25,386 bases of DNA from a virus (Duplodnaviria; Heunggongvirae; Uroviricota; Caudoviricetes), in the IMG/VR virus record IMGVR_UViG_2563366849_000003. The stretch is one strand, 5' to 3'. This document shows positions 1 through 25,386 of this stretch, one piece after another. The notes beneath the pieces are model-generated. The model had not been told where the DNA came from and ran no database searches. It saw nothing but the letters and a program-made list of their open reading frames with translations. A program made the position numbers and the translations under genes. How positions within the stretch are numbered: the first letter of the stretch is position 1; every line of letters begins with the position of its first letter.

Positions 1-1362
1 ATGTTTAAACCGGAACTCCTTTCCCCGGCGGGAACGCTGAAAAATATGCGTTACGCTTTCGCTTATGGCGCAGATGCTGTTTATGCGGGCCAGCCGCGTT
101 ATTCCCTGCGTGTGCGCAACAACGAATTCAACCACGAAAATCTTCAGCTCGGCATCAATGAAGCCCACGCGCTGGGGAAAAAGTTTTATGTCGTGGTCAA
201 CATTGCACCGCACAACGCCAAGCTGAAAACCTTTATCCGTGACCTGAAACCGGTGGTGGAAATGGGGCCGGATGCGCTGATTATGTCCGATCCAGGGCTG
301 ATTATGCTGGTGCGTGAGCACTTCCCTGAAATGCCGATCCACCTTTCGGTGCAGGCTAACGCCGTGAACTGGGCGACGGTGAAATTCTGGCAGCAAATGG
401 GCCTGACCCGCGTGATCCTCTCTCGCGAGCTGTCGCTGGAAGAGATTGAAGAGATCCGCAATCAGGTGCCGGATATGGAGATCGAGATCTTCGTTCACGG
501 CGCGCTGTGCATGGCCTACTCCGGTCGCTGCCTGCTCTCTGGCTATATCAACAAGCGCGACCCGAACCAGGGCACCTGCACCAACGCCTGCCGCTGGGAG
601 TACAACGTCCAGGAAGGGAAAGAAGATGATGTTGGCAACATCGTACACAAGTACGAGCCGATTCCGGTGCAAAATGTTGAGCCGACGCTGGGTATCGGCG
701 CACCAACCGACAAAGTGTTTATGATCGAAGAGGCCCAGCGTCCGGGCGAGTATATGACCGCGTTTGAAGATGAGCACGGCACTTACATCATGAACTCGAA
801 AGATCTGCGCGCCATCGCCCATGTAGAACGCCTGACCAAAATGGGCGTGCATTCGCTGAAAATCGAAGGTCGTACCAAATCTTTCTACTATTGTGCACGC
901 ACCGCACAGGTTTACCGCAAAGCTATCGATGACGCCGCTGCGGGAAAACCGTTCGATACCAGCCTGCTGGAAACTCTGGAAGGTCTGGCGCATCGTGGCT
1001 ATACCGAAGGTTTCCTGCGTCGTCATACTCACGACGATTATCAGAACTACGAATACGGTTATTCAGTTTCTGACCGCCAGCAGTTTGTTGGTGAGTTTAC
1101 CGGTGAGCGCAAGGGGGACCTCGCGGCGGTAGCGGTGAAAAATAAATTCTCCGTTGGCGACAGCCTTGAGCTGATGACGCCGCAAGGCAACATTAATTTT
1201 ACCCTTGAGCACATGGAAAACGCCAAAGGCGAAGCTATGCCGATAGCACCAGGCGATGGTTATACTGTGTGGCTCCCGGTCCCGCAGGATCTTGAGCTCA
1301 ATTACGCGCTGCTGATGCGTAATTTCTCCGGGGAAACCACGCGTAATCCCCACGGTAAGTGA
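1..1362 (+). CDS. yegQ: U32-family peptidase-like protein YegQ (also described as tRNA U34 hydroxylation factor TrhP)
   Basis: Complete 453-aa ORF starting at window base 1; the sequence and length match what I recall of E. coli YegQ (U32 peptidase family). The location upstream of cyaR and a P2 attachment site fits the known yegQ-cyaR-P2 locus. Confidence 0.9.
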   Translation: MFKPELLSPAGTLKNMRYAFAYGADAVYAGQPRYSLRVRNNEFNHENLQLGINEAHALGKKFYVVVNIAPHNAKLKTFIRDLKPVVEMGPDALIMSDPGLIMLVREHFPEMPIHLSVQANAVNWATVKFWQQMGLTRVILSRELSLEEIEEIRNQVPDMEIEIFVHGALCMAYSGRCLLSGYINKRDPNQGTCTNACRWEYNVQEGKEDDVGNIVHKYEPIPVQNVEPTLGIGAPTDKVFMIEEAQRPGEYMTAFEDEHGTYIMNSKDLRAIAHVERLTKMGVHSLKIEGRTKSFYYCARTAQVYRKAIDDAAAGKPFDTSLLETLEGLAHRGYTEGFLRRHTHDDYQNYEYGYSVSDRQQFVGEFTGERKGDLAAVAVKNKFSVGDSLELMTPQGNINFTLEHMENAKGEAMPIAPGDGYTVWLPVPQDLELNYALLMRNFSGETTRNPHGK

Positions 1363-1398
1363 TTAATTTCGATTATTTTTCCCGGATGGAAAATTCTT

Positions 1399-1446
1399 AG
1401 AAACCGATCACATACAGCTGCATTTATTAAGGTTATCATCCGTTTC
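1399..1446 (+). promoter_or_regulatory. cyaR promoter region: candidate CRP half-site (TCACA at 1408..1412) and -10-like TATCAT (1434..1439)
   Basis: Read directly upstream of the cyaR 5' end. CyaR is known to be CRP-activated, but exact site boundaries are not verified here. Confidence 0.35.
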
Positions 1447-1533
1447 GCTGAAAAACATAACCCATAAAATGCTAGCTGTACCAGGAACCACCTCCTTAGC
1501 CTGTGTAATCTCCCTTACACGGGCTTATTTTTT
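1447..1533 (+). ncRNA. cyaR: CyaR (RyeE) Hfq-dependent small regulatory RNA, about 87 nt
   Basis: The sequence GCTGAAAAACATAACCCATAAAATGCTAGCTGTACCAGGAACCACCTCCTTAGCCTGTGTAATCTCCCTTACACGGGCTTATTTTTT matches my recollection of E. coli CyaR, ending in an intrinsic terminator hairpin (TGTGTAATCTCCCTTACACGGGCTTA) plus T-run. Confidence 0.85.
1507..1533. other. P2 attachment-site core (prophage/host junction) embedded in the cyaR 3' end
   Basis: AATCTCCCTTACACGGGCTTATTTTTT is the reverse complement of the 27-nt P2 att core AAAAAATAAGCCCGTGTAAGGGAGATT as I recall it. Phage genes (ogr onward) begin immediately downstream. Confidence 0.75.
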
Positions 1534-1597
1534 ACGCGTAATACAATGAAATAAAAGGATTTATTTCTGGTCACGTCCACACATTGACCACATCGAC

Positions 1598-1627
1598 AAA
1601 AAAGCCCCTCGACTGAGGGGCTTCCTG
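1598..1627 (-). terminator. Intrinsic terminator downstream of ogr
   Basis: Hairpin GCCCCTC-AGTCGA-GGGGC followed by a T-run on the minus strand (plus-strand text AAAAAAGCCCCTCGACTGAGGGGCTTCC), immediately 3' of the ogr stop. Confidence 0.55.
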
Positions 1628-1634
1628 TTTGTAA

Positions 1635-1853
1635 TTACATCCACATAATTTGCTGCCCTGACGGCAACGGGTGCGGCCTCACGGCGTGGACTTCTCCCGG
1701 CTTCACGATGTATCTCTGTACCGACTCATAAGTGATGAACGTGGCGCTGCAATTCACGTTCTGACACTGGTGATAACGCTCTTTTGTCGTGTCAGTGATA
1801 TAGCGACTTGTACGCGCATGTGCGGCATGCTGGCATAAAGGACAATGAAACAT
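1635..1853 (-). CDS. ogr: Ogr, zinc-finger late-gene transcription activator (72 aa)
   Basis: The supplied 93-aa ORF contains MFHCPLCQHAAHARTSRYITDTTKERYHQCQNVNCSATFITYESVQRY..., matching P2 Ogr from the internal Met. The CxxC...CxxC zinc-finger spacing is visible. The start is placed at the internal Met to give the 72-aa P2-sized product. Confidence 0.9.
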   Translation of the reverse strand: MFHCPLCQHAAHARTSRYITDTTKERYHQCQNVNCSATFITYESVQRYIVKPGEVHAVRPHPLPSGQQIMWM

Positions 1854-1934
1854 CGCGAGCACCTCTTCCGGTTTTGTTGATGGTGCCATTTTAGTTAATT
1901 TACCCTTATAAAACAAACAGATAAAAACAAAACA

Positions 1935-3098
1935 TCACTCATCATCTTCTGTTTCGTACTCCACATCAGAAAGCCTGACCTCAAGCTCCAAGGACGTCGT
2001 GAAGCCGCTGTTATTCAGAAAATGTGTCACCTTAGTGATTGTCCAGTCCTGCTCGTCTATGACGCGCTTAAAGCCTGACACTTTAACCGGTGTTTCCGTG
2101 TAAATATCTGCCCGACCGGTAGCCAGGCTGATGGAGAACTCCGCTACGCCCCGTTGCAGTTTATCCCACTTCGCCTGAGCGGCGCGCATGGCCTGCGCTT
2201 TCGTGGCATATACCGTGGTCAGGGCAAAAACGTTGTCAGCCTCACCGGCCATGTATTCACCTTCGCGCGCTTCCGGTACTTTTGGCGCTTTCTTCTGCGT
2301 GACCGGTTTCGCTTTCGGGTGCTCCAGTGCGCGCAGGTGTTTTTCTTTCTTTTTGCGTTTCAGTTTTACCTTCTGCTTTTGCGGCTTCGGGTCTTTGGTG
2401 TGTAACCACTTTGCCGTTACGCCGGTGTAAGCTCCACGGTCAGCAATCGCAAAATGATGACGGTCGCCGTCGCTGCGGGTGATGGTAATCTGCGGGATTT
2501 TTTTACCGCTGGCCGTCACCCCCTGCCCCGCTTTGAGAAACAGCAGTTTTCCCATTTTTACCGACACCTCACCGCCGTTGCGTTCAGCAAGGCGGGTCAG
2601 GAATTTCGCATCAGACTCCTGCGACTGGTCGATGTGCGGGATTTTAATTCCGTCCAGTGACGGCGCGACACTGGCTTCCAGCTTGTTACGGGAGGCTATC
2701 GCCTCAACAATCGCACCGAGCGTGGTGTCATGCCATGAGCCTTCACGGCGGGAATTGAGCGTCCCGCGAAAATCTGCACTCCGGGCGCGGATGGTGACCA
2801 CATCCGGTGTGCCCCGGTGTTCAACCTCATCAACGGTAAATTTCCCTTTGCATACCAGGGCAAAACCTTTCCAGCCGATATACACCGTCAGGACAGCGCC
2901 ACGAACCGGCAGCCCGACCTGCCCGTCGGCATCGTTCAGTTCAATATCAAGCTGGTCAGCCTCAAAGCCCCGGTTATCCGTCAGGGTCATGCTCATCAGA
3001 CGGTCGCTGATATTGCCGGTAATATCCCTGCTGTCGAGCATCAGCATGTAATCCGGCGTCAGCGTACTGCCTGCATCAAATGTCAGCGCATCCAGCAT
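1935..3098 (-). CDS. D: Tail protein D (P2 gpD, late control gene D)
   Basis: 387-aa ORF, same length as P2 gpD, in its position between ogr and U; the start overlaps the U stop (ATGA). Confidence 0.9.
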   Translation of the reverse strand: MLDALTFDAGSTLTPDYMLMLDSRDITGNISDRLMSMTLTDNRGFEADQLDIELNDADGQVGLPVRGAVLTVYIGWKGFALVCKGKFTVDEVEHRGTPDVVTIRARSADFRGTLNSRREGSWHDTTLGAIVEAIASRNKLEASVAPSLDGIKIPHIDQSQESDAKFLTRLAERNGGEVSVKMGKLLFLKAGQGVTASGKKIPQITITRSDGDRHHFAIADRGAYTGVTAKWLHTKDPKPQKQKVKLKRKKKEKHLRALEHPKAKPVTQKKAPKVPEAREGEYMAGEADNVFALTTVYATKAQAMRAAQAKWDKLQRGVAEFSISLATGRADIYTETPVKVSGFKRVIDEQDWTITKVTHFLNNSGFTTSLELEVRLSDVEYETEDDE

Positions 3099-3577
3099 TA
3101 TCCCGCCCCCGTCATACCCGTGAATTTAGTCGCCATACTGCCAGCCTTACCGATGAGCGATTCCGCCTGTTTACCGATATCGCCATAAAGCGCGGCCAGT
3201 GATTCATCAACGCGGGTGAGCGACAGCGTAAAATCAATTTTCCGGGGTGTGCCGTCTGCAAAGAAAATACTCCCTGTTTCATTCACCCTGCTGATGACAT
3301 ACATGCCGTAAATCATGCCGGTGCCATCCAGCAACGGCCACGCCCGGCCTTCCTCTGCCATCAGCCTGAGCGTGGTCATCGTCAGCTTGCCGCCGGTCAG
3401 TTCGGGATAAAGCACGCCGGCAAGCGTGATGTTTTCCTCACCCACACCGAGAAACTGGTAGGCATCCCGTTTACCGATACGGGAATTTGACGGCCAGCGA
3501 TAATCTGATTCACGCTGCATGGTCTGGTGTGGCAGCGTCTGGCGCATAAAAACAAACATACCTAACGCGAGCATCAT
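3098..3577 (-). CDS. U: Tail protein U (P2 gpU)
   Basis: 159-aa ORF in P2 gpU position and size. Confidence 0.88.
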   Translation of the reverse strand: MMLALGMFVFMRQTLPHQTMQRESDYRWPSNSRIGKRDAYQFLGVGEENITLAGVLYPELTGGKLTMTTLRLMAEEGRAWPLLDGTGMIYGMYVISRVNETGSIFFADGTPRKIDFTLSLTRVDESLAALYGDIGKQAESLIGKAGSMATKFTGMTGAG

Positions 3578-3591
3578 TTTTCGTCACCTCC

Positions 3592-6039
3592 TTAACCGTC
3601 ATGCATCATGCTGGCACGGGCGCGCGCACGTTTATCCCGCTCGTATTTTTCGAGCGCATCCTGTAACTGGCGGTCAAGCTGTGTCCCCGGCGCAGTACCA
3701 CCGGTCAGGCTGATGTGATATTCGTTTTTACTCTGGTCCACATAAGAGCGGCCAGCCGGTGCCGTGACCGGCTGATAAGCCTGATAACCTGCATAAGAGC
3801 TGGTCGCCGGAATATAACCACCGCTGCCATACGTGGCAGCTTGAGTTCTGGCGGCGGTCTGGTCAAGTGTGTCTGACTCTTTGTTGATAACACCGAGTTT
3901 TTCCAGTACCCAGTCAATACCACTGCGCAGTTTGTTGAACGCATTAAGCGGCAGCATCAGCGCGTCAGCCAGTGCCTGCCCGAACATGACGCCCGTGTCA
4001 CGGCAACGGTTCAGGGTGTCCTGGGTGGCTTTGACCGGGGCAATCAGGTTTTTAAACCACTGCCACGCGGCCTGTAACTTTTCACCCAGCCAGTCAAACA
4101 CCGGTTTAAGTGGCGTGAACAGTTCCCCCACCGGCGCAAATGCCGCTTTCAGCCCTTCCACCACACCGCCAAAGAATGCGCTGACAGGCTCCCAGTATTT
4201 ACGGATAAGCAACGCCCCGGCGACAATGGCGGCCACCACGGCCACAACCGGCCAGCTAATCGCCCCGATGGCCGTCATAACAGCACTGCCAACCGTCGTG
4301 AAGATTGCCCCCATTGCGCCTGCTGCCGCGATGATGGCATTGATGCCGGTGATAACCGGCCAGGCTACGAGGCCAATGGCACCAATGATGCCAGTCAGCG
4401 CCAGTGCACCACCGGCAATAATGCCGATGGTTGACGCCAGTGATTTGTTTTTCTGGATCCAGCCGTCGAGTTTTAACACATACTTTGTGGCCGTCTGCGT
4501 GAGCTTACGCAGTGCGCCTTCCTGCTGGTCAAACAGGTCAGTCCCCACCGCCTCATAAGCGGACTGAAACTCCTTAAAGTCACCGCCGAGGTTGTCCTGC
4601 ATGATATTTACCAGCTCGGCAGTCTTCCCGTCTGAGGCTTTAAACGCAGCGGTCAGTTTGTCCAGCTTTCCAGTTGAGGCGGCAGTCATCAGCACGGCGG
4701 CGGCTGAGCTGGCCTCCTCCCCGAAAATAGTTTTCATGTATTCAGCCTGCTGGGCAGTACCGAGCCGGTTTTTCTCAAAACTGGCCTGCATTTCTTTCAG
4801 AATGGTAAATACTGGTCGGGTATTCCCCTTACTGTCTGAGGTTTTCACGCCAAGCTCTTTGAGTGCATCCCATGCTTTTCCCGTCGGTGCCTGCAGACGG
4901 CTTAACACGGCACGGCTTCCCGTCCCCGCCATTGAGCCTGTGATTTTTGCATCATGCAGCGCCCCGACCATTGCGGCGGTTTCTTCAATGCTGACACCGG
5001 CATTTTTTGCCACAGGTGCGGCATAGGTCAGCGCATCGCTCATGCCGTCAAAATCGGCGGCGGTTTTGTTCATCGTCATGGAGAGAACATCCCCGATATG
5101 AGCGACCTTATCGTTTGAAAGCTGAAAGGCGGATTTCATCCCCATCAGCAGGGCGGCGTTTTCTTCCATCGTGCGGCGGTTCGCCAGCGCCATATTCAGC
5201 GTGACCGGCGTTGCCGCCTGAATGGCATCAACATCCCCACCCGCTTTCGCGATGATTATCTGTGCACCGGCCGCATCATCCGCTGAGGCGGCGGTATTGT
5301 CGCCGAGCTGGCGCGCCTGTTTGCGTAGTGCGGTCATTTCGGCGGAGTCTTTTGCCACTCCGAGCACGGCCTGCAATTCTGAGTTTTTCTGCGCAAACTC
5401 ATAACCGGGCATCAGCAACTTAACTCCGGCCATCGTTCCCGCCGCCGCAATCCCCACACCGGCAGCGCCCACTGAGGCCATATTTCCGGCCAGTTCCTTG
5501 CCTGCCTGATAACGCTGTTTTACTGCGTTAAGTTTTGCCTGTTGCGCACTGACACGCGCCAGCGCGTCACGCTGACGGTTAAGCTGTGCGGTGGTTTCAC
5601 TGATACGGTTTTTCAGTCCCTGCTCATCATGTGCAAGATTGCGGGTATTAATTCTCACAACGGCCAGTTCCCGCTGCTGGCGTTTAACGGAATCCGTCAG
5701 GCGGTTATATTTCGCCTGTAAGTCCTCCGCCGCACGCTTTGCGGATTCCAGCACTTTCGCCTGAGCACGTGTCGGACGTTCGGTGTTTTTAAACTGTGTG
5801 GCAAGGGCTTCGGCCTCCTGCCGTGCCTTTTCAAGTGCATGACCAGTCACGGCGAGCTGTGCACTGGTCTTGCGAAATCCCTCAATACGGGATGCCTGAC
5901 CGTTCAGCTCGCGCAGTGATTTTTGTGTTTCCCGGATATCCCCCGACAGCGACTTGCTCGCTGTGCGGATGGATTTAAACGGGCGGGATGCCTGGTCAAC
6001 AGCCCTGAGCAATACCTGTAATTTTACATTGTTACTCAT
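3592..6039 (-). CDS. T: Tail tape-measure protein (P2 gpT)
   Basis: 815-aa ORF (P2 gpT is 815 aa), Ala/Gly-rich with coiled-coil N-terminus and hydrophobic segments typical of tape-measure proteins; position between E/E' and U. Confidence 0.9.
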   Translation of the reverse strand: MSNNVKLQVLLRAVDQASRPFKSIRTASKSLSGDIRETQKSLRELNGQASRIEGFRKTSAQLAVTGHALEKARQEAEALATQFKNTERPTRAQAKVLESAKRAAEDLQAKYNRLTDSVKRQQRELAVVRINTRNLAHDEQGLKNRISETTAQLNRQRDALARVSAQQAKLNAVKQRYQAGKELAGNMASVGAAGVGIAAAGTMAGVKLLMPGYEFAQKNSELQAVLGVAKDSAEMTALRKQARQLGDNTAASADDAAGAQIIIAKAGGDVDAIQAATPVTLNMALANRRTMEENAALLMGMKSAFQLSNDKVAHIGDVLSMTMNKTAADFDGMSDALTYAAPVAKNAGVSIEETAAMVGALHDAKITGSMAGTGSRAVLSRLQAPTGKAWDALKELGVKTSDSKGNTRPVFTILKEMQASFEKNRLGTAQQAEYMKTIFGEEASSAAAVLMTAASTGKLDKLTAAFKASDGKTAELVNIMQDNLGGDFKEFQSAYEAVGTDLFDQQEGALRKLTQTATKYVLKLDGWIQKNKSLASTIGIIAGGALALTGIIGAIGLVAWPVITGINAIIAAAGAMGAIFTTVGSAVMTAIGAISWPVVAVVAAIVAGALLIRKYWEPVSAFFGGVVEGLKAAFAPVGELFTPLKPVFDWLGEKLQAAWQWFKNLIAPVKATQDTLNRCRDTGVMFGQALADALMLPLNAFNKLRSGIDWVLEKLGVINKESDTLDQTAARTQAATYGSGGYIPATSSYAGYQAYQPVTAPAGRSYVDQSKNEYHISLTGGTAPGTQLDRQLQDALEKYERDKRARARASMMHDG

Positions 6040-6459
6040 TCGTGTTTCCGCTTCGCCGGAGCGCCTTTTCGCGCCATGTGATGAGTTCGGTCAGGCTCAT
6101 GGGATACAGTTCTGATGGCGGCCAGTGAAATATCACTGCCACATCCGCCATCAGGTCATCGACCGAGAGATTTTTCGAAAACGTCACTGCACCGAGTTCG
6201 GAGACAAAAAACCGACCACCTTACCGGCCAGCGCCACAAGGTCAGGCAGTTCCAGCGCGGCGACCTCCTGCTCGGTCAGCATCGGTGCCGTCATGCGCGG
6301 CAGCACCTTAATCAGTGCATCGACTTCGGAGTTTGCGACCGCAGCCAGACTGACACCGCGCAGCGTCCCGGCATTAGGTTTCATCAGCGTGACCTGTTCG
6401 ATAACCTGCTCACCACGCTTGACCGGATTGTCCAGGGTAATCACATTTTCTTTGTTCAT
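6032..6459 (-). CDS. E+E': Tail assembly chaperone E+E' made by programmed -1 ribosomal frameshift (about 142 aa)
   Basis: I translated the -1 frame by hand from the slippery site TTTTTTG (minus strand, 6211..6205). It stays open for 57 codons and stops at TAA 6034..6032, overlapping the T start (ATG 6039..6037). The total of about 142 aa equals the P2 E+E' length. Confidence 0.8.
6184..6459 (-). CDS. E: Tail assembly chaperone E (P2 gpE, 91 aa)
   Basis: 91-aa ORF ending ...KVVGFLSPNSVQ, in the P2 gpE position; a slippery heptamer sits about 7 codons before the stop. Confidence 0.88.
   Translation of the reverse strand: MNKENVITLDNPVKRGEQVIEQVTLMKPNAGTLRGVSLAAVANSEVDALIKVLPRMTAPMLTEQEVAALELPDLVALAGKVVGFLSPNSVQ
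6205..6211 (-). promoter_or_regulatory. -1 frameshift slippery heptamer T-TTT-TTG for E/E'
   Basis: Zero-frame codons GGT TTT TTG read directly; X-XXY-YYZ pattern as in P2 E/E' and lambda G/GT. Confidence 0.8.
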
Positions 6460-6515
6460 GGTTTTCTCACTTCTGAATCGGGGTTAACCGGTCAGCCAGG
6501 CTGACCGGATGAAAA

Positions 6516-7034
6516 TCACAGGCCGATATTGCGGCGGTGTTGCTCCAGCCGGTCGACGCCGTTCACCTTCTCAATCATGTTGATGGTGTCGATTTCGACC
6601 AGCTCCTTACCGTCCATCGTCAGCCGGAAATAGGTGCAGACCACGGAGATTTTCGACTCGGTGTCTTCTCCCTGTTTGCCCTCGCCGGTGTCGATTTCTT
6701 TCTGACGTCCACGCATGACCACCTCGACGGCCACCGTTTCGCCGGTATCGTCGCGCTGGTAAGAGCCTGCAAAACGAATCGGTACGGCATCCACACCGGT
6801 TGCGGCGTAAAGCTCCCAGATAACCGAATCCGGGAAGCCCCCGAGCGACCACTCCATTGACAGCGCATCGTCATCAAGGCCGAGGTCTACCGGTGCGCTT
6901 CCGTTCATCCCCGCACCGCGATAGTTTTCGAGTTTACGGGTCAGTTTTGGCAGCGTGACGGACTTTGCAACGCCCTGATAGCTGTAGCCGTTCAGAAAGA
7001 CGTTCATTAACTTGAGTTTGCGCGGCATTGCCAT
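6516..7034 (-). CDS. FII: Major tail tube protein (P2 gpFII)
   Basis: 172-aa ORF (P2 FII is 172 aa), directly downstream of FI. Confidence 0.9.
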   Translation of the reverse strand: MAMPRKLKLMNVFLNGYSYQGVAKSVTLPKLTRKLENYRGAGMNGSAPVDLGLDDDALSMEWSLGGFPDSVIWELYAATGVDAVPIRFAGSYQRDDTGETVAVEVVMRGRQKEIDTGEGKQGEDTESKISVVCTYFRLTMDGKELVEIDTINMIEKVNGVDRLEQHRRNIGL

Positions 7035-7046
7035 CGGTCAGGCTCC

Positions 7047-8237
7047 TTAATTGCTGTTAACCGAAGTGACCAGATTTGCCAGGTATTTATCGGTAATACG
7101 CTGGCGCAGGGTCAGGTTTTCGAGAGGAGGCACCGGGGTATAGTCGTAGTCGATATACAGTTTTCCGGCCTTGAGGGTTTCCGCATCGTTGGATTCTTCG
7201 CTGAACCAGCAGGTCGCATCCACGATATAGCCGTTTGTTTTCAGCTCACGGAATTTGGCATTGATGCCGTCAACGATGTCGCGAATCAGCGTTGCGGTGA
7301 TAGGCTTGTCCACCGCCCACATATGCGCCTCAGCCATCGTGTCGGCCAGCACCTGCGCGGTGCGGGTGTAGTTTTCAAAGAGGAACAGCGGGTCATCAGA
7401 GCAGGTACGGTTACCCCAGAAGCGGAAACCGTCGCGGCAAATCAGCGTAGTGACGCCTGACTCGTTAAGCAGGTCAGCATCGGTGCCGGACTCCTGCAAA
7501 TCCCAGAATACAGAGGCACTGATGCCGGTAACACCGTTTACCCCGACATTGGACAGCGTTTTATGCCAGCCCTGCTCCTGGTCGATTTTAGCGCGCAGAC
7601 CCAGCGCACGGGCGGTGGCATACGCGGTGGCGGTGGTGCTGCTGACCGTATCCCATGCGAGGAAATCCGGCCAGATGACCATCAGCTCACGCTGGCTGAA
7701 ATTCTGGCGGTAGGCTTTCACCTCGGAAATGGTTTTACAGCCCCATGCGCTGATATACCCGAAAGCGCGCAGCTTCTGACAGACTGATGCCAGTGCAACA
7801 GCCACCTCTTTGGTGTCCAGTCCCGGCACGCCGAGAATACGCGGTTTAACACCGGTTACCGACTCTGCCGCCAGCAGGGCTTTCAGTCCGGTATACTGAC
7901 CGTTTTCGTCAGTGGTGCCGATGATATTGGAAACGGTCTGCGCGAGTTTCGTTTCTTCGTCGTCGCCGGTGCCGTCTTCCACACGCACGACAACGGTGAC
8001 CGGTTTTGACTGGTCGGCGATGGCCTGCAACGATGCCGCCAGCGTGCCTTTTTTACCAGCCTTTGCAATTGCGCTCTGCACATTGGTAATCAGCACCGGT
8101 TTATTGATGGGGAAGGTTTCCGCATCCGCATCGCTGGCCGTGCAGACCATGCCGACAATGGCTGTGGATACGGTGGAAATGACGCGGGTGCCGTCGTTAA
8201 TCTCCAGCACCTGCACGCCGTGATGATAGTCACTCAT
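7047..8237 (-). CDS. FI: Contractile tail sheath protein (P2 gpFI)
   Basis: 396-aa ORF (P2 FI is 396 aa); first gene of the FI-FII-E-T-U-D late operon. Confidence 0.9.
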   Translation of the reverse strand: MSDYHHGVQVLEINDGTRVISTVSTAIVGMVCTASDADAETFPINKPVLITNVQSAIAKAGKKGTLAASLQAIADQSKPVTVVVRVEDGTGDDEETKLAQTVSNIIGTTDENGQYTGLKALLAAESVTGVKPRILGVPGLDTKEVAVALASVCQKLRAFGYISAWGCKTISEVKAYRQNFSQRELMVIWPDFLAWDTVSSTTATAYATARALGLRAKIDQEQGWHKTLSNVGVNGVTGISASVFWDLQESGTDADLLNESGVTTLICRDGFRFWGNRTCSDDPLFLFENYTRTAQVLADTMAEAHMWAVDKPITATLIRDIVDGINAKFRELKTNGYIVDATCWFSEESNDAETLKAGKLYIDYDYTPVPPLENLTLRQRITDKYLANLVTSVNSN

Positions 8238-8330
8238 CCGTTTAACTCCGTGGTTAATGGGTGCAACTATTTTCCGTTGGGTAGTACATGAGACGCTATT
8301 TGACCTGGCTGGTCAGTGGATGAAACAACA

Positions 8331-8360
8331 GATAAAGAAAAGGCGGGCAATCTGCCCGCC
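8331..8360 (-). terminator. Intrinsic terminator-like hairpin (GGCGGGCA-loop-TGCCCGCC) followed by a T-run on the minus strand
   Basis: Perfect 8-bp GC-rich stem at 8342..8349 and 8353..8360 with TTTTCTTTATC following on the minus strand. It lies downstream of the 230-aa cargo gene and next to the late-promoter box. Confidence 0.5.
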
Positions 8361-8378
8361 TGTCCTGATTTGTACACA
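8361..8378 (-). promoter_or_regulatory. Candidate Ogr-dependent late promoter element (TGT-N12-ACA) for the FI operon (PF)
   Basis: TGTCCTGATTTGTACACA fits the P2/P4 late-promoter activator box TGT-N12-ACA, located about 125 bp upstream of the FI start. The -10 element is not confidently identified. Confidence 0.5.
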
Positions 8379-8496
8379 CTCATTTTCCGACTGACAATTT
8401 ACATAGCCAAAACGCTATCAAATCTGACTGCCTGTTTTGAGCGAAGAGGAACCTGAGATTGTGGTATGCTAATTTATGGGGAGCAGGTCAATTGTA

Positions 8497-9189
8497 TTAG
8501 TTATCTTTTTGCCTTTCTTTATCCCATTTCTTTACAGTGGTCTGATACCACTCTTCACGTGCTCGTTGTTCCTCTGCTCTGTCACTTGAATTATAGTTGT
8601 CTGTTTTAATTTTTTTGCTTCCCTGGGAAATCGGCCTCCAGTCTTCTCTAATCTTTTTCATCTGCTCAGCTATCTGTGTCATTGGACTCCTTGCACCTAA
8701 GTAGCTAACCCCCTCGAAAGAAGCCATATCATAAGAATACTCATTCCGCTCTCTTTCAGTTGAGCCCGGCTGTTTAGACCAGCTAATACTAACAGAATAA
8801 ACTTGATCTTTAATCTGGTCATACTTACAAAGACTGCTGTTGAGGGAATGGCCGTTTTTCAATACGCTAACCTTGCTAAATGGTATACCTTTATTTTTTC
8901 TATGTTCTGCATTAACCAGTGGGGGATTAAATCCGACTTCAATATCATAGGCTGGGGCATTTCCGGTATTAGCAATATTGATATCAAAATAAAAAGCAGC
9001 CCAAGAATTTGGTTCAAGAGTCACAACGACATGAGGTTGAACTGATGCGTCAACCATCCTTTTTGTCTCGTCTGCTAATAGCCTTGTTACTCTCCACAAG
9101 AAAAATGTAGCAACTGCTGTTAGCAATGCTGCCAAAGCGGAGATAAGTGTACTTACTGTGTTTATATGCTCTGCGATAAATTCGATCAT
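8497..9189 (-). CDS. Hypothetical membrane-anchored protein (230 aa), cargo gene at the P2 Z/fun position
   Basis: ATG with AAGGA Shine-Dalgarno; predicted N-terminal transmembrane helix (TVSTLISALAALLTAVATFFLW) and a charged C-terminal tail; AT-rich codon usage unlike the flanking tail genes. No family recognised. Confidence 0.6.
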   Translation of the reverse strand: MIEFIAEHINTVSTLISALAALLTAVATFFLWRVTRLLADETKRMVDASVQPHVVVTLEPNSWAAFYFDINIANTGNAPAYDIEVGFNPPLVNAEHRKNKGIPFSKVSVLKNGHSLNSSLCKYDQIKDQVYSVSISWSKQPGSTERERNEYSYDMASFEGVSYLGARSPMTQIAEQMKKIREDWRPISQGSKKIKTDNYNSSDRAEEQRAREEWYQTTVKKWDKERQKDN

Positions 9190-9680
9190 GAGTTGTCCTT
9201 GGGGGCGTACTAATTGTTTTCAATACTAAAATAGCGCCGGGCTTGAAAAATTGCACACTTATGGTTCGATTTACCTCAACAGTTAAGGCTTCTACTTCCC
9301 CCGTGCACCTCACCCAGCCCAAGACTGTATGAGGTCTGACAAAGAACTTCCTGACACTTGAAAACGAGGCAACGGCTAAGGTTTCTCGTAGGGCAAGGAT
9401 TGAATACGAAGCCTGTATATTGCTCCGCAAACGCTGCTGAGGGCAGTTTAAATGTTGGGCGTTTATGTAGCCTTTCACTCACCAGCATGAGTTCAATGTC
9501 TGTGAGTTACCGACAACAATATAAAGAGGGTGGCATCATCATATATCCAAGCTAGAGTCAAATCCTCCAACTGGTTTTATGATCAGTATCAATTGTTTGA
9601 TTATTGAACGTTTACGAAGCAGCACGGGAGCCATATAACTAATGGGCAGGTATAAGCCTGTATCACGAGGAATCAGTAAA

Positions 9681-9860
9681 ATGGCTGATGATAAGACCAA
9701 AATCGGTACCCCTGACAATGATTTAATAAGTATCAAACAGGATTACGAGAGACGTGATTGGGCTGAAAAGTTTGGAGTTAGCGAGGCCAAACTTGTTCAA
9801 GCCGTACAGGCTGTAGGTCATTCGGCTAAGAAAGTACAGGCATGGCTTAAAGACCATTAA
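9681..9860 (+). CDS. Small DUF3606-like protein (59 aa; an alternative upstream start at 9642 gives 72 aa)
   Basis: MADDKTKIGTPDNDL...DYERRDWAEKFGVSEAKLVQAVQAVG... resembles the DUF3606 pattern as I recall it (MADDK-type N-terminus, conserved Y and W). GAGGA Shine-Dalgarno 9 nt upstream of the 9681 ATG; intrinsic terminator immediately downstream. Confidence 0.55.
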   Translation: MADDKTKIGTPDNDLISIKQDYERRDWAEKFGVSEAKLVQAVQAVGHSAKKVQAWLKDH

Positions 9861-9865
9861 TATAT

Positions 9866-9889
9866 GAGCGCCTTTCTAGGCGCTTTTTT
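9866..9889 (+). terminator. Intrinsic terminator after the DUF3606-like gene
   Basis: Hairpin AGCGCC-TTTCTA-GGCGCT followed by TTTTTTC. Confidence 0.6.
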
Positions 9890-9912
9890 CTTTGTCCTTT
9901 GGGAGATGATTT

Positions 9913-10191
9913 ATGGCTAATAATTTATTTATTACTTACGACCTCATTAAAACGAAAGATTATGCGGCTGTGTATGATGCAATTAAATCTTTAGGAAATT
10001 GGGCTTTAACAACTGAATCGAACTGGTATGTTAACTGTAGTTACTCTGCCGAGGATGCAGCCAAAATTGTGAGGGCGGTCATGGATAGTGATGATAAGCT
10101 TATTGTTGTAGACGCAACCAATAACTCAGCTTATTGGTACAATCTCTCAGATGAAGTTAGTAACCAAATTCTGACTGAGTGGAACAAGTAA
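9913..10191 (+). CDS. Hypothetical small protein (92 aa)
   Basis: ORF with GGGAGA Shine-Dalgarno 7 nt upstream of the ATG and a strong intrinsic terminator directly after the stop. No family recognised. Confidence 0.5.
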   Translation: MANNLFITYDLIKTKDYAAVYDAIKSLGNWALTTESNWYVNCSYSAEDAAKIVRAVMDSDDKLIVVDATNNSAYWYNLSDEVSNQILTEWNK

Positions 10192-10193
10192 TT

Positions 10194-10220
10194 AAAGGGG
10201 GTGGATAGCCCCCTTTAATT
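10194..10220 (+). terminator. Intrinsic terminator after the 92-aa gene
   Basis: AAAGGGGG-TGGATAG-CCCCCTTT hairpin followed by an AT-rich stretch. Confidence 0.65.
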
Positions 10221-10410
10221 CAGAAACTATCATGATTGAAACATTAAATATACTGGGTTAATTCTTTCATCCTTGCTCCCTTGCTATATGTCCTGAAAGC
10301 GTCCTTTTTAGCCTTCTGCTCAGTATGTCCGGTAATGGCACAGAGCGGACTGCCAGATTAGGCTTTACTCTGTGCCATAGATATGTAAGCTCCCACCAGA
10401 GCTCATACAC

Positions 10411-10938
10411 TTATTGCGGCATTTCCGGCCATTCGGGATTTGCAGGATCCACACGACTGACCAGAACGCTGTAGCGTTCCCATGCTTCCAGTCGTGTGCG
10501 TTCCTCGTCTGTTGCCATATTCAGCCTGACAGCGCGTTCCAGCGGTTGGATGACTGATTCAGCTTCGGAAAGCAATGCGGCCTTTTGTGATTCGGCCTGT
10601 TGTTGTTGCTCGTCTGCCGTATAAATCCGTTTAACCACAGCTCCGTCCCTAAACATCCACTTACCGGAATCATCAGCGCAGCGGTTGGCTGTAATATCTG
10701 GAACCTCAACGACGCTATAACCTTCAGGGTTAAGCGTGGAGGCATCTTTGGTGATGGCGACAATAATATTATTTGCATCGTAAACAATCTTTATTGTGTC
10801 TGGCTGAAAGTTTTTCACTTCCTCATACCAGTTTTTTCCGTCTTCGGACCATAACCAGATAACATCAAAATTCTTTGTTAGCTGATATTGTTCTTTTGTT
10901 TTTGGATTTCCAGACTTAATATTTTTTAAATGCTGCAT
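10411..10938 (-). CDS. G: Tail fiber assembly protein (P2 gpG)
   Basis: 175-aa ORF (P2 G is 175 aa) immediately downstream of H. Confidence 0.85.
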
Positions 10939-10941
10939 AAA

Positions 10942-13077
10942 TTACACCTGTGCGACGTTATACCATGTGCCATTGATGTATTTTTGTATTGGTCTGAATA
11001 CAGCCGGATCATCGCCATCAACAGAGCCAATAATGCCAAGCCCCGTAATTGCATGGCCTGATTTTTCATACATCACGCCTTTTTGCATAGTTTGAACAAC
11101 ACGCGTGCCAAGTCTGACATCTCTCACATAGCGTGAGTCAAAATTGCCATAATTTCCGGGAATAATTTGCGCACCGCAAAGCCAGTTACCGTTATTGTCC
11201 ATGTACGCCTTACCATCGGTGCCATTGGCTGTCCTTGAGTTATTAATCATGTAGATGCCAAATTGCTTATTTCCCAGACCGCCAATCATAAATTTGCGGT
11301 CGGCATGGTCCTGACGAAGTAATGCCTGCGCACCATCGGTGGATACCGCATTGCGTCCCAAAATAACATTCTGGTCACGCATATTAATCCACATGCCGGT
11401 ACTACTGTTAATTGCAAAACGGTTTGCAAATATATCCCCTGTAACATCAAGACCATGCCCCATGCTTATCCGACCAGTTCTAAGATTAAGCGTAAAGGGG
11501 CGTAGTGGCCCTATATCACCATTTTCTCCCTCGTTCTCTCGTGTAGGGATGATATGCAGGCATTCTTCAGAACGGCGAAAAATGGCACCAAAAGATGAAT
11601 TAAATATCCTCAGTGCATTGACTGTCGATATTTTTACTTCACTGCTGAAAAGGGCTTTAACAAGAACAGACAAAGCATCCCATTTAAGATTCATCAGGTC
11701 TTTTGTTGTGGTGCTTTGTTTGCTTCTCCATTTGAAATATTCATTGCCGTTGTCGCCTGTTTCAAACCACATGTATGAATCAGTGTCACCATCGGCATCA
11801 TTTTTAAATCCAATCTTCGCCCAGTCAGTATTTCGAATCCAGGCAAGGATTGAGTCATTTTCAAAAGTAAGCCCACCGGACAAAGTATCGCCATTTTTTT
11901 GCACGGCGTTACCAGCCCTGTTTACCGTTTCCTGTAAACCGAGGTATTCGATAACAGCGGCAACGGTCGATTTCGCAAGAATATCCCGCCCGACTTCTGT
12001 CAGGGTTGCCAGACTGGCAACATCATTCCCCGTAAAATACGGAAACCTGTCTGCTGCAGTAGCAAGCCCGGCCAGCGCCGTCAGGGTGGCATCTTTCGGT
12101 TGCTTACCCGCAAGCGCGTTAGTCATGGTGGTCGCAAAATTCGGGTCGTTGCCCAGCGCCGCCGCCAGCTCGTTCAGCGTATTCAGTGCGTCAGGCGACG
12201 AGTCTACAAGGGCGGCAATCGCGGCCATCACATAAGCCGTACTTGCGATCTGAGTATTATTAGTACCTTTTGGCGCAGTTGGCGTCGTTGGCGTTCCGGT
12301 CAGTGCAGGGCTGTTTAATGGCGCTTTCTTGTTCGTTTCATCCATTACCGTCTTAACGGCTTTTGGTGTTGCGGCGAGCGTTTCAGACATGCTGTTGGTC
12401 GCACTACTTAGCTGGACAAGACCTTTTCGCGCTGTGGTAGCGTCCTGTGCGGTATATTTCCCGTTAGCAAGGTCATATGCGGCCTTAACCGCTTTCGGCG
12501 TTGCGGCCAGTGTTTCAGACGTGCTGTTGGTCGCACTGCTTAACTGAGTAAAACCTTTTGCGGTCAGCGAGGCGTCCGGGTGACGTCGTGACTGTTCGTG
12601 CTCTGCAATTTTGTCATCAACGTAATCCTGTGTCGCCATCACCGTTGTGGTGTCAATGGTCAGCTCCACTGAGGCCACACTGCTGACGATGATGACCATG
12701 CGGCAGGTCTGCGAACGCCCTGAGCCTTCGGCAAGGGCTGGCTTATAACTTTCGGCCATGTTCGCCACGGCAATTAGCGTTCCCGCATCATCGTACAGGC
12801 CAAGTTCACGCATCCAGAAACCGCCCACCTCCGGCGGAATAACCAGCTCTGCGATAATATAATTACTGTTTCGTTTGTCCTGGCTGATTTTGTTCAGCGC
12901 ATGTCGCCAGACTTCGTGGATAAGCCCGGTCTGTCCGGCATCCGGGACAGGCAATTTACCACCGCCATCCCCGACGGCCATCGTGGTAATGTTGACCTTC
13001 CGCCCTCCCGGCGCGGTTGCCGCTGCCAGCTTTGCTGCACCGGCAGTGGTGATAACGGTTCTGAATTTTGTGCTCAT
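10942..13077 (-). CDS. H: Tail fiber protein (P2 gpH family)
   Basis: 711-aa ORF between I and G with a conserved N-terminal region, internal tandem repeats (LSSATNSxSETLAATPKAVK twice) and a variable C-terminal receptor-binding part. Confidence 0.88.
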   Translation of the reverse strand: MSTKFRTVITTAGAAKLAAATAPGGRKVNITTMAVGDGGGKLPVPDAGQTGLIHEVWRHALNKISQDKRNSNYIIAELVIPPEVGGFWMRELGLYDDAGTLIAVANMAESYKPALAEGSGRSQTCRMVIIVSSVASVELTIDTTTVMATQDYVDDKIAEHEQSRRHPDASLTAKGFTQLSSATNSTSETLAATPKAVKAAYDLANGKYTAQDATTARKGLVQLSSATNSMSETLAATPKAVKTVMDETNKKAPLNSPALTGTPTTPTAPKGTNNTQIASTAYVMAAIAALVDSSPDALNTLNELAAALGNDPNFATTMTNALAGKQPKDATLTALAGLATAADRFPYFTGNDVASLATLTEVGRDILAKSTVAAVIEYLGLQETVNRAGNAVQKNGDTLSGGLTFENDSILAWIRNTDWAKIGFKNDADGDTDSYMWFETGDNGNEYFKWRSKQSTTTKDLMNLKWDALSVLVKALFSSEVKISTVNALRIFNSSFGAIFRRSEECLHIIPTRENEGENGDIGPLRPFTLNLRTGRISMGHGLDVTGDIFANRFAINSSTGMWINMRDQNVILGRNAVSTDGAQALLRQDHADRKFMIGGLGNKQFGIYMINNSRTANGTDGKAYMDNNGNWLCGAQIIPGNYGNFDSRYVRDVRLGTRVVQTMQKGVMYEKSGHAITGLGIIGSVDGDDPAVFRPIQKYINGTWYNVAQV
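12352..12570. repeat. Imperfect tandem direct repeat (about 133-bp period, 2 copies) inside the tail-fiber gene H
   Basis: CTTAACGGCTTTTGGTGTTGCGGCGAGCGTTTCAGACATGCTGTTGGTCGCACT... recurs as CTTAACCGCTTTCGGCGTTGCGGCCAGTGTTTCAGACGTGCTGTTGGTCGCACT...; it encodes the repeated fibre motif. Confidence 0.7.
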
Positions 13078-13087
13078 TCTTCCTCAC

Positions 13088-13618
13088 TTATCCGGGGTAA
13101 ACCGTAATTACATCGCCGTCGTAAGCCACACCACCGGCGAACAGGTAGCCGGGAATGTCCCGGGTAATGTTCAGACCAATAAGGTGACGGCTTGCAGGTT
13201 TGGCATCGGCAATCAGCCGTTCCATTTCCTGATACATTGCCTCTGTGATACCGCTTTCCAGTACACCAATATCAAGCCGGAAGGTGCCGGGCGGGTCACT
13301 GTTTTCCCACCACTCCGTCACGTTGATGAGATAGCCGAGCGGCTCCACCACACGCCGGATTGCACCTATCGTGCCCTTATGACAGTGGATGAAATACGCA
13401 TCGCGGATAACGGCGCGTTTTGTCGCTTCCGGCCACTTTTCATCCCACCTGTCGACCGAAAACGCCCACGCCAGCCACGGCAGCAGATTTGCCGGGCAGG
13501 TGTCCGGGTTCCACAGCTCACGAATACTGACCGGTGTTTTTTCAATTTCCGCACAGGCTTTTGCGGCGGCAACTTCAAGCGGTGATGAGCCGGTCGGCAG
13601 CAGTCGCGAATCACTCAT
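13088..13618 (-). CDS. I: Baseplate assembly protein I (P2 gpI)
   Basis: 176-aa ORF (P2 gpI is 176 aa), overlapping the J stop by 8 nt. Confidence 0.88.
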   Translation of the reverse strand: MSDSRLLPTGSSPLEVAAAKACAEIEKTPVSIRELWNPDTCPANLLPWLAWAFSVDRWDEKWPEATKRAVIRDAYFIHCHKGTIGAIRRVVEPLGYLINVTEWWENSDPPGTFRLDIGVLESGITEAMYQEMERLIADAKPASRHLIGLNITRDIPGYLFAGGVAYDGDVITVYPG

Positions 13619-14519
13619 CCGAGCCTCCGGTCACGACGCGGTATTCGGTACAGAAAGACGCCTGCGTACTGTTGAGCACGATGTCGGCCAGCGGTGCAGC
13701 CAGCTCGACACGCTGCACGCCTTCCACATGCAAAGCGGCATAAATGGCAGACAGACGGATGTCGCGCCCCAGCCGGTGCTGTGCCGTGATATACGCTTCC
13801 AGTTTTTTCACGGCGGCAGCGCGTATGGGTTCGCTTTCGGGACCAGGGTAAAGGTAAAGCGTGGCGTTTATCTGGTATTCAACGATGGCGGCAGACTGCA
13901 CGGTCACGCGGTCGGCCACCGGCCTGACGTCCTCGCCATTAAGGGCGTTACGCACCACGGCCAGCAGGTCTTCGGATGCAACACCGTTATTTTCACGTGA
14001 CAGCACAGAGATGGTGACGCAGGCCGGAGACGGACTGGTTACAGAAATATCCGCGACACGCCCGTCGGCACTGCGACCATGATACTGATAAGCACCCACC
14101 GACCCGGCGACGCTTAAGCCCTCAAACGCCTGCTGAATACGCAGACGATAATCGGTGTCAGATTCCATCACTGCCGGTGTCGGCGGAATGGTCGAATCAT
14201 CTGCCGGGGTGATAGTCAGGCGCGTGGTGTTGTAATTGGCACCAATCACATCAAGGTCATTACCGGCGGCACAGGCCAGCATCACCGCCCGTGCGGCCTC
14301 ATTCACACGCTGACGCCAGATAAGCTCACGATAAGCATTTTCCTCCAGCAGTTTGGCGAGAGGCTCAGATTCCAGCGTCAGGGTACGGGCGACCGCCTCC
14401 TGCTGGTCTTCCGGGTAAAGGGAAATCAGTGTCGCCTTGCGTTCGGCGAGAATGGTTTCAAAGTCCAGCTCCTCGACCACATCCGGTGCGGGTAGCTGGT
14501 TCAGGTCGATAATCGGCAT
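13611..14519 (-). CDS. J: Baseplate assembly protein J (P2 gpJ)
   Basis: 302-aa ORF (P2 gpJ is 302 aa) between W and I. Confidence 0.88.
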   Translation of the reverse strand: MPIIDLNQLPAPDVVEELDFETILAERKATLISLYPEDQQEAVARTLTLESEPLAKLLEENAYRELIWRQRVNEAARAVMLACAAGNDLDVIGANYNTTRLTITPADDSTIPPTPAVMESDTDYRLRIQQAFEGLSVAGSVGAYQYHGRSADGRVADISVTSPSPACVTISVLSRENNGVASEDLLAVVRNALNGEDVRPVADRVTVQSAAIVEYQINATLYLYPGPESEPIRAAAVKKLEAYITAQHRLGRDIRLSAIYAALHVEGVQRVELAAPLADIVLNSTQASFCTEYRVVTGGSDE

Positions 14520-14523
14520 GGTT

Positions 14524-14871
14524 TCAACTCACAGGGATGGTTAACGAAAGTGGCTGGCCGGTGTCGTTGTGCTGGCCGGTCAAAGTGACAGTCATTCGCC
14601 CGTCAAAACTGCGCTCAGTGGTGACGGATGACAGGGTGACGCGGGGTTCCCATTTCAGCACCGCCATGTAACAGGCGACCTTAATCTGCAACTCAAGCGC
14701 CAGAGTCTGCGGCTGGTCAATCATTGACGCCAGCAACGAGCCGTAATCACGACGCATCACCCGTGAGCCGACCGGTGTGCGCAGGATATCGCCGATACTC
14801 TGGCTGATATGCTCAAGGTCAGTGACAGTCAGGCCATCACTGCGATTCATTCCGAGATAACGCGCTGTCAT
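14524..14871 (-). CDS. W: Baseplate protein W (P2 gpW, gp25-like)
   Basis: 115-aa ORF (P2 gpW is 115 aa). Confidence 0.88.
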   Translation of the reverse strand: MTARYLGMNRSDGLTVTDLEHISQSIGDILRTPVGSRVMRRDYGSLLASMIDQPQTLALELQIKVACYMAVLKWEPRVTLSSVTTERSFDGRMTVTLTGQHNDTGQPLSLTIPVS

Positions 14872-15872
14872 AGAGGACTCCCGGTTGTGCCGCCGCTGTC
14901 GCCGGGGTGTTTATGGGTATGCAGTACCTTCCCGTTTGATGAGAGTTCACCGCCGGTGTGTTCAATGTTGCCGCGCATCGTCCCGCCCTTCTGCACTTCC
15001 AGCGTGCCGGTAATCAGCCTGTTGGTGCAGACCACCTCCGGTGTGTCCAGGGTAACGCGGGTTGATGCTTTCACCGTGACCACCGGCACCGTGGCAGTAA
15101 CAGAATCAGAAGCCGTCACGCTGGCCGTTTTAATTCCGCTTACCGTGAGTGCACTGGTTTCGGGTTCATACTCAATCACCGCCCCGTCAGGGAAACGGAT
15201 ATGCAGGGCATCCGCCGACGCAGACGGCGCGGGGTTATCACCGGAATAAATCCCCGGCAGAACGAACGCTGTGTCGAGTTCACCGCCCACGGCCAGAATC
15301 AGCACCTGTTCCCCCTCGGAAGGTGCCCACCACGTGCGCGAACGTCCGGCGCGATGGGTCAGCCACTGAAGCCAGTCGGTGCACATGCCGCCGGTCTGCA
15401 CACGGCAGCGACCGGCGTTAAGGTCGGTTTCGACGATAATGCCGGTGCGTATCATGTTGCGCAGTGCGCGCGCGAGTTTCGCACTGGCATCCACACCGCG
15501 ATAACGTTCATAAAGCGACGCGGTCGCCATCGCACACACGGCGCGCTCGTAGTAAAAAACTTTGATGCTTTCACCGTCGATGTCGTCCGCCGGGACGTCC
15601 GCCAGACGCGTAAAACCGGCGGCAATTTTCTGTTCGCGGTACTCGTACAGCTCCGCATTCGTCTCCGCCATGCCTGACTTGATGGCCTCACGCAGACGGG
15701 CGGGGGCGACGGTCTGCTCAAGGCGCATACGTTCCCGGACGCGCTTCGGGTCGATATCGGGAAAAAAGAACGTGTTTTTAATCACCGGCTCGTCGCCTGC
15801 CGGTTGCGGGATGACCACCGTACCCTCACCGGACACGGGAGCCTCCTTTCGCGGAATAATCAGCGTCATCAT
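14868..15872 (-). CDS. In-frame fusion ORF: head completion protein L (N-terminal part) joined to baseplate spike protein V (C-terminal part)
   Basis: Single 354-aa ORF (first Met at 15932; probable start MMTLIIPRK at 15872 with a GAGGTGG Shine-Dalgarno). The N-terminus reads like P2 gpL, the C-terminus (...GNIEHTGGELSSNGKVLHTHKHPGDSGGTTGSPL) like P2 gpV. In P2, L and V are separated by X, Y, K, lysA/B/C, R and S, all absent here. The junction is inferred near 15450..15530. Confidence 0.6.
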   Translation of the reverse strand: MMTLIIPRKEAPVSGEGTVVIPQPAGDEPVIKNTFFFPDIDPKRVRERMRLEQTVAPARLREAIKSGMAETNAELYEYREQKIAAGFTRLADVPADDIDGESIKVFYYERAVCAMATASLYERYRGVDASAKLARALRNMIRTGIIVETDLNAGRCRVQTGGMCTDWLQWLTHRAGRSRTWWAPSEGEQVLILAVGGELDTAFVLPGIYSGDNPAPSASADALHIRFPDGAVIEYEPETSALTVSGIKTASVTASDSVTATVPVVTVKASTRVTLDTPEVVCTNRLITGTLEVQKGGTMRGNIEHTGGELSSNGKVLHTHKHPGDSGGTTGSPL

Positions 15873-15971
15873 GACCACCTCTGAAAAGTCGGGCGGTGGA
15901 CGCCGGTGCAGTGTCAGGTGATTCACCCTCACTGACCGGCGTGCCGCCCTGGCGCGGGGCGCATTCGGTTG

Positions 15972-16715
15972 TTAACTGGCTTTCTTTTTCGGGCGTCCAC
16001 GTTTTGCCGGTGTCACGCTCCGGGTCTTACGCGGGGCGCGGGTGGCCGCTTTGGGCTGCGGCTCCGGCTTCGGTTTCAGCTCCCGCTCCAGTCGTTCAAT
16101 CTCTTTTTTGACGCCTGCCTGACAGTCGAGCTGTGTCGCACGTTGCAGGTGCGCCAGCGCACCGGCGGCATCACCACCGTCACGCAGAAACAGACCGGTA
16201 ATTTTGTGCAGCTTTGCGCGCACTTCATCAGGCATGTCAGCCGTGGCGGTCAGTTCAAGGGTCTCCGTCAGCAGGCGGGTATCCACAGACTCACCGGCAG
16301 CGTGGGCGCGCATGGCCGCAAGCGCCACCTCCTCGGTGAACATGTACGGCGGGGTGCGGCGGTGTTTACCCGGCATGGTCAGACCGTACTTCAGGGCATA
16401 ACGGGCAATCTCCAGCGCACCGGCAATATCGCCGGTATCCAGACGCCACAGCATGACCGTCATCAGAATGTCATCCTGTGCACCTTTGCCCTGCTCCAGC
16501 ACGCCGTTCACCCACGGCAACCAGAACGGCAGCAGTTCGCGTTTTTTCGCGGCCTTCAGCTCTTTTGAATAAATCGCTTTCAGTGTGCGCTGGTCTGCGG
16601 CGAGCTTGACCAGCATCTGCTCATAGACAGTTGCATGTCGCAGCGGGGCGGCTTCCCGCTGCGCGGTCATCGCTGCCGAGACCCGCATCATGTGGCGCTG
16701 TGCGGGACTCGTCAT
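15972..16715 (-). CDS. M: Terminase small (endonuclease) subunit (P2 gpM)
   Basis: 247-aa ORF (P2 gpM is 247 aa), basic C-terminal tail, between N and L. Confidence 0.88.
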   Translation of the reverse strand: MTSPAQRHMMRVSAAMTAQREAAPLRHATVYEQMLVKLAADQRTLKAIYSKELKAAKKRELLPFWLPWVNGVLEQGKGAQDDILMTVMLWRLDTGDIAGALEIARYALKYGLTMPGKHRRTPPYMFTEEVALAAMRAHAAGESVDTRLLTETLELTATADMPDEVRAKLHKITGLFLRDGGDAAGALAHLQRATQLDCQAGVKKEIERLERELKPKPEPQPKAATRAPRKTRSVTPAKRGRPKKKAS

Positions 16716-16718
16716 CGG

Positions 16719-17792
16719 TTACGCTCCCGGCTCTGCGGTCGCCCTGGCCGGTGTGGAGAAATCACCGACCTTAATTTTTTCCACCAGACAACCGGCGGCG
16801 TAGTCTTCCACCACGTAATCAATGTTCATTGACTCGTAGTTCTCCACGCGGTCGAGTTTCGGGTTTTCCACAATCACGCGGCGATGGCTGTCATCCATGT
16901 AGTAGATGGACAGGTTTTCCAGCTTCGTGATGAGCATCGCATCCGCCGGGAAGTACGGGACGCGTACCGCCGGCAGGTTACCGATGCGTTTCTGGCTGAT
17001 GATGACGTCAGCGGCCAGCATCTCGCTGTTGTCCTGCTCCTTGTTGACGATAGGGAAATACTTGTCCGCCAGTAGCTGACGTCCCACAATCACCACAAGG
17101 TCAGGGTCTTCCTGATACCACGGCTCAATCAGGTTGTTGGTCGCATCCATCACCAGTGCATCGAGGCTGGCATAATCACCGCCCTTACCCACGCGGATGA
17201 CCTCAGAGGTCGTGCGACCTTCCTCGTCAGTGACCTTGCTCATCACGCGCGCCGGGGCTTCATTGCGGTATTTCTGCAGCCAGCCGACCGCCACATCCTG
17301 CAGCATCGGATTACTGCTGCGGTCAGAGGTTTCGGCACGCCTCACGCCGTTAAAACCGGCCATGATGAAATCAAGGGACTGGCGTTTGATAATGGCGTTA
17401 CGGACACGGAGCTGGAAATCCTGATAACGCGCCCACAGGTCCAGCGTTTTGTAGCGGATATAAAAATCGAAGTTAATCTGGTCGCATTCGTACTTGTTTG
17501 ACGCCAGCTTCGAGAAGTCCTTCGGCTGACGCTCGGTGCCACCGGCGGTGTCGGTGGTGCTGGCGATGGAGCCGGTGACACCGATACCAATTTTTTCCCC
17601 TTTCATTTCGCTGACCGGCACAATGTTGATGCGGGTCAGAAAGTCAGAGGACTCCTGCATGGTGTTCATCAGGGTCTGGGTGACCGACGGTTCAACGGTG
17701 AATTTTTTCGACACATCACCGGCGTCGATGCCGTTCAGTTCGGCAACACGGGACAGGTAGGCATTAAATTTAAAGCGGGTTTCCTGGCGCAT
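16719..17792 (-). CDS. N: Major capsid protein (P2 gpN)
   Basis: 357-aa ORF (P2 gpN is 357 aa). Confidence 0.9.
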   Translation of the reverse strand: MRQETRFKFNAYLSRVAELNGIDAGDVSKKFTVEPSVTQTLMNTMQESSDFLTRINIVPVSEMKGEKIGIGVTGSIASTTDTAGGTERQPKDFSKLASNKYECDQINFDFYIRYKTLDLWARYQDFQLRVRNAIIKRQSLDFIMAGFNGVRRAETSDRSSNPMLQDVAVGWLQKYRNEAPARVMSKVTDEEGRTTSEVIRVGKGGDYASLDALVMDATNNLIEPWYQEDPDLVVIVGRQLLADKYFPIVNKEQDNSEMLAADVIISQKRIGNLPAVRVPYFPADAMLITKLENLSIYYMDDSHRRVIVENPKLDRVENYESMNIDYVVEDYAAGCLVEKIKVGDFSTPARATAEPGA

Positions 17793-17850
17793 AGTTTTTC
17801 CTGAAATTAAGGGTTAATCGTGAAGGTTTTCCCGGACTGACTGACGCCGG

Positions 17851-18705
17851 TCAGCAGTTCGTCATCAGGGCGTCACCGCCACCACCGGTGGCCTTGCTGC
17901 GGCGCTGCTGGGTCAGACTTTCGGTGTGGTCGAGGCTGTTTTTCAGGCGGGTGAATGCCTGGCTGGTTTCATCCGCCCTGTCAGTCACCTCCTGCTTAAG
18001 TGCGGAAAAGGCGGTTTCCACCTCAGCGAGGCGCTGCTCAGTGGCGCTCAGTTTTTCCTGCACATGTTCAGCAACAGCGGTCACCGCTTCATGCACGTCA
18101 TTCAGACGGGCGTCATCGCTGGCCTGTTTGCGGCCAAAAATGGATTTCACCTTTTCGGTCAGGGCGGTGAACACGGTTTCAGGCAGGTCTTCAAATTCCA
18201 GCTCAACAGGCGTTGCCACTGAAATCAGGTTTTCAGGGCTTAATTTGAAGCGGTTCAGGGGGTTGTGTTTTGCCGTGCGGCAGAATTCCAGGTATTCCGT
18301 GCCGAGGCTTGCCGGGTCATCGGTGACGGCCAGCCCCACCAGATAACATTTGCCGGTGTTGGCAAAGTTCGGCTGAATTTCCATTGAGGTATAGACCTTC
18401 TGCGCGGCCTTGTTCATCGCGATAAGGTCATCGGTCGGGGTGATTTTCGCAAACAGCGCCCATTTGCCTTTCAGCGCCGAATCATCGTCAATCTTTTCGG
18501 CCTTCAGTTCGACCACATCGCCATAACGCTTAAAAATACCGTCAGGCAGGATGCCGCGCAGATGTTCCAGGTTAATGCGGCAACCATAGACTCGCGGGTC
18601 AAAGGTTTCGGCCATTTCCTGAATATCCTGCGCACTGATGACACGCCCGTCACAGGTGTCACCCTCAACGCCGATACGAAAGAATTTTGAGACTTTTTTT
18701 GCCAT
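17851..18705 (-). CDS. O: Capsid scaffolding protein (P2 gpO)
   Basis: The ORF is open from 18771, but the start is placed at MAKKVSKFF (18705) to give the 284-aa P2 gpO size; coiled-coil C-terminus. Confidence 0.85.
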   Translation of the reverse strand: MAKKVSKFFRIGVEGDTCDGRVISAQDIQEMAETFDPRVYGCRINLEHLRGILPDGIFKRYGDVVELKAEKIDDDSALKGKWALFAKITPTDDLIAMNKAAQKVYTSMEIQPNFANTGKCYLVGLAVTDDPASLGTEYLEFCRTAKHNPLNRFKLSPENLISVATPVELEFEDLPETVFTALTEKVKSIFGRKQASDDARLNDVHEAVTAVAEHVQEKLSATEQRLAEVETAFSALKQEVTDRADETSQAFTRLKNSLDHTESLTQQRRSKATGGGGDALMTNC

Positions 18706-18878
18706 TGTCAGGAGTCCTGAATAGTGATTAGAGGAGTCACATGTCGGCATCAGTTTCCCGACGATGCGCATCCTCCGCCATCAGTCCCGGATGGCTTATC
18801 ACTGACACAACAGCACCTTAGCGAATCGCGGGGCGCGACTCAGTAGCCTTGCCGTGTATTCATCACGGCGAGGTATTC
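18706..18878. promoter_or_regulatory. Divergent late-promoter region (PO leftward, PP rightward) by synteny
   Basis: Intergenic region between divergently oriented O and P, as in P2. I found no perfect TGT-N12-ACA box here, so this is assigned by position only. Confidence 0.3.
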
Positions 18879-20651
18879 ATGACCATCACCACAGACACCA
18901 CTCTTTTACACGACCCGCGTCGTCAGGCGGCGCTGCTGTACTGGCAGGGGTTTTCCGTGCCGCAGATTGCCGCCATGTTGCAGATGAAACGCCCGACGGT
19001 GCAGAGCTGGAAACAGCGCGACGGCTGGGACAGCGTTGCCCCCATCAGCCGTGTCGAAATGAGTCTGGAAGCGCGGCTGACCCAGCTCATCATCAAACCG
19101 CAGAAAACCGGCGGTGACTTCAAGGAAATTGACCTGCTCGGACGCCAGATTGAACGACTGGCACGGGTCAACCGTTACAGTCAGACCGGCAACGAGGCAG
19201 ACCTTAATCCGAACGTCGCTAACCGCAACAAAGGCGGGCGTCGCAAACCGAAAAAGAATTTTTTCAGTGACGAGGCCATCGAAAAGCTGGAGCAGATTTT
19301 CTTTGAGCAGTCTTTCGAATATCAGTTGCACTGGTATCGCGCCGGGCTTGAGCACCGCATCCGCGATATCCTGAAATCCCGCCAGATTGGCGCAACGTTT
19401 TATTTTTCCCGCGAGGCGCTGCTGCGCGCCCTGAAAACCGGCCATAACCAGATTTTTCTGTCGGCCAGTAAAACGCAGGCGTATGTGTTCCGTGAATACA
19501 TCATCGCCTTTGCCCGGCTGGTTGACGTTGACCTGACCGGTGACCCGATTGTCCTGGGCAATAACGGCGCAAAACTGATTTTTCTCGGCACCAACTCCAA
19601 CACCGCACAGAGCCATAACGGCGACCTGTACGTCGACGAGATTTTCTGGATCCCGAATTTTCAGGTACTGCGTAAGGTGGCATCAGGTATGGCCTCACAG
19701 AGTCACCTGCGCTCGACCTATTTCTCCACCCCGTCCACGCTGGCGCACGACGCCTACCCGTTCTGGTCCGGTGAACTGTTTAACCGGGGACGCGCCAGCG
19801 CCGCCGAACGCGTGGAAATCGACGTCAGTCATAACGCCCTTGCCGGTGGGCTTCTCTGTGCGGACGGCCAGTGGCGGCAGATTGTCACCATTGAGGACGC
19901 CCTGAAAGGCGGCTGCACATTGTTCGACATTGAGCAGCTTAAACGCGAAAACAGCGCCGACGATTTTAAAAACCTGTTCATGTGTGAATTTGTTGACGAC
20001 AAGGCGTCGGTGTTCCCGTTCGAGGAGCTGCAACGCTGCATGATCGACACGCTGGAAGAATGGGAAGACTATGCGCCGTTTGCCGCAAATCCGTTCGGCT
20101 CACGTCCGGTATGGATTGGTTACGACCCGTCACACCGTGGCGACAGCGCCGGATGTGTGGTACTGGCACCGCCGGTGGTGGCCGGTGGCAAATTCAGAAT
20201 ACTTGAGCGTCACCAGTGGAAAGGCATGGACTTTGCCACTCAGGCTGAATCCATCCGCAAACTCACCGAAAAATATAACGTCGAATACATCGGTATTGAT
20301 GCCACCGGCCTCGGTGTCGGCGTGTTCCAGCTCGTGCGCTCGTTCTATCCCGCCGCGCGCGATATCCGCTACACGCCGGAAATGAAAACCGCAATGGTGC
20401 TCAAGGCAAAAGACGTTATCCGCCGTGGCTGTCTGGAATATGACGTCAGCGCCACCGACATCACCAGCTCGTTTATGGCTATCCGCAAGACCATGACCAG
20501 CAGCGGACGCAGTGCCACCTATGAGGCCAGCCGCAGCGAGGAAGCCAGCCACGCCGACCTCGCCTGGGCGACCATGCACGCCCTGTTAAATGAGCCACTC
20601 ACCGCCGGTATCAGCACCCCGCTGACATCCACCATTCTGGAGTTTTACTGA
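18879..20651 (+). CDS. P: Terminase large (ATPase) subunit (P2 gpP)
   Basis: Start placed at MTITTDTTLLHD (18879) to give 590 aa, the P2 gpP size; the stop overlaps the Q start (ATGA). Confidence 0.88.
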   Translation: MTITTDTTLLHDPRRQAALLYWQGFSVPQIAAMLQMKRPTVQSWKQRDGWDSVAPISRVEMSLEARLTQLIIKPQKTGGDFKEIDLLGRQIERLARVNRYSQTGNEADLNPNVANRNKGGRRKPKKNFFSDEAIEKLEQIFFEQSFEYQLHWYRAGLEHRIRDILKSRQIGATFYFSREALLRALKTGHNQIFLSASKTQAYVFREYIIAFARLVDVDLTGDPIVLGNNGAKLIFLGTNSNTAQSHNGDLYVDEIFWIPNFQVLRKVASGMASQSHLRSTYFSTPSTLAHDAYPFWSGELFNRGRASAAERVEIDVSHNALAGGLLCADGQWRQIVTIEDALKGGCTLFDIEQLKRENSADDFKNLFMCEFVDDKASVFPFEELQRCMIDTLEEWEDYAPFAANPFGSRPVWIGYDPSHRGDSAGCVVLAPPVVAGGKFRILERHQWKGMDFATQAESIRKLTEKYNVEYIGIDATGLGVGVFQLVRSFYPAARDIRYTPEMKTAMVLKAKDVIRRGCLEYDVSATDITSSFMAIRKTMTSSGRSATYEASRSEEASHADLAWATMHALLNEPLTAGISTPLTSTILEFY

Positions 20652-21679
20652 TGAGCAAGAAAAAAGGGAAAACACCGCAACCTGCGGCAAAAAAAATGAC
20701 CGCCAGCGCCCCGAAAATGGAGGCATTCACCTTTGGTGAGCCGGTGCCGGTACTCGACCGGCGTGACATTCTGGATTACGTCGAGTGCATCAGTAACGGC
20801 AGATGGTATGAGCCACCGGTCAGCTTTACCGGTCTGGCGAAAAGCCTGCGTGCTGCCGTGCATCACAGCTCACCGATTTACGTCAAACGTAATATTCTGG
20901 CTTCAACGTTTATCCCGCATCCGTGGCTTTCCCAGCAGGATTTCAGCCGCTTTGTACTGGATTTTCTGGTGTTCGGTAATGCGTTTCTGGAAAAGCGTTA
21001 CAGCACCACCGGTAAGGTCATCAGACTGGAAACCTCACCGGCAAAATATACCCGCCGTGGCGTGGAGGAGGATGTTTACTGGTGGGTGCCGTCCTTCAAC
21101 GAGCCGACACCCTTCGCGCCCGGCTCCGTGTTTCACCTGCTGGAGCCGGATATCAATCAGGAGCTGTACGGCCTGCCGGAATATCTCAGCGCCCTTAACT
21201 CTGCCTGGCTGAATGAGTCGGCCACGCTGTTCCGCCGCAAGTATTACGAAAACGGCGCTCATGCCGGATACATCATGTACGTCACTGATGCCGTGCAGGA
21301 TCGCAACGATATCGAAATGCTTCGCGAAAACATGGTCAAGTCGAAAGGCCGCAACAACTTTAAAAACCTGTTTCTCTATGCCCCACAGGGGAAAGCCGAC
21401 GGCATCAAAATTATCCCCCTCAGTGAAGTGGCGACGAAGGACGATTTTTTTAATATCAAAAAAGCCAGCGCCGCTGACCTGCTGGACGCGCACCGCATCC
21501 CCTTTCAGTTGATGGGCGGCAAGCCGGAGAACGTCGGGTCGCTGGGTGATATTGAGAAAGTGGCAAAGGTCTTTGTCCGCAATGAGCTTATCCCGCTACA
21601 GGACAGGATCCGCGAGATAAACGGCTGGCTCAGCGCCGAAGTTATTCAATTCAAAAATTACTCTTTAGACGATAATTAA
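20651..21679 (+). CDS. Q: Portal protein (P2 gpQ)
   Basis: 342-aa ORF (P2 gpQ is about 344 aa), translationally coupled to P. Confidence 0.88.
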   Translation: MSKKKGKTPQPAAKKMTASAPKMEAFTFGEPVPVLDRRDILDYVECISNGRWYEPPVSFTGLAKSLRAAVHHSSPIYVKRNILASTFIPHPWLSQQDFSRFVLDFLVFGNAFLEKRYSTTGKVIRLETSPAKYTRRGVEEDVYWWVPSFNEPTPFAPGSVFHLLEPDINQELYGLPEYLSALNSAWLNESATLFRRKYYENGAHAGYIMYVTDAVQDRNDIEMLRENMVKSKGRNNFKNLFLYAPQGKADGIKIIPLSEVATKDDFFNIKKASAADLLDAHRIPFQLMGGKPENVGSLGDIEKVAKVFVRNELIPLQDRIREINGWLSAEVIQFKNYSLDDN

Positions 21680-21698
21680 CCCAATATTTAGATGATAA

Positions 21699-21724
21699 TT
21701 AGCCCTAGCATTTGCCGGGGCTAA
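21699..21724. terminator. Hairpin (TTAGCCC-loop-GGGCTAA) between convergent Q and the cargo operon; probable bidirectional terminator
   Basis: 7-bp stem with an 11-nt loop, with a T-run on the plus side (GGATTTTATTTTTT) and an AT-rich stretch on the minus side. Confidence 0.45.
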
Positions 21725-21737
21725 TAATTGCAGGATT

Positions 21738-22310
21738 TTATTTTTTCATATTGTATATAAAGTCACAAATATGCACCAGTGATAATCTGTTATAGTTTTC
21801 CAATGTAAACACAGGATAATTATAGCAAATTTCAGGAGGAGGCAATTGCGAGCGAACAGTTGTTTTTTTAGCTGATTGCTGCCTCCTCGATAATTTACTT
21901 ATTACACCAATGTAATCCACTTTTCTTGACAAATGCCCATGTAAATTCAATACAGAATATAGCCACTTACAAAAATGAATGCCAGTAACTACCTGTTTAG
22001 CCGCACCATTTGAGTTATAAGATTTGAGATCTATTACGATAAAATAATCTACGTCTTTGTGCGACGTAACAAAAATTCCATCACAAACAGAGCATACTCC
22101 TGGTAAAGCAGAAGATTTTAAAAATTTCCAGACTGGTTTAGAAATACTATTAGAATCTAGCGAAAATCCATAGATACCATTTCCGTTTACCAGTAATTTT
22201 TTATTTGTAGCACCTGGGTTCTCTTCGCATACAACCCAGCATTCCTGCTCTCGCATTAATTGAAATGTAGGATCGATGCAACTTTGTATTACATTGATAA
22301 TATTACTCAT
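21738..22310 (-). CDS. Hypothetical Cys/His-rich protein (190 aa), partner of the upstream ATPase; candidate effector
   Basis: The start ATG (22310..22308) overlaps the last codons of the ATPase gene (GATGAGTAA), indicating translational coupling. AT-rich. Contains CxxxC (res 24-28), CxxC (73-76), EE (29-30) and DVD (86-88) motifs. No family confidently recognised. Confidence 0.6.
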   Translation of the reverse strand: MSNIINVIQSCIDPTFQLMREQECWVVCEENPGATNKKLLVNGNGIYGFSLDSNSISKPVWKFLKSSALPGVCSVCDGIFVTSHKDVDYFIVIDLKSYNSNGAAKQVVTGIHFCKWLYSVLNLHGHLSRKVDYIGVISKLSRRQQSAKKTTVRSQLPPPEICYNYPVFTLENYNRLSLVHICDFIYNMKK

Positions 22311-23736
22311 CTACATCCTCACTATCAGAGGCATTCTCCACCAAGGAGTAATATATTTCATCATTATCGTCATTAATGGCATTAATTACTTCATCAAAAG
22401 TTACAGCATTAATCCCTTCATTTGACTTCTGCATTTCATTGACTGAGCCATTATCAAATAGATACGCAGCGACTAGGTTAGAGTCTAAAATTGAGTCGAT
22501 GCTAATCCCTTGCTTCTGCATGATAGCGTTTCGTTTTTCAATCATATTTTCAGAAACGCCATGCAACATAATCAAGCTATTGATTTCTTTCACAAAATAA
22601 TCACTGTGAGTACTAACAATAACCCGAATACCAGAGTTAACTAGCTTTGCTAAAAATCTTGCAATTACTCGCTGATTTGACGGGTGTAAATTTAACTCGG
22701 GTTCGTCAATCATTAAAATATCACCAGTTTTTGCTTGGTGCTCTAAATAAAACCACAGGCCAAACAAACTTTTAACAGTGGATGACGATAAATGAAGTTC
22801 AATTTTACTTGCAGGTGTCTTACCTTTCTTATACGTTGAAAAATAAATCTGCCCTTCAGGATCAACTGAATATTTTCCTGAAATTATTTTTTTTACTTCT
22901 TCTGCTAATTTATGAAATTGGCCATTTTTATTTTTCCTATTAACCTTAATTTCATTAAGCCAGTCTATGTAATTTGCTATAGGAGCAGAATACTTAGACT
23001 TCATTACATCCATTAATAGTGAGTTCAGATCGAACTGTTCTTTTGAGGCGTGGTGCAATAACGCAGTTCTTCTGGAACTTAATTCATTGAAAAAAAGGTG
23101 CAAGCCATTTCTTTCTGCGGGAATTAAAAATGCTGGGCTTTCATCATACTCTATCTTTAATAACTGACTTAGAGTTAAGTTTATAAACCCATCAATTCTG
23201 GGGAAAGCAGAATCTAGCAGCGTCATTTGTATGATATTGCTATTTTTATCTTTGGATAATAGCATTACTTCTTTTTTGCCGGTTCCTATGACGAGGCTAA
23301 CATCCAATTTTTTTTCATAAACACTTGATACTAATGATTCTTCATCTATAACCCAGTCAAATGTTGAATTAGAAAAAATTTCCTTATCATTAGTGTTGAA
23401 TACATCTTTAAGCATTAAAGATGAATCTTTATTAAATTCTCTTTTGATTAACGTAAAATTATCTTTTATCCACTCAATTACATCTAATTCAAACTTACCA
23501 TTTTCACGAAGAGTTTTGGCAAAATTTGCAACTTGAGGCAATTTTAAAGATGGTGATGGCATATTTAGGAAGCCATATAACCCATACATAACCCATGTTT
23601 TACCAGTATTATTTTTTCCGCATAAAAGCGTTAAAGGTTTTGCATTAATTTCTCCTGTAGAGATACACCCAATGTTTTTAAATGAAAATCTCCATGATGC
23701 TAATTTTTTTACGTTAATTTCGCTTTGCTTTTTCAT
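22303..23736 (-). CDS. ABC/OLD-type P-loop ATPase (AAA_15/AAA_21-like), 477 aa; candidate anti-phage defence ATPase
   Basis: Walker A GKNNTGKT (res 40-47), signature-like LSSSTVKS (316-323), Walker B/D-loop DILMIDEPELNLHP (339-352), H-loop STHS (375-378), acidic C-terminal tail; AAGGAA Shine-Dalgarno; AT-rich. Confidence 0.7.
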   Translation of the reverse strand: MKKQSEINVKKLASWRFSFKNIGCISTGEINAKPLTLLCGKNNTGKTWVMYGLYGFLNMPSPSLKLPQVANFAKTLRENGKFELDVIEWIKDNFTLIKREFNKDSSLMLKDVFNTNDKEIFSNSTFDWVIDEESLVSSVYEKKLDVSLVIGTGKKEVMLLSKDKNSNIIQMTLLDSAFPRIDGFINLTLSQLLKIEYDESPAFLIPAERNGLHLFFNELSSRRTALLHHASKEQFDLNSLLMDVMKSKYSAPIANYIDWLNEIKVNRKNKNGQFHKLAEEVKKIISGKYSVDPEGQIYFSTYKKGKTPASKIELHLSSSTVKSLFGLWFYLEHQAKTGDILMIDEPELNLHPSNQRVIARFLAKLVNSGIRVIVSTHSDYFVKEINSLIMLHGVSENMIEKRNAIMQKQGISIDSILDSNLVAAYLFDNGSVNEMQKSNEGINAVTFDEVINAINDDNDEIYYSLVENASDSEDVDE

Positions 23737-23987
23737 TGAGTTTCCTTAATCAATTACATACGAACTGATCAAACCATTGATCGTGTTGAAAAGTCAATAC
23801 TATACTAAATAACCACGAAGAATAGTGCTTCATTTTCCGTCAGTCCTAATAGGTTAAGATATATGGACTGTTTTCTCAAACTTGTTGCGCTCTGCTGAAT
23901 CTCTCGTATGTTACTTCAATATGATGAACATCCTAACTCTGAAACGGTAAGTCTATCGGTATTACATTTTCACATTGCATGAGCGCG

Positions 23988-24006
23988 GTGCTTTCCCCGC
24001 CTCGCC
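23988..24006 (-). other. P2 cos site (19-nt cohesive-end sequence GGCGAGGCGGGGAAAGCAC on the minus strand)
   Basis: Plus-strand GTGCTTTCCCCGCCTCGCC is the exact reverse complement of the P2 cohesive-end sequence as I recall it; it sits in the expected position between Q and the early region. Confidence 0.8.
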
Positions 24007-24288
24007 CGCCCGCTTCACGGGGCGGTTTTAATGCAGTTGCATAGATACTATGGATCCGCACCAGTCCTGACCGCACGCAGCCTGAACGGACATCCCCAGC
24101 GCATGCAAAAACATTCACTTGTTGCATGCATAGCTTTTTAAGTACGCCATACCGCAACTGTACATTTTTAAGCAATTGGCAACTTTAAAAAATTTACATT
24201 GCTTTCAAGACCTTATCATCCGTAGTCTCTGTTTTTTACTTTGAGCTACATCAATAAAATCTCAAACATGTTTAATGCAAAGCCCTTG

Positions 24289-24345
24289 TTACACAACATA
24301 GAATGTATGTCTAGAAACAACGACATACTATATGTTGTGTTTTTC
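24289..24345 (+). terminator. Long imperfect hairpin (ACACAACATA ... TATGTTGTGT) followed by TTTTT; possible terminator or operator
   Basis: 10-bp perfect inverted repeat (24291..24300 and 24331..24340), extended by partial pairing of the inner arms, followed by a T-run on the plus strand. Confidence 0.4.
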
Positions 24346-24406
24346 CGGCTCTCTGTTCGGTGATATGCCAAATCACTTTGCGTTTAAACAGAGCATTATT
24401 TCAGGG

Positions 24407-24421
24407 CAAGACTTCGCTCAA
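24407..24421. repeat. 15-bp direct repeat CAAGACTTCGCTCAA, copy 1
   Basis: Exact copy of the 15-mer also present at 24671..24685; the two copies flank the small ORF and its terminator. Confidence 0.6.
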
Positions 24422-24484
24422 AAGTCATTCCACCTAACAAGCGCATATACCGGTGGAAGTTGCCCTCTACTTACAGGAGGCAAT

Positions 24485-24598
24485 ATGAAGAAATGCTATT
24501 ACTGCATTCTCGTTCTGGCCCTCTTTGGCTATCCAAACGGTAGTCCGAGTGGTTTGTCAGTAAACGTCAGTAATATCAATGTCAGCATTATGCTTTAA
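24485..24598 (+). CDS. Candidate small hydrophobic peptide (37 aa)
   Basis: MKKCYYCILVLALFGYPNGSPSGLSVNVSNINVSIML; AGGAGG Shine-Dalgarno 4 nt upstream of the ATG; a strong intrinsic terminator follows at 24611..24640. Confidence 0.35.
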   Translation: MKKCYYCILVLALFGYPNGSPSGLSVNVSNINVSIML

Positions 24599-24610
24599 TA
24601 TGCTTCAAAC

Positions 24611-24640
24611 AAAAAAACCACCTGCCAGGGTGGTTTTTTT
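24611..24640 (+). terminator. Intrinsic terminator (CCACC-TGCCAG-GGTGG plus T7), possibly bidirectional
   Basis: A-run, then a 5-bp GC stem, then TTTTTTT. Confidence 0.55.
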
Positions 24641-24670
24641 GCGCCCATCATCAATACGATGAAAGACTGA

Positions 24671-24685
24671 CAAGACTTCGCTCAA
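24671..24685. repeat. 15-bp direct repeat CAAGACTTCGCTCAA, copy 2
   Basis: Exact copy of the 15-mer at 24407..24421. Confidence 0.6.
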
Positions 24686-24900
24686 GACGAATTATGCGTC
24701 GACATAAGGTTACCCGCAATGATTTTATTAGACTAAATGGATGGCCTTTTATGACCCGGATCAAACGGCTGTCCTTACCGACATGCTAGTCACTCAATAG
24801 CATTTAGCCTTCTAATTCAGCATGCTATTGACCTTCTGCTGCCCCATAACTGCTCCGCATAAGCCATTCAATGCCATATCAAATCACGTTGTGTTTTTAC

Positions 24901-25386
24901 TCAAATGGGTAACGAGAACCCCGGCCACACATCAGCGACCAGATACGTGAATTTTTTTCCGTCATAATTTACGGTTGCTCCACGCGCCAGCGCCTCAAGT
25001 TCCCATCGCTGAGGCCAGATGCCGTTCTGAGCAAGGTCAACACGGATACGGGTAATTTGCATACGCTCCGACCGGGTCAGCCTGGCCGATGGCGCTATTT
25101 CATTCGGTTTTAACGGGCTTCCGTTTCTTTGCTGACGGTTTGGTGTTCTCAGGCCGTGTTTTAATGCGCCCCTGAGCGCCCTCACGACCTCCGGGTCATT
25201 CCATTCGATAACACCGTCATCAACCAGATTAAGCACGGCTGCGGCGCGCTCAGAAGGTGTGGGAGCCGGTAACGAAGTATCACCACCGGTGAGCTTTCCA
25301 CAGTTATTGACAGGACTCCGAGGCGCGGCGATGCCGCTTTTTAAAGTCAAAGGCTCAACGACCGGCACTTTCGGCACAATGCGCCA
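24901..25386 (-). CDS. 3' part of a phage early-region gene (possibly the C-terminus of replication protein A or a neighbouring ORF); the 5' end lies beyond the window
   Basis: Minus-strand ORF open to the window edge, with phage-backbone-like GC content and the orientation expected for P2 early genes. No specific identification possible. Confidence 0.4.
   Translation of the reverse strand, partial: WRIVPKVPVVEPLTLKSGIAAPRSPVNNCGKLTGGDTSLPAPTPSERAAAVLNLVDDGVIEWNDPEVVRALRGALKHGLRTPNRQQRNGSPLKPNEIAPSARLTRSERMQITRIRVDLAQNGIWPQRWELEALARGATVNYDGKKFTYLVADVWPGFSLPI

Follow-up and report, generated by a model that had tools for sequence, protein, structure and literature searches.

What do two small genes do between the tail genes of a P2-like prophage, and do they belong together? 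The question is raised by a stretch of 25,386 nucleotides from a virus of the class Caudoviricetes (IMG/VR record IMGVR_UViG_2563366849_000003), referred to here in its full length as the window. Both genes lie in the Z/fun cargo hotspot of the prophage and are part of a cassette that is flanked by two P2 tail genes, one for the sheath and one for tail fibre assembly. The original prediction, made from the sequence alone, described two small open reading frames, a Shine-Dalgarno sequence before the second one, which encodes 92 aa, and a hairpin after each of them, and all of these elements are present where they had been placed. The features of the region are listed below.

8497..9189, minus strand: gene of a 230-aa membrane protein (DUF8453), in divergent orientation and sharing the hotspot cassette
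9611..9639, plus strand: candidate sigma-70 promoter of the cassette, TTTACG-17-TATAAC (conservation)
9642..9860, plus strand: open reading frame of 72 aa that contains the 59-aa frame MADDKTKIG..., with its ATG at 9681
9647..9660, plus strand: palindrome CAGGTATAAGCCTG, located in the 5' leader predicted for the DUF3606 gene (visible in alignment A4)
9681..9860, plus strand: DUF3606 gene, 59 aa (Pfam PF12244, PHROG 10779, RefSeq CDS of the same length)
9866..9895, plus strand: intergenic hairpin of the intrinsic-terminator type (9866-9885) with a U-tract (terminator scan, folding)
9901..9906, plus strand: Shine-Dalgarno sequence GGGAGA of the 92-aa gene, 6 nt before the ATG
9913..10191, plus strand: 92-aa gene, putative stand-alone ferredoxin-fold protein of the Cas2 superfamily, BPSL1038-like (ribosome-binding site, family, AlphaFold/Foldseek)
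10190..10220, no strand assigned: perfect 13-bp hairpin overlapping the stop codon of the 92-aa gene (terminator scan, folding)
10241..10402, minus strand: stop-interrupted 3' end of a decayed tyrosine integrase (tblastn with the integrase of island L004)

The arrangement of the region points to a captured piece of DNA. Nucleotide homology between the window and island L004 extends over positions 9570-10339, and residues 339-392 of the L004 integrase match 10241..10402 with 52% identity (E 1.5e-11), interrupted by in-frame stops. In L004 and L010, an intact integrase adjoins the pair of small genes or a single one of them, and the fragment in the window reads as a relic of the element that carried the cassette earlier. 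In the proposed history, 9570-10339 would be a mobile cassette of about 0.77 kb, taken from a different integrative element, at the end next to its integrase, brought into the Z/fun hotspot of the P2-like prophage, and bearing two functionally separable genes. The insertion point, between G (tail fibre assembly) and FI (tail sheath), is shared with the Z/fun "moron" genes, among them P2 fun(Z) and, in the Z-region of P2-EC53, ORF1; fun(Z) itself is unrelated to the two small genes. The same cassette had been sequenced before, in phage R18C and the P2-EC53 Z-region (AJ512682; R18C, PMC6823313), where neither small open reading frame was given a function or a fold. The pair is present in 102 of 5,426 complete E. 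coli genomes. The R18C GenBank record annotates a different, antisense open reading frame in the place of the DUF3606 gene, and a repeat finder did not recover the long "inverted repeats" that the AJ512682 annotation gives. A search of Rfam over 8200-10450 returned no RNA family, only terminator-like matches below threshold. Literature searches found no functional study of DUF3606 or DUF8453 and nothing under three RefSeq accessions.

The upstream gene encodes an ordinary protein of a catalogued family. Its product had been thought to resemble DUF3606, and the Pfam profile bears this out with a match to PF12244 at 65.3 bits (E 4.3e-18) against a gathering threshold of 24.3 bits, covering all of the model (positions 1-54 of 54); PHROG 10779 is matched with an E-value of 8e-39. 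Gene 1 is a full-length, high-scoring member with the conserved D, E, R and W positions of the family, and only its carriage on a phage cassette sets it apart. Residues D12, E23, R25, W27, E35 and G46 are invariant in 25 homologues, and the 59 aa of the product fall within the length range of the family, about 58-85 aa. An open reading frame does begin at 9642, as originally predicted, but this coordinate belongs to the longer frame of 72 aa, which is probably unused. The true start is the ATG at 9681, because the N-terminal MADDK is conserved across the DUF3606 family, the RefSeq CDS is 180 nt long, and the conserved promoter-like sequence at 9611-9639 places the predicted start of transcription at or after the ATG at 9642. 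A ribosome-binding site, GAGGA, is located at 9667-9671. Between the window and L004, the DUF3606 codons contain 12 synonymous and 2 non-synonymous differences (dN/dS 0.035), and both small open reading frames are under purifying selection. The AlphaFold model (pLDDT 76) has a disordered stretch at residues 1-11 followed by three helices, and the product would be a three-helix bundle with a disordered N-terminal tail. Foldseek found nothing below E 1 for this model; resemblances to UBA-like and LacI-type helix-turn-helix folds were dropped as too weak. NCBIfam held no match for this protein or for the 92-aa protein.

Transcription of gene 1 would start at the conserved sigma-70-type sequence at 9611-9639, which is probably used as a promoter. 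TTTACG-17-TATAAC occurs once in the window and in none of 100 shuffles, and it is kept in L004, L016 and L085. A generic promoter scan of 8200-10500 returned zero sites, and it missed this one because the -10 element ends in C. Just downstream, the palindrome at 9647..9660 may serve as an operator or form a stem in the RNA; the sequence CAGGYATAAGCCTG was found in 31 of 121 fetched loci, and every one of those checked has the DUF3606 module. The two genes are separated by a spacer of 52 nt, in which the terminator scan located a GC-rich hairpin of 8 pairs followed by TTTTTTCTTT, with a folding energy of -16.5 kcal/mol (z -2.8). In enterobacterial loci, a hairpin with the same GCGCC...GGCGC core precedes the 92-aa gene regardless of which gene lies upstream; the core is nearly invariant, and the rare changes, as in L084, are only wobble-compatible. 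GGGAGA or CTGGAGA occupies the Shine-Dalgarno position in 17 distinct enterobacterial upstream sequences. Behind the second gene, the hairpin at 10190-10220 (13-bp stem, -19.1 kcal/mol, z -3.6) is a probable bidirectional terminator, since both strands fold, and L004, L016 and L017 have G-run/C-run hairpins at the equivalent position.

It had been proposed that the two genes, each with a terminator of its own, may be independently regulated. Both hairpins were confirmed, but independence does not follow; only 27 nt lie between the first hairpin and the second start codon, too little for a promoter of its own, and none was detected by the scan. The 92-aa gene probably relies on read-through, with the hairpin at 9866-9895 acting as an attenuator between the two genes. 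Under this arrangement, the hairpin would probably end most transcripts, and the 92-aa protein would be made solely from those that pass it, so that its level would be low or conditional.

The distribution of the two genes shows how loosely they are associated. Among species-representative loci with the 92-aa gene, 45 of 48 have no DUF3606 within 4 kb; the two genes are neighbors only in close enterobacterial relatives, and the DUF3606 genes of Yersinia, Burkholderiales and Pseudomonas have no 92-aa neighbor. No other family accompanies the 92-aa gene in more than about 9 loci. Moreover, nucleotide identity to L004 changes within the cassette (92% versus 72%), with the junction near the hairpin, as in a mosaic. 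The suggestion that the genes are not a classical toxin-antitoxin bicistron is therefore upheld, since they stand apart in most genomes and have diverged to different degrees; they are neither an obligate pair nor a system. The 230-aa membrane protein, once proposed as a possible partner, was rejected, its distribution being decoupled from that of the pair: L004-type islands hold the pair without the 230-aa gene, and 462 E. coli genomes hold a 75%-identical paralogue of the latter without the pair.

The second gene belongs to a much less ordinary family. Thousands of relatives share the length of the 92-aa protein. The family falls into about 2,500 clusters when grouped at 50% identity, the identity across phyla is 45-60%, and no Pfam entry covers it. 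Neither its size nor the Cas2-like fold had been noticed in the original prediction. AlphaFold models the protein with a pLDDT of 95 as a ferredoxin-type fold with a helix at residues 80-90 after the last strand, and Foldseek ranks BPSL1038 first, followed by many Cas2 chains. In alignment A1, which contains the closer relatives, Y9, D10, L11, S36, D58 and D61 are invariant. Asp10 ends strand 1, Ser36 lies in the beta2-beta3 turn, and Asp58 and Asp61 lie in the alpha2-beta4 loop, all at one end of the fold; Asp10 is lost in tandem-fused relatives and varies in the broadest alignment. The existence of these two-domain tandem fusions fits with a dimeric unit, and the 92-aa protein is probably a homodimer. 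No informative fusion partner emerged when longer proteins with the domain were scanned against Pfam; one match of 1,507 aa looks like an artefact of assembly or a fusion with a phage baseplate protein.

Sequence comparison alone places the family less firmly. The Pfam Cas2 model (PF09827) scores the window protein at 12.7 bits (E 0.15), below its threshold of 23.8, and matches 27 of 64 close members at E<1 and 17 of 113 distant members at E<0.1, the best at 8.6e-7. Searches of PDB sequences with single proteins and with profile A1 gave nothing meaningful, BPSL1038 being absent among the A1 matches; with profile A6, which represents the broader family, BPSL1038 is the top PDB match over its full length, at a non-significant E-value of 0.24. 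An hhalign comparison of the family with the type I-E Cas2 of L110 and L111 detected no relationship. With PADLOC 2.0, the best matches were at noise level (Cas2_II, E 0.019, for the 92-aa protein; PDC-M03B, E 0.027, for the DUF3606 protein), and the 230-aa protein had none.

BPSL1038 of Burkholderia pseudomallei (PDB 7VXR) is described as a Cas2/VapD nuclease sub-family and has reported DNase activity (PMC10491678). The topology with a C-terminal helix is that of the BPSL1038-like sub-family (PMC10491678), and the 92-aa protein has this additional helix relative to Cas2. In the profile alignment, MAGNLVIV.. stands against MANNLFIT.. and SSTAWYLN against TESNWYVN. The strand-1-end Asp, the beta2-beta3 hydroxyl residue and a basic residue two positions earlier (R30 versus K32) correspond, and HMMER pairs D10 and S36 with D11 and T34 of BPSL1038. 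A site formed by this Asp and a beta2-beta3 Ser/Thr is documented in both BPSL1038 and Cas2 complexes (PMC10491678). The likeness is not complete: of the D11(X20)SST motif, one Ser is kept with a spacing of X25, R10 is replaced by Tyr9, and the invariant Asp58 and Asp61 go beyond BPSL1038. Like the 92-aa protein, BPSL1038 is stand-alone, with no CRISPR nearby, and acidic. The pI of the window protein is 4.3; such acidity is unfavourable to nucleic-acid binding, and BPSL1038 is acidic too.

With Cas2 (PF09827), the protein shares the ferredoxin fold, the Y-D-[IL] motif that closes strand 1 and the beta2-beta3 Ser, which contacts metal or DNA in Cas1-Cas2 complexes; several database entries already name its relatives "Cas2". 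Unlike Cas2, the gene in the window is surrounded by P2 tail genes, with no Cas1 or CRISPR array near. VapD of the VapXD toxin-antitoxin system likewise stands alone, has the Cas2 fold and a length of about 90 aa, and is encoded after a small gene, but it shows no detectable sequence similarity, its extra helices in the beta1-alpha1 and alpha2-beta4 loops are missing from the 92-aa model, and the 92-aa gene has no conserved antitoxin partner. The D10/S36/D58/D61 cluster would be the counterpart of the Cas2/BPSL1038 site that holds the metal or water contacting the phosphodiester backbone, and because of this coincidence the protein may be read as a small nuclease or phosphodiesterase-like enzyme. 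No study of the 92-aa family was found in the literature on stand-alone Cas2 proteins.

The neighbors of the relatives indicate where such a protein may act. In two complete type I-E operons (L110 and L111), a relative is located between cas3 and cse1; substitution for Cas2 was rejected there, because a canonical Cas2 follows Cas1 in both. Other relatives adjoin Thoeris ThsA/ThsB in co-orientation, in two phyla, or stand beside PARIS-like AAA_15 and DUF4435 genes or SMODS and SLATT, in elements that carry DUF927 primase-type genes and resemble P4-like satellites. Further neighbors include integrases, a serine recombinase, TniB and restriction enzymes. This association with defence islands comes from a modest sample with no background control. 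Since the relatives move as solitary genes, carried in prophages, in satellites and in defence islands, the role of the family is most likely in conflicts among mobile elements, phages and hosts, and the 92-aa protein is understood here as a portable, nuclease-like protein of the Cas2 superfamily in such conflicts. The explanation preferred for the locus as a whole, a captured cassette with a DUF3606 gene and a nuclease-like Cas2-superfamily protein expressed by terminator read-through, is given a probability of roughly 45%. A more far-reaching proposal is tentative and rather unlikely: the 92-aa protein would represent a stand-alone branch of the Cas2 superfamily that is very widespread and unrecognised, and it would give immune loci a portable accessory enzyme. 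This could be, for example, a small nuclease or phosphodiesterase that tunes, backs up or counteracts neighboring systems such as type I-E CRISPR-Cas, Thoeris, SMODS-SLATT and PARIS, and it would explain why defence hotspots of P2 and of satellites have captured the gene across phyla.

The two proteins may also have nothing to do with phage conflict and be small proteins of the stress response or of stationary phase, carried as cargo for lysogenic conversion. The Pseudomonas DUF3606 gene is indeed found among KGG stress-protein, hemerythrin and CinA genes, the slot upstream of the 92-aa gene often holds small, hydrophilic, lysine-rich proteins of several families, and neither protein was matched by defence models. 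This explanation is unlikely, however, given that the 92-aa gene recurs in defence hotspots and beside recombinases across phyla and that its Cas2-type active-site residues are conserved. Somewhat more doubtful is a role in counter-defence, with the DUF3606 gene as unrelated cargo and the 92-aa protein as a decoy of defence proteins or as an enzyme or sponge that clears immune signalling nucleotides. A single small gene in prophage cargo hotspots and viral contigs, the acidity of the window copy, the conserved acidic and Ser residues suggesting a catalytic or ligand site, and signalling-based neighbors such as Thoeris and SMODS-SLATT would all suit such a factor. Its co-orientation within complete type I-E operons and beside chromosomal Thoeris would be unexpected for an inhibitor of those systems, the 45-60% identity is far above typical anti-defence conservation, and no known anti-defence family was matched, a lone match to Tad3 (E 0.019) being noise.

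More doubtful again is a VapXD-like type II toxin-antitoxin or abortive infection module, in which the 92-aa protein would be the RNase toxin and the upstream small protein, DUF3606 in the window and others elsewhere, a swappable antitoxin. The order, with a small gene preceding one of VapD/Cas2 fold in a mobile element, agrees with it, and about 20 of about 75 diverse loci have a small hydrophilic protein directly upstream on the same strand, including a "KTTVTETIK" family of about 41 aa (about 9 loci), DUF2188 (3 loci), DUF3606 (4 loci) and others. Toxin-antitoxin systems commonly exchange their antitoxins as they evolve. Most members of the 92-aa family, however, have no plausible upstream partner, including those in the two cas operons and the Thoeris-linked L029, and DUF3606 occurs alone in chromosomes, once beside the KGG genes. 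Moreover, the 52 nt between the genes contain a strong terminator, translational coupling is absent, and no toxicity was reported when E. coli expressed BPSL1038 (PMC10491678). That one or both open reading frames are non-functional hitch-hikers or mis-called is highly improbable. The frames are short, the hotspot is AT-rich and the R18C record prefers an antisense frame, but the low dN/dS of the DUF3606 gene, the uniform length and cross-phylum invariant residues of the 92-aa family, its confident structure prediction and the conserved ribosome-binding sites all argue against it.

As originally described, the pair of small genes is mostly ordinary. The cassette had been sequenced earlier, DUF3606 was already catalogued, and the two genes do not form a system. 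The possible importance lies in the second gene, a member of a family that has no Pfam entry and is unusually conserved across bacterial phyla, with the fold and the core active-site residues of Cas2 and BPSL1038, and that recurs in the defence hotspots of phages, satellites and chromosomes, including cas operons. If the protein is an active nuclease or an immune modulator, a very small and easily tested component would be added to defence or counter-defence. If true, this would also provide a biological setting for the Cas2-like DNase BPSL1038.

P2's classical Z/fun hotspot for cargo genes occupies the 2.2 kb between the tail sheath and tail fibre assembly genes of this P2-like prophage. Both small genes of the original prediction, the ribosome-binding site and the two hairpins were all found there. 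The features of the region are as follows.

Ends at 8237, - strand: tail sheath gene
8497-9189, - strand: 230-aa membrane protein gene (DUF8453, PHROG 11802)
9611-9639: conserved TTTACG-17-TATAAC element, candidate promoter
9647-9660: conserved palindrome CAGGTATAAGCCTG
9681-9860: DUF3606 gene, 59 aa, nested in the ORF 9642-9860
9866-9885: hairpin followed by a T-run
9913-10191: 92-aa gene
10190-10220: hairpin of 13 perfect pairs
10241-10402, - strand: tyrosine integrase C-terminal remnant, decayed and interrupted by in-frame stop codons (E 1.5e-11)
Starts at 10938, - strand: tail fibre assembly gene

The cassette is already present in databases and in the literature. It occurs at 99.7% identity in the infectious phage R18C and at 99.3% in the P2-EC53 'Z-region' entry, and the R18C paper mentions two short ORFs of unknown function here, one at times labelled DUF3606 (PMC6823313). 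Among 5,426 complete E. coli genomes, 99 contain the entire region and 102 the two-gene part (at least 97% identity). The R18C GenBank record (MN016939; L003 2984-3118) omits the DUF3606 CDS and annotates a 44-aa antisense ORF over it, and the P2-EC53 record leaves both small genes unannotated; these look like annotation errors.

The resemblance of the 59-aa product to DUF3606 was borne out: it is a full-length member (65.3 bits in Pfam, cut-off 24.3) and matches PHROG 10779 at E 8e-39. The ATG at 9681 is the correct start, because it gives the N-terminus conserved across the family, agrees with the RefSeq call, is preceded by GAGGA 9 nt upstream, and, unlike the upstream ATG, lies past the predicted transcription start. 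A second copy of the module, 79% identical and located in an unrelated island (L004), served as the reference for codon changes; 12 synonymous and 2 non-synonymous changes (dN/dS 0.035) demonstrate that the gene is real. In the AlphaFold model (pLDDT 76), residues 1-11 are disordered and three short helices follow; a structural search with this model returned no match better than E 1. Within DUF3606, a known family of unknown function, the gene is unremarkable.

The 92-aa ORF has the good Shine-Dalgarno originally described (GGGAGA, 6 nt ahead of the ATG), and the 13-bp hairpin is its probable terminator. Searches with its product returned 141 close relatives, almost all of them 91-94 aa long, and matches to 2,504 cluster representatives (50% identity), so this gene is also real. 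Relatives with 45-60% identity are distributed over Alpha-, Beta-, Gamma- and Deltaproteobacteria, Campylobacterota, Acidobacteriota, Planctomycetota and one Flavobacterium assembly.

Homology with the L004 copy spans 9570-10339, its last part being the integrase remnant, which is flanked by the 92-aa and tail fibre assembly genes. In six other loci (L004, L010, L084-L086, L121) an intact tyrosine integrase is convergent with the 92-aa gene at the element edge. Together these show that the P2 hotspot gained the integrase-proximal end piece of another integrative element. In one compact E. coli element (L121 477-5533), the gene order is major capsid protein, 614-aa 'TolA-like' protein, 42-aa small protein, 92-aa homologue and tyrosine integrase; the element could be a small prophage, or else a satellite encoding a capsid.

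The TTTACG-17-TATAAC element is the only conserved candidate promoter, and it predicts that transcription starts at about 9646. The palindrome lies between the putative -10 and the DUF3606 ribosome-binding site; it was present in 31 of the 121 loci fetched at that point, all those checked carrying the DUF3606 module, and could act as an operator or as a stem in the leader. The first hairpin with its T-run is a textbook intrinsic terminator, and the second folds on both strands. The terminator between the genes had been taken to mean that they may be independently regulated. Both hairpins stand, but given a single conserved promoter, a strong hairpin with a U-tract, and only 27 nt with nothing but a ribosome-binding site between this hairpin and the 92-aa gene, that gene most likely relies on terminator read-through. 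Such an arrangement would yield high DUF3606 expression and low or conditional expression of the 92-aa protein, and the terminal hairpin would also halt the convergent late tail-fibre transcript.

Pairing of the two genes is not obligate. They adjoin only among the closest enterobacterial relatives (the window, L004-type islands, a Pantoea locus, L016, and a viral contig, L085), and DUF3606 was absent within 4 kb of the 92-aa gene in 45 of 48 species-representative loci. Conversely, no 92-aa gene neighbours DUF3606 in Yersinia ruckeri, Burkholderiales or Pseudomonas. Between the window and L004, the promoter and DUF3606 part are about 92% identical and the 92-aa gene 72%, indicating a mosaic module with a junction near the intergenic hairpin. 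Other Enterobacterales retain the hairpin core GCGCC-loop-GGCGC and the ribosome-binding site 5' of the 92-aa gene, and the gene upstream differs, being a 'KTTVTETIK' protein of about 41 aa or a DUF2188 protein. Overall, about 20 of 75 diverse loci have a small hydrophilic protein in the upstream slot, and the rest have none. The family of about 41 aa is lysine-tailed (..RSAITGQFV...AKRHP.TTVTETIK.P.KK.KK), has no Pfam match, and recurs directly 5' of the 92-aa gene in genomes ranging from Enterobacterales to a Planctomycetales MAG (L010 3819-3944, L017-L020, L035, L041, L084, L086); DUF2188 proteins occupy the slot in three further loci. The proposed partnership with the 230-aa membrane protein fails likewise: the pair occurs without the 230-aa gene, and 462 complete E. 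coli genomes contain a shorter, 75%-identical paralogue but not the pair. The one paralogue inspected (L120 3408-3980) adjoins an AbiJ-NTD4 domain gene and IS elements.

Foldseek with the 92-aa model ranked first BPSL1038, a Burkholderia pseudomallei protein of the Cas2/VapD nuclease sub-family (PDB 7VXR), followed by a long run of Cas2 chains. The window protein reaches only E 0.15 against Pfam Cas2, and membership of that family as defined was rejected. The Cas2 model does match 27 of 64 close and 17 of 113 distant relatives (best E 8.6e-7), and with the broad family profile BPSL1038 was the top PDB match over the full length, but at E 0.24. In this E 0.24 alignment Asp10, Lys32 and Ser36 align with D11, R30 and T34 of BPSL1038, which lie at the active site of the dimer in the published structure; a metal-binding Asp/Ser pair occupies equivalent positions in Cas2-DNA complexes (PMC10491678). 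Residues Y9, D10, L11, Y17, G28, S36, Y39, D58, D61 and W90 are invariant among the closer relatives (alignment A1). D10, S36 and D58/D61 would share one end of the sheet, as judged from secondary-structure order and topology rather than measured distances. Relatives with two tandem domains fit a dimeric unit. In these fusions (207-262 aa; P0226, P0242, P0244, P0267, P0324, P0326) the first copy is divergent and the strand-1 Asp is missing from both, suggesting a pseudo-dimeric, possibly non-catalytic offshoot. A comparison by hhalign with divergent type I-E Cas2 detected no relationship. Membership of the Cas2 superfamily is probable, short of proof, and the 92-aa gene belongs to a large, unnamed, stand-alone Cas2-like family.

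No conserved neighbour of this family was found, but contexts recur. Members occur in prophages and viral contigs. In integrase-bearing elements that carry DUF927 primase-type genes and resemble P4-like satellites, homologues adjoin a PARIS-like AAA_15 and DUF4435 pair (Pseudomonas, L125-L127 3568-6282) or SMODS and SLATT (Halomonas, L122 6001-7999). Type I Thoeris (ThsA SIR2-STALD, ThsB TIR) is directly next to a co-oriented homologue in both a Blastocatellia MAG and an uncultured Shewanella (L029 4001-6293; L034 1730-4276), with opposite gene order in these unrelated phyla. In a Flavobacterium sp. assembly and Bacterioplanoides (L110 6796-17057; L111 6965-17080), a complete type I-E operon with its own Cas1 and Cas2 harbours two extra genes. 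One is a family member, placed between cas3 and cse1; the other, between cas6e and cas1, encodes a KilA-N domain protein. Upstream there is a BrxR/WYL regulator. Further contexts include a type III restriction enzyme, TniB with a Mu-type transposase, a serine recombinase, a BfiI-like enzyme and a YhaV toxin.

This survey argues from guilt by association, in a modest sample with no background control. A toxin-antitoxin role, in a family with a changeable upstream gene, is possible at lower probability, and so is counter-defence, for proteins found both in phages and beside defence genes. The same holds for a stress-protein role, the Pseudomonas DUF3606 gene being set among KGG stress-protein genes. 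The original observation is confirmed and its interpretation partly supported. The best-supported reading is that the 92-aa protein may be a small dimeric nuclease-like protein acting in conflicts between mobile elements and their hosts.

Follow-up and report, generated by a model that had tools for sequence, protein, structure and literature searches.

A probable single deletion joins genes L and V in a P2-like prophage of Escherichia coli KTE155

Prophages of the P2 type are classically not SOS-inducible. In the P2 virion, gpL forms the 12-mer head-to-tail adaptor and contacts the clip of the portal through its C-terminal region, gpR is the tail terminator, gpX is a glue protein of the baseplate and gpV is the trimeric spike found beneath the gpD hub (bioRxiv 10.64898/2026.09.14.750843); in the annotation of P2 (AF063097), Y is given as the holin and K as the endolysin. 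P2-like elements that are defective but retain their defence genes form a documented class (PMC13586616). Here we analyse a 25,386-nt stretch of DNA from E. coli KTE155, referred to as the window, in which an initial annotation made from the sequence alone had described a defective prophage exhibiting a fusion of the genes for head completion (L) and for the baseplate spike (V).

Layout of the prophage and its cargo

The exact 334-aa fusion protein is found in GenBank as EOW60789.1 from E. coli KTE155 (scaffold KE137288.1 of GCA_000408785.1), a strain for which a literature search found no paper. The scaffold stems from a 2013 short-read draft: the window itself is gap-free, a run of N starts right after position 25386 and the next 10 kb contain N-runs of 555, 3,940 and at least 2,906 nt around a 2.1-kb piece that extends from orf80 to the N-terminus of gene A. 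Fragments of gene A and orf80-83 are what was assembled of the early region, with int-C-cox-B falling into the scaffold gaps. We also observed a 453-bp piece of gene A (P2 29198-29650) that is misplaced beyond 25386 (L130, 1-10000); together with the fragmentation of the scaffold, this misplaced piece may reflect repeated P2-like sequence in the KTE155 genome.

Comparison with phage P2 (AF063097) by blastn revealed that the window contains a P2-like prophage in reverse orientation. The left 1.5 kb is host DNA with yegQ/trhP and the CyaR sRNA, and the prophage has its insertion site at the 3' end of cyaR, adjoining yegQ; the alignment stops at P2 position 24382, which is the edge of the attP core. 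The CyaR/RyeE sRNA (1445-1530, plus strand; 100.7 bits with Rfam) overlaps the att core of the prophage, with P2 homology present from 1507 onwards. The ogrK remnant of K-12 and phage W-phi use the same yegQ-cyaR/ogrK site as the KTE155 prophage, and strain H14 displays the same arrangement at its yegQ site.

The att core and the genes ogr, D, U, T, E, FII and FI (1507-8444, minus strand) correspond to P2 24382-17441, collinear and all intact. The block of G, H, I, J, W and V (10327-15478) corresponds to P2 15358-10333, within which the portion comprising 'V, W, J, I and H (11653-15478; P2 14158-10333) shows 96.4% identity, and the block of L', M, N, O, P and Q (15477-21663) corresponds to P2 6395-209 with 98.0% identity. 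Intact genes in these blocks include those for gpW (14524-14871, minus strand) and for gpM, the small terminase subunit (15972-16715, minus strand), which lies directly upstream of the fusion, as well as N and O (minus strand) and P and Q (plus strand), encoding capsid, scaffold, large terminase and portal (16719-21679). The cos region (23988-24035) is identical to the right end of P2 at 48 of 48 nt, and the end of gene A gives a further P2 match at 24914-25386. Using tblastn, Q, P, O, N, M, W, J, I, H, G, FI, FII, E, T, U, D and ogr were each recovered at full length as one HSP, and these 17 remaining late genes exhibit 95-100% amino-acid identity to P2, with the exception of the variable H. 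This tail-fibre gene (10942-13077, minus strand) encodes 711 aa as compared to 669 aa in P2, with 76% identity, and its internal repeats at ~12352-12559 cross-match P2 at two positions, as is usual for host-range mosaicism. The collinear order of the late genes outside the deleted block, the high identity to P2, the cos region and the att core place the element among the P2-like (Peduovirus) prophages.

Between Q and cos (21738-23736, minus strand), the prophage carries a 477-aa AAA_15/AAA_21 ATPase and a 190-aa partner, which PADLOC matched to PD-T4-4 A (E=2e-112, profile positions 2-458 of 460) and PD-T4-4 B (E=1e-15): the cargo adjoining Q is predicted to be an intact two-gene PD-T4-4 defence system, and the description of this cargo as intact in the initial annotation agrees with this. 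Strain H14, in which the L-V block is intact, has the same pair. The position of the pair is on the Q side of cos and not at the old/tin position of P2. The cargo at the Z/fun position of P2 (8445-10326) gave no match to a defence family; it includes a 230-aa ORF (8497-9189, minus strand) with no Pfam or PADLOC match, a 59-aa DUF3606 protein (9681-9860, plus strand) and a 92-aa ORF (9913-10191, plus strand). In strain H14, a Shedu nuclease is found at this position instead. At the orf91/tin/old position of P2 (24036-24913), we observed ~0.9 kb without P2 homology in which the only called gene is one of 37 aa, and this hotspot appears to be empty in the KTE155 prophage.

The L-V fusion and the missing block

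The initial annotation had proposed that a 354-aa ORF represents an in-frame fusion of L and V, and this is borne out by blastn, by the codon-level join and by Pfam alike. The ORF (14868-15932, minus strand) is the maximal reading frame, counted from a GTG further upstream; translation probably begins at the ATG at 15872, which is the start of gpL itself and affords a fusion CDS of 334 aa (14868-15872, minus strand), the stop of which overlaps the start of W. GenBank labels the product as head completion/stabilization protein, which is a mis-annotation of the chimera. The L part (15477-15872, minus strand) comprises gpL codons 1-132 of 169, the C-terminal 37 aa being lost, and the Phage_GPL domain (PF05926) is matched at profile positions 1-104 of 139 only, hence not at full length. 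The V part (14868-15476, minus strand) comprises gpV codons 10-211 and the stop codon, and here the features of a gpV spike are all present: a complete Phage_base_V OB domain (PF04717), the beta-helical spike trimer (Phage_spike, PF18715) and the complete His-rich apex motif. Residues 132-334 of the fusion align with residues 9-211 of the P2 gpV structure (PDB ID: 3QR8) with 97% identity; the first 9 residues of gpV are replaced by 132 aa of L.

Alignment with P2, suggested in the initial annotation as the means of finding the breakpoint, located it at 15477/15478: the two P2 alignments overlap by 2 nt at this position, and AA on the coding strand is the only sequence common to both partners. 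The CTCGCGCGCGCAC tract of V follows directly 3' of this 2-nt microhomology. Across the junction, the sequence is ...GCCAGTGCGAA[A|C]TCGCGCGCGCAC..., and the join on the coding strand is ...GGATGCCAGTGCGAAA to CTCGCGCGCGCACTGCGC..., where V codon 10 (CTC, Leu) comes directly after L codon 132 (AAA, Lys) and the frame is kept. Such an in-frame join is a 1-in-3 chance event and is unremarkable alone.

Relative to P2, 3,939 bp are missing, and relative to the prophage of strain 504239, which is without orf30, the figure is 3,065 bp; the 3 to 3.5 kb estimated initially was thus a fair value. Lost are the last 37 codons of L (133-169), the lysis genes Y, K, lysA, lysB and lysC and the three tail genes X, R and S, along with the terminator of the O operon, the S-V spacer or cargo, the Ogr-dependent promoter of V and the V codons 1 to 9; when compared to P2, orf30 is lost as well, and many relatives exhibit the same V 5' end without orf30. 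In a tblastn search with all P2 proteins, X, Y, K, lysA, lysB, lysC, R, S and orf30 were absent from the 25.4-kb window, in line with the claimed loss of the genes from X to S. No terminator-like site was found on the minus strand from M to W. The deletion is the sole lesion visible in the late region.

The junction proved to be a singleton. Of 5,426 complete E. coli genomes, 1,593 gave matches to a 400-bp junction probe, yet none of these matches spanned the join, with 0 places in these genomes at a coverage of at least 80%, and the exact 28-mer over the join was absent from species-representative genomes, IMG/VR and JGI metagenomes. Among ~15 billion proteins, the exact fusion protein is found on one contig, and no other GPL+V protein was identified in 5.8 billion protein clusters, where all matches cover the V part only. 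The closest relatives are H14 and S21 (97.9% identity, 91% coverage), and H14, S21 and the likewise closely related 504239 all display the full L-X-Y-K-lysA-lysB-lysC-R-S-V block at the corresponding position.

Probable origin and predicted consequences of the deletion

We consider it probable that a P2-like (Peduovirus) prophage was hit by one spontaneous, recent and private illegitimate deletion that created the L'::'V chimera, as a case of ordinary prophage decay. One such illegitimate deletion of ~3.1-3.9 kb, with the 2-nt microhomology at its join, would have taken X, Y (holin), K (endolysin), lysA/B/C, R, S and any cargo between S and V, and would also have removed the terminator of the O operon and the promoter of V that depends on Ogr. 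The two ends would have come together in frame by chance, which makes the 334-aa L'::'V chimera a likely by-product rather than a designed protein. With late transcription switched on, the O promoter would drive expression of the chimera within a single unit, O-N-M-L'V-W-J-I-H-G: as neither the terminator of the O operon nor the V promoter is left and there is no terminator-like site between M and W, transcription of W-J-I-H-G would likewise have to come from the O promoter. That the deletion is very recent and private, as opposed to having been retained over a long time under selection, we infer from the singleton junction in combination with the intact state of all other late genes.

Of the essential late-gene set of a viable P2-type phage, X, Y, K, R and S are missing from the window, whilst L is present in truncated form and V with a fusion at its N-terminus. 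The L part of the chimera would be without the C-terminal segment that binds the portal, whilst the V part would carry 132 additional residues at its N-terminus, on the side pointing to the gpD hub. Judging from the genetics and structure of P2, the prophage could neither complete its heads nor assemble tails nor lyse its host. The initial annotation had described the prophage as defective for lysis and tail assembly, and this assessment seems sound with X, Y, K, R and S gone; loss of the gpL C-terminus would extend it to head completion.

A first alternative is that the junction represents an assembly artefact, or minority chimeric molecules, and that the true KTE155 prophage is intact. We regard this as improbable, in spite of the fact that the genome is a 2013 draft, that the sequence just past the window is gapped and contains a misplaced contig, and that the junction was seen in one assembly only: the junction lies within ~25 kb of gap-free sequence, and only 2 nt are common to its two sides, whereas erroneous joins by graph assemblers arise where k-mers are shared. 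Furthermore, similar microhomology junctions into V were found in two other samples, in two different assemblies each, which shows that deletions of this kind do happen.

The initial annotation favoured a domesticated prophage, in which lysis and virion completion have been lost and selection for the defence cargo keeps the element in place. The presence of the intact PD-T4-4 pair and other cargo is consistent with this, as is the report of defective P2-like elements with conserved defence genes (PMC13586616), and general reasoning suggests that loss of the lysis genes lifts a cost on the host. However, the locus shows no sign of age or inheritance, given that the junction is a singleton; 17 late genes are intact, whilst a long-domesticated element would be expected to show further lesions; and intact relatives such as H14 carry the same PD-T4-4, which indicates that the cargo is independent of the deletion. 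We thus do not follow the initial annotation on this point and rate domestication as slightly less probable even than an artefact. The wider caution is that intact cargo combined with lost lysis genes does not equate to domestication without evidence of inheritance.

The last alternative, which the initial annotation had itself allowed for, is that a P2 relative truly encodes one bifunctional protein and has its lysis and R/S genes at another position in the phage, and this can be dismissed with near certainty: whilst the frame is open with a normal L start and V stop, both halves show 96-98% nucleotide identity to separate P2 genes up to one junction, the match to the GPL domain breaks off at profile position 104 of 139, no second such protein exists in the 5.8 billion clusters, the lysis and tail genes are found nowhere in the window from att to gene A, and the unassembled remainder is the early region, which does not contain such genes in P2.

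A single deletion in an otherwise intact P2-like prophage hence stands as the preferred reading, and as such the locus offers a clean and datable view of how prophage decay begins: a single lesion with the rest intact. It adds one more prophage crippled by a spontaneous deletion, found in the draft genome of a single clinical E. coli, and matters little in itself; the process is known and the instance is ordinary, and interest is low apart from a possible breakpoint hotspot.

The breakpoint in V and comparison with related prophages

Further one-off chimeras were identified among the V matches: P0017 (N 1-139 with V 1-211), P0018 (R 1-74 with V 9-211), P0020 (R 1-87 with V 10-211) and P0023 (V 1-198 with I 37-176). 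The two R-V junctions, each recovered by two different assemblies, join GGCCAGAAA to CTCGCGCGCGCAC in P0020 and CTGCGGGAA to CTCGCGCGCGCAC in P0018, and the junction in the KTE155 window joins GTGCGAAA to CTCGCGCGCGCAC. Thus, three independent deletions (L132-V10 here, R87-V10 in contig L004 at ~8258 and R74-V9 in contig L006 at ~7857) end at the identical V nucleotide with different left ends, and each exhibits a 2-4 nt (GG)AA microhomology. The common V endpoint corresponds to P2 nt 10333/10334 (window 15465-15478, V codons 10-14) and lies next to an alternating-CG tract, CGCGCGCGC. In the fourth fusion, N-V (contig L128 at ~2420), the endpoint is found 25 nt upstream, at the ATG of V. The detectable set consists of in-frame fusions that keep most of V, which amounts to ~35-45 codon positions, and the chance of finding 3 of 4 at one site is a few in a thousand, as a rough and post-hoc estimate.

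It is conceivable, though we lean against it, that the 5' end of V is a fragile site for recurrent large leftward deletions in P2-like prophages. If this were true, a short alternating-CG tract would act as a built-in weak point that inactivates a widespread prophage family; confirmation in a large census would suggest a sequence-determined hotspot of prophage inactivation, and this is the sole part of the analysis likely to interest specialists. The shared V breakpoint is an unexplained lead, not a result.

Several candidate explanations for the shared site were rejected. In case of a natural mosaic or cargo-swap boundary, 117 of 117 IMG/VR contigs with the CG tract were found to have normal V codons 1-9 upstream, and the cargo-linked divergence in H14 stops deeper in V, at approximately codon 15. 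A DNA hairpin at the breakpoint was discarded as both strands fold no better than shuffled sequences (z = +1.3 and +0.5), and the likeness by eye between the V site and the nick site of P2 gpA at ori is loose and in the wrong register. Searches with IUPAC patterns for more aberrant junctions at the V site gave 0 matches in viral, metagenome and genome collections, and the two R-V junctions were absent as single pieces from complete genomes: three apparent full-coverage R-V matches, in ABW_A32, ABW_A33 and XJ6.2, turned out to represent another deletion, R'-'S.

In ABW_A32 (L131, NZ_CP067303.1, 12949-15016), R' is fused to 'S, J is lost, I is truncated and V is intact, which indicates that deletion endpoints other than the V site also occur. 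As a separate observation, V codons 1 to ~14 of H14 (L002, 15975-16011) represent a different allele (MNAQYNEILRFIRNM...) that is linked to a different S-V cargo; this linkage implies that the cargo module of the S-V hotspot reaches into the first V codons.

When compared to P2 (AF063097) and to the yegQ-site prophages of strains H14 and W (W-phi), the KTE155 prophage exhibits the same gene order, with 96-99% nucleotide identity in the shared blocks, and it shares cos, att core and integration site with P2 and its relatives, whereas its cargo differs from that of P2 both at the Z/fun position and next to cos. The four other chimeras, namely P0017 (N-V), P0018 and P0020 (R-V) and P0023 (V-I), are like the L-V fusion in being in-frame late-gene chimeras with 2-4 nt microhomology; they differ from it in their left breakpoints and deleted lengths, and the R-V cases, P0018 and P0020, keep the lysis cassette. 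The ogrK/yegZ remnant of K-12 is also a P2-type element disabled by deletion at the same site, and the "incomplete P2-like prophages" described in PMC13586616 are likewise non-viable by deletion, with accessory or defence genes remaining. A deletion-made defective P2-like element with defence genes is therefore of a kind already known; in comparison with such cryptic P2-like elements, the KTE155 prophage is far less decayed, exhibiting a single visible lesion that is private to one genome.

Follow-up and report, generated by a model that had tools for sequence, protein, structure and literature searches.

A predicted PD-T4-4-family ATPase and nuclease pair as probable anti-phage cargo beside cos in a P2-like prophage

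Between the portal gene Q and the cos site of a P2-like prophage lies an AT-rich segment that we regard, with considerable confidence, as lysogenic-conversion cargo encoding an anti-phage system of the PD-T4-4 family on the Q side of cos. The window analysed here is the whole 25,386-nucleotide stretch of this viral DNA, and the segment within it carries two genes, here called gene A and gene B. Judged from their sequences, the pair belongs to PD-T4-4, an already named and tested family that combines an ABC-type ATPase with a small restriction-enzyme-fold nuclease, and it is very probably an anti-phage defence module of the prophage. The initial annotation had proposed a novel anti-phage system. 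The anti-phage part of that reading is upheld as very probable; the claim of novelty fails, because both genes match the profiles of an already named system.

Results

A cargo segment absent from P2

The segment and its two flanks are as follows.

20651..21679, plus strand: portal gene Q, the left flank, convergent with gene B (P2 homology; E. coli W annotation)
21664..23982, unstranded: AT-rich cargo segment with no P2 counterpart (drop in GC; alignment to the P2 Q-cos interval)
23988..24006, unstranded: P2-type cos cohesive-end sequence, the right boundary of the cargo (exact match, reverse complement of GGCGAGGCGGGGAAAGCAC)

The 2.3 kb AT-rich insert that had been described between Q and cos is evident both in base composition and in the comparison with P2. 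The GC content is 0.334 across 21680-23987 compared with 0.536 across the upstream 21.7 kb (33% against 54%), and the distance from Q to cos, which is 167 nt in P2 (NC_001895; cosL at 1-19, Q stop at 187), is 2308 nt here. When aligned to the Q-cos interval of P2, the homology runs at approximately 98% identity up to 21631, is weak to 21663 and restarts at 23983, with the mosaic breakpoint starting at 21631, inside the 3' end of Q. Across 20651-21631, Q is 97.7% identical to P2 Q, and its counterpart in E. coli W is annotated as a phage portal protein. At the other boundary, the cos sequence (23988-24006) aligns with P2 coordinates 1-19, which are annotated as cosL. A search of 21600-25386 against Rfam gave no match.

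The gpA-cos-gpQ region of P2 is a documented defence hotspot (PMC9122126, PMC9519451), and the pair sits where the initial annotation had placed it, in the Q-cos part of this hotspot, between the replication gene A of the phage and portal gene Q and adjoining cos. Among 5426 complete E. coli genomes the locus is present in 19, without exception at this P2 hotspot, and a sensitive blastn search of complete E. coli genomes recovered only the same 19 loci. In E. coli the pair is carried by a P2-like prophage and is flanked there by the portal gene on one side and the replication endonuclease gene on the other.

Gene layout and candidate expression signals

Within the segment, the following features were located.

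21694..21729, unstranded: hairpin in the interval where genes Q and B converge (fold energy -15.6 kcal/mol on one strand and -16.4 on the other, z about -1.9)
21738..22310, minus strand: gene B, PD-T4-4_B, 190 aa, predicted divergent PD-(D/E)xK nuclease and presumed effector (matches the RefSeq call in E. coli W)
22303..22310, minus strand: 8-nt overlap of the gene A stop and the gene B start, ATGAGTAA (junction sequence)
22303..23736, minus strand: gene A, PD-T4-4_A, ABC/OLD-type ATPase, 477 aa (PADLOC, Pfam and motifs; matches the RefSeq call in E. coli W)
23742..23797, minus strand: tentative candidate expression signals of gene A (relaxed hexamer search; upstream sequence)

Gene A directly precedes gene B on one strand, which is the PD-T4-4 arrangement, and the overlapping two-gene operon described earlier was recovered. 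The overlap (22303-22310) is consistent with translational coupling. Upstream of gene A, the relaxed search gave a candidate promoter (TTGACT, an 18-nt spacer and TTTGAT, 23797-23768; hexamer score 9/12) and a candidate Shine-Dalgarno sequence, AAGGAA (23747-23742), 5 nt before the ATG; a strict promoter scan of the minus strand near gene A found none. Downstream of gene B, the hairpin lies where P2 has its terminator tQ, between Q and cos, and it possibly functions as a bidirectional terminator. A strict scan for terminators did not report it.

Gene A matches the PD-T4-4 ATPase

From its sequence, gene A is an OLD/ABC-type ATPase, and each motif reported in the initial annotation was located in the 477-aa product: Walker A (GKNNTGKT, residues 40-47, including K46), the signature-like motif (LSSSTVKS, residues 316-323), Walker B (DILMIDEPELNLHP, residues 339-352, including D344/E345) and the H-loop (STHS, residues 375-378, including H377). 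These nucleotide-binding motifs are all intact and are invariant in the ATPase alignment, while residues ~57 to 200 form a variable, poorly conserved insert. Pfam matches were to AAA_15 (6e-26) and AAA_21 (8e-17). Among PDB sequences the top match was the OLD family nuclease 6p74 (E=1e-9) and PtuA structures were also matched, the homology in each case lying in the Walker B/H-loop region.

The strongest PADLOC match of gene A was to PDLC04033 (PD-T4-4_A; E=2.1e-112, 374.7 bits), covering residues 16-465 and profile positions 2-458 of 460, followed by PDLC04032 (E=5e-61). Gene B matched PDLC04037 (PD-T4-4_B; E=1.2e-15) over residues 2-155 and profile positions 3-160 of 190, with PDLC04034 second (0.0019). 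The gene B match is weaker than that of gene A, and the final ~30 residues of B fall outside it. The initial annotation had itself treated a confident profile match to a named system as an argument against novelty, and such a match was obtained here with the PD-T4-4 profiles of PADLOC.

Much weaker matches of gene A were to AriA (1.8e-29), Old (2e-15), PtuA (4e-11) and GajA (3e-10). These, together with the frequency of PARIS in the P2 hotspot (PMC9122126), could suggest that the pair is a PARIS, Septu or Gabija variant, that is, an ATPase with a Toprim, HNH nuclease or helicase partner. However, the PD-T4-4_A score is better by more than 80 orders of magnitude, and gene B has no AriB/DUF4435, PtuB/HNH or GajB match and a predicted fold of the PD-(D/E)xK type, not Toprim or HNH; we consider such a variant scarcely credible. 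PARIS was rejected on the lack of any AriB, DUF4435 or Toprim match for B in PADLOC, Pfam and NCBIfam, and Septu on the lack of a PtuB or HNH match and of a conserved His/Cys HNH pattern in B, where C76 is the only conserved residue of this kind. Gabija was rejected because A, at 477 aa, has no Toprim and its GajA matches are confined to the Walker B region; moreover, the open reading frames in 21680-24900 include no helicase gene. The likeness to these three systems drawn in the initial annotation therefore holds for the class of ATPase but not for the effectors, as the HNH, the DUF4435 Toprim and the fused Toprim plus helicase are all absent. Its remark that the partner has neither a clear HNH motif nor a DUF4435-type Toprim was correct.

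Gene B is a predicted PD-(D/E)xK nuclease

The candidate catalytic residues of gene B are E29, D52, D77, D94-x-K96 and Q106. In an alignment spanning 19-79% identity, D77, D/E94, K96 and Q106 are retained in 66-68 of the 68 relatives. A structure model built from this 68-sequence alignment replaced a poor AF2 model from 8 sequences (pLDDT 57), and in this high-confidence model D77 opens a beta-hairpin that is closed by D94-x-K96 and followed by a helix with Q106. The closest folds were McrC, BspD6I, FokI, NucS and Shedu, at moderate structural similarity; Foldseek of the model against PDB and BFVD gave no significant match, and none was obtained with the gene B profile against PDB sequences or with gene B against Pfam and NCBIfam. 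Sequence and model together predict that gene B encodes a small, divergent PD-(D/E)xK nuclease of the restriction-endonuclease fold, with a catalytic constellation found family-wide.

The product of gene B does contain 8 Cys and 5 His, as its earlier description as Cys/His-rich implied, but the label is misleading: across the family only C76 is conserved (55/68). The family alignment shows no metal-finger or HNH pattern, and a metal-binding Cys/His effector was rejected because these residues are not conserved. One preprint names the PD-T4-4 effector an HNH nuclease, which is at odds with other papers and with the present results for gene B.

The suggestion that the partner might be an unclassified effector has been overtaken by the PD-T4-4_B match and by the PD-(D/E)xK constellation and fold. 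In its fullest form this suggestion would make the pair a novel, unclassified system whose partner is an effector of a new kind, with no relationship to named systems. The lack of a Pfam, NCBIfam or PDB sequence match for B would fit, as would the moderate structural matches and a word search that gave only 9 close relatives (13 proteins in a later search with the deep alignment). However, both genes match PD-T4-4 profiles, as do more distant pairs, and B shows the constellation and fold that published work ascribes to PD-T4-4_B. This refutes the suggestion at the family level, and we give it almost no weight.

Conservation of the pair

Across many phyla, a B-family ORF directly follows A in 71 of 78 related loci (those with downstream sequence, gathered with the ATPase alignment), mostly at a spacing of -13 to +18 nt. 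Pairs from Aeromonas, Acinetobacter and Tenderia each match both PD-T4-4 profiles, and some copies of the module lie between housekeeping genes, away from mobile elements. Comparison with the UTAK-5 allele, to which identity is 88%, gave dN/dS values of 0.055 (A) and 0.28 (B), and on these values A and B are both real genes under purifying selection.

An overlapping pair of genes with a potentially toxic nuclease might also be an addiction module of the toxin-antitoxin kind, with B as toxin and A as its neutraliser, stabilising the prophage with no sensing of phage; indeed WonB, the nuclease of the related WonAB system, is toxic when overproduced. However, WonAB toxicity needs the ATPase and is not neutralised by it, deletion of wonA is not lethal, and the reference PD-T4-4 on a plasmid protects against phage (PMC9519451). 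Given also the copies of the module among housekeeping genes, an addiction module is highly unlikely.

The PD-T4-4 family contains at least two sub-clades: the pair in the window is of the PDLC04033+04037 type, and that of a Vibrio phage is of the PDLC04032+04035 type. PHROGs lists both proteins of the pair as 'unknown function', and a literature search with their RefSeq accessions found no paper that mentions them.

Discussion

The locus is thus ordinary, known cargo that a standard defence-system annotator would label PD-T4-4, in a cos-proximal hotspot of P2 that is well documented. Its practical value lies in the allele itself, which strains in wide use (the E. coli W lineage) carry in a native, inducible P2-like prophage and which therefore offers a convenient model for how ABC-ATPase sensors license PD-(D/E)xK effectors.

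How the pair would act can be proposed by analogy, with trigger, complex, substrate and abortive-infection behaviour all transferred from relatives. As in EcPD-T4-4, WonAB, PARIS and OLD, A would dimerise through composite ATP sites and hold B in a complex, the stoichiometry of which may be set by coupled translation. The variable insert of A (~57-200) might sense a cue from the infecting phage, whereupon ATP binding or hydrolysis by A would license B to cut nucleic acid and the infection would be halted. The outcome would probably be abortive infection or growth arrest, protecting the lysogen population.

The substrate of B is the point on which two readings of the same family diverge. In one, B would cut incoming phage DNA, such as that of modified T-even phages, and the cell would survive. 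Most PD-(D/E)xK domains are DNases, the folds nearest to B (from McrC to Shedu) point the same way, direct immunity was seen in 7 of 11 putative-DNase systems (Vassallo et al., 2022; PMC9519451), and the reference PD-T4-4 was selected on T4. We regard such DNA-targeting immunity as possible, though rather unlikely. However, purified EcPD-T4-4, which forms higher-order complexes, cleaved none of 11 DNA substrates in vitro. Furthermore, WonAB, in which the ATPase and nuclease residues are both needed, works through abortive infection, and translation is arrested without DNA degradation. Because of these two observations we lean slightly, by analogy, towards RNA needed for translation as the substrate, over bulk DNA. 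A more specific form of this reading would make the PDLC04033+PDLC04037 sub-clade an RNA-directed abortive-infection nuclease and not a simple copy of the ECOR58 system, a proposal that we advance tentatively. Equally speculative is its molecular detail, that B might cut tRNA or rRNA only once the ABC ATPase, sensing a specific phage protein, licenses cutting. If the RNA-directed reading is true and were shown in the native P2 lysogen, such as E. coli W, it would give the PD-T4-4/WonAB family as a whole its first mechanism.

Comparison with known systems

The closest known system is PD-T4-4 itself, experimentally validated as 'ATPase, nuclease' with the pair of E. coli ECOR58 as the reference (RCO57999.1 and RCO57988.1), which protects against T4 from its native promoter on a plasmid (Vassallo et al., 2022; PMC9519451). 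The two systems agree in gene order (ATPase, then PD-(D/E)xK nuclease), protein sizes and description, and their operons are 1973 bp in ECOR58 and 1999 bp here. However, the ECOR58 system sits in an ICE-like element (PMC9519451) and the pair described here in a P2 prophage. Neither blastn against complete E. coli genomes nor a word-index search recovered the ECOR58 pair; the likeness to the reference is one of profiles and description, and ECOR58 could belong to another sub-clade than PDLC04033+04037.

WonAB (AWB73975.1 and AWB73976.1), from the WASA-1 prophage of Vibrio cholerae, is called PD-T4-4-related by its authors. It too is prophage-borne and joins an ABC ATPase to a small, variant PD-(D/E)xK nuclease, a likeness taken from its authors' description. 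However, WonB is smaller (16 kDa, catalytic K71, compared with 190 aa and K96 for B), and its authors report that the inserts and C-terminal extension of the ATPase differ.

PARIS resembles the present pair in its two-gene form, in its sensor, an AAA_15/AAA_21-type ABC ATPase (with the AriA match of gene A) and in its frequent presence in the same cos-proximal hotspots of P2 and P4 (PMC9122126), but it relies on AriB, a Toprim nuclease of the DUF4435 kind, as effector, whereas B is a predicted PD-(D/E)xK protein. More distantly, P2 Old, GajA and PtuA share a homologous Walker B and H-loop region with A, and P2 old occupies the same hotspot on the opposite side of cos. The nuclease of Old and GajA is a fused Toprim and that of Septu an HNH partner, whereas here a separate protein of predicted PD-(D/E)xK type takes this place.

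The insert between the portal gene and cos

The 2.3-kb AT-rich insert that the initial annotation had placed between Q, the portal gene, and cos is confirmed by its base composition, by the position of cos and by alignment with phage P2. GC content is 33.4% in 21680-23987, compared with 53.6% in the 21.7 kb upstream. In P2, cosL occupies 1-19, tQ (a terminator) 160-181, and Q stops at 187; the Q-cos gap is therefore just 167 nt, against 2308 nt in the window. Alignment with the P2 interval holds at ~98% identity as far as 21631; there is no homology across 21664-23982, and it returns 5 nt ahead of cos.

Features of the segment and motifs of the ATPase
20651-21679, plus strand: portal gene Q
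21738-22310, minus strand: gene B, 190-aa partner (ORF list)
22303-23736, minus strand: gene A, 477-aa ATPase (ORF list)
23988-24006: P2-type cohesive-end sequence (cos)
A residues 40-47: Walker A, GKNNTGKT, including K46
A residues 316-323: signature-like LSSSTVKS
A residues 339-352: Walker B, DILMIDEPELNLHP
A residues 375-378: H-loop, STHS

A mosaic breakpoint lies within Q itself (21631-21679), where the last 48 nt are ~65% identical to P2 Q, against ~98% before; the C-terminal tails are alike despite this low nucleotide identity (SAEVIQFKNYS, and GQEVIRFKNYS in P2). As the breakpoint is inside Q, cargo exchange at this hotspot seems to use recombination within the Q 3' end. A hairpin between Q and B is sited where P2 has tQ.

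Directly after the cohesive-end sequence, a GC-rich hairpin that leads into a T-run (CCGCCCGCTTCACGGGGCGG TTTTAATGCA; 24006-24025, plus strand) was scored as terminator-like by the scan. The ~0.9 kb from cos to the phage replication gene A (24007-24900; 3' end of that gene near 24901, minus strand) is unannotated in E. coli W, gave no Rfam match and is missing old, tin and orf91 of P2. It contains an 88-aa ORF (24332-24598, plus strand) with no match in PADLOC or PHROGs, and 24137-24900 is 86-88% identical to other Peduovirus records, where it is likewise essentially unannotated.

The pair is assigned to PD-T4-4

Every ATPase motif quoted in the initial annotation was located in A, and the overlapping arrangement of an ATPase gene and a small partner is borne out by the ORF list and by the octamer ATGAGTAA, shared by the stop codon of A and the start codon of B. 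Pfam recognizes AAA_15 and AAA_21 in A, while NCBIfam gave just sub-threshold ABC matches. A promoter-like site scoring 9/12 and a good Shine-Dalgarno sequence precede A; together with the Q-B hairpin, these could tentatively be read as the expression signals of the pair.

When PADLOC was used as HMM profile matches for both proteins, A matched PD-T4-4_A (PDLC04033) over the whole profile (E=2.1e-112) and B matched PD-T4-4_B (PDLC04037) over profile positions 3-160 of 190 (E=1.2e-15). The next tier for A was the candidate family PDC-M47A (1.5e-81), and a further tier comprised general OLD/ABC ATPase relatives, namely AriA (1.8e-29), Old, PtuA and GajA; B had no PADLOC match beyond PD-T4-4. On these profiles, both proteins are assigned to one named system, PD-T4-4, and the proposal of a candidate novel defence system is not upheld. 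Both proteins are also in PHROGs, as phrog_13167 and phrog_14491, with the label 'unknown function', and a literature search for the accessions of this pair found no citing paper.

The partner is a predicted PD-(D/E)xK nuclease

B had no match in Pfam or NCBIfam. Word-index searching turned up just nine close relatives, each of them enterobacterial with 54% identity or more; when 1.84 billion cluster representatives were searched exhaustively with HMMER, 134 relatives scored E<=1e-3, mostly stand-alone proteins of ~180-200 aa, with some shorter and one of 1334 aa. In an alignment of 68 sequences (19-79% identity), D77 and Q106 are retained in 68/68, the residue at 94 is acidic throughout (E in 47, D in 21), 66 sequences have K96, position 52 is occupied by D (64) or E (4), and 57 sequences have E29. 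By alignment, these residues correspond to the classical E...D...(D/E)xK...Q signature. The AlphaFold2 model built from this alignment is confident (pLDDT 93.3, pTM 0.89): a beta-hairpin (strands 78-84 and 87-96) starts at D77 and ends at D94-x-K96, and is followed by a long helix (103-123) bearing Q106 and then by a fourth strand. Because of this signature and model, B is predicted to be a divergent restriction-endonuclease-fold (PD-(D/E)xK) nuclease rather than the unclassified effector previously suggested. The earlier description of B as Cys/His-rich is misleading, since C76 alone is conserved among its Cys and His residues.

HNH and Toprim identities for B are both rejected by the catalytic signature and modelled fold. 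A 2026 preprint lists the PD-T4-4 effector as an HNH nuclease beside an ABC ATPase (bioRxiv 10.64898/2026.07.10.737580); this label is contradicted by other papers and by our fold and motif analysis, which indicates PD-(D/E)xK. In later papers, PD-T4-4_A is an ABC ATPase and PD-T4-4_B a PD-(D/E)xK nuclease.

The module across genomes

The A family is large (at least 2506 clusters with E<=1e-10, from 8000 candidates scored), and among the matches listed full-length relatives at 44-52% identity occur in many Proteobacteria. When one genome was scanned per species, 80 ATPase loci were found, in Proteobacteria, Latescibacterota, Dehalococcoidia, Thermodesulfobacteriota, spirochaetes and cyanobacteria. 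An HMM from the B alignment found a same-strand B-family ORF directly 3' of the ATPase in 71 of the 78 loci with downstream sequence, mostly at a spacing of -13 to +18 nt. The ATPases of Aeromonas, Acinetobacter and a Tenderia MAG are each followed by a gene of 183-187 aa that Pfam does not recognize; each pair matches both PD-T4-4 profiles and is flanked by unrelated housekeeping genes. Comparison with the 88%-identical UTAK-5 allele gave a dN/dS of 0.055 in A and 0.28 in B. Purifying selection acts on both, and B, the effector, evolves faster than A.

Residues ~57-200 of A form a variable, poorly conserved insert in the ATPase alignment. Two ATPase size classes occur across loci L033-L088, of ~465-480 aa (the window type) and ~380-410 aa (many MAG loci). 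As a B-family gene lies downstream in either class, it is probably the insert region that varies in size between them.

Seven loci with a PD-T4-4_A-type ATPase have no B-family gene downstream (L035, L039, L046, L070, L074, L081 and L085). In some of them large, unrelated ORFs take its place: proteins of methyltransferase or RM-like type occur in L046, L074 and L081, and in L039 the end of the ATPase is overlapped by a 445-aa ORF. This points to exchange of partners, or to incorporation of the ATPase into other systems.

Prophage context and prevalence

Of 5426 complete E. coli genomes, 19 carry the 2.3-kb segment, always on the chromosome (16 at >=99% identity and three at ~87%), and it was not found among deposited phage genomes. 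Among the carriers are E. coli W and its derivatives. In that strain and in UTAK-5 the segment is part of a complete P2-like prophage adjoining yegR, with the portal gene on one side and the replication endonuclease gene on the other. This context confirms the claimed location in a known P2 defence hotspot, gpA-cos-gpQ, for which Rousset et al. described 1,650 gene arrangements and which is also described by Vassallo et al. (PMC9519451). In Scandinavium, a 73%-identical pair adjoins a portal-like fragment.

Two 4.83-Mb assemblies labelled 'DH5alpha' (NZ_CP026085.1 and NZ_CM135829.1; carriers H6 and H16) also have the cargo of this P2-like prophage; their identity (99.8%) equals that of E. coli W, LY180 and KO11FL. 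A P2 prophage is not expected in K-12 DH5alpha, and so both may be mislabelled W-lineage strains.

Proposed mechanism and comparison with known systems

The basis for a mechanism in the window is an intact ABC ATPase and an intact predicted PD-(D/E)xK nuclease, encoded by coupled genes that are conserved as a module and under purifying selection. Purified EcPD-T4-4 formed higher-order complexes and cut 0/11 DNA substrates. In WonAB, from a Vibrio cholerae prophage, defence is lost in ATPase-motif mutants and in nuclease mutants, WonB toxicity depends on active WonA, and defence is abortive, with translation arrested and DNA intact. Because of this combined evidence, we propose that an A dimer would hold B in a complex, that the variable insert of A may sense a phage cue, and that an ATP-dependent rearrangement would then license B. 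By analogy, we lean slightly towards RNA, rather than DNA, as its substrate.

In P2 itself, old and tin sit across cos, on the opposite side from the window cargo. Vibrio phage 1.202.O (NC_048066.1, L092 2501-4532; Peduoviridae, Canoevirus, P2-family) carries the other PD-T4-4 sub-clade (A, PDLC04032, E=6e-185; 209-aa B, PDLC04035, E=6.5e-18) between its repressor and integrase genes, unlike the cos-proximal slot of the window. Vassallo et al. recovered PD-T4-4 itself by functional selection (clone T4-28 from ECOR58), described it as 'ATPase, nuclease' and validated it under its native promoter (PMC9519451). The ECOR58 reference is carried by an ICE-like element (PMC9519451), whereas the window pair belongs to a P2-like prophage. 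The pair is a real and well-described feature, but its kind of system already has a name and its hotspot was already known.

Follow-up and report, generated by a model that had tools for sequence, protein, structure and literature searches.

A PD-T4-4-type gene pair in the portal/cos hotspot of a P2-like prophage: probable identity and predicted PD-(D/E)xK fold of its 190-residue subunit

The 190-aa protein encoded at positions 21738-22310 on the minus strand of the DNA analysed here (a stretch of 25,386 nucleotides, in the following called the window) is most likely subunit B of a two-gene anti-phage system of the PD-T4-4 type. The two genes form an insert of low GC content in the portal/cos/gpA defence hotspot of a P2-like prophage. 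For this member of the PD-T4-4_B family we predict a divergent PD-(D/E)xK (restriction-endonuclease-like) fold, whose metal-binding catalytic centre would consist of D77 and D94-x-K96, assisted by Q106 and probably also by E29 and D52. Note that the predicted fold of PD-T4-4_B has already been published; peculiar to this copy are the location in the P2 hotspot and the divergence from the PADLOC model of the B subunit. The locus adds a P2-hotspot allele, borne by E. coli W, to the PD-T4-4 family; beyond this, it is an unremarkable example of a defence system that is already catalogued.

The gene pair and its assignment to PD-T4-4

The open reading frame is real, and a preliminary description of this DNA had given its coordinates exactly: on the minus strand, 190 codons extend from the ATG at 22310-22308 to the TAA at 21740-21738, and the plus strand is closed by many stop codons across 21738-22310. 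With a mass of 21.5 kDa and a pI of 9.0, the product is a basic protein. The gene is preceded by that of a 477-aa ABC-type ATPase (22303-23736, minus strand), which was assigned to PD-T4-4_A on the basis of Pfam, PADLOC and sequence motifs. The stop of the ATPase gene and the start of the 190-aa gene overlap by 8 nt (ATGAGTAA, 22303-22310, minus strand). This overlap, together with a Shine-Dalgarno-like GAGGA located 5 nt upstream of the ATG, suggests translational coupling of the two genes. Upstream of the ATPase gene, scanning the minus strand for consensus promoters revealed no sigma-70-like site. At the opposite end of the operon, the 58-nt gap between the 190-aa gene and the convergent portal gene, which ends at position 21679, contains a hairpin (ATTAGCCC-N12-GGGCTAAT, 21698-21725; folding energy -15.6 kcal/mol, z -1.7). 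It is probably the counterpart of the P2 tQ terminator and would serve both convergent transcripts.

The ATPase matches the Pfam families AAA_15 (E 6e-26) and AAA_21 (E 8e-17), in both cases above the cut-offs, and its Walker A (G40KNNTGKT), Walker B (I340LMIDE) and H-loop (S375THS) motifs are intact; the Pfam search found no other effector domain in it. Among the PADLOC models, PD-T4-4_A (PDLC04033) matches residues 16-465 with an E-value of 2.1e-112, and AriA (2e-29), Old (2e-15), PtuA (4e-11) and GajA (3e-10) follow as weaker matches. For the 190-aa protein, the only PADLOC match is PD-T4-4_B (PDLC04037; E 1.2e-15, 55.8 bits, residues 2-155), which is also matched by 83 of its 85 aligned relatives, the best E-value being 3e-46; the AriB, Old and GajA models did not match it. 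Both the A and the B model are represented by adjacent, co-oriented genes of one operon, as is characteristic of PD-T4-4. As the match to the B model amounts to only 56 bits over residues 2-155, this sequence probably belongs to a divergent subfamily of PD-T4-4_B. PARIS was also considered as an identity of the pair and rejected: the ATPase does match AriA, but its partner matches PD-T4-4_B and not AriB.

PD-T4-4 was found in a selection for T4 resistance and validated experimentally; the system stems from an ICE-like element of E. coli ECOR58 and was listed as 'ATPase, nuclease' (Vassallo et al. 2022, PMC9519451). Phage protection was assayed for this ECOR58 copy only (PMC9519451). Both copies show the same two-gene layout, in which an ABC/AAA_15 ATPase is followed by a protein of about 190 residues, and the operons are of the same size (1973 bp here against 1999 bp in ECOR58); they differ in that the validated copy resides on the ICE-like element and the present one in a P2 prophage hotspot. 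For PD-T4-4B, HHpred had given weak matches to the PD-(D/E)xK families Endonuc_Holl, Herpes_UL24, PDDEXK_9 and YhcG_C, with a probability of at most 76% and confined to residues 77-106 (PMC9519451), a span that has the same numbering as D77...Q106 of the 190-aa protein. The ECOR58 protein RCO57988.1 was not among the cluster members of ten relatives, which are Vibrio and metagenome proteins all annotated as 'hypothetical', and protein accessions of the E. coli W copy were not found in the searchable literature.

More recent work has addressed the class of the effector. Adams et al. recognised PD-(D/E)xK residues in AlphaFold 3 models of PD-T4-4_B and assigned PD-T4-4 to one group with the WonAB system (PMC12137116). 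Ragucci et al. assigned PD-T4-4 to the PD-(D/E)xK class and found that a higher-order complex forms; with 11 DNA substrates, the purified EcPD-T4-4 complex showed no activity (bioRxiv 10.1101/2025.07.10.664194). One review likewise lists PD-T4-4 under PD(D/E)XK nucleases. In contrast, the introduction of a preprint on OLD (bioRxiv 10.64898/2026.07.10.737580) calls the effector of PD-T4-4, together with that of Septu, an HNH nuclease. This label finds no support here, as it conflicts with the conservation and fold evidence presented below as well as with PMC12137116 and 10.1101/2025.07.10.664194.

Conserved residues and predicted fold

A word-indexed search retrieved nine close homologs (54-99% identity) from E. 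coli, Cronobacter, Enterobacter and Pantoea, and 1.84 billion cluster representatives, searched with a profile, yielded 135 proteins at E ≤ 1e-3, almost all of which comprise 170-200 residues. A tblastn search of deposited phage genomes and plasmids with the 190-aa protein gave no match. All counts given below refer to an alignment of the 190-aa protein with 84 full-length relatives (85 sequences; mean column identity 22%), and all codons lie on the minus strand. D77 (codon 22080-22082) is found in 85 of 85 sequences; it follows C76, directly precedes strand 78-84 of the model described below and occupies the site of the 'PD' aspartate of PD-(D/E)xK nucleases. Q106 (codon 21993-21995) is equally invariant (85/85); it is located early in helix 103-123, a long helix that comes after the (D/E)xK strand. 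The (D/E)xK motif itself, D94-L95-K96 (codons 22023-22031), closes strand 87-96; position 94 is D or E throughout (85/85), and K96 is kept in 83 sequences. D52 (codon 22155-22157) belongs to an F-S-L-D motif and is acidic in 84 of 85 cases (76 D and 8 E), and E29 (codon 22224-22226), at the end of strand 24-28, is retained in 70. Judged by sequence, this pattern of E...D...(D/E)xK...Q is the PD-(D/E)xK signature.

Further conserved positions are W116 (74/85), C76 (69/85), H124 (57/85) and H126 (52/85). A basic loop reaching from R143 to K148 (codons 21867-21884) has the family consensus PRxxxxKGTT: R143 is present in 70 sequences, position 148 is basic in 84 (73 K and 11 R), and T151 is found in 62. 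Located outside the canonical PD-(D/E)xK core, the loop has the lowest confidence in the model (pLDDT of the block 73); it may be in contact with substrate or partner protein.

The structure was predicted by means of AlphaFold2, using the 85 sequences as alignment, and the resulting model is confident (mean pLDDT 93.7, pTM 0.90). Its elements are helix 4-11 and the strands 19-21, 24-28, 38-42 and 47-49, followed by strand 78-84, strand 87-96, the long helix 103-123 and strand 131-139, and finally by three further strands and the C-terminal helix 178-189. In the model, D77, D94-x-K96 and Q106 fit the canonical β2/β3/α2 placement of the restriction-endonuclease core. The structure prediction bears out a nuclease-class placement of the motifs, but neither the HNH-like nor the Toprim-like fold that had been proposed in the preliminary description. 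One feature counts against a canonical core: the glutamate of PD-(D/E)xK enzymes is usually located on helix α1, whereas E29 is found on a β-strand of the model.

This position of E29, on a strand and not on helix α1, also distinguishes the protein from the solved PD-(D/E)xK nuclease domains of McrC, FokI (cleavage domain), NucS and Can2. In addition, β-hairpins at the N-terminus and a β-sheet and a helix at the C-terminus of the 190-aa protein are extra to these domains; identity to them is only 7-16%, without sequence-level similarity, and an hhalign comparison with McrC gave a probability of 0.1. No Pfam or NCBIfam model matched the 190-aa protein. When all 85 aligned members were compared with Pfam, nothing was found at E ≤ 0.1 except for marginal matches of HSDR_N_2 (0.036) and RE_LlaJI (0.067), each in one of the 85. 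The family profile had no match under E 0.7 among all PDB sequences, and Foldseek had none at E < 1e-3 for the model in PDB and BFVD.

The preliminary description had proposed a compact metal-dependent nuclease that acts as effector of the ATPase. This general idea is supported by the membership in PD-T4-4_B, the pairing with the ATPase and the invariant nuclease signature; the two folds suggested for it are not. Among the residues on which they were based, C24, C28, E29, E30, C73, C76, H84, D86, D88, D94 and H112 are present as listed, and the last two histidines are found at 124 and 126 instead of 125 and 127. When the protein was shuffled 20,000 times, 21% of the resulting sequences had two or more Cx2-4C pairs, 15% had EE and 26% had DxD, so that each motif taken alone is within chance expectation; all of them together occurred in 0.9% of the shuffles, a combination that had been picked post hoc. 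Only E29, C76 and D94 proved to be conserved, H124 and H126 partly so. The importance attached to the others was not confirmed by the homologs: C24 and C73 are kept in 8 of 85 sequences each, H112 in 10, D86 and H84 in 17 each and D88 in 22, and C28 and E30 are variable. The residues of greatest weight, D77, K96, Q106 and D52, had been missing from the list. As far as the alignment can tell, the residues of the supposed zinc cluster and of the DxD motif are lineage-specific.

These data bear directly on both folds. In a degenerate HNH-like zinc nuclease, the zinc would be held by C24/C28 and C73/C76, with a histidine as general base. The protein does contain two Cys pairs and five histidines, and the OLD preprint assigns HNH to PD-T4-4; however, C24, C28, C73 and H84 vary as described, two Cx2-4C pairs are as frequent in shuffled sequences as stated above, none of the 85 members has a Pfam HNH match, and three other papers class the effector as PD-(D/E)xK. 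The features that define HNH nucleases, a ββα-metal core with conserved catalytic His and Asn/His and often two CxxC zinc pairs, were not recognised as such in the 190-aa protein, and we consider an HNH nuclease extremely improbable. The minimal Toprim-like nuclease, in which E29 would provide the glutamate and D86-V-D88 the DxD motif, as in AriB of PARIS or in the OLD and GajA domains, deserves just as little credence. It would agree with the conservation of E29 and with the relationship of the ATPase to AriA, Old and GajA, whose ATPases are paired with Toprim; but the two aspartates are among the poorly kept positions, no member has a Toprim or DUF4435 match in Pfam, and the PADLOC models of AriB, Old and GajA miss the protein. 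The combination of conserved Glu, DxD and Rossmann-like fold that marks Toprim was not detected. With HNH and Toprim rejected, conservation and model point to a divergent PD-(D/E)xK fold of the 190-aa protein. At this level of prediction, the nuclease fold of the ATPase partner in the P2-like prophage is probably PD-(D/E)xK, in agreement with two experimental papers and against the statement of one 2026 preprint.

Possible mode of action

The WonAB system of the Vibrio cholerae WASA-1 prophage (Adams et al. 2025) resembles the gene pair in that a prophage-borne OLD-family ABC ATPase is combined with a small nuclease of a PD-(D/E)xK variant, and its authors group it with PD-T4-4. Its catalytic Lys is essential, as the exchange K71A in WonB abolishes both defence and toxicity; the ATPase is needed for nuclease activation, since WonB toxicity requires active WonA; and infection is aborted (PMC12137116). 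Upon WonB action, translation stops and genomic DNA stays intact (PMC12137116). WonB is smaller than the 190-aa protein (16 kDa, with K71 as catalytic residue), and inserts and C-terminal extension of the ATPase differ, according to the authors. None of the 135 profile hits has its motif Lys near position 71; as WonB, which was sought by the position of this Lys only, was not detected among them, the analogy to WonAB is architectural.

The family, the conserved operon, the predicted fold class and the conserved catalytic signature follow from the results given above; we infer a nuclease activity of B, its control by the ATPase and an abortive outcome, in analogy to WonAB and to other OLD-family ATPase/nuclease pairs. 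A dimer of the 477-aa ABC ATPase would bind B and hold it inactive. The ATPase would sense an infection cue, and binding or hydrolysis of ATP would then license B, which would cut nucleic acid and in this way abort the infection.

With respect to the substrate, RNA has to be taken seriously, because the EcPD-T4-4 complex cut no DNA and WonB arrests translation without DNA degradation. By analogy, an RNA target of B (tRNA or rRNA) and a DNA target appear about equally likely. A more specific proposal, to which we give somewhat less than even chances, is that the PD-(D/E)xK effector is an RNase acting on tRNA or rRNA and not a DNase, and that, once licensed by the ATPase, it stops translation, as has been suggested for WonB and, more recently, for OLD and PARIS. 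If true, this would account for the lack of DNA cleavage by the reference PD-T4-4 complex in vitro, and it would extend the theme of an ABC ATPase sensor combined with a translation-targeting nuclease to a third, unrelated nuclease fold.

Two further explanations concern the role of B rather than its fold. The protein could be nuclease-like in fold only and act as a sensor that binds nucleic acid, or serve the ATPase as an adaptor, with the toxic activity residing elsewhere. Both the lack of cleavage of all 11 DNA substrates by the purified EcPD-T4-4 complex and the lack of a strong structural or profile match to characterised enzymes would be compatible with such a role. We nevertheless regard it as unlikely: loss of the D...(D/E)xK residues is the rule in PD-(D/E)xK domains that have become inactive, but here these residues are invariant in 85 sequences of about 22% identity; the equivalent Lys is essential to defence and toxicity in the architecturally related WonAB; and the ATPase offers no other effector domain to which the toxic activity could be ascribed. 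There is a similarly small chance that the pair is a simple toxin-antitoxin system, in which B is a constitutively active toxin sequestered by the ATPase until infection depletes or removes the latter. Overlapping, co-transcribed genes are in line with this arrangement, the Pfam text for AAA_21 reads 'putative AbiEii toxin, Type IV TA system', and overproduced WonB is toxic. However, WonB is not toxic without WonA or with ATPase-dead WonA, and the authors rule out simple sequestration (PMC12137116); moreover, a Cronobacter prophage described below combines a split ATPase gene with an intact B gene, a state that cells would not survive if B acted as a free toxin. The dependence of WonB on active WonA and the state of the Cronobacter locus make simple sequestration unlikely, and licensing of the B nuclease by the ATPase is the reading that we prefer.

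Related systems share parts of this logic. PARIS (AriA/AriB), OLD and GajA belong to the same OLD-type ABC ATPase family and combine a sensor ATPase with a nuclease effector, and the old gene of P2 itself occupies the same hotspot as the PD-T4-4-type pair. Their nuclease is a Toprim domain (DUF4435 in AriB), either fused or separate, whereas the 190-aa effector exhibits neither signature nor fold of Toprim. Septu (PtuA/PtuB) likewise consists of an ABC ATPase and a small nuclease, and the PtuA models match the 477-aa ATPase weakly; PtuB, however, is an HNH nuclease, and HNH features are not conserved in the family of the 190-aa protein. For mutagenesis, D77, D94, K96 and Q106 and further E29 and D52 are the residues worth exchanging, and C24, C28, C73, D86 and D88 can serve as negative controls.

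Prophage context and relatives of the operon

The two-gene cargo has a GC content of 33%, as compared to 54% for the surrounding P2-like phage region, in which the genes of capsid N (16719-17792), scaffold O, terminase P (18849-20651) and portal Q (20651-21679) flank it on one side. The slot between portal gene Q and replication gene A is known as P2 defence hotspot #1 (Rousset et al.; Vassallo et al.). On the other side, the cargo is bounded by an exact P2 cos core (GGCGAGGCGGGGAAAGCAC, 23988-24006, minus strand; 0 mismatches, 0.01 expected by chance). With this core upstream of the ATPase gene, the insertion site of the operon is the interval between portal gene Q and cos, which measures 2,308 nt here and 168 nt in the P2 reference. 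The old/tin cargo of P2 itself presumably lies on the gpA side of cos; with the present operon on the portal side, both sides of cos would accept cargo.

A 2.26-kb stretch comprising the locus occurs in 19 of 5,426 complete E. coli genomes, in all of them on the chromosome. Among these is strain W, whose copy has 99.8% DNA identity to the window and is annotated as 'AAA family ATPase' and 'hypothetical protein', located between the portal gene and replication gene A; the derivatives KO11FL and LY180 carry the locus as well. Consequently, it may affect the phage sensitivity of these strains. The same gpA-[A-B]-portal slot holds homologs in Pantoea (54% identity) and Cronobacter (67%). More distant B homologs, with 23-29% identity, are encoded on unrelated metagenomic or genomic contigs directly downstream of a 436-441-aa AAA_15/AAA_21 ATPase, with which their genes overlap by 8-14 nt; these ATPases are 42-45% identical to the 477-aa ATPase, and restriction-modification genes lie alongside. 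The adjacency of A and B is the same in five further loci, down to 23% identity of B. That the pairing with the ATPase is kept in distant relatives indicates an ancient and obligate association of A and B, in which B diverges faster than A.

In the P2-like prophage of Cronobacter sakazakii GCA_003207055.1 (L011, 3570-5008), the ATPase is split into two open reading frames of 143 aa and 322 aa, and the B gene, whose product is 67% identical, is intact. This example suggests that B alone is tolerated.

Some observations concern other parts of the window. A region of about 900 bp (24007-24900), which separates cos from the 3' end of the replication gene gpA (24901-25377, minus strand), has 35-46% GC and is devoid of annotated genes in E. 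coli W; its sole notable open reading frame, which encodes 88 aa (24332-24598, plus strand), has no Pfam match. The region may be a remnant of cargo on the old/tin side. A second stretch of lowered GC content (about 40%) is found at the position of hotspot #2 (Z/fun; 8240-10410), between the genes of the tail sheath (7047-8237, minus strand) and of tail-fibre assembly (10411-10938, minus strand). It contains a 230-aa open reading frame without Pfam or PADLOC match (8497-9189, minus strand), the gene of a 72-aa DUF3606 protein (9642-9860, plus strand; E 4e-18) and a 92-aa open reading frame (9913-10191, plus strand), and is a candidate for uncharacterised defence cargo. Just beyond the end of the P2-like prophage, following a host open reading frame at 1-1362, the CyaR/RyeE sRNA gene (Rfam RF00112, 100.7 bits) is located at 1445-1530 on the plus strand.

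Follow-up and report, generated by a model that had tools for sequence, protein, structure and literature searches.

A segment of ∼0.5 kb (24233-24735), lying between cos and gene A of a P2-like phage genome, is probably a mobile type I toxin-antitoxin cassette of two genes, with a layout like that of the par locus of pAD1. A gene for a 37-aa hydrophobic peptide converges on a predicted gene for a small RNA. Coordinates refer to the window, the whole 25,386-nt stretch of viral DNA that was analyzed (IMG/VR record IMGVR_UViG_2563366849_000003). The anatomy of the cassette, the coding signature of its peptide gene, the conservation of its promoters, the covariation in its RNA helices and the homology of one promoter to a host promoter were established in silico.

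The cassette family has so far gone undescribed. The literature on P2, type I toxin-antitoxin systems, FNR and Klebsiella plasmids yielded no description of the locus, and a literature search with the peptide and seed strings returned no match. The study of pBIC1a does not mention the locus, and the text of a study of hypervirulent Klebsiella (ATCC 43816) is silent on plasmid-encoded transcripts. The main plasmid of Klebsiella strain MGH 78578, pKPN3, for which transcription start sites and RIL-seq data are published, lacks the cassette. On the Klebsiella plasmids that do carry it, its site is currently annotated as empty intergenic DNA.

Location and spread of the cassette

The exact P2 cohesive-end sequence, GGCGAGGCGGGGAAAGCAC, was predicted at 23988..24006; it indeed occurs there, on the minus strand, as the single match in the window, and is identical to the annotated cosR of P2 (AF063097). 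Identity with the P2 right end extends over 48 nt, to 24035. Similarity to P2 starts again at 24914, within gene A (replication endonuclease), which belongs to the backbone and precedes the cassette when the minus strand is read. The 3′ end of gene A occupies 24901..25386 (minus strand) according to the RefSeq annotation of the identical locus in Escherichia coli W, and is 94% identical to P2 gene A.

According to the P2 annotation, the genes orf91, tin and old lie between gene A and cos. They are replaced here by a segment without similarity to P2 (24036..24913), composed of the cassette and of flanks specific to P2-like carriers. Searches with blastn and tblastx against P2 29000-33593 matched only 23988-24035 and 24914-25386, and comparison of 24036-24913 with P2 30320-33574 by the same two programs found no homolog of Old (an OLD-family nuclease) or of Tin at this position. 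GC content is 0.34-0.47 over 24100-24900 versus about 0.55 for the backbone, so that both composition and the P2 alignment agree with the original prediction of an AT-rich segment where P2 has tin and old. As also predicted, there is no large ORF, the longest being 80 aa (minus strand, over cos) and 88 aa (24332-24598), and every feature that had been listed for the segment is present at coordinates exact or no more than 1 nt off. The cassette thus shares with the lysogenic-conversion, anti-phage genes tin and old the slot between gene A and cos and the low GC content of accessory DNA, but it has neither sequence similarity to them nor a large protein. A defence role for the cassette at this position is only conjecture.

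The same ∼500 bp recurs intact among unrelated neighbours, and on these grounds the cassette is an autonomous, horizontally mobile unit. It was found in P2-like prophages of 150 of the 5426 complete E. coli genomes (about 3%) and on about 390 Klebsiella IncF plasmids; the Klebsiella carriers include an IncFIB/IncHI1B plasmid of a liver-abscess isolate. A diverged subfamily occupies 16 plasmids of Salmonella, Citrobacter and Leclercia, and further carriers are a C. freundii contig, an E. hormaechei plasmid and an IncFII-like metagenome contig. Invariance was compared over 29 distinct cassettes. Throughout the carriers, including plasmids that have no gene A, the small RNA and the ORF are inseparable.

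Two other candidates were set aside. A neighbouring gene of 161 aa (486 nt), present in several elements, is not a common part of the cassette: its phage and plasmid versions are unrelated (28% identity in a forced alignment). Metagenome matches L041 and L051 to a degenerate pattern for the ORF were due to chance and are not homologs.

The peptide gene and its promoter

The peptide gene (24485..24598, plus strand; MKKCYYCILVLALFGYPNGSPSGLSVNVSNINVSIML) was found as originally described, encoding a hydrophobic peptide of 37 residues behind the Shine-Dalgarno sequence AGGAGG (24475-24480). The ORF has 37 codons in each of the 11 distinct variants of the main family, against 39 in the diverged subfamily, and its pN/pS ratio is 0.14-0.43 in frame versus 0.7-2.8 in the other frames. 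This constancy of length and these in-frame ratios indicate that it is coding and conserved. The peptide has a basic N-terminus, a conserved hydrophobic segment of ∼13 residues (core CILVLALFGY) and a variable, uncharged tail rich in Ser and Asn; its GRAVY score is 0.6-0.95. It is therefore a small hydrophobic protein (<60 aa), as the definition of type I toxin-antitoxin systems requires of a toxin, although its hydrophobic stretch of only about 13 residues is shorter than the typical type I toxin helix. Three divergent peptides had no match in Pfam, NCBIfam or PHROGs (at E ≤ 10, NCBIfam and Pfam returned no family), and neither peptide nor RNA matched the curated models of Hok/Sok, Ldr/Rdl, Ibs/Sib, TisB, ZorO, ShoB and DinQ.

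The 88-aa extended frame (24332-24598) was rejected as a gene; it is closed by a TAG codon in a sister clade, and a protein database search returned only three near-identical entries for it. A derivation of the small ORF from the N-terminus of nrdD was rejected as well, since the alignment shows no convincing similarity past NrdR box 2 (below).

The predicted peptide mRNA (24311..24641, plus strand) is about 330 nt long, its start being placed from the -10 hexamer and its end at the terminator. Its 5′ UTR is structured, with 98% of cells paired versus 36-55% in slid controls, and the G.U pairs of the mRNA structure work for the plus strand only. An anti-Shine-Dalgarno hairpin (24461..24482, plus strand) is formed by UGCCCUCU (24461-24468) and GGAGGCA (24476-24482); this is helix 5 of the RNAalifold structure, 92% paired and with two pairs altered on both sides.

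Upstream, the region 24186..24340 (plus strand) aligns with the promoter of the host operon for anaerobic ribonucleotide reductase, nrdDG, which is activated by FNR and repressed by NrdR (probe sequence and box layout, PMC12176259). Within it, the 102 nt at 24185-24286 match the treC-nrdD intergenic region at 78-80% identity (E 5e-16), in all 5426 of the 5426 E. coli genomes. Judged by this alignment, the promoter of the peptide gene appears to be derived from that of host nrdDG. The homology had been overlooked in the original prediction.

An FNR-2-type site (24241..24254, plus strand; TTGAGctacATCAA) agrees with TTGAT-N4-ATCAA at 9/10 positions and is identical to the E. coli nrdDG site; it scores 8-9/10 in the lineages examined. 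The FNR-1-type site (24272..24285, plus strand; TTAATgcaaAGCCC), its centre 31 bp from that of FNR-2, is degenerate in the window (6/10). In most plasmid lineages FNR-1 is TTGATgcaaATCAC (9/10), and it scores 7/10 in clade 2 and 8/10 in one Klebsiella variant; most plasmid lineages have both sites at 8-9/10, with the 31-bp spacing of the window. The distance from FNR-1 to the -10 hexamer is constant in all lineages and equal to that in E. coli nrdDG.

The key positions of NrdR boxes are C4, A6, A8, T9, T11 and G13 (PMC13584703). A sequence like NrdR box 1 (24291..24306, plus strand; ACACAACATAGAATGT) overlaps the -10 hexamer TAGAAT (24299-24304) and has 4/6 key positions and 13/16 matches to consensus. 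The putative NrdR box 2 (24325..24340, plus strand; ATACTATATGTTGTGT) aligns with box 2 of E. coli nrdDG and has 6/6 key positions and 14/16 matches. The two boxes are separated by 18 bp in the window, and across five lineages the spacers are 18, 16, 26, 25 and 26 bp. For E. coli NrdR on synthetic boxes, KD is 66 nM with an 18-bp spacer and 326 nM with a 25-bp spacer (PMC12051234 Table 5); by comparison with these data the spacers in the cassettes fall within the well-bound range, that of 25 bp excepted. Three plasmid lineages have two boxes of 5-6/6 each with spacers of 25-26 bp, and the main Klebsiella lineage and the Salmonella subfamily are without a recognizable box 2. Counts of FNR and NrdR motifs taken alone are at chance level in the window. 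Control of the peptide promoter by FNR and NrdR is what we infer from its sites and their alignment.

In comparison with host nrdDG, FNR-2 is identical, and FNR-1, by its position and its spacing from the -10, lines up, as does NrdR box 2. FNR-1 overlaps NrdR box 1 in the nrdDG promoter (PMC2892513), an overlap also seen in the plasmid lineages of the cassette. The cassette copy differs in that it drives the 37-aa peptide gene rather than nrdDG, that detected similarity ends after NrdR box 2, that box 1 is shifted 9 bp downstream in the P2 clades, that the plasmid-lineage spacer is 25-26 bp, and that FNR-1 is degenerate in the window.

This promoter also accounts for what had been described as a long imperfect hairpin at 24289..24345. 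The inverted repeat exists, with perfect 10-nt arms (24291-24300 and 24331-24340) followed by TTTTT, but its interpretation as an RNA element does not hold, the left arm containing the -10 hexamer and the repeat not being conserved as a hairpin outside the P2 clades. In our reading it consists of two NrdR-box-like half-palindromes inside the promoter, box 1 supplying the left arm and box 2 the right. That the repeat itself functions at the RNA level, whether as hairpin, attenuator or small regulator, is the least probable of all the explanations considered. The perfect arms and T-run speak for it, as does a shorter hairpin found at the predicted mRNA 5′ end in all lineages; yet a repeat whose left arm holds the conserved -10 should lie upstream of the transcript start, arm complementarity is lost in plasmid lineages, both arms match NrdR boxes, which are half-palindromes themselves, and Rfam has no match there.

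Peptide and promoter together also bear on whether the peptide is a toxin at all. The same cassette could encode a small accessory protein that is exported or sits in the inner membrane, is produced when oxygen is absent or dNTPs are low, and is adjusted in amount by the small RNA, like many other small membrane proteins under small-RNA control and like TimP at native levels. A short hydrophobic segment after basic residues resembles a signal or anchor more than a pore-forming helix, a condition-specific promoter of the nrdDG type suggests a physiological role, and the closest analogue, TimP, permits growth at native levels (PMC7667032). Patchy spread over phages and plasmids, changing neighbours, sequestration of the Shine-Dalgarno sequence and a dedicated antisense RNA are instead hallmarks of addiction modules, and in one plasmid copy, anecdotally, an IS5-family element interrupts the ORF at about codon 11, which also speaks against an accessory protein. 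We regard this alternative as somewhat unlikely and favour the toxin-antitoxin-like cassette.

The predicted small RNA and its proposed pairing with the peptide mRNA

The second predicted transcript of the cassette is a small RNA of about 80 nt (24604..24684, minus strand). It would consist of a 5′ seed, which is the complement of repeat copy 2 (below), a stem-loop (24667-24643) and a terminator. Its predicted promoter (24691..24719, minus strand) has a -35 hexamer TTGCGG (24719-24714), a 17-nt spacer and a -10 hexamer CATAAT (24696-24691). Main-family lineages keep both hexamers and the spacer length while the spacer sequence diverges; on inspection of its sequence, the diverged subfamily keeps the -10 and has TTGCGT as -35 with an 18-nt spacer. 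The -35 of the window is weak, and a consensus scan missed this promoter, calling instead a plus-strand match that overlaps the small-RNA -10.

Between lineages the stem-loop has only 28-64% identity, yet it is 91% paired; in 5/8 pairs both partners have changed, and several pairs of the stem are G.U, workable on the minus strand only. Because of this covariation and of the strand preference of the G.U pairs, the stem-loop presumably acts as part of a minus-strand RNA.

The strong terminator predicted at 24611..24640 was confirmed to within 1 nt. Its perfect 13-nt arms (24610-24622 and 24629-24641) make up an intrinsic terminator at 24610..24641 that is bidirectional, since an A-run and a T-run lie on either side of them. 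It is common to both convergent transcripts, also ends the early (gene A) operon of the phage, and is nearly invariant across all lineages. A search of Rfam at E ≤ 10 over 23700-25000 gave weak terminator-driven matches only (RNAI, Phe_leader, OrzO-P and others), far below gathering scores.

The two exact 15-mers said to bracket the peptide gene are indeed there. The sequence CAAGACTTCGCTCAA occurs exactly twice in the window (24407..24421 and 24671..24685), and none of 100 window shuffles gave such a match with one mismatch allowed. Copy 1 (24405..24421, plus strand), the predicted small-RNA target, is situated in the 5′ UTR and precedes the AUG by 64-80 nt. The predicted small RNA begins with copy 2 in its minus-strand reading, which is the complement of copy 1: the direct repeats are transcribed convergently, and the two RNAs are therefore complementary. 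This consequence of the convergent arrangement had also been overlooked. In type I systems the small RNA comes from an adjacent gene and is complementary to the toxin mRNA, which is what the cassette presents, with a 15-16-nt seed and a transcript that is predicted.

The intermolecular helix has 16 pairs and is 96% paired, versus 26-43% in slid controls. Over the 29 distinct cassettes, no invariant run is longer than the 13-nt seed at 24671-24683. Three pairs of the helix are changed on both sides, in both 15-mer copies, in the diverged subfamily; these three double changes are one lineage event. One-sided changes in pairs 1-14 are of four kinds, all giving G.U in the mRNA(+)/RNA(-) polarity, and mismatches are confined to the two terminal pairs. 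A duplex energy test on the seed alone was modest (5/1000 shuffles reached the observed energy), and the overlap of the two RNAs at the terminator makes the whole-molecule RNAduplex energy uninformative.

Being direct repeats in the DNA, the seeds could also have changed in concert under a common constraint at the DNA level. One may accordingly ask whether the 15-mers act as DNA, as binding sites of one protein or as boundaries of cargo exchange, with the ORF incidental. Direct repeats that change together in the diverged subfamily are what a common DNA-binding protein could also produce. Four observations make this reading highly improbable: the repeats fall within the limits of the cassette (about 24233 and 24735) and enclose DNA that is conserved and coding; all one-sided changes keep G.U pairing in one strand polarity; copy 2 sits exactly at the start predicted from a conserved -10; and the neighbouring stem-loop covaries as RNA. 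Cargo-exchange boundaries, which the original prediction had proposed, are contradicted by the first of these. Of the options then offered for the locus, a peptide module and a regulatory RNA locus survive jointly, in the conserved coding ORF and the convergent small RNA, and a scar of cargo exchange does not.

A different role for the minus-strand RNA was weighed as well, namely that it acts mainly in trans on host or phage mRNAs and perhaps arises by cleavage of the gene A operon's 3′ UTR, with copy 1 as a decoy or sponge. Its build of 5′ seed, stem-loop and terminator with U-tail is that of an Hfq-type small RNA, and in the phage it is located in the 3′ UTR of the early operon. Against this, RNA and ORF always form one unit, also on plasmids without gene A, the seed of the diverged subfamily has changed along with its target, and the window holds no third copy of the target. 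We judge a mainly trans-acting RNA to be very unlikely, and return to a type I toxin-antitoxin-like cassette.

Proposed mechanism and likeness to known systems

The cassette might work as follows. The nrdDG-derived plus-strand promoter would start the ∼330-nt mRNA near 24311, ending at the 24610-24641 terminator, and the long 5′ UTR of this mRNA would fold so that the Shine-Dalgarno sequence is paired with the upstream anti-Shine-Dalgarno sequence. From the opposite side, a sigma-70 promoter (24719-24691) would start the ∼80-nt minus-strand RNA at about 24684, running into the common terminator. Over its first 15-16 nt the small RNA could form an unbroken duplex with repeat copy 1 of the mRNA 5′ UTR, and it would thereby silence or destabilize the peptide mRNA. 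Peptide, putatively toxic, would be made once the mRNA outruns the small RNA, the possible triggers being strong induction of the promoter (FNR responding to anaerobiosis, or NrdR to falling dATP), loss of the element, or transcription shut-off. The outcome on a plasmid would be addiction; at the tin/old position of P2 it might be exclusion of other phages.

A more elaborate version, which we consider quite unlikely, makes the cassette a suicide switch that senses oxygen and nucleotide pools and releases a membrane-active peptide from the pirated nrdDG promoter. NrdR derepression upon dATP collapse, brought about by a lytic phage in replication or by stress that depletes nucleotides, would combine with FNR activation in the anaerobic gut; the antisense RNA would be overwhelmed, and the cell killed or arrested. 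The result would be abortive infection where the cassette sits in the P2 tin/old hotspot, and conditional addiction where Klebsiella and Salmonella plasmids carry it. If true, the cassette would be the first case in which NrdR, the dNTP sensor, controls a toxin-antitoxin or defence module.

If the cassette is confirmed, it represents an undescribed and widespread family of peptide and antisense RNA on enterobacterial mobile elements, which reaches about 3% of the complete E. coli genomes by way of P2-like prophages and occurs on several hundred clinical Klebsiella IncF plasmids. It would extend to Enterobacteriaceae the convergent direct-repeat layout of par, known from Gram-positive plasmids, and would be an instance of a host promoter responsive to oxygen and dNTPs being taken over by a mobile element for the control of a small, possibly toxic, peptide. 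Two further predictions are that NrdR and FNR regulate genes beyond the ribonucleotide-reductase operons, and that the P2 tin/old hotspot can host an RNA-controlled module in place of a protein defence system.

Among known systems, par of pAD1 (Fst toxin mRNA RNA I and antitoxin RNA II; PMC7472228) corresponds to the cassette in each point of its architecture: its promoters are convergent with a shared bidirectional terminator, its direct repeats are read in opposite directions to give complementary RNAs, and an intramolecular stem hides the Shine-Dalgarno sequence. Both systems have peptides of 33-37 aa and are carried by plasmids and phages. The cassette thus has the architecture of par/Fst-RNA II, but it has neither a toxin of the Fst/Ldr type nor repeats over the start. 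There is no sequence relationship, and the hosts are Enterobacteriaceae rather than Firmicutes. The cassette has one repeat pair where par has two (DRa and DRb), placed 64-80 nt upstream of the AUG and not over the initiation region; its peptide lacks the PXXXG motif and the charged tail of Fst; and the promoter in the toxin position is a regulated, host-derived one.

[quoted passage not shown] TimR is upstream and divergent, in contrast to the downstream, convergent RNA with shared terminator of the cassette, and timPR is chromosomal where the cassette is on mobile elements. The RyfA model (Rfam RF00126) gave no match to the cassette at E ≤ 10, and there was no protein-family match.

Short complementarity far upstream in a long structured 5′ UTR is likewise a feature of TisB/IstR-1, ZorO/OrzO, DinQ/AgrB and ShoB/OhsC, although their RNAs are divergent and upstream and their peptides unrelated; the OrzO-P match in Rfam is sub-threshold and terminator-driven. 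In tisB and dinQ the toxin promoter is under the stress regulator LexA and the RNA is constitutive. The cassette would follow the same plan with FNR and NrdR as its regulators instead of LexA.

The cos–gene A interval and the spread of the cassette

The window is a P2-like prophage, with genes for terminase P (18849-20651, +) and portal Q (20651-21679, +). Across the region discussed here it matches E. coli S21 and H14 at 100% and E. coli W at 99.5% identity. The window has the right end of P2 (AF063097), identical through 24035, and its P2 cohesive end at 23988-24006, reported in the original prediction, occurs only once. The annotated P2 sequence has orf91, tin and old between gene A and cos. 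Since P2 similarity ends at 24035 and returns at 24914, with 94% identity inside gene A (3′ end from 24901, −), the stretch 24036-24913 takes the place of tin/old as a replacement segment. Between cos and gene A ∼0.9 kb lacks any annotated gene, and RefSeq is likewise empty over 24150-24900.

The window has further variable segments. Between portal gene Q and cos lies a low-GC two-gene insert (21738-23736, −) matching the PD-T4-4 anti-phage system: its 477-aa AAA_15 ATPase matches PD-T4-4_A (E 2e-112) and its 190-aa partner PD-T4-4_B (E 1e-15). A second low-GC island (8400-10400, GC ∼0.40) sits at the position of the P2 Z/fun hotspot; its ORFs (8497-9189, −; 9050-9478, −; 9913-10191, +) gave no Pfam match. 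Host DNA at 1-1362 (+) encodes a protein of the peptidase U32 family, so that one prophage end must fall shortly after this gene and ahead of the homolog of tail gene D (1935-3098). A 30-nt direct repeat, imperfect at 73% identity, has one copy at 24356-24385, covering the conserved 5′-UTR hairpin arm, and the other at 24867-24896, directly past the gene A stop; it may be chance or a vestige of duplication.

Inside the replacement segment is a unit, here termed the cassette, that comprises a peptide gene (+) and a predicted convergent small RNA (−). At least 80% of 24150-24900 is present in 150 of 5426 complete E. coli genomes. Scans of IMG/VR and metagenomes yielded two P2-associated clades, the window's and a sister clade, 12–14% apart; a search with a degenerate pattern of the peptide core added copies of 75–78% identity on a C. 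freundii contig and an IncFII-like metagenome contig, and BLAST against plasmids ∼390 full-length copies (72–81%) on Klebsiella IncFIB/IncFII conjugative plasmids. One variant is common to an E. hormaechei plasmid and the C. freundii contig. Beyond this main family, a far more diverged subfamily occupies 16 Salmonella, Citrobacter and Leclercia plasmids.

Similarity between copies always spans ∼24233-24735, and the neighbouring genes are different every time (IS elements, ABC transporters, a CBASS-like operon, TraX, an integrase, phage gene A). This constant span with changing flanks argues for a self-contained mobile unit and against a scar of cargo exchange, one of the readings first offered; nor do the cassette's 15-bp repeats mark recombination boundaries, which the original prediction had suggested checking, because the span holds both of them. 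Two P2-like phages (OU784750, 1017-1502; MET_P1_103_31, 1644-2129) have two extra genes between cassette and cos, one of them for an HEXXH-motif protein of 161 aa; the cassette thus remains beside gene A and the variable cargo is cos-side. In K. pneumoniae plasmid pGN-2 (7161-10540) the cassette lies ∼2 kb from a CBASS-like defence locus, whose operon is annotated with a nucleotidyltransferase, a ThiF-family adenylyltransferase, an MPN-family protein and a 3′-5′ exonuclease.

The peptide gene and its nrdDG-like promoter

The 37-codon ORF with an AGGAGG Shine-Dalgarno (SD), predicted from the sequence, is present at 24485-24598, and on comparative grounds it is a gene. In every lineage pair pN/pS (Nei-Gojobori) is 0.14–0.43 in the ORF frame, versus 0.7–2.8 in the remaining two. 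Peptide length is 37 residues in each of the 11 distinct main-family variants and 39 in the diverged subfamily; the SD and ATG are conserved across lineages, as is the N-terminus, where basic residues precede CILVLALFGYP. Changes in the Ser/Asn-rich tail are conservative. The peptide has no match in Pfam, NCBIfam or PHROGs. An upstream-extended frame of 88 aa was rejected, as it meets a TAG stop in the sister clade. In K. pneumoniae plasmid NZ_CP149488.1 (2790-3987) ISKpn26 (IS5-family) interrupts the ORF at about codon 11 with a 4-bp duplication, the remainder of the cassette being intact; this is compatible with counter-selection of the peptide, as an anecdote from a single plasmid copy.

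Upstream, 24185-24286 is 78–80% identical to the intergenic region between treC and nrdD in 5426 of 5426 E. coli genomes (E ∼5e-16), in the orientation facing the peptide gene; judged by sequence, the peptide-gene promoter was copied from that of host nrdDG. The FNR-2 site (TTGAGctacATCAA, 24241-24254) is identical to that of host nrdDG. FNR-1, 31 bp downstream, is degenerate in the window (TTAATgcaaAGCCC) and reads TTGATgcaaATCAC in most plasmid lineages; it lies at a fixed distance from the −10 (TAGAAT or TAAAAT) in all lineages, the same as in E. coli nrdDG.

The long imperfect hairpin of the original prediction does exist as an inverted repeat (arms 24291-24300 and 24331-24340). Its reading as an RNA element is rejected, because arm complementarity is absent from the plasmid lineages and transcription should not cover the left arm; the arms are two 16-mers resembling NrdR boxes, and are reread as a candidate operator of the nrdDG-type promoter. 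Box 2 (24325-24340), aligned with host box 2, has six of the six key positions (C4 A6 A8 T9 T11 G13; PMC13584703), and box 1 (24291-24306), overlapping the −10, four. In three plasmid lineages box 1 is at the host position over FNR-1, with spacers of 25–26 bp; in nrdDG, too, NrdR box 1 overlaps FNR-1 (PMC2892513). With synthetic box pairs, E. coli NrdR binding is good at 15–18 bp, best at 26–27 bp and weaker at 25 bp (KD 326 nM) (PMC12051234, Table 5). FNR and NrdR motif counts by themselves are at chance level and box 2 is missing from some lineages, so FNR control is the prediction that applies more widely, and control by NrdR may be confined to certain lineages. In three respects the window's clade stands apart from all other lineages: a 2-bp insertion in the NrdR spacer (24307-24324; 18 bp versus 16 bp, the latter as in the sister clade, e.g. 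loci L005 and L008), a degenerate FNR-1 half-site (TTAAT...AGCCC), and a −10 of TAGAAT where the sister clade has TAAAAT. It may therefore be regulated differently from its relatives.

A predicted small RNA and its proposed pairing with the peptide mRNA

On the minus strand, a −10 (CATAAT, 24696-24691) is invariant across lineages and a −35 (TTGCGG/TTGCGA, 24719-24714) conserved, with a spacer that is always 17 nt in main-family lineages despite freely diverging sequence; the diverged subfamily, as read from its sequence, keeps the −10, with a −35 of TTGCGT and an 18-nt spacer. These elements predict a start at ∼24684, from which the RNA would open with (U)GAGCGAAGUCUUG, the complement of the downstream repeat. 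Across 29 distinct cassette sequences, no other invariant stretch is as long as this 13-mer. From there to the terminator identity between lineages falls to 28–64%, and yet a stem-loop of 8 pairs is kept, with two-sided changes at 5 of the pairs and 91% of cells paired (47–70% with partner columns slid); several of its pairs are G·U on the minus strand where the plus strand would have A·C. The terminator with perfect 13-nt arms noticed earlier is present at 24610-24641 and, being bidirectional, would end both the small RNA and the peptide mRNA. In L044, one of the compared loci, a G-to-A change in its right arm (= 24629-24633) gives G·U in the minus-strand transcript and an A·C mismatch in the plus-strand one. 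A consensus scan also found a plus-strand promoter-like site (CTGACA-17-AATTAT, 24667-24695), which overlaps the downstream repeat as well as the −10 of the minus strand. Transcription antisense to gene A could start from it, but it is judged less likely than the minus-strand promoter.

The two exact copies of the 15-mer CAAGACTTCGCTCAA (24407-24421 and 24671-24685) are as originally described, with a match in none of 100 window shuffles. The upstream copy lies in the peptide mRNA 5′ UTR, 64–80 nt before the AUG, as the predicted target of the small RNA's 5′ seed. Over seven distinct seed/target combinations the 16-pair intermolecular helix is 96% paired (slid controls 26–43%), and its mismatches are confined to the final two pairs, which lie at the predicted start or ahead of it. 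Both copies carry GGTAAGGCTTTGCTCA in place of GGCAAGACTTCGCTCA in the Salmonella/Leclercia subfamily, with three positions changed on both sides and complementarity still perfect, the three double changes counting as one lineage event. Concerted change of direct DNA repeats, taken alone, could reflect a constraint at the DNA level. RNA pairing is favoured by the wobble-only pattern together with the promoter position: single mRNA-side changes (A to G in L044, C to U in locus L057) give G·U in each case, the same changes being doubled in the diverged subfamily, and small-RNA-side variation at pairs 1–2 (UC, CU or CC opposite GG) pairs every time.

The mRNA leader has a consensus fold of five helices, with 98% of cells paired versus 36–55% in slid controls, and the G·U pairs of its helices are plus-strand specific. 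Among the five are a two-tier hairpin that does not vary (24351-24357 with 24387-24393; 24359-24364 with 24372-24377), a second hairpin in which A-U is exchanged for G-C (24429-24434/24452-24457) and an anti-SD helix with two covarying pairs (24461-24468 with 24476-24482). A hairpin at the 5′ end recurs in all lineages, its sequence differing between them. Type I toxin mRNAs typically combine a sequestered SD with an antisense site far upstream.

Comparison with type I toxin-antitoxin systems

Among the options first considered, comparative sequence evidence supports the peptide-plus-RNA module, the scar giving way to a mobile unit and the hairpin being reinterpreted. In the mechanism proposed, both RNAs would be made from the cassette, seed-target pairing would repress a putatively toxic peptide, and FNR and NrdR would act on its promoter. 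The cassette appears to be an undescribed family whose promoter was captured from a host operon sensing oxygen and dNTP status; it merits attention as widespread, unannotated and explicit in mechanism.

In tisB/istR-1 the toxin promoter is under a stress regulator and the RNA is constitutive, and in that the predicted control of the cassette resembles it. Rfam, Pfam, NCBIfam and PHROGs gave no detectable sequence relationship to par, TimP/TimR or tisB/istR-1, and literature searches found no paper on the locus. With shared architecture and no such relationship, the cassette is therefore classed as acting like a type I toxin-antitoxin pair with a par-like layout, outside every described family. 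TimP/TimR is alike in peptide type and 5′-UTR targeting (PMC7667032). The par locus of pAD1 has convergent promoters, a bidirectional terminator, oppositely read direct repeats and an SD-hiding stem, and the anatomy of the cassette reproduces this published architecture (PMC7472228).
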